From an uncultured delta proteobacterium (GTDB lineage Bacteria; Desulfobacterota; Binatia; DP-6), in assembly GCA_963815115.1 (NCBI GenBank), contig CAWFFN010000009.1:512001-576000 (forward strand): a DNA stretch of 64,000 nucleotides, written 5' to 3'. Position numbers and translations under genes: made by a program. Every line of letters begins with the position of its first letter. Positions within the stretch are counted from its first letter, which is position 1. This document shows positions 1 to 64,000 of this stretch, piece after piece. The notes below the pieces were generated by a model, which was not told where the DNA came from, made no database searches, and saw nothing but the letters and a program-made list of their open reading frames with translations.

Positions 1-975
1 GCCGCCGGCCGCGAGCGCGAGCTGGAAATTCGCGGCGGCCTTGCTGCCGGTGCCGGCCGGATTCACGGCACCGGCCTCGCCCGCCACCAGGTGGCGGTGG
101 AAGGCGTCCTTCACGTACGGAGACGGATCCGGCGTTCCCCAGAGTCGCGAGAAGTTGCTCTCGTTCTCCGTGAACAGCAGCGCCGGCGCGGGATGGCCCG
201 CAGGCGGCTCGATCGCCAGCCGGAAGGTGCCGAGCGAAGCGTGCGCGGCGCTGAGCGAGGCGTCGTCGCGTCGCGTGATGCGGCCACGCGGCCAGTAGCC
301 TTCGCCCGTGCGACCCCAGGACCAGGTGTTGCGGAACCAGAGCGTGGGAAGCAGGTGCAGCGTGGCCGGGTCGGGTCCGCGGTTCGTCACCGTCAGCTGG
401 ATGAGCACGTCGTCGGGCGACGCCTTGGCGTACTCGGCGACCACGTCGAAGTACCGGTTGCCGTCGAAGACGCCGGTGTCGAGCAGCTCGAACTCGGGGT
501 CGCGGCGCGAGCGGCGACGGGTCTCCTCCACCAGCTGGCAGTACGGAAACGCCGCCTGCGGGTACTTGTAGAGCGCCTTCAGATACGAGCTCGTGGGCGT
601 CGCGTCGAGGTAGTAGTAGAGCTCCTTCACGTCCTCGCCGTGGTTGCCCTCGGGGCCGGTGAGCCCGAACAGGCGTTCCTTCAGGATCGGGTCGCGTCCG
701 TTCCACAGTGCGAGCGCGAAGCACAGCCGGCCCTGGCGATCGGTGATCCCGAGCAGGCCGTCCTCGCCCCAGCGATAGGCCCGGCTGCGGGCATGATCGT
801 GGGTGAGGTAGTCCCAGCAGGTCCCGTCGGCGGAGTAGTCCTCGCGCACGGTGCCCCACTGCCGTTCGGACAGGTAGGGACCCCAGCGCTTCCAGTCGAG
901 GACGCGGCGAGCGTCCTCGTCGAGACGCCGTCGCTCGGCGCCGGCGTCGCCGTCGGGGTGCTCGCCGTTGCTCAT
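1..975 (-). CDS. Glucosidase, GH63/MGH1-like family (5' part; runs off the window edge)
   Basis: Manual translation from ATG at 975 gives [21 protein letters not shown]...[10 protein letters not shown]...[32 protein letters not shown], the typical N-terminus of this family. Absent from the ORF track because it is truncated. Confidence 0.85.
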
Positions 976-1013
976 CCTGGGTCTGGAGGTTTGCGCGACC
1001 GGGACCGCCGCCG

Positions 1014-2840
1014 TCAACCGGCATGACCGGCGGCGGAGAGCCGCCGATCGAGGTCGAAGGCGGCGCTGATGAGCGCGAGATGGGTGAAGGCCTGCGGGAA
1101 GTTTCCCAGGTGCTGGGCCTGCGGGCCCAGCTCCTCGCCGTAGAGCCCGAGGTGATTGGCGTAGCCGAGCATCTTCTCGAAGAAGAAGCGCGCCTTGTGC
1201 AGGTCGCCCATGCGCGACAGGCACTCGACGTACCAGAAGGAGCACATGGAGAAGGTTCCCTCCTGGCCGCTGAGCCCGTCGGTGAAGGAGTCGCCCAGCC
1301 GGTAGCGGTAGACGAGCGAGTCGCTCACCAGCTCGCGCTCGATCGCGCGCAGCGTGGACACCCAGCGCGGATCGGTTGGAGAGATGAAGCGCACCAGCGG
1401 CATCAGCAGCGCCGACGCGTCGAGCGTGGTCGCGCCGGGATGCTGGACGAAGGCGCTGCGCTTCGCGTCCCAGAAGCGCTCGTAGACGTCGCGGTAGATC
1501 GTGTCGCGCACGTCGTACCAGCGTGCCTGGGGCGAGGGGAACGAGCGCTTCTGTGCCAGCCGGATGGCCCGGTCCATGGCGACCCAGCACTGGACGCGCG
1601 AGTAGAGAAACTCCTGCCGCCCCCCGCGCACCTCCCAGATGCCCTCGTCCTTCTCGCGCCAGTGCTCGCATACCCAGTCGATCAGCCGGACGATGTTCGT
1701 CCAGCCATCGTAGCCGATCGGGGAGCCGTACTTGTCGAACAGGTACACCGAGTCCATCAGCTCGCCGTAGATGTCGAGCTGCAGGTGCTTGTAGGCGGCG
1801 TTGCCGATCCGCACCGGACGCGAGCCCATGTAGCCCTCGAGGTGATCCAGCGTCTCCTCGAGCAGCTCGTGACGCCCGTCGAGGCCGTACATGATCTGCA
1901 ACGACCCGTCGGGACCGAGCTCCTTGCAGCGATCCATGACCCAGCCCATGAAGGCCCCCGCCTCGGCCGTGAAGCCGAGCCGCATGAGGCCGTAGAGCGT
2001 GAAGGACGAGTCCCGGATCCAGGTGTATCGGTAGTCCCAGTTGCGCACGCCGCCGATGGTCTCCGGCAGGCCGAAGGTCGGTGCGGCGACGATGGAGCCG
2101 TACCGGCGAGACGTCAGGAGCTTCAGGGTGAGGGCGGAGCGGTTCACCGTCTCGCGCCAGCGCCCCTGATACGTGCTGCGGTCGATCCAGCGACGCCAGA
2201 AGTTGACCGTCTGCTTGAATGCCTCGCGGACATAGTGGGGCTGCTCGCTGGGCGACGGCTCGCCCGGCATCACCACCTCGAGCACGAACCACGCCGAGCG
2301 ATTCTCCGCGAGCGTGAAGTCGGCGACGGCCGCGCCTTCCACGACCCGCATCGGTACCGACGCCTTCAGGCGCAGGGCCAGCTCGTTGCCCCCCGCGCTT
2401 CCGACGAACAGGACGTCGCGCTCGCCGCGCGCCTCCACCGTGTGCGGGGCGCGTCCGTAGTCGAAGCGCGGGTCGCAGCACATGCGGAAGCGCAGCTCGC
2501 CGCGCACGGTCTTCGCCCGCCGCACCATGTTGTGCGCCTGTCCGGCGTCCTCGACGGGCATGAAGTCGCACAGCTCGGCCACGCCGTCGTTCGACAGGAA
2601 GCGGGTGAGGAGCACGTTGGTGTCGGGCAGGTAGAGTTGCTTCCTGGCCGCCCCGTCGAGCACCGGCACGACCTGGAACCGACCGCCGTGCTCGGCGTCG
2701 ACGAGCGCCGCGAACACCGACGGTGAGTCGAAGGCCGGCAAACAGAGGTAGTCGACGGAGCCGTCCAGGCCGACGAGCGCGACGGTGTGGAGATCACCGA
2801 TGACGCCGTAGTCGCCGATGGGCCGATAGCAATTCGCCAC
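1014..2840 (-). CDS. Glycoside hydrolase family 15 (trehalase/glucoamylase-like)
   Basis: Motifs [45 protein letters not shown] and [10 protein letters not shown]. Start placed at GTG 2840. Confidence 0.92.
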
Positions 2841-3100
2841 GTCGTCAGCATACCACGGCGGCGTGCGCCTCGGGCAGCGGGGGTGCACGATCCCGCCCAG
2901 GCTGGGAACGGGCCGCCGACGGGCGTGCTCGGGTCGCCGTCGACGATCTCGGAGACGGGCCCGGCCCGGCGTCGCGTCACGGCAGCGCAGGCCCGGCGTC
3001 TTCCCCTCCCCCGCCGTCCCGGGGCAGAGTACTTGACGGGCGACTCCATAGAGGCGTAGTGCGGGATCGGTCTGGTCAGATAGCAAGGAAGGGGGACCTC

Positions 3101-4273
3101 ATGAGAGTCTTTGCTGCGCTGACACTCGGGCTGGGGCTGGCCGCGGCGAGCGAGGCGGCCGTCACCCACTACCTCCACAGGGGCGCGTCACCCGTGCCCA
3201 TACCCGGGGGCAGCTCCGTCTTCTTCCTCGACGGGACGCCGCCTGCGGGCAGTACCGCGGTCGCCGAGAAGATCCAGGTGAGCAAGAAGACGCGAATCGC
3301 CTTCCCCGACTTCATCGCCGGGCCGTTCGGCGGCGGCACCGTCCTCGGGGCTCAGCTCGGAGCGCTCGTGCATCTGTCGGCAAACCTCCAGATGTCGCAG
3401 TGCGCCAGCGTCACCGCGCAGATTCTCGCCGTCGATCCGACGGGCGCCGTGAAGGTCGCCGGCAGTCTGCTCCTCGCCGGCGCGACGATCCCCCAGGGCT
3501 CGGGCGACGGCACGACGGGCTTCGCGCCCCTGACGTTCGGCGGCCCCGCCCGCTGCGCGTTCCTCGACGGCATCCCCGTCGAGGAGGGCGGATCGGTGGG
3601 CCTGCGCCTGCTCGTGTCCAACCTCTGCAAGGCGAATCGCGCCGTCTCGCTGGTCTACGACGCCGTCGGGGCGCCGTCGGCGATCAGCTTCGATGTGCTC
3701 GGGCTGAGCCCGGAGGAGATCCTGGAGCGGCGGCTCGAGTGCCAGAAGGATTGTGCCCCCGACAAGATCAAGGCGGCGAGCAAGAAGATCAGCGACATCG
3801 CCAAGTGCTTCGCCAAGGCGGTCAAGGACGGTGTCGATCCGGACTGCTTCTTTAAGGCGGAGATCAAGTTCGTGACGGCGTTCGACAAGGCCGAGGAGAA
3901 GCGCGACTGCGTGACCGTTGGCGACGCGGGCGCCGTCGAAGGCAACGTCGATGCCGCCGTGGGCGCGTTCGTCGCGGCGCTCGCTCCTGCCATGCTGCCG
4001 GAGGAGAGCCAGAAGTGCGCGGTCGCGAAGATCGGCCTCGCGGCCAAGAAGGCGACCGCGAAGCTCGCCTGTCAATCGAAGGCGGTGAAGAAGGCCCTGC
4101 CGGTCGACGTCGAGTGTCTCACCAAGGCGGAGGAGAGGTTCGCGATCGCCTACCAGAAGCTCGACGGCAAGGGGGGCTGTGTCACCACCGGCGATGCGCC
4201 GGGCGTCGAGGCCATCATCGACGGGCTGGTCGACGCGCTCGTGACGATGCTCGCCCCCCTGACTCCGCCCTGA
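3101..4273 (+). CDS. Secreted protein with N-terminal beta domain and two Cys/Lys-rich helical repeats
   Basis: Signal peptide MRVFAALTLGLGLAAASEA. Two ~85-aa repeats of the form C..KA.K.....C..KAE..F..A..K...K..CVT.GDA..VE...D..V.A.V..LAP. Confidence 0.75.
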   Translation: MRVFAALTLGLGLAAASEAAVTHYLHRGASPVPIPGGSSVFFLDGTPPAGSTAVAEKIQVSKKTRIAFPDFIAGPFGGGTVLGAQLGALVHLSANLQMSQCASVTAQILAVDPTGAVKVAGSLLLAGATIPQGSGDGTTGFAPLTFGGPARCAFLDGIPVEEGGSVGLRLLVSNLCKANRAVSLVYDAVGAPSAISFDVLGLSPEEILERRLECQKDCAPDKIKAASKKISDIAKCFAKAVKDGVDPDCFFKAEIKFVTAFDKAEEKRDCVTVGDAGAVEGNVDAAVGAFVAALAPAMLPEESQKCAVAKIGLAAKKATAKLACQSKAVKKALPVDVECLTKAEERFAIAYQKLDGKGGCVTTGDAPGVEAIIDGLVDALVTMLAPLTPP

Positions 4274-4290
4274 GCGGTTCGCCGGCGCCC

Positions 4291-5370
4291 TCACACCATC
4301 GCGACGACGTTCTTGACGCCCCGCGGCGGGCCCTGCAGGAGCTCGCCTTGGGCGTCGAGCGGGAAACGTCCCGTGATGAGGTTCCGCGCGACGCCCGGCC
4401 AGCGTGACTCGAACACCGCCAGATCGCCGATCGCCGCCTCGAAGGCCTCGCGGCCGGCGTTGATGGTGCCGAGGACGACCTGATTGCGTAGCACGAGGTT
4501 GCGCATCATCGCCGCGGCGTCGATCTCGAGCGGCCTGCGACCGCCGGGAAGCCCGGTGAGCACGAGCATGCCGTTGTGGCCGAGGGCCTCGAGCGCCTGG
4601 AACACGACCGGGGGCGCGCCGGTCGCCTCGTAGAGCACGTCGATGCCGCCGAGGCGCGTCCCGAGCTGCGCGAGCGGCGCGCGCTCCGAGCTCACGTAGC
4701 GCACCCCGGCGGACGCGAGCAGGGCGGCCTGCGGGCTCGATTCGGGCTCCAGCGACCACACGTGGGTCTCGAAGCCGGCCGCGGCGAGGACGAGCGCGCC
4801 GAGGATCCCGACTGCTCCCGCGCCTGCCACCACCGCCGTACCGCCGCCGCGTCCGGTCCGTTCCCGGACCCCACGGATCTGACCGAGCGCCTTTTCTGCG
4901 ATCGTGAGCGGTTCGACCAGCACGGCGACGTCGCGCAGCGCCGGCGCCACGCGATGGAGATAGCGTGCGTCCTCGACCACCTCCTCGGCCAGGAAGCCGT
5001 GGCGCTCCTTGATGCCATGCTCGACGAAGTCGCCGGTGGTGCAGAGGTCCTGCCGCGCGCTGCGGCACGGGACGCAGGCGTCGTGCGGGCAGGGGCGCCG
5101 CACCGCGGGAACGACGAGGTCGCCGCGCGCGAGCTGCGTCACGGCGGGTCCGACCTCGACCACCTCGGCGAGACACTCGTGCCCGAGGACCAGATGATCG
5201 GAGCCCGCGGGAGGGGTACCGAACTCGAAGCGGCAGATCTCCCGGTCGGTCCCGCAGACGCCGACCTCGAGGACGCGGAGCCGGACGTCGGCGGGCGAGG
5301 AGAGACGGGGCGGGTCGTGCTCCACGAGGCGCACCGCGCGCTCGCGAGGAAAGACGGCGAGGGCCCTCAT
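4291..5370 (-). CDS. Zn-dependent glucose 1-dehydrogenase (MDR family)
   Basis: Motifs VGVCGTDREI, LVLGHE, VRRPC...C..C......C, GAGAVG and NQVVLGTINA. ATGA overlap with the upstream gene. Confidence 0.85.
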   Translation of the reverse strand: MRALAVFPRERAVRLVEHDPPRLSSPADVRLRVLEVGVCGTDREICRFEFGTPPAGSDHLVLGHECLAEVVEVGPAVTQLARGDLVVPAVRRPCPHDACVPCRSARQDLCTTGDFVEHGIKERHGFLAEEVVEDARYLHRVAPALRDVAVLVEPLTIAEKALGQIRGVRERTGRGGGTAVVAGAGAVGILGALVLAAAGFETHVWSLEPESSPQAALLASAGVRYVSSERAPLAQLGTRLGGIDVLYEATGAPPVVFQALEALGHNGMLVLTGLPGGRRPLEIDAAAMMRNLVLRNQVVLGTINAGREAFEAAIGDLAVFESRWPGVARNLITGRFPLDAQGELLQGPPRGVKNVVAMV

Positions 5371-7679
5371 CGACTGCGTCCCAGCCACCACGTGAAGAGC
5401 GCCTTCACCCTCGGCGTGAGCCGCGTCCGGTTGTAAGCGTCGGCGGCCTTCTTCATCACCTCGGCCTGCGTCGGGTAGGGATGGATCGTGCTCCCGATCG
5501 CCCCGAGGCCGATCCCGGCCGTCATCGCCAGGGTGAGCTCCGATATCAGGTCGCCCGCGTGGGTGGCGACCAGCGTGGCCCCGACGATCCTGTCGCTGCC
5601 CGCGCGCAGGTGAACGCGCAGGAAGCCGTCGTCCTCGCCGTCGAGGACCGCGCGGTCGACCTCGCGGAGCGGGACCGTGAGGGTGGTGACGGCGATGCCG
5701 CGCCCGGCGGCATCGTGCTCGGACAGCCCGACGTGCGCGACCTCCGGCGTGGTGTAGGTGCACCAGGGCACGTGGAGGGCGCTCGCCTTCTTCCGCCCGA
5801 AGGCGCCGAAGAGCGCGTTCTGCACGACGATGCGCGCGAGAGCGTCCGCGGTGTGGGTGAACTGGAAGCGCGATGCCACGTCGCCGGCGGCGTAGATGCG
5901 CGGGTTCGTGGTCCGCAGGTGATCGTCCACGACCACTCCCGCGGCCTCGTGGCGTACCCCCGCGGCCTCGAGCCCGAGCCCTTCCAGGTTGGGCGCGCGG
6001 CCGACGCCGACGAGGATGCGATCTCCGACCGCCTCCGACGTGGCGCCGCCCACGCCGTAGCGGACGACGACCTCCGTGCCGCGACGCTCGGCGCCCAGCA
6101 CGCGGGCTCCGTTCACCAGCCGCACGCCGTCGCGCTCCATGCGCCGCTCGACCACCGCCGCCGCATCCGCGTCCTCGCGCGGCAGCGCGTGCGGGGCGTC
6201 GTGCACGACCGTCACCTCGGCCCCGAAGCTCCGGAAGACCTGGGCCATCTCGCAGCCGATCGGACCGGCGCCGATGACGACCAGACGCCGCGGGAGCTCC
6301 GTCAGCCAGAAGACGGTCTCGTTGGTGAGGTAGCCGGTCTCCTCCAGGCCGGGGATGGGCGGAGCGGCGGCTCGCGCGCCCGTCGTGATCACGGCGCGCG
6401 CGAACTCGAGCGTTCTTCCGTCGACCTCGAGCGTGGTCGGGCTCGTGAAACGCCCGCCCCCGATGTAGACGTCGACCCCCAGCTTGGTGAAGCGTTGCAC
6501 GCCGTCGTTGGGCGCGAGCTCGGCGCGCAGGCGGCGCATGCGGGCCATCACGGCGGGGAAGTCGACCTCGACGGAGCCGACCCGGACGCCGAGCTCGCCC
6601 GCCTGGCGCGCGCTCGCGGCCGCGCGGGCGGCGGCGATGAGCGCCTTCGACGGCACGCAGCCGACGTTCAGACAGTCCCCACCGAGGAGGTGACGCTCGA
6701 CGAGCGCGACCTTCGCGCCGAGTCCCGCCGCCCCGGCGGCGGAGACCAGCCCCGCGGTTCCTCCGCCGACCGCCACCAGGTTGTAGCGCCCGCTCGGACG
6801 CGGATTCTGCCGGCCGCCGGGGTGCACGTGCGACAGCAGCGTCCGGTTGAACTCGTCGTCGGGAAGGACGAGCGGCCCGGGCGCGTGGCCGGCGACCGGC
6901 GCCGGGTGCGCTTCCTCGGCGCTGCGTTCGACCGTGGCCTCGTCCAGGGCACGCCGGGCGATGCGCGTGACGACGACCGTGACCGCCACCGTGGCGGCGA
7001 AGCCGAGGAAGGTGAGCGCCTGCTTCGCCGTTCCGCCCGAGGGCGCACCCGAGGCGAGCTGGCTCACGCTCGTGATCAGCGATCCCAGGTAGACGTACAT
7101 GACCGTGCCCGGCACCATGCCGACGAGCGAGCCGATCACGTAGTCGCGGAAGGTCACCCGGGTGAGGCCGTACGCGTAGTTGAGGAGATTGAAGGGGAAG
7201 GCAGGCGAGAGTCGCGTGAGCAGCACGATCTTCAGCCCTTCGCGGCCCACCGCGCGATCGATGGCGGCGAAACGGGCGTTGCCGGCCACGCGCGCCGCGA
7301 TCCGGTCGCGAGCCAGCGTGCGCCCGAGGAGGAACGCGACCGCGGCGCCGAGATTGGCGGACACCCAGACCAGCGGGACGCCCACGGCGACGCCGTAGGC
7401 GAAGCCGGCGCCGAGCGTGAGGATGAGTCCCGGCAGGAGGAGGATGCACGCGATGACGTAGGCGGCAACGAAGACCGCCATGCCGGCGAGCCCGGCGCCC
7501 CGGATCCAGGCGACGAAGCCCAGCAGCCAGTCGTTGACGGGGAGGAGCTTCAGGGCGCCGAGCACCGCGACCAGGACGAGAGCGAGCAGGACGAGGCGGC
7601 CCGTGCCGCCGCCCTGCGGCCGCGCCTCGGGGGATGCGAGCGTCGCTGGTCCGGGCGGGGCGCTCATGGACTCCGTCAT
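5367..7679 (-). CDS. TVP38/TMEM64 (DedA/VTT) membrane domain fused to a class I pyridine nucleotide-disulfide oxidoreductase (MerA/Lpd-like)
   Basis: N-terminal TM region with LLTRLSPAFPFNLLNYAYG, followed by GGGTAG, GGDCLNVGCVPSK, GAGPIGCE and HPYPT. Start is 7679 or 7667. Confidence 0.88.
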   Translation of the reverse strand: MTESMSAPPGPATLASPEARPQGGGTGRLVLLALVLVAVLGALKLLPVNDWLLGFVAWIRGAGLAGMAVFVAAYVIACILLLPGLILTLGAGFAYGVAVGVPLVWVSANLGAAVAFLLGRTLARDRIAARVAGNARFAAIDRAVGREGLKIVLLTRLSPAFPFNLLNYAYGLTRVTFRDYVIGSLVGMVPGTVMYVYLGSLITSVSQLASGAPSGGTAKQALTFLGFAATVAVTVVVTRIARRALDEATVERSAEEAHPAPVAGHAPGPLVLPDDEFNRTLLSHVHPGGRQNPRPSGRYNLVAVGGGTAGLVSAAGAAGLGAKVALVERHLLGGDCLNVGCVPSKALIAAARAAASARQAGELGVRVGSVEVDFPAVMARMRRLRAELAPNDGVQRFTKLGVDVYIGGGRFTSPTTLEVDGRTLEFARAVITTGARAAAPPIPGLEETGYLTNETVFWLTELPRRLVVIGAGPIGCEMAQVFRSFGAEVTVVHDAPHALPREDADAAAVVERRMERDGVRLVNGARVLGAERRGTEVVVRYGVGGATSEAVGDRILVGVGRAPNLEGLGLEAAGVRHEAAGVVVDDHLRTTNPRIYAAGDVASRFQFTHTADALARIVVQNALFGAFGRKKASALHVPWCTYTTPEVAHVGLSEHDAAGRGIAVTTLTVPLREVDRAVLDGEDDGFLRVHLRAGSDRIVGATLVATHAGDLISELTLAMTAGIGLGAIGSTIHPYPTQAEVMKKAADAYNRTRLTPRVKALFTWWLGRSR

Positions 7680-7810
7680 CGCCGTCTTCGATGACCACGG
7701 CGGATCGTCGTTCGAGGACATAGCACGCGGCGGCGCGTGCCTGCCAAGCGCTGGTCCCGTGCGCGTCGAGCGCGCGCCGCCCGGGCGCGGCGCGCTCCCG
7801 CGGCAGTTTC

Positions 7811-8530
7811 TCAGGCCTCCGGGGCGTCTCGCCGGACGGGGGTGACCCGGTTCCTCGCGATGTCGAGGTAGACCTCCTCGTAGTCCACCCGATCCGCTAT
7901 CAGACCGTGGAACGCGTTCAGCATCGCGGAGGCGACGGCGAGGTTGGTGAAGAGGAGCTGCGGCGCGCCCGCCGTCGCCAGCCGGCCGCAGCCGGGGGTG
8001 CTCGGGACGACTGCCGGAGCGTCGGCGATCTCCGGATGGTGGCGGGTGAGCGAGCTGGACAGCCAGACGCCGTCCGCGCGCCTGACGACCTGCACGTTGC
8101 CGTAGGTCCCGCTCCGCCCGGCCTCGGGCTCGACGCCGTCGTTTCCGCCCGACAGCAGCACGACGTCGCGCAGGCGCTCCACCGCCTCGGAGACCACCCG
8201 GCGGCTGGCGTGATTGTCGACGGCCAGGAACACGATCTGTCCCTCCCGGATGATCGTCCCCACGTTCTCCGGCGTCACGTACTCCGGCACGGGCTCGATC
8301 GTGACGACCTCGCCGAATGCCTGAGCCAGCTCGCGCGCCATGGCGACGGCCTTGTTCTCGAGGCTCACGAACCGCATTCGGCTCCGGTTGCTCTCCTCGA
8401 ACGCGTCGCCGTCGACGAGCGTCAGGTGGGAGAGCCGTCGCTCCGCGTGCAGGTAGTGGCAGAGGTGGCGCGCGACATGGCCGCCGATTCCGCCGCAACC
8501 GACGACGGTGATCTCAGTAGGACCACGCAT
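7811..8530 (-). CDS. ThiF/E1-like adenylyltransferase (PRTRC-ThiF-like, no Zn-binding CxxC)
   Basis: Motifs VVGCGGIG, VDGDAFEESNRSR, NKA, AVDN..SR and a Cys in PGCG...PQLLFTN. Start is 8530 or 8545. Confidence 0.85.
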   Translation of the reverse strand: MRGPTEITVVGCGGIGGHVARHLCHYLHAERRLSHLTLVDGDAFEESNRSRMRFVSLENKAVAMARELAQAFGEVVTIEPVPEYVTPENVGTIIREGQIVFLAVDNHASRRVVSEAVERLRDVVLLSGGNDGVEPEAGRSGTYGNVQVVRRADGVWLSSSLTRHHPEIADAPAVVPSTPGCGRLATAGAPQLLFTNLAVASAMLNAFHGLIADRVDYEEVYLDIARNRVTPVRRDAPEA

Positions 8531-9251
8531 ATCCGTGCTTGCCATCGGTCCGGCGCTCCTCGACGACCTGGATCCGCTCGAGCCATTCGGGTGGCCATGC
8601 GCGGCTCGCGTGCGCCGGCTCGAGCACCTGCTCCGGGGGGACGGGGAAGCGCGTCCCCGCGACGACGAACGCGGCGTCGAACTCGGGCAACGTCGAATCG
8701 ACGTAGCCCACCGTCACGTGCAGCCCGGTCTCGAAGAGCTCGTCGTGCTCGTCCACCAGGCTGTGGCGCGGGCTGAGCTCGGCGTGGCTGTGCATCGTGC
8801 CCAGCTTCCGCCATTCGGGCCCCGGGCGTGCGCACGGCCCGTAGCTCAGGCGCAGATCGGCGCGAAACCGCCCGTGCTCCACCCGACCGCGAATGGTCTG
8901 GGGCGGCGCTTCGACGCGATAGCGAGCCCGGCGGCCGTCGGCGGCGGGTGCGTAGAACATGAACAGCACGGCCTCGCCCTCCCAGCGATCGTAGACGGAG
9001 CGGAAGAAGCCCAGCGCCGTCTCGACGAGACTGCGGGGCAACCGGCGAGGGAGCCGGAGGTCGAGGCGTGCCTCGTGGGGAAGCAGGCCGGGAACGCCGC
9101 CGTCCACCCGGACCGTCGCAGCATACAGCTCCGTGCGCCGGTCGAGAAAGAGACCATTGCCCGCGATCACGTAGGAGGTGTCGGCGTCGGACGGTGTGAA
9201 CGCGTCGTCCTTCAGCAGCACGGGAAACATCGGCGCTGCGAGCATCGTCAC
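8514..9251 (-). CDS. JAB/JAMM metallopeptidase (PRTRC protein A-like)
   Basis: YVIAGNGLF N-terminus, EGEA Glu, and LGTMHSH....RHS..D..DE....LHVTVG. GTGA overlap with the upstream gene. Confidence 0.85.
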   Translation of the reverse strand: MTMLAAPMFPVLLKDDAFTPSDADTSYVIAGNGLFLDRRTELYAATVRVDGGVPGLLPHEARLDLRLPRRLPRSLVETALGFFRSVYDRWEGEAVLFMFYAPAADGRRARYRVEAPPQTIRGRVEHGRFRADLRLSYGPCARPGPEWRKLGTMHSHAELSPRHSLVDEHDELFETGLHVTVGYVDSTLPEFDAAFVVAGTRFPVPPEQVLEPAHASRAWPPEWLERIQVVEERRTDGKHGYAWSY

Positions 9252-10387
9252 GGCTCCAGCTGCATGAGCGTCACCAGCTGCTCGACACGCTCGACGGGAT
9301 GCCAGGGGGCCACGCGGTCCAGCATGTACTCGAGCGTGCCACCGACGGTGCGGGACGCCCGGCGCCAGTGCACCTGGAGCGCGAAGTAGGGATCGGCGCA
9401 GGTCGCCTCTTCCCACGCGTCCGCGCTCGCAAGTCGCGCGTCGATCGATGCGGCCGACTCCCAGTACGAGTTGCCCTCGTGCATCTCGGCCGAGCGGTTG
9501 AAGGCCGCGTGCCAGAAGTGATCGGTCACGGCCTTCAGGCGAGCAGACGACGACAGCCGACGCAGGCTCCGGTTGCTCAGCGCCACCAGACACACCCAGC
9601 TCTCCTGGTCCTCGTAGGCCGGCGCCTGCGCGCAGTTGAGCAGACAGGTGAAGGAGAGGTGGTCGTCGAGCGACTCGATGGGGGTGCTCCGGAAGAAGGC
9701 CTGCTGCATGCCGGTGAGCATCCCGTCGCGAAGGACCAGGAACAGCACCACCCAGGGGAACGACAGCCGGCGCTGGCGGTAGCGCGCTTCGGCCCCGAAC
9801 GCGTCCGGCGAATCGTCGGCGATCCACCGGACCACGCGAGGGCCCGGAGGCATCTCGATGACTGCCCCGAGCACCGTCCCCCCGGCGCGCTCGGCCATGA
9901 GCCGGACGTTCGGCGGGTGGACGCGCCACGTCGCCGGCCCGCTGCCCGTCGCGACGACCCGGTCGAGCAGATGGCGGACCGGCGTGGAGCCCATCATGCG
10001 ACCATCGCGGCGCCACACGGCGCTCGTGTCGGCGATCTCGATCGCCGACCGGGCGGCCCGCACGGAAGCCTGCGCGCCGGCGCCCTTCTCGCCGGCGTAC
10101 TTGACGAACTCGAGATGCTCGCCCACGGCGAGCACGTGGTCGTCCGGCACCTGACGGCCGCCTACGAGTGCCACGGCGGCGGGATGGATGCCGAAGAGTG
10201 CTGCCGCGATCGCCCGGGCCGCTCCGACGCAGCGGCCGGCGAGATCCAGGTCCTGCACGTCGGCGCCCGCGATCACGCGGACGCGTGCGGCGGCGGCGGT
10301 TCCGGCGACCGCGGGATCGGTGGCGACCGGGTCGGAGGGTGGCGCCTCGAGCGGGAGCGAAGGACGCTGCTGTTGCTGCTGTGTCAT
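9248..10387 (-). CDS. Ubiquitin-like domain (ending GEKG) fused to a prokaryotic E2-like domain (Prok-E2_D/PRTRC-B-like)
   Basis: Residues ~35-102 show a beta-grasp pattern ending L..GE.LEFVKYAGEKG. The C-terminal part has LSFPWVVLF, LLNC, WVCL and FW.AAFN. ATGA overlap with the ATPase gene. Confidence 0.72.
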   Translation of the reverse strand: MTQQQQQRPSLPLEAPPSDPVATDPAVAGTAAAARVRVIAGADVQDLDLAGRCVGAARAIAAALFGIHPAAVALVGGRQVPDDHVLAVGEHLEFVKYAGEKGAGAQASVRAARSAIEIADTSAVWRRDGRMMGSTPVRHLLDRVVATGSGPATWRVHPPNVRLMAERAGGTVLGAVIEMPPGPRVVRWIADDSPDAFGAEARYRQRRLSFPWVVLFLVLRDGMLTGMQQAFFRSTPIESLDDHLSFTCLLNCAQAPAYEDQESWVCLVALSNRSLRRLSSSARLKAVTDHFWHAAFNRSAEMHEGNSYWESAASIDARLASADAWEEATCADPYFALQVHWRRASRTVGGTLEYMLDRVAPWHPVERVEQLVTLMQLEP

Positions 10388-12048
10388 CTCGGAGTTCCTC
10401 CTCGTGCCGTGTGTTCGACCTTGGTCAGGGCCTGGTCCTCGGGCAGGCGACCGGCGAGAGCGCTGCGGACGTTGTCGCGGGTGATGGAGCGACAGCGCTC
10501 GACGAAGTACGCCGTCGTGGCGGCGGTGAGGTCGTCGAGGGTGAGCGGACCGGGCTCCTCGCGGCCGGCGCGGAGATCGCGCTGCGCGAGCCGAGCGAGA
10601 AGCGGCCGCACGACGCCGTCCGCGATCGCGGCCGCCGTTGCGAGGTCGCGCGCTCCGAACGACAGCATGCGGCCGTCGGCGAGCTGCACGCGAAGCAGCT
10701 CGGCGAGCGTGCCGTTGGGCGCGAACACGAGGTCGCTCACGGCTGCCCCGAACTCGCGTGACAGGCGATCGTGAGCCGGCTTCCGGGCGTCCTCCGGGGA
10801 CGCGAGCGGGATCCGGGTGAGGCACTTCGCCACCAGCGTCGCCACCTGCGCCGCGTCCAGGGTGTGCGGCAGCTGCACGATCGGCAGGCGGCCGTCGCGC
10901 GTGAGCGCCGTGTCGAGGTAGCGGTCGGCGAGGTTGGAGATGCCGATCAGGCGGCCCTGTGAACGCGTGAGCAGCGCGAGCAGCGTGTCGAGGACGTCGA
11001 GGTAGCCGCCGTGCAGCATGAAGCCCTGGCTGCGATCGAGGGCGATGGCCTCGAGCTCGTCGATGACGAGGAGGGGCCTCACCCCGGACTCCTCCCAGGC
11101 GCGGTCGAGGGTCATGAAGTCGGCGCGGAGCCGGGCCGCGCCCTCGCCCACCCACTTGGAGAGAAACGACGAAGCGGTCCGCACCAGCGCCGTACCACCG
11201 CGAGCCCGGATGCGATCGACGAAGTAGTCGGCGAGCAGGCTCTTGCCACAGCCCGGCGGCCCGCACAGGACGGCGCCGGCAGCAGCGCGCTCGGCCTCGC
11301 CCAGCAGCGCCGCGTACGCCGGCGATGGCGGGGTCAGGAACAGTCGCTCGAGGCGCTCGATGACGTCGTCGAGGCCGACGATGTCCTCGCGCCGGACCGG
11401 ACGAGGCACGCCCATCTCCGGTGCCGCGGGCCGCTGCGCCGGTCCGAGCCGCCGCGTGACCAGCACCACGTTGCCAAGCGCAAGCCCGCCGTAGCCGAGG
11501 ACGCGGTCCTCGAAGGCGAGCGTGTCCAGATCGACGCTGTCGGCGACGACGCCGAGCAGGCGCGCCTCCTCCTGGCCGGCTTCGCGGAGCGGACGCACCA
11601 GCACGTGGCGGCCGTCGAGACGCTCGCACACGGCATAGGCGGAGCCCCCGATCAGGTACTCCCCCGCCCCGACGACCGTCTGGGCCCCGGCATCGGTGTA
11701 GACGATCTGGCCGATCCCGAGCGTCATGTCGGCGGGCCGCACCAGGACGCGCTCGGTGGGGCCGATCTGCAGGCACACCCGGCCGTTCTGCACCGCCGTC
11801 ACGATGCCACGCAGCTGCGCGCCTCCCCCGAGCATGCGCTCGAGCTGCTCGCGCGTGCCGCTGAGCTCTCGTCGAGCCGCCGCCGTGCGCGTCGCGGCAC
11901 GCAGGAGGCCGTCCGCAGCGGGGCCGAACGCGTCGAAGGCGATGCGGCGCGCCTCGGCCTGGCGCTCCGGCGGAACGTCGGGATCACACAGGACGTCGAG
12001 CAATCCGTCGATGTCGGACGGCGACTCCGTCTTGGCGCGTGACCTCAT
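10384..12048 (-). CDS. AAA+ ATPase, divergent ARC/Mpa (proteasome-associated ATPase) type
   Basis: Coiled coil (RRELSGTREQLERML) and two OB-like segments, then Walker A GPPGCGKS, pore loop FLSKWVGE, Walker B LLVIDELE, GISN and LDTALTRDGRL. Also an ARC-like insert LLRVQLADGRMLSFGARDL. Confidence 0.8.
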   Translation of the reverse strand: MRSRAKTESPSDIDGLLDVLCDPDVPPERQAEARRIAFDAFGPAADGLLRAATRTAAARRELSGTREQLERMLGGGAQLRGIVTAVQNGRVCLQIGPTERVLVRPADMTLGIGQIVYTDAGAQTVVGAGEYLIGGSAYAVCERLDGRHVLVRPLREAGQEEARLLGVVADSVDLDTLAFEDRVLGYGGLALGNVVLVTRRLGPAQRPAAPEMGVPRPVRREDIVGLDDVIERLERLFLTPPSPAYAALLGEAERAAAGAVLCGPPGCGKSLLADYFVDRIRARGGTALVRTASSFLSKWVGEGAARLRADFMTLDRAWEESGVRPLLVIDELEAIALDRSQGFMLHGGYLDVLDTLLALLTRSQGRLIGISNLADRYLDTALTRDGRLPIVQLPHTLDAAQVATLVAKCLTRIPLASPEDARKPAHDRLSREFGAAVSDLVFAPNGTLAELLRVQLADGRMLSFGARDLATAAAIADGVVRPLLARLAQRDLRAGREEPGPLTLDDLTAATTAYFVERCRSITRDNVRSALAGRLPEDQALTKVEHTARGGTPR

Positions 12049-13049
12049 GTGTTGCTCCTCGGCTCTCGGTCGAGCACCCAGTAACCCGGTTCCTCCTCGA
12101 CGGTGCCGTCGGGCGTGTATCCGTAGAGCCTGACGACGCGACCGTCGGGGTAGAGGGACACGATCACGCTCGCGGCGAACGGGTCCGTGAAGGTCGTGAG
12201 ATGCGTCACGACGTCGGCGATCGAGATGATCGGCGTCTCGCCGGCCTGGTGGAGGTGCGTGTGCACCGAGCACGTGACGCTCGGCACGTCGGGGGGAGGC
12301 GCGGCCAGGAATTCGGCCCATGATCCCGCGGGAGAGACCACGGTCGAGTCGGTCGCCTCGCCGGCCCGTATCGGGACGAGCCGGTGGAGAATGCGCACGA
12401 ACGTCCGCCGCATGCGATCGAAGCCCACGCGCGCGTGCATCCTGCCGGAGGTCTCGACCCCGCGCGCCCGGCTGGCACGCTCGAGCTCGCCGAAGGCCTC
12501 CACGACGTCGGCGGACAGGAAGGTCGCCATCCACTCCCGGGATGGATTGCCCTCGGCCGTGGCACCGGCCGCGAGCGCGTCGACCGACATCGCCGGGAGC
12601 GCGGGGATGGAGACCCGCAGCGGTGGATCGGCGCACTCGGCAGCATGCAGTGAATAGGCGATCCGGGCGGTCGCTGCGCCGGTGCCGCGTGACGCACCCG
12701 TGACGTGCAACGCGCGCGCGCTCACGAAGGGTGCGAAGACGTCGCGTGGAAACTCGCCGCGGGACACCACCCGCCCGCGATCGTCGCGCAGCTCGACGAT
12801 GCAGGAGTCGAGGCAGAGGGTGCTCCCGTGTCGATCACGGAGCCGGCCGGGGCGGAACCACGCATGAGCCGATTCCGGGATCCCGAGCAGACCGTCGCGC
12901 ACGCCCACGAGCGCGGCCGTGCGCACGAGCCACTCGCAGTGGGGAAGCTCGAGCACGACCACGTCGGCCGAGCTGCCCACCACGAGCGGGAGCGACATGG
13001 CAATGCCGTCCGGCGCGGCGCCGGCGAGCGGCATCGGATGCGCGCTCAT
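12045..13049 (-). CDS. JAB/JAMM-domain protein with N-terminal extension
   Basis: GVETSG Glu and CSVHTHL......ISIADV.TH (HxH-S-D JAMM motif). Start is 13049 or 13070. Confidence 0.75.
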   Translation of the reverse strand: MSAHPMPLAGAAPDGIAMSLPLVVGSSADVVVLELPHCEWLVRTAALVGVRDGLLGIPESAHAWFRPGRLRDRHGSTLCLDSCIVELRDDRGRVVSRGEFPRDVFAPFVSARALHVTGASRGTGAATARIAYSLHAAECADPPLRVSIPALPAMSVDALAAGATAEGNPSREWMATFLSADVVEAFGELERASRARGVETSGRMHARVGFDRMRRTFVRILHRLVPIRAGEATDSTVVSPAGSWAEFLAAPPPDVPSVTCSVHTHLHQAGETPIISIADVVTHLTTFTDPFAASVIVSLYPDGRVVRLYGYTPDGTVEEEPGYWVLDREPRSNT

Positions 13050-13050
13050 C

Positions 13051-13320
13051 TCAAAGGAGCGCGTTGGCATACTCCGGGCCGATGACGACCCGTCCGCCGG
13101 GACGGACGGCGGTGCCGACCTTCGCCATCCTGGGCAGCTCGTGGCCCTCGTGGAGCGCCGCGTAGCGCAGCGGCTTGTTCGACGCCACGTCGCGGGTGGG
13201 GAGCCGGAGCTTCGGGACCGCGGCGTCGGTCAGGCGCTCGACTGACCAGTCCTCCGGCACCGTGTCGTCGAACGACACGGCCTCGTCGTGACGTGTGAGA
13301 TGAATTGCGATTGCCTGCAT
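13051..13320 (-). CDS. Ubiquitin-like (YukD/EsaB-like beta-grasp) protein, 89 aa
   Basis: Pattern VPEDWSVERL....V.KLRLP..D....LRY.....G.EL....KVG.AV..G.RVVIGP. GGAGG RBS; lies between the E2 and JAB genes. Confidence 0.72.
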   Translation of the reverse strand: MQAIAIHLTRHDEAVSFDDTVPEDWSVERLTDAAVPKLRLPTRDVASNKPLRYAALHEGHELPRMAKVGTAVRPGGRVVIGPEYANALL

Positions 13321-13324
13321 GGTT

Positions 13325-13702
13325 TCACCCTCCCTGTTCGGTGTCGGTCACTGCGTCGCCGCCGGCGACGCGAAGATCCATCAGCTCGAGATAGCTGCGT
13401 GCGACGTCCTCGTCGCCGAGCGCGCGCAATCCGCGGGCGAGCTCGTGCACCTCGGCGGCCAGTGCGTCGCGCCCGTCGGGGGCGCACCGCTCGACGAGCG
13501 CGCCCGGGCCGTCGTGCCAGCCACCGGCGCAGCGCCGGAGATCCGCCGAGGCGGCGCAAAGGAATGCCCTCCTCGCGCGATCGACGACGAGGCCGCCCGG
13601 TCGTCCGAGCCTCAGGAAGAGGGGCGCCGTGATGGACGGAAGCGTCGTCGCCAGCACGCCGGCCGTGACGTCGACGATGGGAAGCGGGATCGAAGCGGTC
13701 AT
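13325..13702 (-). CDS. Hypothetical protein (125 aa) within the Ub-like operon
   Basis: ATGA overlap with the E2 stop; ends 4 bp before the Ubl start. Confidence 0.6.
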   Translation of the reverse strand: MTASIPLPIVDVTAGVLATTLPSITAPLFLRLGRPGGLVVDRARRAFLCAASADLRRCAGGWHDGPGALVERCAPDGRDALAAEVHELARGLRALGDEDVARSYLELMDLRVAGGDAVTDTEQGG

Positions 13703-14211
13703 CGTGGGTCCGCGGGGTAGAGGGGGCGGTGATCGGCGGGTCCGTCCGGCAGGTGGCTGCGGACGTAGTCGGCGGCGACCGGGTCGACGCAGTGATCGAG
13801 GCGCCGGTTGCGGATCCGGAGGTTGTCGTAGAGCAGCTCGGCGAGCCGGTGCGGACGAACGCCCCGAACGTCGAGGCACAGGCGCTTCTCGCCGTAGTTC
13901 GGCGCGACGAAGTCGAACGGGGTCAGCACGATCGGCACGAGCGCCGCCTCGCGGTCGAACGGCCAGAGCGGCGGACATACCACCACGACCTGGAAGTCGC
14001 GCGTGGCGATGGTCGGGCCGCCATCGGTTGCGACCAGGGTCCGCACGTCACGGTAGTGCAGCAGGACGCCGTCGGCCATGCCCTGGACCTCGAGACGCCC
14101 CTGGGTTCGCCGCGCGTCGTCGTACAGGACGAGGAGCATGTTGGTGAGCGCGCGGCGGCGGATCGCGAGGCGCCCTGCCTCGAGCCTCTCGGTCTCCGGC
14201 CCGAACGTCAT
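13699..14211 (-). CDS. Ubiquitin-conjugating E2 (UBC-fold) protein
   Basis: CPPLWPF..P...FVAPN......CL (HPN-like motif plus catalytic Cys) and C-terminal A..YV....P.D.RPL. GGAGG RBS and ATGA overlap. Confidence 0.75.
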   Translation of the reverse strand: MTFGPETERLEAGRLAIRRRALTNMLLVLYDDARRTQGRLEVQGMADGVLLHYRDVRTLVATDGGPTIATRDFQVVVVCPPLWPFDREAALVPIVLTPFDFVAPNYGEKRLCLDVRGVRPHRLAELLYDNLRIRNRRLDHCVDPVAADYVRSHLPDGPADHRPLYPADPR

Positions 14212-15308
14212 GGGACCTCCGACCATCTGAAGCGCGCGCGCAGCCGCACGACGCCCTTTCGGCCGACGGCGAGGATCTCCTCGCCGGGCCCGCTCCCGAA
14301 CTGTCGCAGCGTGATCGCTGCGACCTCCGGAGCGAGAAGCTCACGAGCCCCGACCTGGGAGCGCGTCGCCAGCGGTCGGCGGGGCTCCGAACAGGAGCAG
14401 CCACGCTCGATGGCTGCGGCCGGCAGCAGCCGGAGGGGCGCGGGCGACACGAGGCGGCAGCGCAGGCATTCCATGCCGAGCATGGGGATGCTCCGCCGTC
14501 CGAGCAGCACGGTCGCATCGTCGCCGGCCTCGGCGATGAGCCGCTCGACGATCGCGCCGACGGTCAGGTCGTCGATCCCGCCGTCGAGTTCGATCACGCG
14601 CGACTCGTCGGGGTGATGTGCGACGGGACAGCCGGGTACCGGGTGCGGTGGCATGCGGATCACGTACTCCGGTCCAGCGGAATCACGCTGGTGACGGCCG
14701 CCGGCCACGGATCGGTCGCCCTCGAGCCAGCGCAGGAGCAGCCGCACGCCGGCGTCGGCTGCTGCCGCGGCGGCTTCGGCCGATGCACGCGGCGCCGTCG
14801 TCTCGTCGCAGCTCGTCGCCGACGCCAGGCGATCCGCGTGCCGCTCCGTCTCCCCCCACAGGCACACGGGGCACGAGGCGTTCCGGCCCGTCGCGAAACA
14901 CCGCACCTGGTATCCGCCGCGAGTCGACTGGTTCCCGCAGGTGAGAACCAGGAGCAGCGGCCCGGTCACGGCGCCGCCCCAGATTGCCTCGACGACGTCG
15001 CGGATCGCGGTGGGATTGTCGAGCGCCAGGACGACGGCGTCGAGCGCGCGCACCAGCCCGGGCCGCACCGTGAAGCGTACGTCGCCGTGGAGAGCACGAG
15101 CGATCGCCCCCCGCGCACGCCGCCGATCCGCGGTGACGACGGCCTTCGGCCGGAAGCAGTCGGCGGCGTCGAAGAGCGACGTGGACAGGTTCTCGGGCAG
15201 GACCTGCTGAGCATCGGCGACGGTGACGGCGATGGACGCCGGCAGCAGCCCGGCGACGCGCGAGCCGATGGCGCCGGCGCCGAAGAGGCCCACCTCCGCG
15301 CCGCTCAC
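14208..15308 (-). CDS. E1/ThiF-family activating enzyme with Zn sites and C-terminal Zn-ribbon extension
   Basis: Motifs LFGAGAIG, D...V.PENL, PKA, ALDN, CPVC, TSC (putative catalytic Cys), GCPVAH and CLRC...CSC. GTGA overlap. Confidence 0.82.
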   Translation of the reverse strand: MSGAEVGLFGAGAIGSRVAGLLPASIAVTVADAQQVLPENLSTSLFDAADCFRPKAVVTADRRRARGAIARALHGDVRFTVRPGLVRALDAVVLALDNPTAIRDVVEAIWGGAVTGPLLLVLTCGNQSTRGGYQVRCFATGRNASCPVCLWGETERHADRLASATSCDETTAPRASAEAAAAAADAGVRLLLRWLEGDRSVAGGRHQRDSAGPEYVIRMPPHPVPGCPVAHHPDESRVIELDGGIDDLTVGAIVERLIAEAGDDATVLLGRRSIPMLGMECLRCRLVSPAPLRLLPAAAIERGCSCSEPRRPLATRSQVGARELLAPEVAAITLRQFGSGPGEEILAVGRKGVVRLRARFRWSEVP

Positions 15309-15742
15309 GGTGACGCCTCCGGGGTCTCGTCCTGGACGGGCGCAGCGCATCCGGAGCAGGTGATGGCGAGCGTGGCGCAGTCCGTGTGGGCCGGCGCCTC
15401 GCACCGGCACGCCACGATCGGCTCCCCGGCCGCGATCGCGCCGAAGCACACCGCGCACTCGAGCCCGGCCGGCGCCGTCCGCCACTCGCGTGCGGACTGC
15501 CACCGCACCTCCACGCGCCACTCGCCGGCGCGCACCAGCGCCCCGGCACCACGGTCGACCACCCCGAGCCCTCCCAGCATCGGCCGACCATCGATCCGTG
15601 CGCCGGACGGCGGCGCCAGCACGACGGCATCGCCGCCTGTCATGCGGACGAAGCGCAGAACCGGGACCTGGCCGCTGCGACCGACCTCGACGATGTCTCG
15701 CAGGACGAGGGACGCAGCCGGCGTGACGATGACGTGCGGCAT
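15305..15742 (-). CDS. Degenerate FHA-like domain plus prokaryotic RING finger (putative E3)
   Basis: C-terminal CAVC-x12-CRC-x4-H-x2-C-x6-CSGC (C4HC3). N-terminal VGR...RIDGRP...G beta-rich region. GGAGG RBS. Confidence 0.72.
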   Translation of the reverse strand: MPHVIVTPAASLVLRDIVEVGRSGQVPVLRFVRMTGGDAVVLAPPSGARIDGRPMLGGLGVVDRGAGALVRAGEWRVEVRWQSAREWRTAPAGLECAVCFGAIAAGEPIVACRCEAPAHTDCATLAITCSGCAAPVQDETPEASP

Positions 15743-15852
15743 GCCCGACCTCCTAGCGCGCGACGATCACCGTCCGCGCACATTTCGCGGGAAGCGGTCG
15801 CGAGGGAGGCGAAAGCGGCCGGACCTGGGGCCAGCGGGATGCGGAAGAACGG

Positions 15853-16365
15853 CTAGGTGAGGAGCTCGACGAGCCTGCGGGCTCCGCGCCGGGAGCACAG
15901 CACCCAGTCGATCGTCGGCGCGGGCCCCGTGAGCTCGCCCGTGCGCATCCCGCACATCCGCTCGTCCACGTTCGGCACGAGCACGTTGGTGAGCGACACC
16001 AGGATGCCGCGCTGAGCCAGCGCGAACCCGCTCCCGAGGTGGTCCGAGAGCGCCTTCAGCGACGGGCTGTTGGCGCGGAGCGTGAGCCCCTTCACCTCGA
16101 GGAGCCCGAAGATGCGTGACCATGCGTAGTAGCGGTCGTCGCGCGGCGGGACCAGAGCGATCCACGCGGCCTGGACGTATCGGTGCAGCCATTTGCCGGA
16201 GCCCAGGATCGTCACGTCGCCCGTGACCGGCAGCAGCAGTCGCTTGCCCCGGAACGGGCCGGCGAGAGGTGCGGCGAGGATCGTGACGCGTGCCGGAACG
16301 AACCCCTCGCAAAACCTTGCGCCGCAGTGCTCCCAGCGGCCGGGACGGCTACAATCCGTTGACAT
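15853..16365 (-). CDS. Stand-alone LytTR-like DNA-binding protein
   Basis: SLKALSDHLGSGFALAQRGILVSLTNV resembles the LytTR SL..L...L...F.R.HRS.IVN pattern, and the C-terminal LCSRRGARRLVELL resembles VSR....L.E.L. Confidence 0.55.
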   Translation of the reverse strand: MSTDCSRPGRWEHCGARFCEGFVPARVTILAAPLAGPFRGKRLLLPVTGDVTILGSGKWLHRYVQAAWIALVPPRDDRYYAWSRIFGLLEVKGLTLRANSPSLKALSDHLGSGFALAQRGILVSLTNVLVPNVDERMCGMRTGELTGPAPTIDWVLCSRRGARRLVELLT

Positions 16366-16604
16366 GTGCGCGGCTCCTCGCCGGATCGACTCGGGCGCAG
16401 CGTCGCACGCGCGCGACGCCACGGCGGCTGACTCACCGGACGACGAGACGTGACGAGATCTACGTGCGATGGCTGCGATGACCGGGCGCCCTGCGGCGCC
16501 GCGGTTCCCCCCTGAGCGCGGAGGACAGCACATATTCTTTCGCACGTCGAGGTTTTTCCACGTGCACGATCACCAGACACGACGCGTCACGAGTCGACGC
16601 CACA

Positions 16605-16666
16605 TCGAATCGGCGTGCACGCCAGAACGATCGGCGTGGACGCCGATTCGAACTGGCGTGCACCCG
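16605..16666. promoter_or_regulatory. Three phased copies of palindrome GGCGTGCACGCC; copies 1 and 2 also form a 19-bp hairpin
   Basis: Copies at 16612, 16633 and 16655 (periods of 21 and 22 bp). 16605-16623 is complementary to 16633-16651 with 1 mismatch. Confidence 0.6.
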
Positions 16667-16670
16667 AGCG

Positions 16671-17675
16671 CTACTCGCCGACGAGCGCCCAGCTCACCGG
16701 CACACGATCGTCGAAGCCGGGATCATCGGAGCCAGACTCCGTCAACGGACGCGAGTAGATTGCCGTGAATGCTCGCATCATGCCGCGCTTGCGCTTCTCT
16801 GGGTAGAGCGCGCTCGCGGACGAGTCATCGCACGCGAGCATCGTGCCCGCGAGCGTCCCGCAACCGCTGTGGCCCATGATCGCGATGATGATGCGGTCGT
16901 CGCCCTCGGATGGACGGCTGTCCGGATTGAAGCGGTAGGCGAAGATGAGCCCGCAGTCCTCGCCCACGTCGCCGCGGCCGACCACGGTGCGGCGCGCGAC
17001 GAGCCTCGCCGATCCCTCCCGCAGTATACCGAGCTCGGCCGTTGCGGCTGCCTCGTCGCTGAACGACGACGCGTGCTTTCGATCCGAGCGGAAACGATAC
17101 GGAAATCCGTCGCGCCGGCTGCGACTCCGCGGCGGCACGCCGAATCCCCGGCAGACCGCGTCCTCGGCGATGGGATTCACGATGGGCGATCCGAGGATGA
17201 GATGGCAGCCGTCGGCGTAGAGCTTCTCGACCCGTGCGGGGTCGTGCAGGGCGTCCATGTGCTCCTGGAAGGTGAACACCACGCCCCGGCCGGGGGGACG
17301 ATTCAGGTACTCGTAGACGTGGAACAGCGCTCGCACGTCCCAGGTGCCGATGCCCTGGCGATCGAGGGGGATCCCGACCGGCTTCCCCTTCACGGACTCG
17401 AGCGACGTCGACCCCACGTGCACGGTCAGCTTCCCGCTGCGGCGGATCGGGTACCAGATGTCGGCAGGGACCGCCTGCAGGAGCTCGTGCAGCTCGATCC
17501 TGAGTGCGGCGCAGAGCTTTCCGAGCGTTTCCGGTTTCACGGCGCCCCAGGTGCCATCGCACAACGCGCTGATCCGCTCGGTGTCGACCGTGCTGAGTTC
17601 GGAGAGCTCCTTCTGCGTCAGCCGGCGCGCGCGCATGATTTCGTCGAGCCGACACACGATGCGCTTCGGTACCAT
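16671..17675 (-). CDS. Cro/C1-type HTH (YozG/HTH_26-like) regulator with C-terminal alpha/beta domain
   Basis: RLDEIMRARRLTQKELSE.....ISAL........TLGKLCAALRI...ELL. C-terminal ILGSPIVNP...DCGLI..RFNP...IIAIMGHSGCGT. Confidence 0.8.
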   Translation of the reverse strand: MVPKRIVCRLDEIMRARRLTQKELSELSTVDTERISALCDGTWGAVKPETLGKLCAALRIELHELLQAVPADIWYPIRRSGKLTVHVGSTSLESVKGKPVGIPLDRQGIGTWDVRALFHVYEYLNRPPGRGVVFTFQEHMDALHDPARVEKLYADGCHLILGSPIVNPIAEDAVCRGFGVPPRSRSRRDGFPYRFRSDRKHASSFSDEAAATAELGILREGSARLVARRTVVGRGDVGEDCGLIFAYRFNPDSRPSEGDDRIIIAIMGHSGCGTLAGTMLACDDSSASALYPEKRKRGMMRAFTAIYSRPLTESGSDDPGFDDRVPVSWALVGE

Positions 17676-17752
17676 CGATCCCCCCGGCGCTCGTCCACTG
17701 CCCCAAGTGGCCGCGCGGACGCAAGCGGGCGCGTCGTGTCGGCGCGAGACGA

Positions 17753-20134
17753 CTAGGGAATCAGGCCGGCGACCCGGCTCCGCGCCAGGAGCTCGATGGC
17801 GTCGGCGCGGCGGATGGTGGCCCGGATCTCGTCCGCGAACGCGCGCCGGCGCTCGGCCAGCTCCGGCGTGCCGCGCTCGAGCAGCCCGCGGTTGCCCGCC
17901 AGCCGCAGCGCGGTCTCGAAGAGCACCTTGGAGACCGACTCGCCGCTCTGGATGCGGCGCTGCAGGAGATACTGCTTGCCGAGCGCGAGGCAGCGTCCCA
18001 GAAACGCGTTCTGGTCGAACGGCGCGTCCGGGCTCTCGCGCACCAGGGCGTCGGCGACCACCCGGTACGCGTGCAGAAACGGGCGCAGCACGCGGTGCGC
18101 GTTGAACGGCCGGAACGAGCGCACCACCCCCTGGATGGCGGCGGGGCCGCGGGCCAGCGCGGACTCCCACTTGTCGTCGTGCAGCGCGACCTCGTCCGCG
18201 ATCTCCTCGCGGAAGCGCTCCTTGTCGGCGAAGAAGAACTCGAACTTCAGGAGATCGCGGAGCCCCATCGCCTCGTCCCAGAAGGTCTGACGGCGGTGCT
18301 CGACGTGATCCTCGCCCGCGCGCAGCAACGCGATCTCGGCGATGGCGGAGGTGACGAAGAAGTGCACGATGGTGTTGCGGTAGTAGGCCGCGGTCAGATG
18401 CTGGTCGGGCCCGACCGCGTACACGGCCTCCGGCCCCTCGGCGTAACAGGTGACGACGCCGTTCTCGACCAGCGCGTCGAGCGTGCGCTGCACGCTCTCG
18501 GGCGAGTCGAGCCCGAGGTCGACGGTGGTCGGCAGTGCGCGCCGGCGGATGTACTGCACGAGATTCTGCAGCGCGACGAGGATATCCGGGACGCTGAGGG
18601 CGCGGTCGCCGCGGCCGAGCAGCGCCAGCGCCACCAGCGACGTCGGCGTGATCGGCGTGACGCGGTTGATGCGGACGGCCACCTCGAAGGCCAGCTTCTG
18701 GACCGTGAGGTGCTGCTCCTCCGTGTCGTCTCCGGAGAGGTGCTCGGCGGCGAGCGGGTCCGGTGGCCCGAGGGTCTGGGCCAGCGAGATCGGCTTGCCG
18801 AAGCGGATGTAGATGTCGCCGAAACGCGAGCGCAGGCCGCGCACCACCCCGACGAACCAGCCGAAGCTCTCGCGCTCCTTCTTGCCGCCGTGCTGCTCGG
18901 CGGTGTATGAGCCGACGTCCTGGATCTGGTCGTAGGCGATCGCGACCGGCAGCAGGATGACGTCCTCGCTCTTGCCGCGCCGGTAGGCGTCGACGACGTT
19001 GGCGAGGAGCCCGAAGCGCGGCGGCAGCAGCTTGCCCGAGCGCGAGCGGCCGCCCTCGATGTACCACTCCAGGGAGAAGCGCTTCTCGATCAGGTAGTCG
19101 ATGTAGCTCCGCAGCACGAACTTGTAGATCGGGTTGTCCTTGAACGTCCGGCGAATGAAGAACACGCCGCTGCGGCGCACCAGCGGACCGACCGGAAAGA
19201 AGTTCATGTTGATGCCGCCGGCGGTGTGGTTCGGTGGATGGCCGTTCTCGTGCAGCGCGTACTGCAGGACCAGGTGGTCGAGGTTCGACTTGTGGGAGGG
19301 GAGGAAGACCACCGGGGAGCGCTGGGCGAGGGCGTAGGTGCGCTCCAGGTCGCCGCGGTCGTAGTGCAGCGCCTCGGTGTACGCCCGCGTGTAGAGGAGA
19401 TGGATGAGCTGCGCGCTGAGGTCGATGACGTAGGGGCTGTGGGTCGCGGCGATCTCCTTCAGATAGCGCTCCGCATCGCGCTGGGCCGCCGGCACGGGAC
19501 GTCCGACCTGCTGCGCCAGCCGTGCGATCCCGCCGCGGAACGCGGGCCGGGAGACGATGTCCTCGCGCACGAAGCGAGGCACCTTGTAGCGCATCCCGCG
19601 GACGCGGCGCTCGGCGCGCTCGAGCGCCAGACCCGCCTGGCGCGTGACGAAGTCGGCCAGTCCCGTGGTCTCGCCGAGGTCGGCGCCGCCCGCGCGGCGC
19701 CAGCGCTCTCGCAGCTCCGAGGCCAGCGCCGCCTCGCCCGCCACCACCTGGTAGCGGGCCGAGCGCCGCGCGCCGAGCGCCTGGCGCATCCGGCCGGGAT
19801 CCCGCGGATCCCCCAGCAACAGCAGCCGGAGCAGCCGGCGGCGGGGGCCGCCCCGGGCCGGACCCTGGAGCCAGGCCACCCGGAGCGGCGTGAGGAGCGG
19901 GTCGTCGTCCGCCGCCAGGCACGCCTCCAGGCGCCCGTCGAGGCGCGGACGGCGCGGGCGGCGTCGCGTCGGAGGGATCGCGATGATCTCGTACGGGATG
20001 CCCGTCGGGACGTGATGCTCGAAGACCCACTGGCGCAGGATGCGCCGCTCGATGCCGCTGCAGGCGTCGAGGAGAAACACGACGCGCCGGCTGCCGACCT
20101 CTTCCCGGGGCTGCTGTCGGGTCGCTTGCGCCAT
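17753..20134 (-). CDS. plsB: Glycerol-3-phosphate acyltransferase
   Basis: Motifs FLPSHKSNLD, GVFFIRR, YIEGGRSRSGK and PVAIAYD; actinobacterial PlsB2-like architecture. Confidence 0.9.
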   Translation of the reverse strand: MAQATRQQPREEVGSRRVVFLLDACSGIERRILRQWVFEHHVPTGIPYEIIAIPPTRRRPRRPRLDGRLEACLAADDDPLLTPLRVAWLQGPARGGPRRRLLRLLLLGDPRDPGRMRQALGARRSARYQVVAGEAALASELRERWRRAGGADLGETTGLADFVTRQAGLALERAERRVRGMRYKVPRFVREDIVSRPAFRGGIARLAQQVGRPVPAAQRDAERYLKEIAATHSPYVIDLSAQLIHLLYTRAYTEALHYDRGDLERTYALAQRSPVVFLPSHKSNLDHLVLQYALHENGHPPNHTAGGINMNFFPVGPLVRRSGVFFIRRTFKDNPIYKFVLRSYIDYLIEKRFSLEWYIEGGRSRSGKLLPPRFGLLANVVDAYRRGKSEDVILLPVAIAYDQIQDVGSYTAEQHGGKKERESFGWFVGVVRGLRSRFGDIYIRFGKPISLAQTLGPPDPLAAEHLSGDDTEEQHLTVQKLAFEVAVRINRVTPITPTSLVALALLGRGDRALSVPDILVALQNLVQYIRRRALPTTVDLGLDSPESVQRTLDALVENGVVTCYAEGPEAVYAVGPDQHLTAAYYRNTIVHFFVTSAIAEIALLRAGEDHVEHRRQTFWDEAMGLRDLLKFEFFFADKERFREEIADEVALHDDKWESALARGPAAIQGVVRSFRPFNAHRVLRPFLHAYRVVADALVRESPDAPFDQNAFLGRCLALGKQYLLQRRIQSGESVSKVLFETALRLAGNRGLLERGTPELAERRRAFADEIRATIRRADAIELLARSRVAGLIP

Positions 20135-20219
20135 CCGCGCCGATACTACGACGACTGCCCACCGGGGTGATAGGGCGTCGGTGGCCGAGCCTCGGCGGCG
20201 ACGCTATGCTCCGCGTTCG

Positions 20220-21650
20220 GTGTCGGGGTACGAGGACATCACGCGGGAGATCGACGAGGGACCGGCCGGTCCCTCCATCGGAGCCTTCTTCGATCTCGAC
20301 CGCACCCTCATCGCCGGGTTCTCGGTGATGCCCATGCTCTTCGACGGGCTGGTCAGCGGACGCATCGGGCCCGCCGGGCTCGCGCTCACCACGGTGGCCG
20401 GGCTTCGCTTCCAGCTCGGCCAGCTGGGCTTCTCGGAGCTCCTCGCCGAGGCGGCCGGATTGCTGAAGGGCGAGTCCGAGGCGACGATGCGGGAGGTCGG
20501 AGAGCGTCTCTACTCCGACGCCCTCGCGTCGGAGGTCTATCCCGAGGCCCGGGCCATCGTGCGCGCCCATCTGCGCCGCGAGCACACCGTGGCGGTCATC
20601 TCGTCGGCCACGCGCTACCAGGTCGAGCCGCTGGCACGGGATCTCGGCATCGAGCACGTGGTGTGCAGCCGCCTGGAGGTGCGCGACGGCCGCTTCACCG
20701 GCGGCGTCGAGCCGCCGCTGTGCTACGGCGAGGGCAAGCTGGAGGCTGCGCGCGGCCTCGCCGCCAGCCGCGGCCTCGAGCTGGCGGAGAGCTACTTCTA
20801 CACCGACAGCGACGAGGACCTGCCGCTGCTCGAGCACGTCGGCCGCCCGAGGCCGACGAACCCGAACCGGCGCCTCGCCGCCCTCGCCGCGCGGCGCGGC
20901 TGGCCCAGCCGCACGTTCACCACCCGCGGCATGCCCGGCGCGCTCGACGTCCTGCGCACGTCGCTCGCGGTGGGCAGCCTGGTGCCGGCGTTCCTCCTCG
21001 GGCTGCCGGCGGGCGCGCTCGAGGGCAGCTGGCGGCAGGTCGTCAACCTCGCCGCCACCACCTTCGGCGAGCTCGGCAGCGCGCTCGCCGGCATCCGCCT
21101 GCGGGTGACGGGCGAGGAGCACCTGTGGTCGCATCGCCCCGCGGTCTTCATCTTCAACCACCAGAGCGGGATCGACATGCTGATCCTGTGCAAGCTGCTG
21201 CACCGCGACTTCGTCGGCATCGCCAAGCAGGAGATCCGCCGCAACCTGGTCTTCGGCCCGTTCTTCGCCCTCGCCGGCACGGTGTTCATCGATCGCTCGG
21301 ACCACGTGCGCGCCGTCAACGCGCTCGAGCCCGCGGTCCAGGCTCTGCGCGAAGGGCTGTCGATCGCGATCGCGCCCGAGGGCACGCGCAGCACCACCGG
21401 GAGGCTCGGTCGGTTCAAGAAGGGGGCGTTCCACCTGGCCCTGGAGGCGCGCAGGCCGATCGTTCCGATCGTCATCCACAACGCCCTCGACGCGCTGCCG
21501 AAGCACGCCTGGGTCGTGCGGCCGGCGACCATCGACGTCGTGGTGCATCCGCCGATCGCGACCGACGACTGGCAGGTCGAGACCATCGACGAGCGCATCG
21601 CCGAGGTGCGCAAGCTTTACGAGGACACCCTCCAGGCATGGTCAAGCTGA
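20220..21650 (+). CDS. HAD-IB phosphatase / 1-acylglycerol-3-phosphate acyltransferase fusion
   Basis: FFDLDRTL and YTDSDEDLPLL (HAD); NHQSGID, APEGTRS and FKKGAF (PlsC). Confidence 0.9.
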   Translation: MSGYEDITREIDEGPAGPSIGAFFDLDRTLIAGFSVMPMLFDGLVSGRIGPAGLALTTVAGLRFQLGQLGFSELLAEAAGLLKGESEATMREVGERLYSDALASEVYPEARAIVRAHLRREHTVAVISSATRYQVEPLARDLGIEHVVCSRLEVRDGRFTGGVEPPLCYGEGKLEAARGLAASRGLELAESYFYTDSDEDLPLLEHVGRPRPTNPNRRLAALAARRGWPSRTFTTRGMPGALDVLRTSLAVGSLVPAFLLGLPAGALEGSWRQVVNLAATTFGELGSALAGIRLRVTGEEHLWSHRPAVFIFNHQSGIDMLILCKLLHRDFVGIAKQEIRRNLVFGPFFALAGTVFIDRSDHVRAVNALEPAVQALREGLSIAIAPEGTRSTTGRLGRFKKGAFHLALEARRPIVPIVIHNALDALPKHAWVVRPATIDVVVHPPIATDDWQVETIDERIAEVRKLYEDTLQAWSS

Positions 21651-22324
21651 TCTTTCTCTGCCGGCGCCGTCCGGAGCTGACGCACGAGCAGTACGTCGAG
21701 CGTCTGCTCGGCGACCACGTGCCGCTGGCGCTGCGCCACCATCCCGCCATGCGCGGCTACGTGGTGAACGTCGTGGAGACGTCCGGGCCCGGCCTGGAGC
21801 CGCTCGACAGCATCGCCGAGCTGTCCTTCGAGACGCTCGCCGACTTCGAGGACCGGCTCTACGACTCCCCCGACGGACGGGCCGCGATCGAGCGCGACGT
21901 CGCCGGGTTCCTCGGCGCCGCGGATGCCTACCTGACCGTGGAGCGGGTGCAGCTGGACGCCGGCGAACGCCATGCCAGCGGGACCCGGTCACCCGGCGTG
22001 AAGATCGTCTGCCCGGTTCGCCGCCGGCCCGACCTGAGCCGGGAAGCCTTCCTCGAGCACTGGCTCGGGACGCATGCTCCGATCGCGCGCGTGCACCATC
22101 CCGGGCTGACGCGTTACTTCACCAACGTGGTCGAGCAGCATCTCGGCTCCGGGGACGAGGACTGGGACGGCTTCACCGAGCTGCACTTCGCCTCGGCGGC
22201 GTCCATCGCGGGCGGCCTGTTCGACTCGCCCGAGGGCGAGCGTGCGGTGCGCGACGACATCGCGCTCTTCATCGGCCACGCGGGAGCGTACCGGGTGGCG
22301 GAGTACGTCTTCAAGCTCCCCTAG
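21638..22324 (+). CDS. Tandem EthD-domain protein
   Basis: Two repeats of K......RRP.L..E.......H.P.A..H.P....Y..NVVE......D...EL.F....DSP.G.....D...F.G. Confidence 0.85.
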   Translation: MVKLIFLCRRRPELTHEQYVERLLGDHVPLALRHHPAMRGYVVNVVETSGPGLEPLDSIAELSFETLADFEDRLYDSPDGRAAIERDVAGFLGAADAYLTVERVQLDAGERHASGTRSPGVKIVCPVRRRPDLSREAFLEHWLGTHAPIARVHHPGLTRYFTNVVEQHLGSGDEDWDGFTELHFASAASIAGGLFDSPEGERAVRDDIALFIGHAGAYRVAEYVFKLP

Positions 22325-23404
22325 TGCTCCGCCGTCGAGATGCGCTCAAGCATTCGACGATGCGACCGGATGATCGCCGCGGCAGGTTTCGTCCAGGCGA
22401 ACGGCGTCGGGTTCTTCTTCCAGGCGCGCATGTAGGCGTTGAGATGATCGCGCAGGGCCTTCGCCGAGTGGAAGTCCGTCAGGCTCAGGGATTGTTTGCC
22501 GAGAATGCCGAAGAACCCTTCCACTTGATTGAGCCACGACGCGCTCGTCGGGGTGTAGTGGAAGCGAACCAAGGGGGGGCGTATCGAGCCAGGCGCGCAC
22601 GGCGGGGGTGCGGTGGGACGACGAATTGTCGAGAATGACGTGCAGTTCGCGGCCCGGATACGCCCGCACGACTTTCTCCATGAACGCGAGGAAGTCCGCG
22701 GCGGTGTGCCGAGCGCTGAGCCGATGCGTAACGTCGCCGGTCGCGACTTCGAGGGCGGCGTACAGATCGACGACCCCATGGCGCTTGTAGTCGTGGGTGT
22801 GCCGCACGGCGCGGCCGGAGCGCAGCGGGAGCGGCCGTTGCGTCCGCTCCAACGCTTGGATCGACGTCTTCTCGTCCACGCTGAGGACCACGGCGTGCTC
22901 GGGGGGATGGAGGTAGAGCCCCACGATGTCGTGCACCTTCGCGACAAAGTCCGGGTCGCGGCTCACCTTGTACGTGCGCACGTGATGGGGCTTGAGCCCG
23001 TGGCGCCGCAGGAGATCGGACACGCAGCCACTCGTCAGGCCGACTTCCTTCGCGAGCAGGCGCGTCGTCCAGCGGCTGCGGCCCGCCGGCGGGGGCGACA
23101 TAGCCAGCTCGACCACGCGCTCCACCGTCGCGGCGGGGACGGCGTGATCCGTGCGCCCGCCCTTCGGTCGCGTGGCGAGGCCGGCGACCCCGCCGTCGAG
23201 AAACCGGCGTCGAATCCGCGACACAGCCTCGGCCGACAGCTGCAGGCGGCGGGCGATGTCGGCGCCCGCCACGCCGTCGGCACTCCACAGCACCACATGC
23301 GCGCGCCGGATCACCTGCGCCGAGTCAGTCGCCCGCGCCACGAGGGTCTCCAACTCGCGCCGCTGCTTCGCCGTAAGCCCCACCACCATCCGCCGTCGTC
23401 TCAT
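22321..23404 (-). pseudogene. IS630 transposase with a frameshift in a C7 run (22573-22579)
   Basis: HTH, SVDEK, HDYKRHG and ILDN in one frame; FHYTPTSASWLNQVE in the other. Confidence 0.85.
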
Positions 23405-23459
23405 GCCACATTGGACGCACGTGCGTCATATTGATTCGATGACGACGGCGGTGCACTAG
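22321..23459 (-). mobile_element. IS630-family insertion sequence
   Basis: Terminal inverted repeats CTAGTGC(T/A)CCGCCGTCG at 22321 and 23459, with TA/CTAG at both ends, enclosing a transposase gene. Confidence 0.9.
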
Positions 23460-23671
23460 CTAGTGCGCCTCAACGCCGCGGTTCGAGGACCTTGTCGATG
23501 ACTCCCATCGCCACCGCGCAGGCGAAAACTTGCGAACTCGTGAGCCCGGCCACCGCGGCGATCCTGTCGAGACGCGCGACGGCCTCGAGCGGCAAGTCGG
23601 CGGCGACTTCGACGCCCTGAGCGCCGTTGCATTTCCCATCAATTCGTCAATAGACACGCAAAGGAGGAAGA

Positions 23672-24052
23672 ATGACAAAAACTATCGGAAAGGCCGGTCC
23701 CAAGGCTAAGCTCACGGTAAGTCTGGAGCGCCACCCATTCGATGTCGATGGTCTGCCAGCGAGTTACCGACACTCGGTTGAACTCCTGGTGGGACGAGTC
23801 GGGCCGCGCGAAATGAAAAAAGCTCAGGTCGATGCCGAAATGATCGCATCTTTGTTTCGGAAGCACCCGAAAGAGCTCACTGCGATAGCCAATCATGTGG
23901 CGGCGGGGGAGACGGCAGCCGCCATGGAAATCGCCTCAACGATTGGTCTGACCGAGGAAAGGTTCCAAGAACACGGCGGCGGCCTCTGGTGGTGGATCAT
24001 CCTTATTGTCGGAGTCGCGATTCTCACATGGGCCGCTGAAACAAGGAAGTAA
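23672..24052 (+). CDS. Hypothetical 126-aa protein with C-terminal Trp-rich TM helix
   Basis: Strong AAGGAGG RBS; lower-GC codon usage; ends GGGLWWWIILIVGVAILTW. Confidence 0.7.
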   Translation: MTKTIGKAGPKAKLTVSLERHPFDVDGLPASYRHSVELLVGRVGPREMKKAQVDAEMIASLFRKHPKELTAIANHVAAGETAAAMEIASTIGLTEERFQEHGGGLWWWIILIVGVAILTWAAETRK

Positions 24053-24486
24053 ATCGCTCCGTGTAAGATAGACCGCCACGGCGTCAATTGCCCGGAATCC
24101 CGTCGATCTCCCCGTGAGAAGACCGGGAGGACAGCCAGCGTCCGGCCACGCGATTGACACCGCAGAGCATCTTTCGCACGACGCGATTCACGTCCAGGAA
24201 CCCCGCCGCTCAATCCGGGATCACGTCGGCGCCTTCGGCTCTCTATACTACGAGAGCTAGCCCTTGCCGTCATATCGCGAAGGCCGTGCGCCTCACCCGG
24301 CCCCTCCCCACTCAGCCTCGCGAGGACCTTGAAACGGCGAGACGAAGGTTGATAGTCACAACACTATGCGGCCCGTTGTCGGAGCCCTCACCATGCTCCT
24401 CACCATCTGCGGCTGCATGGTCCCGTGCGGGGATGAGGGCTCGCGACTCGCGGGAATTAGCTAGTGCTCCGGGTGACGGAAGGTCG

Positions 24487-26637
24487 TCATCGGACGTGCA
24501 GCCCCTTCCGGCTCGGCGCGAAGGTCGCTTCTGCGGCCGCACACCGGCCGGCCTGGGTCTCGATCGCGATCCTCAGGGTCCCTGGAGGCGGCACCGCGAA
24601 GGCTACGCCGTTGCCACCGAGGACGAGGCTCGCGCCACCCTTCTTCTTCCGGGCGAGGGTCAGCTGATCGAGCCCGCGCGCGCTCGCGACCGCGTTCGTC
24701 TTGTCCCGGAAGCGCAGCCTCGCCTTCTTGAGCGCGAGCGACGCAGCCGGCAGCTCCGCGCAGAGGAGCGGCCGTCCGCCCGGCGGCCCGATCTGGACGT
24801 GCGCGTCGGTCAGGGTTCCGGCGCTCGGCAGGAGGCTCGCGTCGGCGAGCGTCGCCTTGAGGGCAACCCTGGTGCCGCTCCGCTTGGTGCCGCGGATGGT
24901 GGCAACGTTGATCTTCAGGAGGCCGTTCGTGCCGCAGCACGCGGCGTCCTCGAGATCGGTGAGCCCGTTGCCGTCGTCGTCGATGCAGTTGTCACAGACT
25001 TCTTGCCGCGACGGCGGAAGCGTGGTCGTGGTGGGCGTCCCGCCCGGGAGCGTCGTCGTGCTGCCGCCCGTCGGCAGCGTGGTCGTCGTGGTGGTGGGCT
25101 CCTGCGCCTCGGTGCCGTCGCTCACGCGCAGCTGGATGCTGCCGTCCGAGAGCTGGAACTCGAACACGATCGATGCGCGGTCGGGAGTGAACTCGAAGTC
25201 GGTGGCGAACTCGCTGTCGCGCGCCTTGGTCAGGTTCCGCAAATCACCACCGAAGATCTGCTCGCTGATCAGGTCCGAATTGTTGCCGCCCAGGGTCTCG
25301 AAGAGGACGCGGCTGCTGTCGGGTGAGATCGCGCTGTCCCTCCCGGTTCCGAGGCGCGTGGAACTCCCACCGGTCGGCGGGATCGAGGAGAGCGACTGCG
25401 TGTCGTCCGCGAAGACCACCCAGTTGCTGTCCGGGCTGAGGACGAACCCCGCGGCAGCGTTCCCGGACGTCGGGAAGAAGAGCGTCGTGTGGCTTCCGTC
25501 GAGCCCGGAGGAGTCGAGTCTCCGCAAGGAGCTGTCGTTTCTCTGGAAGACGTACACCACGCGGCTGCTGTCCGGCGTGAACTGGAACTGTGCGCCGAAC
25601 GTACCGAATTCCGGATCAGCCGAATCCGTGATCAGCGTGGACGTTACGCCTCCGATCAACACGCTGTAGAGCACGCCCAGCTGCGGAAAGCCCGGGATCA
25701 TCGCGGAGTCCGTGACCACGTTGTACACGACGTGCGCCCCGTCGGGGCTGATGCGGAACCCGAACACGCTCTGGTTCGCGGCGAGCGGGAAGCTGAGCGT
25801 GTTGAAGAGCCCGCCGACGACGGCATTCGAGAAGAGGCCGGACTGGTCCGAGCCGACGTTCCTCGCCTGGAAGACGAGCACGGGGACCCCGGGGTCGATC
25901 TCGAAGCTTCCGCTCGTCACCACTGTTCCATCGGCGTTGAGCTTCGTCGACGTCCCGCCGGTCGCGGGGACGCTGAACAGCTCGGTGCGGCCGTTGACCT
26001 CCTGATCGGCGAGGTAGACGGCGCGCTTGGTGCTCGGGTCGACGCGCAGGCTGTTCGAGAAGACGTTGCCGCCCGCCACCAGCGGCGGGTTGAGCTTGAC
26101 GGCGGAGCCGCCCGCGAAGGGTACGCTGTAGAGCTCCACGGTCTCGTTGGTGTCCTGATCGGCGAGGTACAGGGCCCGCTTGGTGGCGGGATCCAGCACG
26201 AAGACGTTGACGTCGCCGCCCGCCACGAGCGGGCCGTTGAGCTTCGTCGCCTGCCCGCCGGCGATCGGCACGACGTAGAGCTCGCGGCGATTGGCGGTAT
26301 CCTGGATCGCCGTGTAGACGACGCTCGCACCGTCGGGTGTGATCCTGAACTGGTCGACGCCACCCTGGGCGACCAGCGGCGGATTGAGCTTCTTCGGCAT
26401 GCCGCCCGCGAGGGGGACGCTGAAGAGCTCCACGGGTGCTGTCGCCGTCTCCTCCGCCGTGTATACGACGAACTGCGAGTCGGAGCTGATGGCGAAGTCG
26501 GCGACCCGGTCTACCGGGCCGGCCAGGTTCCGCCACACCGCCTGCGCGGGGCGAACCCAGAGAGACGTCGTCGAGAGGAAGAGGGCAAGAAGGAACGTCG
26601 CCCGGGGCGCGATATGTCTTTCGTCACCGTAGTCCAC
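24487..26637 (-). CDS. Secreted beta-propeller (TolB/WD40-like) protein with Thr linker, Ca-binding-like Cys motif and basic C-terminal domain
   Basis: Signal peptide; repeats ELFSVP.AGG...KLN.PLVAGG.V; TTTTTTLP; EVCDNCIDDDGNGLTDLEDAAC. Confidence 0.8.
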   Translation of the reverse strand: MDYGDERHIAPRATFLLALFLSTTSLWVRPAQAVWRNLAGPVDRVADFAISSDSQFVVYTAEETATAPVELFSVPLAGGMPKKLNPPLVAQGGVDQFRITPDGASVVYTAIQDTANRRELYVVPIAGGQATKLNGPLVAGGDVNVFVLDPATKRALYLADQDTNETVELYSVPFAGGSAVKLNPPLVAGGNVFSNSLRVDPSTKRAVYLADQEVNGRTELFSVPATGGTSTKLNADGTVVTSGSFEIDPGVPVLVFQARNVGSDQSGLFSNAVVGGLFNTLSFPLAANQSVFGFRISPDGAHVVYNVVTDSAMIPGFPQLGVLYSVLIGGVTSTLITDSADPEFGTFGAQFQFTPDSSRVVYVFQRNDSSLRRLDSSGLDGSHTTLFFPTSGNAAAGFVLSPDSNWVVFADDTQSLSSIPPTGGSSTRLGTGRDSAISPDSSRVLFETLGGNNSDLISEQIFGGDLRNLTKARDSEFATDFEFTPDRASIVFEFQLSDGSIQLRVSDGTEAQEPTTTTTTLPTGGSTTTLPGGTPTTTTLPPSRQEVCDNCIDDDGNGLTDLEDAACCGTNGLLKINVATIRGTKRSGTRVALKATLADASLLPSAGTLTDAHVQIGPPGGRPLLCAELPAASLALKKARLRFRDKTNAVASARGLDQLTLARKKKGGASLVLGGNGVAFAVPPPGTLRIAIETQAGRCAAAEATFAPSRKGLHVR

Positions 26638-26742
26638 GGGGCGAGGATACTCGCCCCGTCGGGGGGACTGTCAACGCCGCGCGTGGACAGGGCCCCGCCG
26701 ACCCTTGCACGCGCCGGGCGATTCGGGGCAGACACCCCAGCC

Positions 26743-28389
26743 ATGAATCTCGGACTCGCCCAGCAGGCCATCGCCGCCCGCAATCCCGACCGGGAGTGCA
26801 TCGTCACCCCGACGCGCCGTCTCACCTATGCCCAGGTCGCCGAGCGCGCCCGCCGGCTCGCCAACGTGCTCCATGCCAGCGGGCTGGGCTGCCACCGCGA
26901 GCGCGCGGAGCTCCAGAGCCACGAATCGGGACAGGACCACCTCGGCATCTACATGCTCAACTGCCCCGAGTACTTCGAGAGCATGCTCGGCGCGTACCTC
27001 GCCCGCGTCGCGCCCTTCAACATCAACTACCGCTACGTCGACGACGAGCTGCTCTACCTGCTCGCCGACTCGGACGCGGTCGCGGTGGTCTACCAGGCGC
27101 GCTACGCCCCCACCCTGGCGCGCATCCGGGATCGGCTTCCGAAGCTGCGCCTCCTGATCCAGCTGGCGGACGAGAGCGGCAACGCCCTGCTGCCGGGCGC
27201 GATCGACTACGAGGCTGCGCTCGCCGGCGCGCCCGACACCATGCCGCCCGTCGAGCCGTCGCCCGACGACCTGTACATCCTCTACACGGGCGGAACGACG
27301 GGCGCGCCGAAGGGCGTGCTCTGGCGGCAGGAGGACATCTTCCACGGCGCGATGACCGGTGGCGCCCCCGGCATGCCGGGACCTGCGACCGTCGAGGAGC
27401 TGGCGGAGAACGCCACCACGAACGGCGGTTTCATGCGCGTGATGACCACGCCGCCGCTCATGCACGGCGCGGCGCAGTGGCTCGGCTTCGGCGCGCTCCA
27501 CCAGGGCGGCACGGTGGTCCTCCAGGGCAAGCCCGAGAAGCTCGACCCCGAGGAGGTCCTGGGGCTGGTCGAGCGCGAGCGCTGCAACACGCTCACCATG
27601 GTGGGCGACGCCTTCGCCCGCCCGCTCGTCGAGGAGCTGAAGCGCGGCACCTACGATCTCTCCCGGCTCTTCGTCATCGGCTCGGGCGGCGCCATCCTGT
27701 CGCCCCACATGAAGGAGGCGCTGCTCGAGTTCGTGCCGCATGCCATGGTGGTCGACGGCTTCGGCGCGTCCGAGACCGGCGCGCACGGCTCGCACGCCAC
27801 CCGGGCGGGTGACACGGCCCAGACCGGCAAGTTCGCGATGACCAACACGCTCATCCTGAAGTCCGACCTGTCCGGCCCGCTCGACGAGGGCGTCGACGAG
27901 ACCGGCTGGGTGGCGCGCAGCGGACACGTTCCGCTGGGCTACTACAAGGACCCGGCGAAGACGGCGAAGACCTTTCCCACCGTCGACGGCGTGCGCTACG
28001 CGGTGCCGGGCGATCACGCGCGCTTCAACCCCGACGGCTCGATCAACGTGCTCGGACGCGGCTCGGTGTGCATCAACTCCGGCGGGGAGAAGATCTACCC
28101 GGAGGAGGTGGAGCAGGTGCTGCGCAAGCACCCGGCGGTGTACGATGCCGTCGTCGTCGGCACGCCCGACGAGCGCTTCGGCGAGCAGGTGACGGCGGTG
28201 ATCCAGCCGCGTGCGGGAGAGGTGATCGATCACGCCGAGCTGGCCGATTTCGCGGGCCGCCACCTCGCACGCTACAAGCTGCCGCGCACGATCGTGCTCG
28301 TCGACGAGATGGTGCGCAGCCCGAGCGGCAAGCCGGACTACCGCTGGGCGAAGGCGCGCGGCATGGAAGCGAGGGGGCACGGGGCCTAG
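26743..28389 (+). CDS. Acyl-CoA synthetase (FadD19-like)
   Basis: Motifs LYTGGTTGAPKG, GFGASETG, INSGGEKIYPEEVE and RSPSGK. Confidence 0.92.
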   Translation: MNLGLAQQAIAARNPDRECIVTPTRRLTYAQVAERARRLANVLHASGLGCHRERAELQSHESGQDHLGIYMLNCPEYFESMLGAYLARVAPFNINYRYVDDELLYLLADSDAVAVVYQARYAPTLARIRDRLPKLRLLIQLADESGNALLPGAIDYEAALAGAPDTMPPVEPSPDDLYILYTGGTTGAPKGVLWRQEDIFHGAMTGGAPGMPGPATVEELAENATTNGGFMRVMTTPPLMHGAAQWLGFGALHQGGTVVLQGKPEKLDPEEVLGLVERERCNTLTMVGDAFARPLVEELKRGTYDLSRLFVIGSGGAILSPHMKEALLEFVPHAMVVDGFGASETGAHGSHATRAGDTAQTGKFAMTNTLILKSDLSGPLDEGVDETGWVARSGHVPLGYYKDPAKTAKTFPTVDGVRYAVPGDHARFNPDGSINVLGRGSVCINSGGEKIYPEEVEQVLRKHPAVYDAVVVGTPDERFGEQVTAVIQPRAGEVIDHAELADFAGRHLARYKLPRTIVLVDEMVRSPSGKPDYRWAKARGMEARGHGA

Positions 28390-28700
28390 GACGCCCGCGG
28401 CGCTGTCACTGCTCCATGCCATAGTACCCGACGAACGCTGGCCCGTCCGAGCCCACCGGGTGCATGAGTAGGCGGAGATGCGCCCTCAAGCCGGCGAGGC
28501 CAATGGCAGCGGATGGCTCGCCGTGGCCTCCTGAGGAGGTACGTGCGGTATCCCACTCGGCCTCCTGCTTCTGGGTATCCTGGAAATTCCCGCCGGATGT
28601 CGCGCAATACCCGCGAGAGTCTAGGGCGCATGCCGAACGCTGCCAGCACGGCTTTGACCGGATTGTGGGTCGTCGAGTCCCGAGGTAAGGAGGACGTCCG

Positions 28701-31700
28701 TTGGCCGAGCTCGACGCCCCCGACGTCCAGAGCATCCGATCTGCAAAGGGACCGACGGACCCCGCGCGGATTGAATGTGCGCGATACTGGGCGTTCATCT
28801 CCTATAGCCATCAAGATCGTGCGTGGGCAGCCTGGCTCCATAAGGCGCTTGAGATCTACCATATTCCGCGGCGACTGAGGGGACGTGTATCCGTCATCGG
28901 GACGGTACCACGTAAGCTGTTCCCGATCTTCCGTGACCGTGAGGAGCTATCTACATCTTCCGACCTCGGCGCCAGTATCAAGGATGCCCTCGCGGACTCG
29001 CGGTATCTGATCGTCGTCTGCTCGCCCGACGCCGTACGATCGAAATGGGTCAACGAGGAGATTCGGCAATTCAAGGCCCTGGGCCGCGAGGATCGCGTTC
29101 GCTGTCTCATCGTCCGCGGCGAACCCGGCGGTGCGAACGGGGCGGCGGAGGGCGAGTGCTTTCCGGAAGCGCTCCGTCATCGCGTCGCTACCGACGGTTC
29201 CGTAACCGGTGAGCAGATCGAGCCGATCGCGGCCGACGTTCGTCCCAGCAAGGACGGGAAGAGTGACGCACGACTCAAATTGATCGCCGGCATGATCGGG
29301 GTGGAGTTCGATGAACTCCGGGCACGCGAGCGACAACGGCGGAACCGCCGACGACTCGGGGTTGCCGCGACCGCGATCGTCGTGCTGGGGGCCATTGCGG
29401 GCGTCTACCTCTACCAGGAACGTGCAAAGGAACGGCTCGCAAATGAATCCCGAATCGAACAGCTCCAAGAGGCGGGGCGCAGCGAGTACCTCGCGGGTCT
29501 TCCCGGACGCGCCGCCGTCTACCTGACCCATGCATACGGTCGAGGCGACGATCGGCCTTCCCTCCGCTACCTGCTTGGTCGCTCGATGGCCTCGCTCGAG
29601 GGCCAAGCGATCCAGCTCGAAGCGCATACCGCGAAGGTGTCTGTCGTCGCGTTCTCCCCGGACGGAAAGCACCTCGTCTCCGCAGGTGAGGACGGCCTCG
29701 CGAAGGTCTGGGACGTCAACGACACCACCGCCAGCCTCGCGCGCGTTTTGCAGTCTTCGCGCCGCGATGGCGGATCGGCGGCGAGCATCGGTGCGGCGGC
29801 GTTCTCGCACGATGGCTCGCTGCTGGTGACTGGCGGAAGCGGGCGAACCACCGTCTGGAGCGTCGCGCGGGGAGAGTCCGTCGCCAGCGGCCCGCTCGGC
29901 GACTATGTGCACGAGGTGGAATTCAGCCGGGACGATTCGCGAGTCCTCGCTGCAGCTCTCGGAGGAAGCATTACGATCTTCGATGCAACGACGGGATTCC
30001 GGATCGCCGACATCAGCGGCCATCGTGCTCCGGTGGTCGCCGCGCACGCCACGTTCAGCCCCGATGGGAATCTCGTGCTCGCGGGCGGTGGAGACGGGAC
30101 CGTACGGCTCTGGGATGCCGGCCATGACGACCGAGAGGTCCGACGATTGTGGACCGACGCCGGCGAGATCGTGGGCGTGGCCTGGAGTGCCGACGGAACG
30201 CGCGCGGCAGCCCTGAGTCAGTCCCGCACCGTCAAGCTCTGGGAGACGGGAGCATGGCGAGAACTCGGATCCGCGCAGGCGCGAAGTCTCTCCGTCGACG
30301 GGGTGGCGCTCTCGCCCACGGCCGCTCGGCTGCTCATCGTTGGCACCGTTCCCGATCTCGTCGAGCTGACGACTAGGCAACCCGCGCCATCGCTCGGCGA
30401 TCAGCACTCGGGCGATGTCAATACGGCGACGTTCGGCCTGAGCGGCGACATCGTTGCGACCGCGTCGAGCCACGGACAGGTGGCCGTCTGGGACGCCGCC
30501 ACGGGCGCGCGGCTGGCTCTCTTCTCGGGGTCGCGCGTGCGCCTGAAGACCGTCGCAGTCGGTGGTGATGGCGATCGCTGGGTCGCCACGGGCGATGACG
30601 AAGGCATCGTTCGCCTCTGGGACTGGAAGGCAACGAACCAGGGCACGCGTGACTACTCCGGGAAGGACGACACCGTCCATGCCCGAGCGGTCCCGGACGA
30701 CGACGGGTTCGTCGGCACCTTCTGTGCAAGCGGAACCCCGCTCGCACGGTCGAGCGGCGGTGTCGTGGAGATCCGCGACACGGAGAGCGCACGGTTGCTG
30801 TCCTCGTTCGAACTCGGCAATACCGTCACCGTCTTCTCCGGAGCATTCAGCCCGGACTGTCGCTCGTTCGCGCTCGCGACGAACGGCCCCCGCGCGGCGG
30901 TCTTCGAGGTCGCCACCGGCACTCCTCTCTTCGGGCTCGATCCGGCCGAAACCCCGGACCAGTGGTCGACGGAGGCATACTCCGACACCTATCAGCATCC
31001 GCAGCACGCACCGACGGTGGCCTGGAGTCCCGCCGGGCACTTGGTAGCCGCGGCGCTTCGTACACATGCCGTCGAGCTCTGGAACGTCAGCACACACCTT
31101 CGCGAGCGAACGCTCCAGCACGCAGGCGTCGTGTCTTACGTGGCATTCAGCAAGAGCGGGAAGAGGCTGCTCGGCTTCGGCCCAGACAAGCCGGTGGTCT
31201 CGGTGTGGGAGGTCGATGGTCCCCGAGTTGCCGAGCTCGGGGCGTCCCGGGCACGCGTGGACGGGGCAGCTTTGTCGACGACGACCGCATCGTCGTCGTG
31301 CGTGACGACGGGTCCGGTGAGCTCTGGGACGTCGCATCCCGCACGCGCGTCGCGGAGCTCAAGGGCCATGACAAGCGCATCAACAGCGTGTGGGTGTCCG
31401 GAGATGGGCGGTGGATCGTCACCGCCAGCGACGACGAGACCGGAAGTGTCTGGGATGCGCGCACGGGGGCCCGCACCGTCGTTCTCGAACGTCCTGCCGT
31501 TCAAGCCGCCGAGGGCGGTGTCGCCTTGTACTCAGCAATCTTCAGTCCGGACGGCGAGCGCATCGCAACCGCGAGCGCAGATCGCAAGGTGAGGATCTGG
31601 GACGCGCGGAGCGGCACGATGCTCGATGAGTTCAGGCCGTTCCGCGAGCAGAACCCGATCCAGCACCTGGCCTTCGACCCCGAGGGAAGACGGTTGCTGA

Positions 31701-32797
31701 TCACGGGTGGGTACGTGCCGGCTACCCTGCGCGACCTGGGACTCGAGACACGGAGCGCGCCGGTCGTTGCCGGCATCGTGGCGGCGCGCGTTCCGCTCGA
31801 GCTACGTGACATGGATCTCGTCTCGACGGCGCCCACGACCGCGCCGGCACCGGCACCGCCACCCGGGACGCCGCCGTCGAACCAGGTCTCGACCGCGAAG
31901 GTCATCGACTGGTCGGGTGCCCCGACGACACCGGCGTTGGACCTACACGAAGATGGCGCCGCGGGGCTCGCGTTCAGCCCGGAGGGAGCGCGGGTAGCGA
32001 TCGTGGGCGAGCGCGGAGGAGCGATCTACGACGCAAGTGGTGGACAATCGACCGTGCGTCTCGAGGGCGCCAAGGAACTCACTCAGGTCCTCTTTGCTTC
32101 CGACGGACAACAAGTCGTTACGGTGGGGAGCGGAGATGGTGGAGAGCTTGTCGTCATGTGGGACGCGTCGAACGGTCATCGCTTGCGCGCCATCGACGCA
32201 GGACGCTTCGTCCGGACAATCGCCGTCGCCCGCGATGGGAAGTTCCTCTTCACGGCCGGCGGTGAGGGACGACTCTTCGATCTTCAGGCCGGGAGGCTCC
32301 TCGACAGCCTCCCGATCTGCGTGTATGCGGAGAGCGCCGTGTCGCCTGACGGCCGCTTCGCGGCGTGTCGCGACAACGATCAAGCGGTTGGCATCTGGAG
32401 CTTCAGCACCGGCGATCGAGTGGCGCGCACCGGACGACACGATTCCCCCATCAATACCGTCGCGTTCGACCCGCTCGGAGGACGTATCATGACGGCGAGC
32501 AGCGATCACAGTGCACGAGTGTGGAACGCCGTCACGGGCGAAGAGATGGTCCGCTTCTCCGACCACGGCAACCAGGTCGAAGCGGCTTACTTCACACCGG
32601 ACGGCCATGATGCGGTCAGCACCGGAATGGACGGTAAGGTGCGGATCTGGAGCGCTGAGTCCGGGAAGACTGTCGCGACGCTGCCCTTGGAAGGATGGGG
32701 TCGGGCCCTCGCAATTCGCTCCGATGGCGGAGCGATTGGGGCCGTGGATTGGGGCGGTGATGTCCGAGTCTGGCGTCCGGCTGCATCGGGAGGATAG
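28701..32797 (+). pseudogene. TIR domain - TM helix - WD40 repeat protein, split by a 1-nt frameshift near 31271
   Basis: YWAFISYSH, FRDREEL, SKWVNEEI; TM LGVAATAIVVLGAIAGVYLY; many WD repeats continuing in ORF 30962..32797. AAGGAGG RBS before TTG. Confidence 0.82.
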
Positions 32798-33127
32798 CGA
32801 AGCGTCTCTGCCGCAAGGAAACCCGTGTGCCCGGCACAACCGGAACGGAGCGTTCCGAACGCCGTCGTGGTGCTGTGTAGCCTCATGGCCGCTCATGGTG
32901 GTCATTCGGAGCATCCTGATTGCGTTTCTGTGCTTCAGGTGATGCAGCATCGCCAGCGGCCTTGGCCTCGAGGTCCTGGGGTCATGAATACCGCCGTGCC
33001 CTTGACCCGCAGTAGGGGGGGGCTTCAGGCCCGCATACAGGTCGGCAGGCAAAACTTGGTCAGCTTGCGGCAGCGCCTGACGCGGCCCACCGTTGACTTG
33101 CGCCGACCGCCAGCGTAGCGCCGATGC

Positions 33128-36100
33128 ATGCGCTGCGTCACCTGCGGCGTCGATCTCATCGCCGGGAAGCAATTCTGTCACGCGTGCGGCAGCCGGGTGG
33201 GCGCGCGCTGCCGCGGTTGTGGGGCGACGCTCGATCCGAGCTTTCACTTCTGCCCCGATTGTGGCCTGAAGCTCGAAGGCGAGGACGACACCCTTCCGCC
33301 CCCGACGGTCGATCCGCTCGCGCGCCTCCTCGCGCGCCGCGGCGCCGGCGGCGTTCCGCAGGCCGTGGCGAGCCTCGCGCCGGTTGCGGGCGAGCGCAAG
33401 GTGGTCACCGTCCTGTTCTGCGATGTCGTCGGCTCGGTCGCCATCGCCGAGCGTCTCGATCCCGAGGAGTACCACGACCTGCTCGAGGAATATCTCGACG
33501 TCGCCTTCCCGGAGATCTACCGGCTCGAAGGCGTGGTGAACCAGCTCGCGGGCGACGGCTTGATGGCGCTGTTCGGCGCGCCGGTGGCGCACGAGGATGC
33601 CCCCCAGCGGGCCGTGCGCGCGGCGCTCGCCATCCGGGATGCTCTCGAGCCAGTGAGCGCACGCCTGCAGACCCGGCACGGCGTCCCGCTGCAGATCCGC
33701 ATCGGCATCAACACCGGCCCCGTGGTCGTCGGCCCCGTCGGCAACGACCGCAAGATGGACTACGCGGCGATCGGCGACACCACCAACCTCGCCTCCCGGT
33801 TGCAGACCCTGGCGCAGCCCGGCGCGATCCTGATCAGCGAGTCCACCCAGCGCCTGGTGCGGGGCTTCTTCGCGGTCGAGTCGGTGGGTCCTCTCGGCAT
33901 CCGCGGCAAGAGCGAGCCGGTCACGGCCTACGCCGTGCACGACTGGCACGGCGGCAAGACCAGGATGCTCATCAACGAGGAGCGCGGGCTCACGCCGTTC
34001 GTCGGCCGGGAGGGCGAGCTGTCGCGGCTGGTCGAGGCGTTCGCGCGCCTCGCCGACGGACAGACGCAGGCGGTGGCCGTGGTCGGTGACGCGGGCATCG
34101 GCAAGTCGCGCCTGCTCTATGAGTTCCGTCACCGCCTCGCGAGCGTGGACGTGGCCTTCTTCGAGGGGCGTTGCGCCTCGATGATGCAGGCGCTGCCCTA
34201 TCACCCGTTCATGACCATGTTCGGCCGCTACTTCGACCTCGACTGGGACGAGCCGATCGAGGAGGCCTGCGCCAAGGTGGTCGCGAAGTTCGGCGGGACG
34301 TACGAGGACGTCGAGCGCACGTATCCCGTCCTCTGCCGGTTCCTCTCGCTGCCGATCGAGTCGCTCGCCGACCAGCCCGCCGAGGAGCTCAGGCGCGAGA
34401 CCTTCGACGCCCTGGCGCGGCTGCTGATCGCCGAGAGCGAGCTGCGGCCCGTGGTGATGATCCTCGAGGACCTGCACTGGATCGACGATCCGTCCCGCGA
34501 CCTGCTCGACGACCTGGTGCGCCGGATCGAGGGTGCCCCCGTGCTCATCGTGGTCACCCACCGCCCCGACGCGGCCATCCCGTGGCGGGTGCCGACGGCC
34601 CTCACCCAGATCGCGCTGCGCCCGCTCGCGGAGTCGGAGTCGGCCGCCGTCGTGCGCTCGGTCGCCGGCAGTCCCCTGCCGCGCGACCTGGAGCGGGTCG
34701 TGGTGGCGAAAGCCGGCGGCAGCCCGTTCTTCGCCGAGGAGCTGGTCCGGGGTCTGCTCGAGGAAGGCCACCTCGTGCGCGATGCCTCGGGCGCGCTCGC
34801 GCTCAGCCGTCTGCTCGCCGACCTCCCGATTCCCGGGACGGTGCAGGAGGTGATCGCTGCCCGGCTCGACGCCCTCGGCCCGCAGGCGAAGCGCGTCCTG
34901 CAGGTGGCGGCGGTGCTCGGCCGTCAGTTCCGCCGCCGGCAGCTCGAGGCGGTGCTGGCGGACGAGGGCATCGAGGCCGAGCCCGTGCTGGCGGAGCTCG
35001 AACGCCGCGGGCTCGTGCATCGCAAGACGGCGCTCTCGAGCGACGAGTTCCGCTTCGGCGAGAGCCTCACGCAGGAGGTGGCCTACGAGGGGCTGCTGCT
35101 GAAGCAACGGCGGCAGCTGCACGAGCGCATCGGAGCGTTGATCGAGGCCGACGGTTCCGAACGCGGACCGGGACACGCCGCGCTGCTCGCTCACCACTAC
35201 GTCCACAGCGACAACCAGGCGAAGGCGCTCGACGCCCTGCTGCAGGCGGCGCGCGAGGCCGCGCAGGTGCCATCCTACCGGGTCGCGGGGGAGCAGTATC
35301 GCCAGGCCTGGCGGCTGGCCGAGTCGCTGCTCGGCGAGGGAGAGGGTGGCAGCCGTCATCGTGCCGCTCTCGAAGCGACGCTCGGCGTGAGTCGCCTCGC
35401 GGTCTACTTCGGCGCCCAGGACGTCGACGAGGCGGAGCGCGCCGCCGCGCGCGGCCGCGAGCTGGCCGAGCTGCTGGGCGATCGTGAAGCCCTCGCCACG
35501 CTCCGGTACTATCAGGGTGTCCTCATCATGATGCGCGGCGAGGCCGACTTCGCTGCCGGCCTCGCACTCGCGGAGGAGGGCGTGGCGCTGGCGAAGGCGT
35601 CCGGGCTCGACGCGCTGGCGCGCGGACTCACGCGCGCACTCGCCACCAGCTATGCCGGCGACGGCCGCTTCGCGCAGGCCCGGGCGTGCATCGAGGGCGT
35701 GCTCGCCGACATCGAGCGCGCGGGTCCCGGCGAACGCGCCAGCGACGTCTACCTGGGCACACGCTGGGCACGGGATCTCGTGCTGTACTCCCAGGACGAG
35801 TACGAGCAGGTTCTGGAGAGCGCCACCGAGTCCTTCGCCCTCGCCGAGAAGGCCGGCAACTTCACCATGCGGAGCGCCCTCGCCACACTCCTGGCTCCCA
35901 TTCACTACATGCGCGGGGAGTACCGCGAGACGAAGCGCTGGGCCGACCTCGCCCTCGAGATCGGGGAGCGCATCGCGAACACCAACGTGTACGCTGCGGG
36001 GGCCGCGCTGGCGCTGGCCTCGCGCATCCATCTGAGGGAGCCCGTCGATCCCGTGCTCTACGCCGAGCGCATCGAGATCGGCCTGGGCGCGGGCGGCCTG

Positions 36101-36511
36101 ATGCAGCTCAGCACGCGATTCGTCGGCGAGGCTCTGCTCGCAGCAGGTGACGTCGCACGCGCCGACCGCCTCACCGGCGTCCTGGTAGCCCGCACCGGTG
36201 GCCGCTTCCGGCAGGCCCTCGTGCTGGTGTCACGGGCCGACGTCCTCGCGCGTCTCGGCAGATTCGAGGAGGCCCGCCGGTGCTACGTCGAGGCGATCGC
36301 GATCGCGGAGGTGATCGGTTCGCGCTCGACGCTCGCGGTCGCATGGCTGGGGCACGCCGAGCTCGCCGGGTCGCAGGGGCTCGAGGCCGTGGGGATCGAA
36401 CGCGCCGCCGCGCTGTGTGCCGAGCTCGGGATCCGGCACTACCTGCCGCGGCTCGAGCGCCTGCGTCGCGCGGTCGGCGGCGCCGCCGCGGCCGGCTCGT
36501 CCGACGCGTAG
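33128..36511 (+). CDS. Double zinc ribbon - class III adenylate/guanylate cyclase - STAND ATPase - TPR-like protein
   Basis: Four CxxC pairs, ERKVVTVLFCDVVGS, GDGLMALFGAP, GDTTNLASRL, GDAGIGKSRL and LEDLHWID. Confidence 0.92.
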   Translation: MRCVTCGVDLIAGKQFCHACGSRVGARCRGCGATLDPSFHFCPDCGLKLEGEDDTLPPPTVDPLARLLARRGAGGVPQAVASLAPVAGERKVVTVLFCDVVGSVAIAERLDPEEYHDLLEEYLDVAFPEIYRLEGVVNQLAGDGLMALFGAPVAHEDAPQRAVRAALAIRDALEPVSARLQTRHGVPLQIRIGINTGPVVVGPVGNDRKMDYAAIGDTTNLASRLQTLAQPGAILISESTQRLVRGFFAVESVGPLGIRGKSEPVTAYAVHDWHGGKTRMLINEERGLTPFVGREGELSRLVEAFARLADGQTQAVAVVGDAGIGKSRLLYEFRHRLASVDVAFFEGRCASMMQALPYHPFMTMFGRYFDLDWDEPIEEACAKVVAKFGGTYEDVERTYPVLCRFLSLPIESLADQPAEELRRETFDALARLLIAESELRPVVMILEDLHWIDDPSRDLLDDLVRRIEGAPVLIVVTHRPDAAIPWRVPTALTQIALRPLAESESAAVVRSVAGSPLPRDLERVVVAKAGGSPFFAEELVRGLLEEGHLVRDASGALALSRLLADLPIPGTVQEVIAARLDALGPQAKRVLQVAAVLGRQFRRRQLEAVLADEGIEAEPVLAELERRGLVHRKTALSSDEFRFGESLTQEVAYEGLLLKQRRQLHERIGALIEADGSERGPGHAALLAHHYVHSDNQAKALDALLQAAREAAQVPSYRVAGEQYRQAWRLAESLLGEGEGGSRHRAALEATLGVSRLAVYFGAQDVDEAERAAARGRELAELLGDREALATLRYYQGVLIMMRGEADFAAGLALAEEGVALAKASGLDALARGLTRALATSYAGDGRFAQARACIEGVLADIERAGPGERASDVYLGTRWARDLVLYSQDEYEQVLESATESFALAEKAGNFTMRSALATLLAPIHYMRGEYRETKRWADLALEIGERIANTNVYAAGAALALASRIHLREPVDPVLYAERIEIGLGAGGLMQLSTRFVGEALLAAGDVARADRLTGVLVARTGGRFRQALVLVSRADVLARLGRFEEARRCYVEAIAIAEVIGSRSTLAVAWLGHAELAGSQGLEAVGIERAAALCAELGIRHYLPRLERLRRAVGGAAAAGSSDA

Positions 36512-36543
36512 ACCCCGGTCGCGCCGCGGCCGATAATGAGGCC

Positions 36544-38841
36544 GTGGGCGAGCGCGGCTTCATCCTGACACCGACCTACCGCATCCAGGGCGGCCGGCCG
36601 GCGGTGCACCTGCACGCGGTGCTCGAGAGCGGCGAGCCCGCTCTGGTGATCGACGATCGGCTCGCTCCCTACTTCTTCGTCTCCACGCGAGACGCCCCGA
36701 TGGTACGCGGTGGGACCGTCACGGCCACCGCGTTGCGCACCTTCGCCGGCGAGCCCGTCTCACGGGTCGAGGTCGCGCTCCCGGGCGACGTTCCGCCGCT
36801 GCGCCGTCGCCTCGCCGACGCCGGCGTGACCTGCTTCGAGGCCGACCTCCGCTTCGCCTATCGCTGGCTGATCGACCACGACCTGCGCGGCTCCTTCGTC
36901 GTCGATGGTCCGTTCGAGCGCCGTCCCGGGGTCGGCCGCGTCTACCACGATCCCGCGATCGCGCCCGCCGCATGGACGCCGGCGCTTCGCGTGCTCTCGC
37001 TCGACATCGAGACCAGCCCGGACGCCGCCCGGCTCCTGTCCATCGCCGTGGCCGGCGCCGGGGGCGAGCGCGTCTGGATGGTGCACCGGCACGCGGTCGA
37101 GGGCGCCGAGGTCGTCGCCGACGAGCGCCAGCTCCTCGAGCGCTTCCTGGCGCACGTACGGACGGCCGACCCGGACGTGCTGACCGGCTGGAACGTGTGC
37201 GACTTCGATCTCGCGGTGCTCCTCGCCGCCAGCCGGCGGGCGCGCCTGCGCTGCACGCTCGGGCGAACGGACGACGAGCTCGAGCTCCAGCGCGACCAGA
37301 ACTTCACGCGCGAATCGCGCGCCGTGCTGACGGGCCGGGTCGTGCTCGATGGCCTGGCGCTCATGCGGAGCGCGTGGATCCGGCTCGACGACTACCGCCT
37401 GGAGACGGCGGCGCGGACGCTGCTCGGCAAGGGCAAGCTCATCGCCGGCGAGCACCGCGGGGCGGAGATCGAGGCCGCCTATCACCACGACCCCGCGCGC
37501 CTCGCGGCGTACAATCTGGAGGACGCCCGGCTGGTCCTCGAGCTGCTCGCCCGCACCGGCCTGATCGAGCTGACGGTGGGCCGGAGCCTCGTCACCGGGA
37601 TGCAGCTCGATCGCGTGAGCGCCCAGATCGCGGCCGTGGACTCGCTCTACCTGCGCGCCCTGCGCGCGCGCGGGCGCGTCGCCCCGTCGGTGGAGTCGGC
37701 GCGCGACGGCGAGGGGGGGAGCATCACCGGCGGGCTGGTCCTCGAGTCGCGTCCGGGACTGTACCGCAACATCGCCGTCTTCGACTTCAAGAGCCTGTAC
37801 CCGAGCCTGATCCGGACGTTCAACATCGATCCGCTCACCCACGTGCCGGCGCCCGCGGTGGATGCGGCGGTCATCCGTACCCCGGGCGGCGCCGCCTTCC
37901 GCCGCGACGAGCCCGGCGTGCTGCCGGCGCTGGTGGCGCGGCTCTGGGACGAGCGCGGCCGGGCGCGTGCCGCCGGCGACGCAACCGCCGCCCAAGCGAT
38001 CAAGATACTCATGAACTCCCTCTTCGGCGTCCTCGGCTCGCCGGCCTCGCGGCTCTTCTCGCCGGCCGTTGCGAACGCGATCACCCTCGCGGGCCAGCAC
38101 GTGATCCGGCGCGCGGCACGGTCCGTCGAGCGCCGCGGCCTGCGCGTGATCTACGGCGACACGGACTCGGTCTTCATCGATCTCGACGAGCCGGACGCGA
38201 TCCGTGCGACCGCGCGCGCCGGGGAGCTGCGTGACGCGGTCGGCGCCGAGGTGGCCACAGAGCTCGCGAGCGAGTTCGGCTGCGAGAGCCATCTCGAGCT
38301 CGAATTCGAGAAGGTCTACACGCGCTTCCTCCTTCCCGAGGTCCGCGGCGGCGCCGCGGGCAGCAAGAAGCGCTACGCCGGCCTCGTCGACGGCAAGCTC
38401 GAGATCGTCGGGCTCGAAGCCGTCCGCCGCGACTGGAGCCAGGTCGCGCGCCGCTTCCAGCGCGAGCTGCTCGACCTCGTCCTGCGCGATCGGCCGGTGA
38501 CGGACTTCGTCCGCGAATTCGTCGTCGAGCTGCGCGCCGGGCGGTTCGACGGCCAGCTCGTCTATCGCAAGACCGTGCGCAAGCCGATCGAGTCCTATAC
38601 CCGCACGACGCCCGCGCACGTGAAGGCGGCCCGCAAGCAGGGGTCGGGGGCCGGTCGCGTGGTGAGCTACGTGGTGACGCGCGCCGGACCGGAGCCGGTG
38701 GGTCACACGACGGCCGCTCCGGACCGGGACCACTACGTCATCCAGCAGCTGAAGCCGCTCGCCGACGCGATCCTTCGCTTCGTGCCAGGCCCGGATTTCG
38801 ACGACCTGTCGGGCGAGCGCAAGCAGCTGTCGTTGTTCTAG
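36544..38841 (+). CDS. polB: DNA polymerase II (family B)
   Basis: Motifs SLDIET, FDFKSLYPS, KILMNS, YGDTDS and SKKRYAG; C-terminal clamp-binding motif QLSLF. Confidence 0.92.
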   Translation: MGERGFILTPTYRIQGGRPAVHLHAVLESGEPALVIDDRLAPYFFVSTRDAPMVRGGTVTATALRTFAGEPVSRVEVALPGDVPPLRRRLADAGVTCFEADLRFAYRWLIDHDLRGSFVVDGPFERRPGVGRVYHDPAIAPAAWTPALRVLSLDIETSPDAARLLSIAVAGAGGERVWMVHRHAVEGAEVVADERQLLERFLAHVRTADPDVLTGWNVCDFDLAVLLAASRRARLRCTLGRTDDELELQRDQNFTRESRAVLTGRVVLDGLALMRSAWIRLDDYRLETAARTLLGKGKLIAGEHRGAEIEAAYHHDPARLAAYNLEDARLVLELLARTGLIELTVGRSLVTGMQLDRVSAQIAAVDSLYLRALRARGRVAPSVESARDGEGGSITGGLVLESRPGLYRNIAVFDFKSLYPSLIRTFNIDPLTHVPAPAVDAAVIRTPGGAAFRRDEPGVLPALVARLWDERGRARAAGDATAAQAIKILMNSLFGVLGSPASRLFSPAVANAITLAGQHVIRRAARSVERRGLRVIYGDTDSVFIDLDEPDAIRATARAGELRDAVGAEVATELASEFGCESHLELEFEKVYTRFLLPEVRGGAAGSKKRYAGLVDGKLEIVGLEAVRRDWSQVARRFQRELLDLVLRDRPVTDFVREFVVELRAGRFDGQLVYRKTVRKPIESYTRTTPAHVKAARKQGSGAGRVVSYVVTRAGPEPVGHTTAAPDRDHYVIQQLKPLADAILRFVPGPDFDDLSGERKQLSLF

Positions 38842-38866
38842 CGCGAGCGGTTCGGTGGCACCGTAG

Positions 38867-39265
38867 TCACGGCAGCATCCGGAAGCCGCAGGCGACGAAA
38901 TCGAGATCGAAGGCGAAGGCGCCGTCCAGCTTGAGGCGCCGCATGACCTCGAAGCTCGCGCAGTCCGTCAGGCTGAGACGATGGTCGTGGAACCGCATCA
39001 GCTGCTCGAGCGCGGCATCGAGGATGTCGGCGTCCGCGAGCAGGAGCTCGTAGCGGCGGCTACGCAGCAGCTCACGCGCCACGGCGACCGCGCGCTCCGC
39101 GCCCGCGAGCGCGCGGAGACGCGTCGCCACCTCCGCCAGGATGAGCTCGGTCCACACGAAGCGTACCTCGGGATGGCTTCGGAGGAATTTCGCGGCGCGG
39201 GCGTGGTTGCGATCGTCGCGCAGGGTCAGTGCGAGGATGGCGCTCGTGTCCACCAGGAGCTTCAC
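38867..39265 (-). CDS. PIN-domain (VapC-like) toxin
   Basis: LLVDTS, ILAE, LSLTDC.SF and AFAFD..F...GF; GTG start with GGAGG RBS. Confidence 0.88.
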   Translation of the reverse strand: MKLLVDTSAILALTLRDDRNHARAAKFLRSHPEVRFVWTELILAEVATRLRALAGAERAVAVARELLRSRRYELLLADADILDAALEQLMRFHDHRLSLTDCASFEVMRRLKLDGAFAFDLDFVACGFRMLP

Positions 39266-39530
39266 CACCGTCCTCCTTCGGCCATCCATAGAGGTAGTGA
39301 TCGTGGTTGACGGATTCGTCGCCCAGGGATCCCGAAAGGCTGCCGATGATCGCGTCCGCCGGATCGTCACCGAACGTCGGCGCCGTTCCTCCACCGCCCC
39401 TCCCGAGATACTGATCGACGGCTTCACGGACCAGACACGCCAACGACGTCCCGCGGCGCCGGGCCTGGTGGCGTAGCTCTCCGTGGATCTCCTCGGGGAG
39501 GCGCAAAAGGGTTGCCTTGAGACGGGCCAC
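39072..39530 (-). CDS. RHH/CopG-type antitoxin (true end probably ~39262; read-through likely caused by a 1-nt indel)
   Basis: TLLRLPEE....LR..ARRRGTSLA.LVREAVDQYL and ESVNHDHYLYG. Confidence 0.75.
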   Translation of the reverse strand: MARLKATLLRLPEEIHGELRHQARRRGTSLACLVREAVDQYLGRGGGGTAPTFGDDPADAIIGSLSGSLGDESVNHDHYLYGWPKEDGGEAPGGHERHPRTDPARRSQPRPRREIPPKPSRGTLRVDRAHPGGGGDASPRARGRGARGRRGA

Positions 39531-39540
39531 TATCGATGAC

Positions 39541-39558
39541 GCGATAGCACGATATCGC
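39541..39558. promoter_or_regulatory. Putative TA autoregulation operator
   Basis: Inverted repeat GCGATA-N6-TATCGC ~10 bp upstream of the antitoxin start. Confidence 0.4.
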
Positions 39559-39629
39559 ATCACCTGCAATTCGGGGCACCGTCGGGCCCGGCGGCGCATA
39601 CCGCCGGACCCGACGCCGGGACACGCCGG

Positions 39630-41042
<1,413 letters not shown>

Positions 41043-41136
41043 CGAGGGATCTCCTCTGTCGAGAAGGATGGTGGCCGATCGGCCGAGCGCGCGGGGGCGT
41101 TCGGCACGGGAGGGCCGGCGAGACCACTCGAGGCGA

Positions 41137-41595
41137 CTAGGAGCGGCGGCCGGCGGCGTCGATCATGGACGCCGGCGGTGCGTGTGCGTCGTGAAAGAGG
41201 GCGCCGGATCCCGAGACGATCCGCTGGCCTTCCGCCACCGAGATGGAGCGGGGCCGGCTGGAGCGGGCTCGGAATGAATCCAGGACGACCCGCGAGTCGG
41301 GCGCGCGCCTCCGCTCTCGCCCGTCTTGATGCTGGGCGAGAATCGCGTCGCCGCCCGTCGGACCGCGGGCGTTCGTCGCGCTGTCCGGGGTGCCGTGGCC
41401 CGGCGCGGGGATCGAGGACTGCCGCGCGCCGTCCCGGCTCCGGGTAGTCGAGGCGGGTCGGGCCGCACGCATCCCGATGTCGCGGGTGATCGACGCGTGC
41501 ACCAGCGCCTGCGCGGGCCGCGCGGAGGGGAGTCCTGCCGCGACGGCGAGCGCGCTCGCAACCAGGGTCCAGCGGGTGAGGCGGTGGCGTTCCAT
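41137..41595 (-). CDS. Hypothetical secreted, probably disordered protein
   Basis: Signal-peptide-like N-terminus (..AQA); lies between a sigma54 box and amtB. Confidence 0.45.
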   Translation of the reverse strand: MERHRLTRWTLVASALAVAAGLPSARPAQALVHASITRDIGMRAARPASTTRSRDGARQSSIPAPGHGTPDSATNARGPTGGDAILAQHQDGRERRRAPDSRVVLDSFRARSSRPRSISVAEGQRIVSGSGALFHDAHAPPASMIDAAGRRS

Positions 41596-41627
41596 GCGAC
41601 GACGGCAGGGTGGCCGCACACGTGTCG

Positions 41628-41643
41628 AGCAAGGTGCATGCCG
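41628..41643 (-). promoter_or_regulatory. Sigma54 (-24/-12) promoter for the ORF and amtB
   Basis: CGGCATG-CACC-TTGCT with exact GG-N10-GC spacing. Confidence 0.7.
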
Positions 41644-41778
41644 CGTGGTGACCGCGAGCTTCGGCGGGTTCTTCCTGCAGGCTGCCGCCCTCGGAGGCAG
41701 GGTGCTGTCCCTGAAGGCAGCGCGACGCGTGTGGCTGAGTCAGGCCGAACACCGGGATTCTCGGGGCCTTGGTCGGTG

Positions 41779-43209
41779 CTACCCGCCGTCGAGCAGCGCG
41801 AGCGCCGCATGCGCCGCGGCCCGTCCGGCCCACGCACCGATGTCGACGACGGCCGCCGGCGACTCGATCGTCGAGCCGGCGAGGAGAAGCCCGCGAATGC
41901 CGGGAACCTCGAGCCCGTGACGCCGCACCGGCGCCCAGGCCCAGCTCATCGACTGCGGTGCGGCGACGTGCTGGTGCGCGCTCCACGCCAGGCATTCGTC
42001 GAGGTCGGCGTAGTAGCGGCGGAGATACGCCACGGCTTCGTCGACGCGGGCGCGCGCCGCGGGCCACGACTCGACGGCAGCCGTCCCGTCACCGAGAAAC
42101 CGCGCGATCACCAGGTGCAGGAGGTGGTGGCCTTCCGGCGCCGAGCGTCGGCTGGAGAGCGATGGGATGTGCCAGCCGCCGTGGTAGCGCCGCTCCGGGC
42201 CGCGCAGGATGCGGTTCCAGCCCGCGTGATCCTCCGGCCGGCTGGTGGCGCACACCAGCGGGAGGCGCGTGAGCCCCGCCACCCAGCCGACCAGGTCGGC
42301 GCGGTGCGCGACGAGCGCGCGCGCCGACGCGACCAGCTCCGCGGGCAGCACCCCCCCGACGACCAGGTCGAGGTTCTCCCACAGCGGGTACGTGCTCACC
42401 ACCACGGGCGCGCGAACCTCGCGCACCAGGTTGGCGCGATCCACCGCAACCGCGCCGCGCACGGCGCCGTCCTCGACGAGGATATCCACCGGCTTCCAGC
42501 CCAGCGCGATCTCGCCGCCGTTCGCGCGCACGGCGCGGGCGAACGGCTCGACGACGCCCTGCATGCCGCCGACCTCGTCGTCGTCGGCAAGGAACGGACC
42601 GGTCCGCGCCCGCTGCAGGAACTCCATCAGCCGGCCGACCGACGCCTCCTCGGGGCGCGGGTGGAAGATCACGGTGGCGAGCAGGAGGAGCGCACGGCGC
42701 ACGCCGGGATGCGCGACATGGGCGGCGCTCCAGTCGCCGAGGGTCCGCGGGATCGCGGCCTCCACCTCCGCCGGCGACGCGCCGCCGAGCCGCTCGAGCG
42801 TCGCTCCAAGCTCGGCGACACCGTCGGGGGGACACTCGAAGAGATCGCGGGCGATCGCGAGAAATCTCTCCCCGCTCCAGTCGCCCGCGTCGATGACGGT
42901 GTCGTCCGGAATGCGGTGCACGCGCAGCGCGTGCGCGACGCGACGGAGCGTCACCCTCACCCCGGCCTCGCGCGCCACCTCGACACCATGCTGCCACGGG
43001 AACTGGCAATCGCCGACGTCGTGTCCGTCGCGGTGGCCGAAGTCGATCCAGTAGCCGTCCGCCGTCCGCACCGAGCCGCCGCGGCCGCCGACGGTGTCCG
43101 CGTGCTCCAGCACGACCACGCGCTTGCCGCGCCGGGCGAGGAGCGCCGCCGCCACCAGGCCGGCCAGGGCCGAGCCGACGATGACGGCGTCCGCGCTGGT
43201 CTCCGGCAC
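41779..43209 (-). CDS. Phytoene desaturase-like FAD-dependent oxidoreductase
   Basis: IVGSALAGL..AA.LA..G..V.VLE....VGGR and GGMQG; C-terminal I.GLLLAG. Confidence 0.85.
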   Translation of the reverse strand: MPETSADAVIVGSALAGLVAAALLARRGKRVVVLEHADTVGGRGGSVRTADGYWIDFGHRDGHDVGDCQFPWQHGVEVAREAGVRVTLRRVAHALRVHRIPDDTVIDAGDWSGERFLAIARDLFECPPDGVAELGATLERLGGASPAEVEAAIPRTLGDWSAAHVAHPGVRRALLLLATVIFHPRPEEASVGRLMEFLQRARTGPFLADDDEVGGMQGVVEPFARAVRANGGEIALGWKPVDILVEDGAVRGAVAVDRANLVREVRAPVVVSTYPLWENLDLVVGGVLPAELVASARALVAHRADLVGWVAGLTRLPLVCATSRPEDHAGWNRILRGPERRYHGGWHIPSLSSRRSAPEGHHLLHLVIARFLGDGTAAVESWPAARARVDEAVAYLRRYYADLDECLAWSAHQHVAAPQSMSWAWAPVRRHGLEVPGIRGLLLAGSTIESPAAVVDIGAWAGRAAAHAALALLDGG

Positions 43210-43514
43210 TAGGAGAGCGACCCGAGACTTCGTCTCGGGTCGAAAGCGGAGGCGAGCGTGTCACCTCGGGTGGATCGGGCGAACGCCGTGCCGTGGCCGG
43301 CGAAGCCGGCGCGGCAAAACGTGGCATGCCCCAGGCTCCGTTCCAATCCGTCCTGACCGGCCCACAGGCATGCCGTTCTCAACTCCGGAGTCGCACTCCG
43401 GACCGTTTGCCGCGGCGGCTTCGCCGCTCGCGGCACGACGAACGCACTGTTCATCGAGTGTGAGTCTCGCCTTCCGTCTCGACCCGAGACGAAGGTCTCG
43501 GGTCGTTCTCCTAG
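43209..43514. repeat. 306-bp CTAG-bounded imperfect palindromic element (MITE/REPIN-like or structured RNA)
   Basis: ~48-bp terminal inverted repeats, each containing CGACCCGAGAC..GTCTCGGGTCG, plus an inner inverted pair 43287-43318/43406-43437. Confidence 0.75.
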
Positions 43515-44212
43515 CTCAGGTACGCGTCGAAGCCACGCTGCATGCCGGACAGCGCGATCACCGTCCAGCGGAACGCGTGCCGCACGAGCGTCTGCTGCTG
43601 CGGAGTCTGCACGAACGGCGCCAGCGCGCGCTCCGCGTTGTCGCCGTGCTCCTCCTCCGCCTCCACGTGGATGCGATAGAACTCGAGCGTCGGCTCGGGG
43701 ATGCCCTGACGCTTGAGACCCTGGTAGATCAGCGCGGCGCCGTTCGGGCGTCCCGGGACCTGGAGCTCGAGGCCGAGGCCGAAGCTGCCGAGCCCTTCCT
43801 CGAACGACGAGCGGCAGAAGGCGCCGAGGACGCTGGCGGCGCCGATGGTGGACGCCAGGGGAAGATGCTCCTTCGCGTCGACCTCGGTGATCCCCAGGCC
43901 GTTCAGCAATTGTAGATAGAGATCACGGTGGTCAGCCTCGCGCAGGAACCCGAGCTCGCCGGCGAGATTCCGCGCCACCAGGCGAGCGCTCTCGCGCTCG
44001 ACCACGGTGGGCGCGTGCGACAGCCAGGCCGTGAGGGCGGGGATGCCGGGCTGGATGAAGTGGTACATGTCCTTGGCCCACAGGAGGAGCAGGTCGCGCG
44101 GCAGCTCGCCGCGAACGAGCGCGGCGAAGAAGCGTCCCGCGCCCGGCTGAGCCTGCTTGAAGGCGATGCACTCGTCCAGGAACTCGCGCGCAGTGGGCAT
44201 GTGCTCAGGCAT
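43511..44212 (-). CDS. Heme-oxygenase-like superfamily protein (PqqC/TenA/CADD-like)
   Basis: NLAGELG....DH..LY, ELQVP and FYRIHVEAEEEHG metal-ligand pattern. Confidence 0.8.
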   Translation of the reverse strand: MPEHMPTAREFLDECIAFKQAQPGAGRFFAALVRGELPRDLLLLWAKDMYHFIQPGIPALTAWLSHAPTVVERESARLVARNLAGELGFLREADHRDLYLQLLNGLGITEVDAKEHLPLASTIGAASVLGAFCRSSFEEGLGSFGLGLELQVPGRPNGAALIYQGLKRQGIPEPTLEFYRIHVEAEEEHGDNAERALAPFVQTPQQQTLVRHAFRWTVIALSGMQRGFDAYLS

Positions 44213-44348
44213 TTTGCGCTTCTACCGCCGTTCCGGTGTGTGCGACAAGAGGCGATGCGATCCGCGACTCCCGACCGAACCGCGTTGCAGACCTGCTCGA
44301 ACAGCGCAGTACCGCGAGCCGTCACGATGTCATTTTCCCTTGCGCCGC

Positions 44349-44364
44349 GGGCATGCGCCTTGCT
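44349..44364 (+). promoter_or_regulatory. Sigma54 promoter
   Basis: GGGCATG-CGCC-TTGCT; ATG follows at 44375. Confidence 0.65.
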
Positions 44365-44374
44365 CCTCTCCACG

Positions 44375-46546
44375 ATGCTTCAGCTCGATCGTGGCCGTTT
44401 CGTGCTCGCCGCCCTGTTGCTCGGAGGGTCGGTCTCCGCGGCGTTCGGCGCTCCCTGCGCAGGCACCGGAACCAAGCTCTGCGCGGACGGCGCGGGCGAC
44501 TGCACCATCTCCGTGGACTGCAGCGTCCAGTCGGGGCTGATTCTCGACCTCGGCAGCCGCAAGCTCGTCGTGGCGGCGAGCAAGACGCTCACGATCCTGG
44601 ACCAGGGCGTTCTCTTCGTCACCGCGAACGGCGTCGTGCTCCAGCCCGGGGCGAAGATCGTGGCCGGCGGCGACGGAACCGGGACGCAGGTCGTCGTGCT
44701 GACCTCGTCCACCGATCTCACGCTCGCAGACGGCTCGCTGATCGACGTCAGCTCGGCCGCCGGCGGAGGCAACGTCGAGCTCTATGCCAACGCCGGTGCG
44801 GCGAACGTCACCGGTGTGATCAGGGGGAACCACGGCACGGGACGCGATTCCGACGGCGGCACGGTCACGATCGAGGCGTCGGGCGACGTCAGCATCGCGG
44901 GCGCGAGCCAGGCAGCGATCGACGTCACGGGCGGAGACCGCGATGGTGGCGGAGGCATCGTGACCGTGGTGTCCGACAACGGAAAGGTCACCATCGCCGC
45001 TCCCATCGATGCGCACGGCGGCGGGTTCGACGGCGGCGACGTCGAGTTCGACGCCGGCACCGACGTGATCACCACCGCGGCGGCCTCGATCCAGATCGAG
45101 GCCGAGGGACCGGGCGGCAGCGGCGGCAGCCTCGACGTCAGCGCGAACGGCTCCATCACGCTGGGCGGGAACGTCGTCGGCACGCCCCAGGGCGACGAGG
45201 ACAACGGGACGGGCCTCGGCGGCGACGTCGACCTCGAAGCGGGGTCGGGGAACATCGCCGTCACCGCGATCGTGGACATGAGTGGCGCGGAGCCGGACGG
45301 CGACGGCGGCACGTTCACCGCAGCGACCGACGGCGACGTGACGATCTCGGGCAAGATCTCCGTCTCGACGCCGGGGGATGCGAGCGGCGGCGACGTGACG
45401 GTGGCGGCCGGAGGTGCGGCCACTGTGTCCAGCCCGGTCGACTCCAGCGGACCGTTCTTCGGTGGCACGGCAGACATCTCCGCCGGCACCCTGGCGAAGC
45501 TCACGGGCAGCGGCATGCTGAAGGTGGACGGTGGCACCCTTCCCAACGGCTTCTCCGGCGAGGTGTCGGTCCAGGGATGCAGCGTGCAGCTCGACCCCGG
45601 CACCACCATCTCCGCGCTCGGACCCGGGACGATCGCGCCGGCGGCGAGCAACCTGATCCAGGCCAGCAGCTCGATGATCATCGGGGGGACGCTCAAGGCG
45701 GGCGCGCTGAACGAGCTCGACTATCGCGACGATCCAGGGATCATCCACGTGCTGCCTGGCGCTGTGATCACGCCGAAGGAGGTGCGGGTGCAGATCCCGG
45801 CGCTGCCCTGCTGCGGCGCGGCGTGCGCCACGACCACCACGACGAGCACCTCGACGACGAGCACGACCTCGACCGCTCCGGCAACGACCACGACCACCGC
45901 GACGACCCCGGCGACGACGAGCACGACGATCGTCGTGGTCACGACGACCACCACGACGGTTCCGACGACCACCAGCACCACCACGATCGTGGTGACGACG
46001 ACCACCACGACGACGTCATCGACGACCACCTCGACCACGACGTCGTCCACCACGGCGGCTCCGACGACGTCCACCGCTCCCGAGACCTCGACCACCTCGA
46101 GCACGGTCGCGAGCACCACGACCTCCACCGCGCCCGCCTCCACCACCACGACCGTCACGACGGCGTCTCCCACGACGACCACGCAGCCCGCGCCTGCCTG
46201 CTCCGGCGAGGCGAACGGCGTCGCCGGCGCGTCGTGCTGGGTGCAGCAGCTGAGCACGACCCTGCAGACGACCTCGCCGGACGAGCTCGGCGGGGCGCGC
46301 ACCAGCAAGCGGCTGGGCGCGCTCGTCCGGAACGCGACCCAGTACCTCGACTCCGCCGATCGCGGCGTGAAGGTGAAGGCCAATCTCCGGCGGGCGCACC
46401 GCAAGCTGAAGGCCTTCGAACACGTCGTGCAGCAGGCGATGAAGCGCAAGCGCGGTCCGCTCGATCCGCAGATCGGTCAGCTCATCCTCGGTGCGGTGAC
46501 CGGGGCCGACTCGGAGATAGATGTGGCCGTGGCGAGCGGCCAGTAG
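44375..46546 (+). CDS. Secreted Gly-rich beta-helix-like repeat protein with long Thr-rich stalk and basic helical C-terminal domain
   Basis: Signal peptide; GG.V.I.A.G.V repeats; ~120-aa Thr-rich tract. Confidence 0.8.
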   Translation: MLQLDRGRFVLAALLLGGSVSAAFGAPCAGTGTKLCADGAGDCTISVDCSVQSGLILDLGSRKLVVAASKTLTILDQGVLFVTANGVVLQPGAKIVAGGDGTGTQVVVLTSSTDLTLADGSLIDVSSAAGGGNVELYANAGAANVTGVIRGNHGTGRDSDGGTVTIEASGDVSIAGASQAAIDVTGGDRDGGGGIVTVVSDNGKVTIAAPIDAHGGGFDGGDVEFDAGTDVITTAAASIQIEAEGPGGSGGSLDVSANGSITLGGNVVGTPQGDEDNGTGLGGDVDLEAGSGNIAVTAIVDMSGAEPDGDGGTFTAATDGDVTISGKISVSTPGDASGGDVTVAAGGAATVSSPVDSSGPFFGGTADISAGTLAKLTGSGMLKVDGGTLPNGFSGEVSVQGCSVQLDPGTTISALGPGTIAPAASNLIQASSSMIIGGTLKAGALNELDYRDDPGIIHVLPGAVITPKEVRVQIPALPCCGAACATTTTTSTSTTSTTSTAPATTTTTATTPATTSTTIVVVTTTTTTVPTTTSTTTIVVTTTTTTTSSTTTSTTTSSTTAAPTTSTAPETSTTSSTVASTTTSTAPASTTTTVTTASPTTTTQPAPACSGEANGVAGASCWVQQLSTTLQTTSPDELGGARTSKRLGALVRNATQYLDSADRGVKVKANLRRAHRKLKAFEHVVQQAMKRKRGPLDPQIGQLILGAVTGADSEIDVAVASGQ

Positions 46547-46682
46547 CAAGCGTTCGCGGCGTGCTGCCCGAAGGTCGCGGTCGGTGCTGCCCCAACGTCG
46601 GGGCGGCACGCAACCGTGCGCGATCTCTGCACTCCCGCGAGAGAAGAGGTGTGGGGACGCCCGTCTCCGTGGACACATGCGC

Positions 46683-46698
46683 GGGCATGCGCGTTGCT
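46683..46698 (+). promoter_or_regulatory. Sigma54 promoter
   Basis: GGGCATG-CGCG-TTGCT; ATG follows at 46710. Confidence 0.65.
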
Positions 46699-46709
46699 GC
46701 CTCGGCGCG

Positions 46710-48743
46710 ATGATGCTCGCGCGGCACCTGGCGACCATCGGGGGAGTCGTCGCCGTCTGCCTCGCCCTCGGCGCCACCGGCGCTCGGGCGCAGTGCGACT
46801 TGAGCCAGCTCTGCGCCGCTCCGGCCGCCGGCGACCCCTGCGTCATCTCGGCGAACCACACGGTGCCCGGTGATCGGCCAGGTTGTACGCTCGATCTGGG
46901 TGGCCGGGGACTGGTCATCAAGGCGGACAAGACGCTGACGGTCGGCAGCGGCCTCGGTGGGCTCACCATCCGCGCTCGCACCATCCTGCTCGAGGCGAAC
47001 GCGCAGATCGTGGCCAACGGATTGCCCGTGGCGGGCTTCGGTACCCTCGGTGGACTCGTCGGGCTCGTCGCCGACGATACCATCACGCTCCAGAACCTCG
47101 GCACGAAGCGGGCCCGGGTCTCGGTCGCCGGCACCAGCGGCCAGCTCGTTCTCCAGGCTGGCAACGACATCGGCCTGGGCGGATCGCTCGAGGCGCAGGC
47201 CACCGACTCCGATGGAAACGGCGGCGACATCATGGTCACCTCGCTCCAGGGCAACATCACGGTCTCGGGCGCTGGCATCCGTGCGGACGGCGGCAACGAT
47301 GCGGAGAACGGCGCCTCGGGCGGCACCATCGATCTCGAAGCGCACGGCAACGTGACCATCGACGCGCCGATCGACGATTCCGACGGCGACTGTGGCGATG
47401 CCTGCGGGACCGACGTGACCGCGGAGACGGGCGACGTGACGGTGACGGCCAACGGCAGCATAGACGTCAGCGGTAGCGGGAGCATCGCATCGGGTGGCGA
47501 CGTCCAGATCATGGCGGCAGGCGCGGTACGGCTCTCCGGGCCGATTCTCGGCACCGCCACCGGCACCAACGGCGATGACGGCGAAGGTGGCATCGGCGGT
47601 GGGCTCTCCATCTCGGCCGGATCGAGCGTCATGCTCGCGGCGCAAGTGGCTCTCTCCGGCCACAGTCTCGACGGCGACGGCGGTGACGTCGACGTCGAGG
47701 CCGGTGGCGACATCACGCTGGCCGCCAGCGGCTCGCTGCTCGTGCCGACCTCCGGACTGGGAGGAGGTGGCAACGTGCTCGCCAGGTCCGGCGGAAATGC
47801 CACGATGACCGGTCCCGTCGATGCGCGCGGTGACGAGTTCGGCGGCACGATCGAGATCGACGCGGCCGGCGCGGTCACGATCTCCGGGGCCCTCCGTGCC
47901 GACTCGCGCGCCCCGACCGCGGAGAACGGGGGGACGGGCGGCACGATCCTCATCCAGGCGTGCACCATCTCCGCGCCGGCCGGCGCCATCATCTCGAGCG
48001 TGGGACCGGGCCCCGCGCCCGACAATGCGACCAACCACCTGGTGGCCTCGGGGCACATGACGCTCGGATGCGACCTGCACGCCGGCACGGACGGCGACGA
48101 GCCGCACAACGTCCTGGAGGCGCCGAGCAACGCCGGCATCGTCTTCCTCGCCTCCATCGATCCGCTGCCGCCACCGTTCCTGGTCGAGAACCCGGACCTT
48201 CCCTGCTGCGAGGGTTGCAGCACGACCACCACCACCAGCACCGCGACGACGACCACGCTCAGGACGCCGCCGACCACCGCGCCGGGTGGCGCGACGACGA
48301 CCACGACCACCGCGCCGGGTGGCGCGACGACGACGGCGCCCGGCGCGACCACGACCACCAGCGGCCCGGGCACTCCCCCGACGACCCAGGGCCCGAGCGA
48401 CTGCACCGAGCAGGCACTGGTCGGATTCGACGCCCTCGCCTGCCGGCTCGGGACGATCCGGCTCGATCTCGACGCCCTCCCGGTCGAAGCGCTCGGGGGC
48501 AAGAAGATCGGGCGGCAGCTCACCGCCAGCCTCGACAGATCGACGCGCGCCATGCAGGACGCCCAGCAGGGCAAGAAGGTGACCGCCAGCCTGCGCCGCG
48601 CGAGGAAGCAGCTGAGGGCGTTCGTGCGCGCGCTCGACCGCGCACAGCGCAAGGGCATGCCGCCGGACGAGTGGTCCCGCCTCCAGAGCCTCGCCAGCGA
48701 GGCCATGGCCGAGGTCGACGGCTTGCGCGCGAGCGCGCGCTGA
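46710..48743 (+). CDS. Paralog of the preceding secreted repeat protein
   Basis: Shares C.IS, LDLG.R.LV....KTLT, DGG.V repeats, LPCC..C.TTTT and the C-terminal domain. Confidence 0.8.
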   Translation: MMLARHLATIGGVVAVCLALGATGARAQCDLSQLCAAPAAGDPCVISANHTVPGDRPGCTLDLGGRGLVIKADKTLTVGSGLGGLTIRARTILLEANAQIVANGLPVAGFGTLGGLVGLVADDTITLQNLGTKRARVSVAGTSGQLVLQAGNDIGLGGSLEAQATDSDGNGGDIMVTSLQGNITVSGAGIRADGGNDAENGASGGTIDLEAHGNVTIDAPIDDSDGDCGDACGTDVTAETGDVTVTANGSIDVSGSGSIASGGDVQIMAAGAVRLSGPILGTATGTNGDDGEGGIGGGLSISAGSSVMLAAQVALSGHSLDGDGGDVDVEAGGDITLAASGSLLVPTSGLGGGGNVLARSGGNATMTGPVDARGDEFGGTIEIDAAGAVTISGALRADSRAPTAENGGTGGTILIQACTISAPAGAIISSVGPGPAPDNATNHLVASGHMTLGCDLHAGTDGDEPHNVLEAPSNAGIVFLASIDPLPPPFLVENPDLPCCEGCSTTTTTSTATTTTLRTPPTTAPGGATTTTTTAPGGATTTAPGATTTTSGPGTPPTTQGPSDCTEQALVGFDALACRLGTIRLDLDALPVEALGGKKIGRQLTASLDRSTRAMQDAQQGKKVTASLRRARKQLRAFVRALDRAQRKGMPPDEWSRLQSLASEAMAEVDGLRASAR

Positions 48744-48881
48744 CCGGAACGGTCGGCGCCGCAACCTTCAACCACATGGCAGGCCCGCAACGTGGCGGCG
48801 GCAACGCTGCGCCGCTGCACGATGCCCTCGAACGAAGGGCACGTAGATAGCTGAATTCCCTGACGCTGGCCGAGCTTGCCG

Positions 48882-48897
48882 CGGCACGTCCGTTGCT
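48882..48897 (+). promoter_or_regulatory. Sigma54 promoter
   Basis: CGGCACG-TCCG-TTGCT; GTG at 48909 and ATG at 48912. Confidence 0.7.
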
Positions 48898-48911
48898 CGA
48901 CCAGCGCCGTG

Positions 48912-50189
48912 ATGGGGAGCTTCAGAGCGCTGGGCCTTGCCCTGGCGCCCGCGATCCTGCTGGCCGTGGGAGCGCTGCCGGCGCGCGCCGACGACGGCCT
49001 CACCTTCTTCCTCCAGGGAGACCCCGGCAGCTTGACGCTGTCGAGCGTCCCGTCCAACCAGGCAGATGCCCGGGAGCTGCCGGCACGCGACAACACGGTG
49101 AAGAGCGGCGACGTCCTGTCGCTCGGCGTGTTTCTCGGCCCGGTCGCGACCCAGCCCCGGAAGATTCCCGTCGGACCCGGTCTGGCCACGATGTATCTCG
49201 CCTCGGGGACGAGCGGGATGAACGGTTGCGCGGAGGTGGCGGTCGCGCTCTTCCGCCAGCAGCCGGGCGGGGCGCGCGTGGTGCTGGCGGCCACCACGAT
49301 CGGGAGGGTTTCCCTGGTCGGGAAGCGTAGCACCATGGCTCCGATCCAGGTCGGGTTGACGGTGCAAGGCACGCCCGCCGTCCGCACGCTGGCTCCCGGC
49401 GAGCGGATCGGCTTCCAGGTCAGCGTTGCCAACCGCTGTACGGAGGGCGCGCACGCCGTGAGCCTGCTCTACGACGCCACGACCAACCAGAGCCAGGTCG
49501 GGCTCGTCGACAACTGTCCCGGCGTTGCGAACCCCGACCAGCTCGACGACGACGACGACACCCGCGGCAACGCCTGCGACGACTGCCCGACGGTTCCCAA
49601 CGCCAACCAGCGCGACTTCGACGCCGATGGCCTCGGCGATGCCTGCGACAACTGCCCGACGGCGCCGAATCCCGACCAGGCCAACGTCGACGGCGACCGG
49701 GTCGGCGATGCGTGCGACATCTGTCCGGCCGACGCCGGCGAGCCGAACGATCCCACGGGCTGTCCCTGCCAGAAGCTCAGCTGCGACGACGGCAACGCCT
49801 GCACCACCGATGTCTGCGTCGCCGGCGCCGGATGCCAGCACACCGACGCGGTGTCGCTCGACGCGGTGCGCTGTCGCCTCGCCGGCTTCAGGGACGCGGT
49901 GGGTCGCGCCTCGTCGAGCCAGCTCGATCCGAAGCTCCTCGGCAAGCACGGCAAGCTGTCGCGACTTCTCGGACGCTGCGACCGGGCGATCGACGCGCTC
50001 GTCACCGCGAAACGGCGTGGGGTCAAGCGGCGCATCGACAAGCGGTTCGACATCCTCGAGAACGTTCTCCAGCGCCTGATCCTCCAGGTCGACAGGGGAT
50101 TTGGCGAGGGACTCGTGCAGCAGTCCGAGCGCGACGAGCTCCTGCATCTCGCGACCGAGGCCGCCAGCGCAGCCCGCAGCGCGCGCTAG
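48912..50189 (+). CDS. Secreted protein with thrombospondin type-3 repeats
   Basis: Signal peptide; three DNCP...NPDQ.D.D.D..GDACD repeats; [12 protein letters not shown]. Confidence 0.85.
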
Positions 50190-50243
50190 CTTCCGCCCGA
50201 ACGTCTGGCATCCCCGCGGGGCGTTCTCTATACAGTCGCCCGG

Positions 50244-52241
50244 ATGCGAGTCGTCGTGGTCGGGTTGATGCTGGTTGCCGTCGCATGCGGACCGCCGATC
50301 TCGGTCCGCCGCGCCCCGCCCCGGACGGTCACGGCCGGTCTCACCCGGAGCGCCCTCAACGGTGGCGTGCCGAGCCTCCCGACCCAGAACACGCTGTATC
50401 GCTGGAACCTCACCGACCGCTTCAAGCACGATCCGGAAGGCGCCATCGCCGCGCTGCACAACCTGGTCGTCACTGGAAAGGCCGCGGAGGGCAGTATCTT
50501 CGCGCTCGCCGAGCTGTCGTTCGAGTACGCGGACGTCAGCCACAAGCGGGAGTACTACCTGGCTTCCGCCGTCTACGCGTACGCCTTTCTCTTCCCCGGG
50601 GCCGCGGGCGAGCCGCCCGGGAATCTGGACCCGCGGGTTCGCATCGCCGCCGATCTCTACAACCGCGGACTCACCCAGGCCTTTGCCTCGAAGGACGGCT
50701 CTCGTGTCGACCTCCAGTCCGGCGTCTACCCGCTCCCCTTCGGCCAGCTCGCGGTCGCACTCGACCCGGCAAGCCTGCGCTGGGGGACCCAGACGCTCTA
50801 CGACTTCGTCCCCGTGGCGGAGCTCAAGGTGAGCGGGCTCGGCGCCCGCTATCGCCGACCGGGCATCGGTGCCCCGCTGGCGGCGAGCGCGTCGGTCGAC
50901 GACCCGGCGCACCAGGGCAAGGAGTTTGCCGCGCTGAACGTCAAGGTGCCGGTGACCGCGGTCCTGCTCATCGACGATCCGCGGCACCAGCTCGCGCGAG
51001 CGGACATGCAAGCGAAGCTCGATGTCTACGACGGCTTCAGCAGACCCACGGTCGACATCGACCATCGCCAGGTGCCGCTCGAGGTGGAGCCGACCGCGGC
51101 GCTGGCGTACGGGCTGAGCGGTTCGAAGGTCTGGGGCTGGGAGCTCTGGGGCTTTCTCCTCGGTGACCTGATGGGTCAGGAGCGCACCTCGCTCGCCTTC
51201 TCTCAGCCCTACCGTCCAGGCCGCATCCCCGTCGTCTTCGTCCACGGCACGGCGTCGAGCCCGGGACGCTGGGCCGACATGCAGAACGTGCTGAGCAACG
51301 CTCCGAACCTGGCCGACCGCTACCAGTACTGGTTCTTCTTCTACGAGACGGAGAACCCGATTCCCTACTCGGCCATGCGCCTCCGCGAGTCCCTCGTGGG
51401 GGCGGTGCACACGCTCGACCCGGAGGGGAAGGACCCGGCGCTGCGCCAGATGGTGGTGATCGGGCACAGCCAGGGCGGCTTGCTGACGAAGATGACGGCG
51501 ATCGACTCTGGGACGAAGCTGTGGGACTCCTTCGCGCGCAAGCCGCTCGACCAGATGAACGTCGGCTCGGAGACGCGCGACCTGCTGCAGCGCGCGATGT
51601 TCGTCAAGCCGTTGCCCTTCGTGAGCCGGGTGATCTTCATCTCGACTCCGCACCACGGGGCGTATGCCGCGGGATTGTCCATCGCCCACTGGGTGGCCCG
51701 CTTCGCGCGCCTCCCGCAGACCGTCCTCGGCGTCACGGGCGACCTCTTCAAGGGCAGCAACGCTGCCGACATCCGGCTCGACCCCAGCCGGCCGCACATC
51801 GGCGCCGTCTACGGCATGACGCCCGGCAGTCCGCTCGTGAAGGCGCTCGCGCCGATTCCGCTCGCTCCCGGCGTCACGGCGCACTCCATCATCCCGGTGC
51901 AGGGTGACCTGCCACCGGACGACCAGGGCGACGGTGTGGTGAAGTATCAGAGCGCGCACATCGACGGCGTCGAGTCCGAGCTGGTCGTGCCGCACTCGGG
52001 CCACTCGGTGCAGGGCAACCCGATCGCCATCGAGGAGGTCCGCCGCATCCTCGTCGAGCACGCCAACCAGGTGTGCGCGAGGGAGAAGGTCGCCTGCGGC
52101 CCGGCGCCCGCGCCGAGCGTCGAGACGCCGCCTGCATCCAAGAAGCCGCCGGGACGACGATCAGGCGGACGGCGCGTTCCCGCCGCTGTCGTCCCCGTGC
52201 AGCCCGCTGTCGTCCCCGCGCAGCCGGTCGACGAGCGGTAG
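50244..52241 (+). CDS. Alpha/beta-hydrolase lipoprotein
   Basis: Lipobox AVAC; PVVFVHG, GHSQGG, FISTPHHG and DGVV.Y.SAH. Confidence 0.88.
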   Translation: MRVVVVGLMLVAVACGPPISVRRAPPRTVTAGLTRSALNGGVPSLPTQNTLYRWNLTDRFKHDPEGAIAALHNLVVTGKAAEGSIFALAELSFEYADVSHKREYYLASAVYAYAFLFPGAAGEPPGNLDPRVRIAADLYNRGLTQAFASKDGSRVDLQSGVYPLPFGQLAVALDPASLRWGTQTLYDFVPVAELKVSGLGARYRRPGIGAPLAASASVDDPAHQGKEFAALNVKVPVTAVLLIDDPRHQLARADMQAKLDVYDGFSRPTVDIDHRQVPLEVEPTAALAYGLSGSKVWGWELWGFLLGDLMGQERTSLAFSQPYRPGRIPVVFVHGTASSPGRWADMQNVLSNAPNLADRYQYWFFFYETENPIPYSAMRLRESLVGAVHTLDPEGKDPALRQMVVIGHSQGGLLTKMTAIDSGTKLWDSFARKPLDQMNVGSETRDLLQRAMFVKPLPFVSRVIFISTPHHGAYAAGLSIAHWVARFARLPQTVLGVTGDLFKGSNAADIRLDPSRPHIGAVYGMTPGSPLVKALAPIPLAPGVTAHSIIPVQGDLPPDDQGDGVVKYQSAHIDGVESELVVPHSGHSVQGNPIAIEEVRRILVEHANQVCAREKVACGPAPAPSVETPPASKKPPGRRSGGRRVPAAVVPVQPAVVPAQPVDER

Positions 52242-52484
52242 GAGCGCCGCTACCAGCACGGGAACGATCGCACCGCCGAGCAGCAATCGCTCGTGCGAGT
52301 CGAGCAGCCCGCGTAACGAGGCGCCGACCGTCCCCGCAACCGCTCCGTCGACGCCGATCAGCGAGAACAACACGCGCCACGGATCGAATTCCTTGCGCGC
52401 CAGCCGGACCTCGAGCTGGAGCAGGTCGCGGTGCGCGTCGATCCTGGCCTGGAGCAGCGCCCGCCGGTACTCGATGTCGGTCAT
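52161..52484 (-). CDS. YqjK-like small membrane protein
   Basis: RR.LL.ARI..HR..L N-terminus; follows the YqjE-like gene with ATGA overlap. Confidence 0.6.
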   Translation of the reverse strand: MTDIEYRRALLQARIDAHRDLLQLEVRLARKEFDPWRVLFSLIGVDGAVAGTVGASLRGLLDSHERLLLGGAIVPVLVAALLPLVDRLRGDDSGLHGDDSGGNAPSA

Positions 52485-52864
52485 GTGAGCTCCCGGAGCG
52501 CGCGCTCGTCATCCGCGAGGACGGTGGAGATGGCGGCGAAGGGCGTGCCCTGACGACGGCTGCGCCGGAAGTGGTAGGTCCAGGCCGCTGCCGCCAGCAC
52601 GGCGTACAGCGCGCACGAGCCGATGGCCACGGCGAGGCGGTGTGTGTCCCAGAAGAGCGCCAGCACGAGCAGGTCGAGCGAGAGCACCAGCATGAAGACC
52701 GCGAACACCGCGACCAGCGCCGACAGCGCGAGGTCGGTGAGACGCTTTCGCTCCTCGCCCAGCTCGAGCGCGAACAGCTCGACGCGCAGATGGAGGCCTT
52801 CGAGGAGGCTGGCCCACAGGCGAGACGCGGTCGGGGCGAGATCGGCATCCGGTGGCGCGGGCAC
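52481..52864 (-). CDS. YqjE/phage holin family membrane protein
   Basis: RVELFALELGEE, two TM helices, PF.......L.DD...L. Confidence 0.8.
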   Translation of the reverse strand: MPAPPDADLAPTASRLWASLLEGLHLRVELFALELGEERKRLTDLALSALVAVFAVFMLVLSLDLLVLALFWDTHRLAVAIGSCALYAVLAAAAWTYHFRRSRRQGTPFAAISTVLADDERALRELT

Positions 52865-52873
52865 GTCGACCTC

Positions 52874-53167
52874 TCACCGGCGGCGTAGCAGCAGCCCCAG
52901 CAGCAGACCCAGCCCGGCGGCCACGGCCACCGCGCCGATCGGGTTCTCGCGGATCTTTCGCTCCGCGTCCGCCACCTCCTCGTGCAGCGAGCGCTGGAAC
53001 CCACCGGCGGTTGCCCCGAGATCGTTGCCTCCCGACTGCACCGATTCCAGGGCTGCTCGCAGCCGCTCGCGCACCTCGGCCGCGCGCGCCACGAGGTCGT
53101 CTCCGCTCGTCTCGTGCAGCAGGCGCCGGACGTCGTCCATGGTGTCGCGCAGGGTGCGGGCGTCCAT
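52874..53167 (-). CDS. DUF883/ElaB/YqjD family protein
   Basis: C-terminal IRENP..AV.VAAGLGLLLGLLLRRR. Confidence 0.85.
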   Translation of the reverse strand: MDARTLRDTMDDVRRLLHETSGDDLVARAAEVRERLRAALESVQSGGNDLGATAGGFQRSLHEEVADAERKIRENPIGAVAVAAGLGLLLGLLLRRR

Positions 53168-53372
53168 CCCTGGCCCCGGCCGTAGCGAGGAACCCCACGG
53201 CCTGTCAACTTCGATCTCCCCGCAATCTTCCATGGGTGCCATGGGGCTGCTCGAGTCGCGATCGCTCCGAGCGTGCTTTGACGGTGGCCTCGGGAGCCTC
53301 CGGTGCGCGCGGCAGCGGGCCCCGGGCCGACGGTACTTGCTTTTGCGGGGGCGATCGCGTGAGTTGCAGCGC

Positions 53373-53798
53373 ATGAAGCGTCAGGTTCTGGCGATCCTCA
53401 CCGCCGGTCTGGTCGGATGCGCGACCGCGAGGCCCATCGTCTACGCAAACCCGAAGTACGTGGAGGTCGGCCGCGAGGGGACGAACCGCGACATCGCGGA
53501 GTGCGAGAGCCTGGCCAAGGGTGCCGGGGCGACGCCGGACCAGGGCCGGGCGGGGCAGACCGCCAAGGGCGTCGCCGTGGGCGCGGGTGCGGGAGCCGCG
53601 GCCGGCGCCGTCGGCGGAGCGATCTGGGGCAACCCGGGAACCGGCGCGGCGGCGGGCGCGGTGAGCGGCGTGGTCGGCAGCCTGCTGTGGACGCTCTTCG
53701 GGAGCTGGGCGACCCCGGAGCAACCGAGCGAGCCGTACAAGAACTACGTGAACCAGTGCCTCACGGACCGCGGCTACCAGCTGGTGGGGTGGAAGTAG
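53373..53798 (+). CDS. Glycine-zipper lipoprotein
   Basis: Lipobox LVGC; GAGAGAAAGAVGGAI; V..CL.DRGY..VGWK. Confidence 0.85.
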   Translation: MKRQVLAILTAGLVGCATARPIVYANPKYVEVGREGTNRDIAECESLAKGAGATPDQGRAGQTAKGVAVGAGAGAAAGAVGGAIWGNPGTGAAAGAVSGVVGSLLWTLFGSWATPEQPSEPYKNYVNQCLTDRGYQLVGWK

Positions 53799-53805
53799 CG
53801 ATCTG

Positions 53806-56184
53806 ATGGACGGCGCCGGGCCGCTCGGCCACGTCCGCGTGGTCGAGCTCACCGATCTTCGTGGTGCCTTCGCCGGCCGTATCCTCGCCGACCTCGGCGC
53901 CGACGTGATCAAGGTCGAGCCGCCCGGTGGCGACCCGGACCGGTTGCGCCCGCCATTCGCGGGCGATCGGCCTGCGCCGGACCGCTCGCTGCCCTTTCTG
54001 TACCGCAACGCGAACAAGCGGGGTGCGACGCTCGACCTGCACGCAGCCGACGGCTGGCATCGCTTCCTCGAGCTGTGCGATGCGGCCGACGTCCTGGTGG
54101 AGAATCTGGGCCCTGCGGGCGCGCGCCGCCACGGGCTCGCGCCCGCAGAGGTGCGCGAGCGGCATCCGCGTCTGGTGCACGTCGCGATCGCCGACTTCGG
54201 CCTCGACGGGCCGCACGCGGACTGGCGCCTCGAGCCCCTGCCGGCGTTCGCCGCCTCGGGCGCGCTCTTCGCGTGCGGCTTCCCGGATCGCCCGCCGTGC
54301 TGGCTGCCGGGATACCTGGCGCACGACTGCGCCAGCACGTTCGCCGTCGCCGGCGCGATTGCCGCGCTTCTCGATCGCGCGCGCACGGGAATGGGGCAGA
54401 CCGTCGAGGTGTCCGTGCAGGAAGCGGCGATCAACGGCATTCACCCCTGGGCGATCCCCCTCGCGGACTACGCGCGGCGCTACCCCATCCTGCCGGTCGC
54501 GCCGCCTCGCAATGCGGACGGCGCGTACCAGGTGCTCGAGGTCGCCGACGGCTTCGTGCGCGTTCTACCGGGCAGCCCGCGCCAGTGGCGCGCGTTTCTC
54601 GAGCTGATCGGCAACCCGGAGGCGCTGAGCGGTCCCGAGTGGCTCATCCCGCTGTTCCGCCTGGCCAACGCCGACGTCTGCCGCATCATCGCGGGCGAGG
54701 CGCTGCGCGAGCGCACCAGGGCCGACGTGATCGCCCAGGCACGCCGGCTCGACGTGCCGCTCGTGCCCCTCAACACCCCCGAGCAATTCGTCACCGAAGA
54801 GCAGACGTCCCGGCGTGACTACTTCGAGCGCACCGCCTTCCCGCATCTGGGCGGCGCGCCCGTCGCACCGGGTCCGTTCAACTACTCCGCCACTCCCACG
54901 CGGCTGCGCCGTCCGGCGCCCGCCCCCGGCGAGGACGACCGCAGCGGCTTCGCGCCGCGAGCGGCCGATCCCGCGATCGGCAAGGGCGACCGTCCGGTCC
55001 TCGCGGGTGTGCGGGTGGTCGACCTGGGCGTCGGTGTGGCCGTGCCCGAGGCGGGCTGGTTGCTGGCCGAGCTGGGCGCGGAGGTCATCAAGATCGAATC
55101 GCGCGCCAACCTCGACTTCCTGCGCCGGGTGACGGTCGAGCCCGACCAGCCCGATCGCTCGATGCAGTTCAACGACTCGTCGCGCGGCCACCTGAGCGTG
55201 ACGCTCGACCTGCGCACGGCACGGGGCCGGGAGCTGGCGCTCCGGCTGTGCGCGGCCGCCGACGTCGTGCTCGAGAACAACCGCGGCGGCGTCGTCGGAC
55301 GGTGGGGACTCGACTACGAGCACGTGCGCGCGGTGCGTCCGGACGTGATCTACTACGCCTCGCAGGCCTTCGGCCGCGGCGGTCCGCTCGGGGAGGCGTC
55401 GGCGTACGGTCCGCTCAACTCCGCGTTCGCGGGCGTGACGTGGCTCTGGAACCACCCGGATCCGCCCTATCCCGCGGGCTCGTCGGTCAACCACCCCGAC
55501 CACATCGCCGCCAAGCTGGCCACCGCGGTCGTCCTCGCCGCGCTCGAGCACCGGCGGCGGACGGGTGAAGGCCAGCTCGTCGATCTGTCGCAAGCCGAGG
55601 CGGCGGCATACTTCATCGGCGAGGCGTATCTCGAAGAGGCGTGCACCGGGCGCCACGCGGCGCAGCGCGGGAATGCCGTCGATTGGGCCTGTCCCCACGG
55701 CGTCTTCCCGGCTGCGGGTGAAGACCGCTGGGTCGCAATCGCGGTCGTCGGTGATGACGCCTGGAAGCGCTGCGCGGGCGTGATGAGTCTCCCCGACGAG
55801 CCGGCGTGGGCGACGCTCTCGGGCCGCCTCGCGGCCCGTGCGGCGATCGAGGAAAGGGTCGCAGGGTGGACGCTGGCGCGCGACGCCGGAGAGGTAGCCG
55901 GCCGCCTGCAGGAGGCCGGCGTGTCGGCGATGGCGGTGCTGAGCGGTGCCGACCTGCGCGCCGACGAGCATCTCGCGGCTCGCGGCGGCCTCGTGACGCT
56001 GCAGCACGCCGAGATGGGCGAGGCGCGCCACAGCGGCGATCCGCTGCGGATGAGTCGCACGCCGCTCGCGACGCCGCGCCCCGCGCCGCTCCTGGGCGAG
56101 CACACCGCGGAGGTGCTGGGGCGCTGGCTCGCCATGGATGCGCGGGAGGTGGCGGAGATGGCGGCGGCCGGCGTCTGCCGCTGA
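53806..56184 (+). CDS. CaiB/BaiF family III CoA-transferase, two-domain fusion
   Basis: LADLGADVIKVEPP.GD...NANKR and LAELGAEVIKIES; C-terminal PAPLLGEHT. Confidence 0.9.
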   Translation: MDGAGPLGHVRVVELTDLRGAFAGRILADLGADVIKVEPPGGDPDRLRPPFAGDRPAPDRSLPFLYRNANKRGATLDLHAADGWHRFLELCDAADVLVENLGPAGARRHGLAPAEVRERHPRLVHVAIADFGLDGPHADWRLEPLPAFAASGALFACGFPDRPPCWLPGYLAHDCASTFAVAGAIAALLDRARTGMGQTVEVSVQEAAINGIHPWAIPLADYARRYPILPVAPPRNADGAYQVLEVADGFVRVLPGSPRQWRAFLELIGNPEALSGPEWLIPLFRLANADVCRIIAGEALRERTRADVIAQARRLDVPLVPLNTPEQFVTEEQTSRRDYFERTAFPHLGGAPVAPGPFNYSATPTRLRRPAPAPGEDDRSGFAPRAADPAIGKGDRPVLAGVRVVDLGVGVAVPEAGWLLAELGAEVIKIESRANLDFLRRVTVEPDQPDRSMQFNDSSRGHLSVTLDLRTARGRELALRLCAAADVVLENNRGGVVGRWGLDYEHVRAVRPDVIYYASQAFGRGGPLGEASAYGPLNSAFAGVTWLWNHPDPPYPAGSSVNHPDHIAAKLATAVVLAALEHRRRTGEGQLVDLSQAEAAAYFIGEAYLEEACTGRHAAQRGNAVDWACPHGVFPAAGEDRWVAIAVVGDDAWKRCAGVMSLPDEPAWATLSGRLAARAAIEERVAGWTLARDAGEVAGRLQEAGVSAMAVLSGADLRADEHLAARGGLVTLQHAEMGEARHSGDPLRMSRTPLATPRPAPLLGEHTAEVLGRWLAMDAREVAEMAAAGVCR

Positions 56185-56352
56185 TCTTCGTGACGTGCAC
56201 GGTGCTAAGGCAGGCTGGCGCCCTTTGGAGGCGGGGGACGTTCTTGGCAATGGATCCTCGACGTACATGCTCGAATTGCATTCCACCTGGCCCTCCTCCA
56301 TACGGCGTAACATCCGGTCACCCCGTGCCGGGGACGAGAGGGGGATCGTTCC

Positions 56353-58968
56353 GTGACGCACACATTGCAGCGCCAGATACGTGCCATTGGATTGCTCGTC
56401 GCCTGTGCCGTCCTGATCCCTGCCCTTCGCGCAGCGGCGCTCGACCGCCCGATCACCGGGAAGAAGCTCCAGCTTCGCCGCTCGGCGTCGGGCAAGCAGA
56501 AGCTGGTGTTCCAGTCGAAGGACCCCGCCTTCGCTTTTCCCGCCGTGGGGAGTGCCGACGACCCGGCCACCGGAACGCCCGGCGGGCTCCAGGTCGAGCT
56601 GTTCTCCCAGAACGACCCCGCCCGGCCGGTGCTGTCCGCGCCAGCGGGCGTCGGGAAGCCGGGCTGGAAGGTGACCGACCGTAGCGTCGACTCCTTCAAG
56701 TACTCCAACTCGGCGGCGCCGGCCGCCCCATCGCCGCTGAAGGTCGTCGTGCTCAAGATGGACAAGCAGCTCAAGGTGAGCGCACCGGCGACCGGCCTGG
56801 CGCTCGCAGGCCCGCAGGGATCGGTGGCGATTCGCGTGACCACGGGGTCGCTCCGGAGCTGCGCGGTCTTCGGTCCGGGCACGATCCGCCGGGACGAGGC
56901 GGGCTCGTTCCTGGCGGTCAAGGCGCTCGCGCCGTCGATCCCAGACTGCTCTGACGCGAGCCTGGGCGCTCCTTCCTCGACGACGACCACGACCACCGCC
57001 GGCACCACGACCACCACGATCGGCAGCGGCTCCACGACCACGACCACCACGACTCCCACCACGACCACGACGCTGCCGCCCGGAACCGAGCTGCTCGACG
57101 TGACGACGGTCGCCGGCAGCGGAAGCTGCGGAACGATCCGTGACGGTGCGGACGTCGTCCTGCGCAGCATCGCGTGCGGCGGCCTCGACCTGGGCGGCGG
57201 CGGATCGACCGTGCCCGAAGGATTGATTCCGGACGGTGCCACGAACCGCGTGGTGGTGGGGCCGTGCACCGGAAGCGTCTGCGACCTCGCGCCGACGAGC
57301 GGCAGCGGAGGCGGCATCGACTGCACCGACGTGGGGTGCAGGTTCGGGCCGCCGCTGCCGATCCCGAACGGCGGCCTCTCGACCTGCGTCGTCAACACCT
57401 TCGCGGGCTCCGGTAGTGGCAGCCTCGACAAGAGCACGGGCGCGCTCTCGCTCAGTGTGCCGCTCGCTTCCCACGTGTTCATCACCGGCCAACCCGGTCA
57501 GCCCTGTCCGCGCTGCACGGCGACGGGGTCGCCGGCCAGCCCGGGCATCGGCAGCTGCGATCGCGGGGCGGGAATGGGTCTGACCTGCATGACCACCAAC
57601 TCCCACGGGCTGTCGAGCGACTGCCTGCCCGGCGGCAGTGACGGCAGCGCCGATCTGGGCACCATCGGCGTCGACCTCACGCCGCTGGTCTCGACGACGG
57701 TGTCCAGGTCGGACGTGGACGGGCTCCTGTGTCCGGCGCAGTCGCAGGCGGGCTGCTTCGGGCTGTCCGCGTGTCGTGCGGTCAGCGTCGACGGCCTGCC
57801 CGCTGGACCCATCAGCCCCGACACGCCGCAGCCGGTGACGCTGGCCTCGGTCTTCTGCATCCCGTCCACGATGAACGGCGTGGTGGACGGTGCGGCGAGC
57901 CTGCCCGGGCCCGGCGCCGCGAGCCTGCCGGCGGTCGTGCGGCTCACGCAGCTGAGCGGGCCGACCACCACCACGACCTCGACGACCAGCGCCAGCACGA
58001 CGACGACCACGAGCGGCGCGACCACGACGACGACCCCGACCACGACCAGCACCACGACGAGCACGATCCTGCCGCCGCTCCTGCCGCTCACGGTCGAGTT
58101 CGCGAGCGTCGCGGGCGGGGGCTCCTGCGGCGTGACGCGCGACGGCGACGGCAACGTCGTCGATTCCCTCGCCTGCGGCGACCTCGCCATCGGCAACGGT
58201 AATGGTTCTCTTCCCCCGTCGGCGCTTCCCGACGGTGCCGTGGTGCACTTCCGGCTCGGCGGCTGCTCGGTGCTGCCCCTCCTCACCTGCGCCCTCCAGG
58301 CCGAGACGACCGCGGGCGCCGGGTTCGACTGCACCACGACGGGGTGCAACTTCGGCCCACCGGTCCCGATCCCGAACGGCGGCCTGTCGGCGTGCAGCGT
58401 GAACACCTTCGGCGCGCCTGCGAGCGGATCGGTGAACCTCCTCGATGGCTCGACCACCGCCAACGTATCGCTCAACCTGCACGTCTACGTGACGGGGAAC
58501 GCGGCGCAGCCGTGCCCGCGCTGCTCGGCGACCGGCGCGCCCGGTGCCGTCGGGAGCGGGACGTGCGATCGTGGCGCGCGGGCGGGTCTCGCCTGCATGA
58601 CGACCAACTCGCAGGGCCTCTCGAAGGACTGCCAGCCCGGAGGAAGTGACGGCAGCACCGACGTCGGGGTGATCGGCGCGGACCTGAGCCCGGTCACGAC
58701 CGGGACCGCGAGCAAGTCGAACCCGCAGGGCCTCTTCTGTCCCTCCCAGCCCGTTCCCGGCTGCTTCGGGAATGGGACGTGCCGTTCGATCACGGAGACC
58801 GGGGCCTCGCCGGGCGCCGCGATCTCCTCGGCGCTGTCGCCGCAGCCGGCGACGCTGGTCTCGACGTTCTGCGTTCCCGCGACGGGAAACGGGCTGCTCG
58901 ACTTCCCGGCCGGCCTGCCCGGCCCGGCGGCGATCAGCCTTCCTGGCACCGTGCGGGCGCAGCTCTGA
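56353..58968 (+). CDS. Secreted Cys-rich protein with a tandem duplicated ~290-aa domain and Thr linkers
   Basis: Signal peptide; two copies of GC.FGPP.PIPNGGLS.C.VNTF...QPCPRC.ATG...CMTTNS.GLS.DC.PGG...LPGP.A.SLP. Confidence 0.82.
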   Translation: MTHTLQRQIRAIGLLVACAVLIPALRAAALDRPITGKKLQLRRSASGKQKLVFQSKDPAFAFPAVGSADDPATGTPGGLQVELFSQNDPARPVLSAPAGVGKPGWKVTDRSVDSFKYSNSAAPAAPSPLKVVVLKMDKQLKVSAPATGLALAGPQGSVAIRVTTGSLRSCAVFGPGTIRRDEAGSFLAVKALAPSIPDCSDASLGAPSSTTTTTTAGTTTTTIGSGSTTTTTTTPTTTTTLPPGTELLDVTTVAGSGSCGTIRDGADVVLRSIACGGLDLGGGGSTVPEGLIPDGATNRVVVGPCTGSVCDLAPTSGSGGGIDCTDVGCRFGPPLPIPNGGLSTCVVNTFAGSGSGSLDKSTGALSLSVPLASHVFITGQPGQPCPRCTATGSPASPGIGSCDRGAGMGLTCMTTNSHGLSSDCLPGGSDGSADLGTIGVDLTPLVSTTVSRSDVDGLLCPAQSQAGCFGLSACRAVSVDGLPAGPISPDTPQPVTLASVFCIPSTMNGVVDGAASLPGPGAASLPAVVRLTQLSGPTTTTTSTTSASTTTTTSGATTTTTPTTTSTTTSTILPPLLPLTVEFASVAGGGSCGVTRDGDGNVVDSLACGDLAIGNGNGSLPPSALPDGAVVHFRLGGCSVLPLLTCALQAETTAGAGFDCTTTGCNFGPPVPIPNGGLSACSVNTFGAPASGSVNLLDGSTTANVSLNLHVYVTGNAAQPCPRCSATGAPGAVGSGTCDRGARAGLACMTTNSQGLSKDCQPGGSDGSTDVGVIGADLSPVTTGTASKSNPQGLFCPSQPVPGCFGNGTCRSITETGASPGAAISSALSPQPATLVSTFCVPATGNGLLDFPAGLPGPAAISLPGTVRAQL

Positions 58969-58974
58969 GCAGGA

Positions 58975-59003
58975 AGCCGGGGCGCCTGCGCGGCGCCCCG
59001 GCT
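58975..59003 (+). terminator. GC-rich hairpin after stop codon
   Basis: Perfect 12-bp stem AGCCGGGGCGCC/GGCGCCCCGGCT; no U-tract. Confidence 0.45.
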
Positions 59004-59047
59004 CCCCGCGCGCGACTCGCCCGCCTCGTTGTGGGGGCTGGCCTCGC

Positions 59048-59860
59048 ATGCTAGCGCTCAGCCCGAGGCCGGGGATGCTGACCGCCGACGATCGCGATCG
59101 CTTTCGCTCCCACGGCTACCTGTGGCTTCCGCGCTTCTTCACCGAAGCAGAGACCCGGAATCTCCGGGCCTGGACCGAGGAGGTCGCCGCGTGGCCCGAG
59201 ACGCCGGGCCGCTGGATGCGCTACTACGAGCGCGCCGGTGCCGAAGCGGGCGCGAAGCTGCTCGCCCGCGTCGAGAACTTCGTCCCCTATCATGCCGGCC
59301 TGGCGGCGCTCCTCACGCGCGGGAAGGTGTGCGATCTGCTCGCGGAGTGCTGCGGCGAGCCGGTGGTCCTCTTCAAGGACAAGATCAACTTCAAGCTCTC
59401 CGGCGGGGCCGGCTTCGCGCCGCACCAGGATGCGCCGGCGTACGTCGACTTCGGGATCGAGCATCACCTGACGCTGATGGCGCCGGTGGACGCGTTCACG
59501 GGCGAGAACGGCTGCCTCGAGGTATCCCGCTGGCCTGCCCGGCACGTCACGCTGGCGCAGAATCCCGACGGCACGCTGCGCGAGGGCGTCATGGAGCAGT
59601 GGGACGTCGAGCCGCTGCTCGCGCGGCCCGGTGACGTCATCGTGTTCGACTCCTGGGTGCCGCACCGCTCGGGTCCGAACCGCTCGGGCGGCCCGCGCCG
59701 CGCCTACTACCTCACCTTCAACCCCGCCTCGGCAGGCGACCATCGCGCCGCCTACTACCATCGCAAGCGCGAATGCTTCCCGCCGGAGTACGAGCGCGAG
59801 CCCGGCGTCGACTACGCGGCGCGCGGGCGGCAGTTCAATCTGGGCAACCCGTTCGACTGA
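59048..59860 (+). CDS. Phytanoyl-CoA dioxygenase family Fe(II)/2OG oxygenase
   Basis: FKDKINFK..GG.GF.PHQD, ENGCL and PGDVIVFD..VPHRSGPN. Start is 59048 or 59075. Confidence 0.88.
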   Translation: MLALSPRPGMLTADDRDRFRSHGYLWLPRFFTEAETRNLRAWTEEVAAWPETPGRWMRYYERAGAEAGAKLLARVENFVPYHAGLAALLTRGKVCDLLAECCGEPVVLFKDKINFKLSGGAGFAPHQDAPAYVDFGIEHHLTLMAPVDAFTGENGCLEVSRWPARHVTLAQNPDGTLREGVMEQWDVEPLLARPGDVIVFDSWVPHRSGPNRSGGPRRAYYLTFNPASAGDHRAAYYHRKRECFPPEYEREPGVDYAARGRQFNLGNPFD

Positions 59861-59862
59861 CC

Positions 59863-59896
59863 GGGGCGCCTCCACGTGGCTTCGTGGAGGCGCCCC
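59863..59896. terminator. Hairpin between convergent genes
   Basis: Perfect 14-bp stem GGGGCGCCTCCACG/CGTGGAGGCGCCCC. Confidence 0.55.
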
Positions 59897-59916
59897 CGAT
59901 CGGGTGTTCGTGACGC

Positions 59917-61746
59917 TCAGTCGGTCGCGGGACCGTCGACGAAGGCTCCGCTCGGCGAGCCGCCACAGATGACCTTCACGTCGGGTCCGACCTGGAAGAA
60001 CGGCGGGGTCGGCAGCGTTCCAGGCCGCGGGTCGCCGGCCAGCAGCAATCCTTCGTCTGCTGCCTCGACGTTGGTCCAGGCCGGTCCGCCGGTGAGCATG
60101 CCGTTGATCCAGTCGACCAGCAGCGGCACGCCACCGGTCGTATCGGTGTAGACCTTCGGGAAGTACCACATGGTGTGCCGCGAGCCGGTGCCGATGTAGT
60201 AGCGGTAGTTCGAGGGAACGGATGCGGCCAGGTCGAGGTCCTGCTCGCGCATCTTCTCGTTGAAGGCGCAGCTGCCGTCCCACCAGGTCAGCGCCGCGAG
60301 CGGGTTATTGTCGTTCAGCATGACGTTGTAGAAGCCCGTCTGCCCGCCCGAGCCGCCGTCGAACGCGGTGGCGTACTGTGCCCAGCGCGTCTGCGGGAAG
60401 AAGCTGGTGACCGCTTTGGTGTATCCGACGATCCCGGTGCCGGTGGTGATCGACTCGATGACGCCGGGGATGGTGGGCGGGATGTTCTTGACGAAATCCC
60501 AGTGGGCGAAGTCGTTCTGCAGGAAGTCCTGCGTGATCACGCCGTTGCCCGCGTCGGCCAGGACCTGGAACTGCGAGGCCGGCCACACCAGCTCGTGCAG
60601 GGGGGCGTTGAACCACGCACCGTAGGCGCCGGCGCTCGAGCCCGTGACGAAGACCTGGTCGGGGTTCACGAAGTGCTCGCGCGCCCACTTCTCGGCGGTG
60701 CGGGAGTTCTGGTAGCCGCGGTGCTCGATGTGCAACGTCGGCGAGTAGTCCTGTGCAGCGTCGCCGAAGTGCACGTCACAGCTGCAGTAGGGCACGAAGA
60801 CGATGTTCCAGTCGCGGAACGGGTTCTGCGGGTTGCTGAGATCGAAGAAGCCGACCGGCGTGTTGTTCGGATTGTCGCCGCCGGTCGGGTCGACGCTGGG
60901 GTCGCATACGGGGACCCCGCAGGTGAGGGCATCCCAGCAGGCGCCACCACCCTGGTAGTACATGAGGAGCTTGTTCACCGACCCCCGCTTCACGAAGAAC
61001 TGATACGGCGTGCCGTGAATGCACTCGGGCGTGAGAGCTTGGCCGAGGTACGGGGTCGTGCCGGTCGGCGAGATCGTGGTGAACTGCGCGTCGTCGACGT
61101 TGGGAGACACGGTCGTCGCGGTGACCACGGCGTCGGTGAGGCCGTCGACCAGTCCCTCGAGCCCGCCGGCCGTCGCCGCGGTGGGGCAGCCCTTCTGCCG
61201 GATGCGGTCGAAGGCGGTGCTGAAGTGCGTGCTCGCCTTCGCCTGCGCGGCGTCGCGCTTGGTGCCCGAGGGGTCCTTCTCGAGCGCGCGGATGTACTTG
61301 CCCTCGAGCCCGAGGAGCTTGGCGCACTTCTTCCCGCCCGCGTCGAGCAGGAGCCCGCCGCAGCGCGCGTCACTCGCGCTGCCGAGGTCGAGCCCGTCGT
61401 TCACGGCACCCACGATGGCGCCGATCGCGGAATCGGCGAGATCGGTCGCGGCGGTTGCCGACAGCGTCGTGTCGGCACAGTCCACGCTGGAGCCGTTGGC
61501 CTTCGCCTCGGCCTTTCCCCAGGTACGCGTCAGCCCGCTCGCCGCCGTCGCCAGCTTGGCGTCGCGGCGGGCGGCGTCCTGGTCGCGCTCCCAGCGGCTC
61601 CACGCCTTGAGCGCCTGCTTGCAGTAGGCGCCGGCGGCAGCCTGCTTGGTGCTCACGCAAGTGTTCACCGGATAGGGCCGGGCGCCGGCCGGCGCGGCCA
61701 CAACGGGCGCCAGCGCGAGCCCGAGCAGCGCAAAGGTCTTCGTCAT
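59917..61746 (-). CDS. Secreted pectinacetylesterase-family hydrolase with N-terminal Cys/Lys helical repeats
   Basis: Signal peptide; YQGGGACWD..TC, NPF.DWN.VFVPYC..DVH.G and TGSSAGAYG. Confidence 0.85.
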   Translation of the reverse strand: MTKTFALLGLALAPVVAAPAGARPYPVNTCVSTKQAAAGAYCKQALKAWSRWERDQDAARRDAKLATAASGLTRTWGKAEAKANGSSVDCADTTLSATAATDLADSAIGAIVGAVNDGLDLGSASDARCGGLLLDAGGKKCAKLLGLEGKYIRALEKDPSGTKRDAAQAKASTHFSTAFDRIRQKGCPTAATAGGLEGLVDGLTDAVVTATTVSPNVDDAQFTTISPTGTTPYLGQALTPECIHGTPYQFFVKRGSVNKLLMYYQGGGACWDALTCGVPVCDPSVDPTGGDNPNNTPVGFFDLSNPQNPFRDWNIVFVPYCSCDVHFGDAAQDYSPTLHIEHRGYQNSRTAEKWAREHFVNPDQVFVTGSSAGAYGAWFNAPLHELVWPASQFQVLADAGNGVITQDFLQNDFAHWDFVKNIPPTIPGVIESITTGTGIVGYTKAVTSFFPQTRWAQYATAFDGGSGGQTGFYNVMLNDNNPLAALTWWDGSCAFNEKMREQDLDLAASVPSNYRYYIGTGSRHTMWYFPKVYTDTTGGVPLLVDWINGMLTGGPAWTNVEAADEGLLLAGDPRPGTLPTPPFFQVGPDVKVICGGSPSGAFVDGPATD

Positions 61747-61795
61747 GTCGATCGTCCCCCCTGGTCGATGGTTGTTCCGCTGAAGATGCTCATCG

Positions 61796-61825
61796 AACGT
61801 AGGGGGCCGGCTCCCTCGGCGTCAA
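61796..61825 (-). promoter_or_regulatory. Possible sigma70 promoter
   Basis: TTGACG-18 bp-TACGTT, preceded by an A-tract. Confidence 0.4.
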
Positions 61826-61865
61826 CCGTTTTTTGCTCCACCCATCCGGAAAGAGCGCCCAGCGG

Positions 61866-62318
61866 TCAGCGCCGGCGGTCGCTCAGCTGCAAGGCCAGGA
61901 AGCCGGCAATGGATGCGAGACAGAAGAGGTGGCCATGGAAGATCGCACGTGCCAGGCCGGTCCGCACCGCTGGCGGATCGGAGCTCGTGCCGAGACGGAC
62001 CGCGTCCGGGAACACCCGCACGAAGGCGAGAGCTACCGGGGCTGCCACCAGCACGAAGGCCAGGACGTCTCGCCCGCGCGACTCGCGACGGCGCAGCACC
62101 TGAACGAGGGCGCCGCCCACCGCGATCGCCATCACGGTCCCGATCGCCGCGCCGAGGGGCCAGGCTCCGGTCGTCACCCGGGCGTAGTATGCGGCGATCG
62201 AGGCCAGAACCGGCTCGGGCAGCGTCGTCGCTCCGCCCAGCGCCTGGAAGTCGAACATGAGGTCCATCCAGAGGACGGCCAGCAGGAAGCCCGCGCAGGC
62301 GGCCAGGAGGCGGGACAT
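61866..62318 (-). CDS. Hypothetical 4-TM membrane protein
   Basis: GFLLAVLWMDLMFD.Q...SIAAYY.RVT; four hydrophobic segments. Confidence 0.75.
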   Translation of the reverse strand: MSRLLAACAGFLLAVLWMDLMFDFQALGGATTLPEPVLASIAAYYARVTTGAWPLGAAIGTVMAIAVGGALVQVLRRRESRGRDVLAFVLVAAPVALAFVRVFPDAVRLGTSSDPPAVRTGLARAIFHGHLFCLASIAGFLALQLSDRRR

Positions 62319-62488
62319 CGGAGCCCCATATCGTACATGCCCGCGTGCGCTCCAGGTCGGCGCGACGCTCGGCGTCAGGCGGCCTTTTGGGGCCTTTTGG
62401 GGGGTTGTCCATCCGTGCCAGCCGTGATGACATTCCTGCATCGGGGTTGGGAGCGCGAAGCGCTCGCGTACCCCGGAAGGGAGGCGTC

Positions 62489-62965
62489 ATGCGAAGCCGT
62501 CTTCTCACGGGCGCCGTGGCAGGAGTACTGGGCATCACCGCCCTGGGTGGTGTTGCCGCGGCCGCGCCCGCTGGGCTCAAGCTGGTGGGGCTGCTGAACG
62601 GTCACGAAGAGGTGGACAGCGCGGGCAATCCGGACAACGGCGACCTCGGCGCCGCAGGGTATGTGGTCGCGACGGTCGATGGTGCCAAGCGGCAGGTGTG
62701 CGTCACCGAGTTCCAGACGGGCGGGATCACCGGAACGGTCTTCCTGTTCCACATCCACCAGGCGCCCGCCGGCCAGAACGGCAACATCGTCGTCGATTTC
62801 GTCCCGCTGCTGCCGTCCGGGATCGGCTGCGTCACCGTGAACGATCGCCGCCTGTTGAGCGACATCAAGCGAAGCCCGCAGAAGTTCTACTTCAACGTGC
62901 ACAGCATGCCGGACTTCCCGGGCGGGGCCATCCGGGGCCAGATCCGGCACCTGGCACGCAACTAG
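62489..62965 (+). CDS. Secreted CHRD-domain protein
   Basis: L.G.EEV, HIH.APAGQNG.IVV and FYFNVHS..FPGGAIRGQ. Confidence 0.88.
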   Translation: MRSRLLTGAVAGVLGITALGGVAAAAPAGLKLVGLLNGHEEVDSAGNPDNGDLGAAGYVVATVDGAKRQVCVTEFQTGGITGTVFLFHIHQAPAGQNGNIVVDFVPLLPSGIGCVTVNDRRLLSDIKRSPQKFYFNVHSMPDFPGGAIRGQIRHLARN

Positions 62966-62966
62966 G

Positions 62967-64000
62967 TCATCCGACAGCGCCGGCGCTGCGCAGCGGGCGG
63001 CCGCTGGGGGCGGCCGGAGGAGTCACCGTTGCCCTGGTTGCACGGTGGCGGCTCGCAGCGCCGGTGCCTTCCCCCTCCCTGGCAGGCGTGAGTCCGGCGA
63101 CGGCGGCAAGCTCGGCGAGCCCGGTGTCCAGCCGGCCCGCGATGTCGTGCAGCAGGCCGCCGAGATCCCAGTCGGCGGCGATGCAGACGGACAGCCGACC
63201 GACGTAGCTCAGCAGGGCTATGCCGATCCCTTGCTGCTCGAAGAGCGGCAGGTGCGGGTGCACCTCGAGCATCCGCGATCCCGCGAGAAACAGCGGCACG
63301 CTCGGTCCGGGGACGTTGGTGACGATGAGGTTGTAGATGCGGGCCGATGCGATGAGCCGCGCGGCGGATTCGACCACGGCCCCGCCGGCCCAGTTCGCGG
63401 CCTCGGCGATCACCGAGCCACCGGCCGCCTGCCCGCCGCTCTTGAGCTCCTCCGTCGTGGCGTGAATGGTCTCGAACCGCGCGCGAGGGTCGGGATCGTT
63501 CACCGGAAGGGGGACGAGCCAGAGCGACACACGATTGCCCGGCGTGCCGAACTCCTCGGCGGTGCGGACGCTCACCGGGACCAGCGCGCGCAGCGGCCCC
63601 GCCGGGACGGCTTCGCCCGCGGCCCGGAGCGCCGTCCCGAGTGCGCCGCTCACCACGGTGAGCACGACGTCGTTCACGGTGCCGCCGAGACGACGGGCGG
63701 TCGCCTTCACGATCGCGAGGTCGAAATGGCGCCACGTGACCTCGCGGTGCGGCCCGATCGGACGATTGAAATACACCTCCGGAGCCGCGGACATGCCGGT
63801 GCGGAGGAGCCGCCAGAGACTTCGGCCGGCCGCGCCGACGCGGCTGGTCCCACCGAGAGGATCCGCGAGCACGCGGCGCACTGCGCGGCCGATCTCGACG
63901 GTTGCGCGCATTCGTCGCGCCGCCTCGTCGAGCAACAGCTCGCCGGAGGTGGGCGCCGGCCGGGGCTGCCACCCGACCGGCTCGTCGCGTGACGGCGTCG
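62967..64000 (-). CDS. Wax ester synthase/diacylglycerol acyltransferase (3' part; start outside the window)
   Basis: FN.PIGPHR, GGTVNDVVL, LVPVSVR, GNRVS, NLIVTNVPGP..PL and IALLSY.G. Confidence 0.88.
   Translation of the reverse strand, partial: TPSRDEPVGWQPRPAPTSGELLLDEAARRMRATVEIGRAVRRVLADPLGGTSRVGAAGRSLWRLLRTGMSAAPEVYFNRPIGPHREVTWRHFDLAIVKATARRLGGTVNDVVLTVVSGALGTALRAAGEAVPAGPLRALVPVSVRTAEEFGTPGNRVSLWLVPLPVNDPDPRARFETIHATTEELKSGGQAAGGSVIAEAANWAGGAVVESAARLIASARIYNLIVTNVPGPSVPLFLAGSRMLEVHPHLPLFEQQGIGIALLSYVGRLSVCIAADWDLGGLLHDIAGRLDTGLAELAAVAGLTPAREGEGTGAASRHRATRATVTPPAAPSGRPLRSAGAVG

Follow-up and report, generated by a model that had tools for sequence, protein, structure and literature searches.

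A conserved ten-gene cassette with two predicted ubiquitin-like pathways and an Mpa-like ATPase

In the window, the whole stretch of 64,000 nucleotides analysed here, the minus strand between positions 7811 and 15742 is filled by ten co-directional genes, g1 to g10. Module 1 (g1–g6) comprises a C4HC3 RING-like protein, a Zn-type ThiF E1, an E2 with an HPN...Cys motif, a small putative E2 partner, a predicted beta-grasp tag and a JAMM-type peptidase. Module 2 (g8–g10) comprises a tag and an E2-like domain joined in one protein, a peptidase of DUF2016-JAB type and a ThiF E1 resembling that of PRTRC, and the centre of the cassette between the modules is occupied by g7, an Mpa-type AAA+ ATPase. 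With modest confidence, we read the ten genes as one functional unit that moves horizontally and acts, independently of a proteasome, as a tag-and-unfold system in which two orthogonal ubiquitin-like (Ubl) pathways are combined with an Mpa-type hexameric unfoldase. The combination of two Ubl pathways with such an ATPase was not found in the literature searched, and the original prediction knew of no characterised system of this kind.

Layout, conservation and distribution

The ten genes and six four-base overlaps described in the original prediction were all found where it had placed them. Read directly from the sequence, the overlaps are GTGA at g1/g2 (15305–15308), ATGA at g2/g3 (14208–14211), g3/g4 (13699–13702), g6/g7 (12045–12048) and g7/g8 (10384–10387), and GTGA at g8/g9 (9248–9251), and they imply translational coupling. 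Genes g4 and g5 are separated by 4 nt and g5 and g6 by 1 nt; g9 and g10 overlap by 17 nt if g10 starts at the ATG at 8530 (the ORF listing has 8545). The local DNA has a G+C content of 70 % and the ORF list here holds 82 ORFs. Because such a composition produces long ORFs by chance, the reality of the gene set rests on conservation. When Pfam and NCBIfam models were judged by their own cut-offs, g1, g3, g4, g5, g6 and g8 had no family-threshold match, and Pfam ThiF scored 60.5 bits in g10 and 32.2 bits in g2 (cut-off 28.1).

Conservation of the arrangement in other genomes had been named beforehand as one of the tests on which the prediction could fail. By tblastn, the ten products recur with unchanged order and orientation in 3/3 metagenome contigs that offer 5 kb or more of sequence on either side (L014, L017 and L018). 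The identities range from 30 to 62 %, so these contigs do not represent a single recent clone. The remaining orthologous contigs, all of lesser length, contain just consecutive neighbours, in identical order in 11/11. The flanks are unrelated between loci, and in the three long contigs they consist of ordinary metabolic and regulatory genes, with the exception of an ORF with a PIN domain that lies some 3 kb downstream in L014. We regard the gene content, order and conservation as established.

A related genome, G013, carries a divergent cassette of the same layout: Zn-finger, ThiF, HPN-E2, unassigned protein, Ubl ending in AG, JAB, ATPase, Ubl2, E2-like, JAB and E1. Its module 1 Ubl matches Rad60-SLD (29.2 bits, cut-off 23.8), its Ubl2 is a gene of its own with the C-terminus GEKGAGM, and its ATPase is of the textbook proteasomal type: Prot_ATP_ID_OB_N and Prot_ATP_ID_OB_C both exceed their cut-offs, and pup_AAA scores 231 bits. 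Directly upstream of this variant cassette lies an HTH protein that shares 35 % identity over 320 aa (E 2e-52) with a possible regulator in our window (16671–17675, minus strand, about 334 aa, N-terminal Cro/C1-type HTH, Pfam HTH_26); an orphan ORF at 15853–16365 lies between this regulator and g1. The flanks of L014, L017 and L018 yielded no such HTH protein, which is therefore outside the universal core.

The cassette was present in 3/25 genomes of the order, 0/4 congeners and 1/401 genomes of the phylum sample; it is rare and patchy, yet conserved where present. Its families have parallel sizes, with 63 clusters among 5.8 billion for the ATPase, 63 for g8 and 76 for the E2.

Components of the two modules

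All five parts predicted for module 1 (RING, E1, E2, Ubl and JAB) have a counterpart among its products, and a sixth gene, g4, had been left undescribed. The product of g1 (15305–15742, 145 aa) has a C-terminal binuclear finger, C96-x2-C99...C112-x-C114-x4-H119-x2-C122-x6-C129-x2-C132, in which 8/8 zinc ligands are invariant in 4/4 orthologues (30–49 % identity). The same C4HC3 ligand order is given for prokaryotic RINGs in the available part of the source (PMC11354881). Pfam Prok-RING_1 reached 18.2 bits (cut-off 29.1) and PHD and zf-RING_2 were weak, so that g1 appears as a RING/PHD-type finger below family threshold and, as anticipated, a putative E3. No fold was assigned to its N-terminal part of about 90 aa.

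The ThiF-family E1a, g2 (14208–15308, 366 aa), starts with a GTG overlapping the g1 stop codon. It has the zinc-type character foreseen for it, as the CxxC pairs C146/C149 and C281/C284 are invariant in four orthologues, together with the additional Cys 124, 167, 227 and 304. The predicted UBC-type E2 with a catalytic Cys corresponds to g3 (13699–14211, 170 aa), with an (H/A)PN-x6-C motif whose N105 and C112 are invariant in an alignment of 42 family members. A Pfam scan of these members gave 0/42 matches. The g3 profile had five matches among PDB sequences, all human UBE2T (E 0.93–1.5) aligned on HPN...C, and in the ESM Atlas clusters nearest to g3, 13–41 % of the members carry UQ_con (score 0.95). 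The next gene, g4 (13325–13702, 125 aa), is kept in 7/7 loci reaching its position and has the motifs GGWxDGPG and ARSYLEL. P0176 is an E2–g4 fusion, with residues 187–293 60 % identical to g4 (E 1e-32); among the 12/77 E2-family matches of 255–304 aa, P0176 alone was inspected for such a fusion. We consider g4 a probable partner or C-terminal extension of the g3 E2.

The 89-aa product of g5 (Ubl1, 13051–13320) is a predicted beta-grasp ubiquitin-like tag. Its profile matched 18 sequences among 1.84 billion representatives, and its distant matches P0219 and P0220 score 39 and 36 bits with Pfam YukD (cut-off 27) and also match Rad60-SLD. Across 17 aligned sequences a conserved C-terminal Asn-Ala precedes a tail that varies from 0 to 30 residues and is Leu-Leu in g5; the L017 and P0207 tags terminate exactly at NA, and there is no Gly-Gly ending. 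Such an Asn-Ala ending, where adenylated tags usually have Gly, may point to a different chemistry for Ubl1. In g6 (12045–13049, 334 aa), the C-terminal JAMM-type residues E199, H263-x-H265 and S276-x2-D279 are invariant in seven orthologues, with an unusually long spacing from H-x-H to Ser. The N-terminal domain of about 165 aa, with no fold assigned, has invariant H37-C38-E39, H74, C79 and H135 in the same number of orthologues. As g6 matched nothing in Pfam or NCBIfam, its JAMM assignment comes from the motif and the gene position.

Burroughs, Iyer and Aravind, cited in PMC10557695 and PMC7159879, reportedly described, in 2011, bacterial Prok-RING-associated operons encoding Ub, E1, E2, RING and JAB. 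Module 1 seems to hold the same five activities as these operons and that of Caldiarchaeum subterraneum: tag, ThiF E1 with Cys, HPN...Cys E2, RING-type finger and JAMM peptidase. It differs from both in its Asn-Ala-plus-tail ending instead of Gly-Gly, in the addition of g4, in the large N-terminal domain of g6, and in its fixed association with another Ubl pathway, unrelated to it, and with an Mpa-like ATPase.

In module 2, g8 (9248–10387) encodes a 379-aa fusion of Ubl2, a variable linker and an E2-like domain (AlphaFold2 pLDDT 83.7, residues 98–112 disordered). Ubl2 spans residues ~34–102 and ends in G99-x-K101-G102, invariant in 43 sequences and followed in the family by a disordered, variable linker of 0 to ~90 residues. 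Residues 30–102 of the model match Caldiarchaeum ubiquitin, ubiquitin, NEDD8 and SUMO (Foldseek probability 1.0, VIA Z up to 8.5), and at the level of models we regard this fold as established. The E2-like domain of about 265 aa has C266 and H290 invariant in the 43 sequences. Prok-E2_D occurs, as a lead only, on 11–22 % of the members in 23/30 nearest Atlas clusters of residues 113–379, and phage proteins match this part over 275–302 columns. The E2-D-like domain of the original prediction thus reappears as a lead, taken from the Atlas and the phage structures, the PDB fold searches having covered the Ubl2 part.

The 245-aa product of g9 (8514–9251) has the JAMM residues E93, H154-x-H156, S164 and D167 invariant in seven sequences, and with g6 it makes up the expected pair of JAB peptidases, as g5 and g8 make up the pair of tags. 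Its L018 orthologue matches DUF2016 (26.7 bits, cut-off 24.3) and approaches Prok-JAB (23.3 bits, cut-off 25), and the G013 orthologue aligns to PRTRC_A over 19–187 of 192 (E 1.7e-9), which suggests a PRTRC_A-like architecture. The 239-aa E1b, g10 (7811–8530), lacks CxxC motifs, in line with the Zn-less ThiF that had been predicted, and its sole invariant Cys in five sequences is C181 in the crossover region. The catalytic motifs of both modules are established.

Module 2 had been called PRTRC/Bub-like, and of these two it lies nearer to PRTRC. We take operon type 6d to be the PRTRC cassette (NCBIfam TIGR03734-03742). The available part of the description of type 6d by Iyer, Burroughs & Aravind 2006 (PMC1779556) lists a Ub-like protein, a JAB that carries an alpha+beta domain at its N-terminus, a minimal ThiF E1 and an E2-like protein without the classical His but with Cys and a downstream His. 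To that extent module 2 is alike, with its Ub-like protein, DUF2016-bearing JAB, minimal ThiF E1 and E2-like domain with C266 and H290. E1b aligns to PRTRC_ThiF end to end (E 5e-15, 11–242 of 245), although module 2 scores far below the NCBIfam cut-offs (here 55.5 bits vs 144.75, and 14 vs 101.8). The relatives of g8 match neither PRTRC_B nor PRTRC_C (0/43), there are no ParB-related or other PRTRC proteins, the tag and E2 are fused, and the module comes together with an ATPase and another pathway. For Bub type I (6E/DUF6527), the available part of the report (10.1101/2024.11.21.623953) describes cleavage of BubAB by BubCD after a conserved Gly, an E1 and E2 without catalytic Cys that form oxyesters, a JAB fused to the E1 and a DUF6527 serine protease, BubE. 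As far as this account goes, module 2 shares the Ubl–E2 fusion tag, presumably freed by the operon's own JAB after a conserved Gly, but its JAB and E1 are separate genes, an invariant Cys is retained in E1b as well as in the E2-like domain, and no DUF6527/BubE was found by Pfam scan.

The central ATPase

The 554-aa product of g7 (10384–12048) was modelled with AlphaFold2 (pLDDT 85.9) and shows a long helix (27–75), two OB-like barrels (79–203) and a classic AAA module. Walker A (263–270), the pore loop K298-W-V-G301, Walker B (326–333), N372 and R384/R387 were recognised. M. tuberculosis Mpa takes all the top Foldseek rows (7px9_C, E 8.9e-27, 501 columns), followed by 26S Rpt subunits at about 1e-16, and VIA-align places model residues 76–549 on Mpa 97–589 (Z 27.4, 444 residues). 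The ARC/Mpa-like ATPase expected between the modules is thus borne out by a modelled fold, established as Mpa-like nearly end to end over about 440–500 residues. The order of coiled coil, two OB barrels and classic AAA is that of Mpa/ARC, as are the aromatic-hydrophobic-Gly pore loop and Arg fingers. Sequence identity to Mpa is 21–23 %, pup_AAA reaches 39.3 bits (cut-off 504.75), and g7 is encoded alongside E1/E2/Ubl enzymes instead of Pup/PafA/Dop.

In the available part of the literature, predicted RING/E1/E2/JAB Ubl systems, with Ubl–E2 fusions, are tied to AAA+ chaperones, and their tags are proposed to route targets to unfolding or degradation. There, a single Ubl pathway is accompanied either by vWA-MoxR, FtsH, EAD1 adaptors and caspase-like effectors or by Pup enzymes. 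The cassette lacks all of these and has a second full E1/E2-like/JAB/Ubl pathway in their place.

Proposed pathway and alternative explanations

In the tag-and-unfold system that we favour, g6 would remove the variable Ubl1 tail behind Asn-Ala, and g9 would release Ubl2 from the Ubl–E2 precursor after Lys-Gly102, in the manner described for BubCD on BubAB in the available part of the Bub report. The conserved processing sites (G-x-K-G; Asn-Ala plus tail) and the BubCD precedent support such trimming. E1a (Zn, Cys) would adenylate Ubl1 and pass it to the HPN-Cys E2 and its partner g4, with the g1 RING protein steering it to target lysines; E1b (C181) would activate Ubl2 and pass it to the Cys266/His290 E2-like domain via thioesters, unlike Bub. 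The coiled-coil/OB ring of the ATPase may then read one or both tags, and its W-V-G pore loops would pull the tagged protein through. Since the cassette has no protease and no 20S proteasome was found in the host, the output would be unfolding or extraction as such, or hand-over to a host protease. Gene order alone connects the tags with the ATPase, and the pathway as a whole is inferred.

It is rather unlikely, though worth weighing, that the functional core is g7–g10 (ATPase, Ubl2–E2, JAB and E1b) and module 1 a regulatory layer, whose RING/E2 pathway might, for instance, act on the ATPase or on module 2 proteins, or whose tag could act in sequence with the other, in SUMO-then-ubiquitin style. 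Ubl2 does follow the ATPase directly through an ATGA overlap, and follows it in G013 too, and hhalign detected no homology between the sequences of the two modules (probabilities 0.2 and 0.1), which fits separate origins. However, both modules are present in every orthologous locus with enough sequence, the E2, g8 and ATPase families are alike in size, and g7–g10 standing alone was seen in no locus examined. We find it improbable, more so than a g7–g10 core, that the ATPase serves the machinery itself, for instance by unfolding or remodelling the Ubl–E2 precursor, or by extracting and recycling conjugates as a Cdc48-type segregase. This would suit a cassette without a protease, in a host whose genome yielded HslV as sole proteasome-type protease and neither a 20S proteasome nor a Pup ligase. 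It would also suit the absence of a GQYL or penultimate-Tyr docking tail (0/35 family C-termini) and features unusual for proteasome docking: the ATPase has about 385–425 aa in 24/63 clusters, and a gene of its own, GTGA-coupled, encodes the C-terminal part in L014, L015, L016 and L022, which with the G020 contig are mutual close relatives and not independent loci. Against this, the signatures of a translocating classic AAA (pore loop, Walker motifs, Arg fingers) are invariant across the family, and the nearest structures are the substrate-threading Mpa and Rpt rings.

Two further explanations carry much less weight. That one or both modules are a sulfur-carrier or cofactor pathway of CysO/Mec+ type, with a ThiS/MoaD-like tag, a ThiF-like adenylase and a JAB, seems very doubtful. 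E1b is a minimal ThiF-like enzyme with matches to the NCBIfam ThiF and MoeB models (E 3e-12 to 1e-9), and MoaD (1fm0_D, Z 8.1) is among the VIA-align matches of Ubl2, but its top Foldseek matches are ubiquitin, NEDD8 and SUMO. Moreover, both modules have E2-type domains with an invariant Cys, module 1 has a RING-type finger, and no conserved sulfur-metabolism or cofactor genes lie nearby. That the modules and the ATPase are independent systems and neighbours by chance is scarcely credible, given the identical order in the three long contigs with their divergent sequences and unrelated flanks, the shared layout of the deeply divergent G013 variant, and the four-base overlaps bridging both module/ATPase borders.

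As for the role of the proposed tag-and-unfold system in its hosts, which the original prediction placed in defence or stress proteostasis, the check for defence systems suggested there gave no system-level match among the PADLOC models. The ordinary flanks of the three long contigs, the PIN-domain ORF of L014 apart, also speak against defence. The weakest part of our interpretation concerns this role: the patchy distribution suggests that the cassette may act in conflict or defence, or in some other accessory function.

Gene layout and conservation of the cassette

Because the G+C content of the window is about 70 %, its ORF list is crowded, and 82 ORFs reach 60 aa or more within 5-19 kb. The minus strand, read and translated directly, carries ten closely packed genes (g1 to g10) running from 15742 down to 7811. 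The six 4-base gene overlaps named in the original prediction were all seen on this reading. Two of them, both ATGA overlaps, couple the ATPase gene g7 to the sets of genes on its two sides, namely to g6 of module 1 (g1-g6) at 12045-12048 and to g8 of module 2 (g8-g10) at 10384-10387. Scanning for promoters and terminators returned no promoter-like site and one terminator-like site, which did not exceed what shuffled sequences gave. Among the sequencing runs listed as holding the cassette there was none of RNA, and the DNA runs held small shares only.

Upstream of g1, a gene at 16671-17675 (minus strand) encodes a protein of some 334 aa with a Pfam HTH_26 match. It shares 35 % identity (E 2e-52) with the HTH protein encoded directly upstream of a divergent cassette in a related genome, G013, and has no counterpart in the flanks of three long metagenome loci (L014, L017 and L018). 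It is a possible regulator of the cassette. The ORF g0 (15853-16365, minus strand, 170 aa), situated between the HTH gene and g1, was considered as an eleventh member and rejected, as it has no family match and no homologue in any locus examined; it may not be a real gene. Further upstream, 7-16 kb from the cassette, we found a DDE_3 transposase (22346-23404, minus strand) and a TIR-domain protein with WD40 propellers (28701-31592, plus strand), which suggest a variable, conflict-related neighbourhood.

The family of g7 is sharply delimited, with 63 clusters at E ≤1e-104 among 5.8 billion protein clusters, the next match being a generic AAA protein at 6.5e-12. An alignment of 35 members led to 16 metagenome loci, 14 of them orthologous, and a search of genome contigs with the single g7 sequence returned an unrelated archaeal AAA protein only. 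In the gene-neighbourhood comparison called for by the original prediction, both modules and the ATPase occur together in all three loci flanked on each side by 5 kb or more (L014, L017 and L018), g1-g10 being complete, in the order of the window and at 30-62 % identity for all products (tblastn). The 11 shorter orthologous contigs carry solely consecutive neighbours, again ordered as in the window (tblastn). In G020, a genome of the same family as the host, g4-g10 are present as far as the contig end; this contig and L014, L015, L016 and L022 are mutually close and count as about one lineage. Outside g1-g10 no sequence is shared between the window and the loci or between one locus and another, and Pfam searches of 129 flank ORFs found unrelated genes (subtilase, MFS, amidohydrolase, sigma-54 activator, sugar-binding, DJ-1, PIN and others). 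Since the flanks have nothing in common, the conserved unit, as far as sequence comparison goes, is exactly the ten genes, placed in differing contexts.

The cassette is also rare. Of the 401 genomes in a sample of the phylum, only the window's own has g7 at E ≤1e-25. The g8 gene is present in 3 of 61 relatives, 3 of the 25 genomes of the order and none of the four congeners; its family likewise comprises 63 clusters, and in no case is there a Pfam domain or a name that tells anything. This distribution suits an accessory, laterally moving cassette and is no proof of a role in defence. PADLOC, proposed earlier as a check, recognised no system in the window.

Components of the two modules

All ten genes lie on the minus strand. 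The product of g1 (15305-15742, 145 aa) ends in a putative RING-type finger, whose eight zinc ligands follow the C4HC3 pattern and are all kept in 4/4 orthologues. Its Pfam matches are all sub-threshold (Prok-RING_1 at 18.2 bits against a cut-off of 29.1, also PHD and zf-RING_2). An FHA-like reading of its N-terminus found no Pfam support and was dropped, being kept as a lead only. The E1 of module 1, g2 (14208-15308, 366 aa), passes Pfam ThiF with 32.2 bits (cut-off 28.1) and contains two CxxC pairs and four further cysteines, all invariant. The adenylation domain and cysteine of a ThiF-type E1, as in eukaryote-like ubiquitin systems, are thus present in g2.

The putative E2, g3 (13699-14211, 170 aa), carries an (H/A)PN-x6-C motif in which N105 and C112 are invariant and P104 nearly so (42 sequences). 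None of the 42 family members has a Pfam match, including UQ_con. A profile of six sequences gave no match in the PDB; with the 42-sequence profile all five rows were human UBE2T, at E 0.93-1.5 and aligned exactly on the HPN...Cys segment. In the nearest ESM Atlas clusters UQ_con is found on 13-41 % of members. The next gene, g4 (13325-13702, 125 aa), encodes a small conserved protein that in some relatives forms one polypeptide with the E2; in P0176 it makes up the part after the E2 (60 % identity, E 1e-32). Twelve of the 77 E2-family matches are 255-304 aa long, a size fitting such a fusion, and P0176 is the sole one checked. A reading of g4 as a Pup-like tag was rejected, given its unconserved C-terminus and the fusion to E2 in a relative.

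The tag of module 1, Ubl1, is encoded by g5 (13051-13320, 89 aa). Its profile found 18 proteins among 1.84 billion representatives, and against the PDB one row at E 1.5. The distant matches score above the cut-off on Pfam YukD and also match Rad60-SLD and ubiquitin, which indirectly supports a beta-grasp relationship of g5. The family does not end in Gly-Gly as does the beta-grasp tag of eukaryote-like ubiquitin systems; at its C-terminus a conserved Asn-Ala precedes a variable stretch of 0-30 residues, with two members ending exactly at NA and two distant relatives exactly at AG. In g6 (12045-13049, 334 aa) E199, H263-x-H265 and S276-x2-D279 are invariant and form a putative JAMM motif, located C-terminally to a domain of about 165 aa without assigned fold, which makes g6 a candidate Rpn11-like peptidase. 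Neither the window protein nor three orthologues had a Pfam or NCBIfam match, and the g6 profile gave one chance row in the PDB.

Module 2 begins with g8 (9248-10387, 379 aa). Its structural model (pLDDT 83.7) consists of a beta-grasp domain at residues ~34-102 (Ubl2), a disordered linker at 98-112 and an alpha/beta domain of about 265 aa. The beta-grasp domain matches Caldiarchaeum ubiquitin, ubiquitin, NEDD8 and SUMO. Residues G99, K101, G102, C266 and H290 are invariant in the 43 sequences of the family, and the linker after G102 ranges from 0 to ~90 residues. The most divergent orthologue (P0122, 449 aa; L018 11663-13012) has a linker between Ubl2 and the E2-like domain about 85 residues longer and retains the G-x-K-G motif. 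The fold searches of the whole g8 model against the PDB were filled by the beta-grasp domain, and so cover that domain and not the C-terminal one; the g8 profile gave TPR-like and other chance rows only among PDB sequences. For the C-terminal part (113-379), 23 of the 30 nearest Atlas clusters have Prok-E2_D on 11-22 % of their members, and many of these clusters are from phages; in BFVD this part matches uncharacterised phage proteins over 275-302 columns (E 2.9e-10 and 1.3e-8).

The g9 protein (8514-9251, 245 aa) has a DUF2016 + JAB architecture with an invariant JAMM motif. Its orthologue in L018 reaches 26.7 bits on DUF2016 (cut-off 24.3), and Prok-JAB scores 17-23 bits in four of five orthologues. 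The last gene, g10 (7811-8530, 239 aa), codes for the second E1 (E1b), a ThiF protein without CxxC and with an invariant C181. When the two modules were compared by hhalign, the probability was 0.2 for tag against tag and 0.1 for E2-type against E2-type domain. The two tags and the two E2-type domains therefore have no homology detectable at this level, which is no proof of separate origin.

The ATPase and the divergent cassette of G013

In library searches g7 (10384-12048, 554 aa) matches classic AAA, while PAN, Mpa, Cdc48 and FtsH models stay far under their cut-offs; pup_AAA (TIGR03689) gives 39.3 bits against a cut-off of 504.75. In its AlphaFold2 model (pLDDT 85.9) a long helix precedes two OB-like barrels, behind which comes an AAA module, a predicted architecture of coiled coil, double OB and classic AAA as in Mpa/ARC. 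Foldseek placed M. tuberculosis Mpa first (E 8.9e-27 to 5.6e-23, ~500 columns) and 26S Rpt subunits next (~1e-16). By VIA-align, Mpa reached Z 27.4 over 444 residues (model 76-549), compared to ~22 over ~315 residues for Rpt chains and ~21 for AAA-only matches. Walker A, Walker B, a K-W-V-G pore loop, sensor N372 and R384/R387 are invariant or nearly so. Proteasomal ATPases dock to the 20S core by a C-terminal tail, GQYL with a penultimate Tyr. This Tyr is found in none of the 35 g7-family C-termini. The host genome (100 % complete) has no Pup_ligase match, and its single PF00227 match, at 279.9 bits, is HslV and not a 20S subunit. The g7 protein is built like Mpa but is no orthologue of it, and no 20S partner for it was seen.

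In many relatives, with the loci L013, L014, L015, L016, L021 and L022 as examples, the ATPase is split into two genes near residue 415-425. A GTGA closes the first ORF and opens the second in L014, L015, L016 and L022, and this second ORF codes for the last ~135 aa. A length of ~385-425 aa was found for 24 of the 63 g7-family clusters. On the g7 model the split point looks to be inside the apparent AAA lid region.

G013 belongs to another genus of the host's family, and tblastn with the window products detected module 2 only. When the DNA upstream of it was searched by Pfam, NCBIfam and profiles, the same plan as in the window emerged, in an eleven-gene version at 2773-12435 of locus L006 (contig C73). 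In order, the HTH protein is followed by a Cys/His-rich finger protein, a ThiF E1 (93 bits), an E2 (FHPN...C), a 267-aa protein with no assigned family, a tag ending AG (Rad60-SLD 29.2 bits against 23.8; g5-profile match E 2e-4), a JAB (Prok-JAB 21 bits), the ATPase, and then Ubl2, the E2-like protein, a JAB (PRTRC_A, E 1.7e-9) and an E1 (PRTRC_ThiF, E 1e-9). Here Ubl2 is a separate gene, ending GEKGAGM. The ATPase has both proteasomal OB domains (OB_N and OB_C) above cut-off and by its sequence is a canonical proteasomal-type ATPase, with pup_AAA at 231 bits, likewise under the cut-off of 504.75. Downstream of this cassette are genes for a Uma2 endonuclease, an IS integrase and a PIN protein. 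Since G013 has the same plan while tblastn finds module 2 alone, the architecture, as judged from these matches, survives near-total sequence divergence of module 1. We consider this the strongest argument for a functional union of the parts.

Relation to known systems and possible function

Module 2 was originally described as PRTRC/Bub-like, and of the two likenesses the first is better borne out. According to the row for operon type 6d in Table 1 of Iyer et al. 2006 (PMC1779556), the E2-like protein of this type conserves a Cys and, downstream of it, a His, and its JAB is extended by an additional domain at the N-terminus. Module 2 shares both features: C266 and H290 of g8 are conserved in the 43 sequences, and g9 has the JAB with N-terminal alpha+beta domain of PRTRC_A (DUF2016 + Prok-JAB). 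The models made for PRTRC itself were not reached. In g10 the alignment to PRTRC_ThiF (TIGR03736) runs end to end (11-242 of 245) at 55.5 bits, under the equivalog cut-off of 144.75; g9 scores 14 bits on TIGR03735 against 101.8; none of the 43 g8 relatives matched a PRTRC model, PRTRC_B and PRTRC_C included, at E up to 1; and ParB-related and other PRTRC families found no match among the 11 window proteins. The Bub pathway, as outlined in the preprint (10.1101/2024.11.21.623953), uses enzymes without Cys, has the JAB fused to the E1 and adds DUF6527. What module 2 has in common with it is a Ubl-E2 precursor, predicted to be cut by the operon's own JAB, as g8 is a single ORF with beta-grasp domain, linker and C-terminal domain. 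However, g9 and g10 are separate genes and not a BubCD fusion, C181 of E1b and C266 of the E2-like domain are invariant, which does not fit the Cys-less oxyester chemistry of type I Bub, and no DUF6527 (BubE) match was found among the 11 window proteins. Module 2 fits the 6d row better than Bub.

For CBASS Cap2/Cap3 and Bil, the PADLOC E1-E2 models match by their E1 portions alone (18.4 and 35.2 bits) and the BilD model gives 12.7 bits; no other component of these systems was matched. In the literature searched, Kaur et al. 2020 (PMC7159879) comes nearest; FtsH-ternary conflict systems that contain Ubl tri-ligase systems are described there, as is a Ubl system coupled to Pup conjugation. No paper on two E1/E2/JAB/Ubl sets around an Mpa-like ATPase turned up in the full texts searched; a fuller account of module-1-type operons may be given by Burroughs et al. 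2011 (PMC5938088), and variants closer to module 2 may be among the 544 operons in Table S1 of the Bub preprint. The cassette is real, conserved and rare, and each of its parts is of a kind known from prediction or from study, namely RING/E1/E2 Ubl operons, 6d/PRTRC cassettes and Mpa-like ATPases. Its novelty, within the literature searched, is the obligatory union of these parts in one translationally coupled cassette.

A mechanism may be proposed from the gene anatomy and named precedents. The Ubl precursors would be matured by JAB proteins, as in Bub, Bil and Caldiarchaeum, the tags would pass from E1 to E2 to the putative RING protein, and the ATPase would thread the substrate like Mpa and Rpt rings. 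A bolder reading, which we regard as rather unlikely, is that the cassette gives bacteria an equivalent of the eukaryotic ubiquitin/unfoldase axis that is independent of Pup and uses two tags linked in a hierarchy. A first Ubl would prime or mark the target (or the machinery), and a second, RING-dependent Ubl would commit it. The tags would be recognised by the coiled-coil/OB collar of the Mpa-type ring, which would unfold the target without a dedicated protease. If this two-tag reading were true, a self-contained logic similar to "SUMO-then-ubiquitin-then-Cdc48" would have evolved or been assembled in bacteria.

If the parts do cooperate, several unusual features would offer simple biochemical handles: the Asn-Ala-ending tag, the E2 with its detachable partner, the ATPase that is split in many relatives, and module 2 as a probable thioester-type relative of the oxyester Bub design. 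In that case the cassette would provide a compact system for studying separation and cross-talk of two orthogonal E1-E2 cascades. It would also be the clearest example in bacteria of tagging of the ubiquitin type, not the Pup type, coupled to an unfoldase of the proteasome family, here in a host where no proteasome core was found, and would bear on how AAA+ rings came to recognise tags before the 26S proteasome of eukaryotes.
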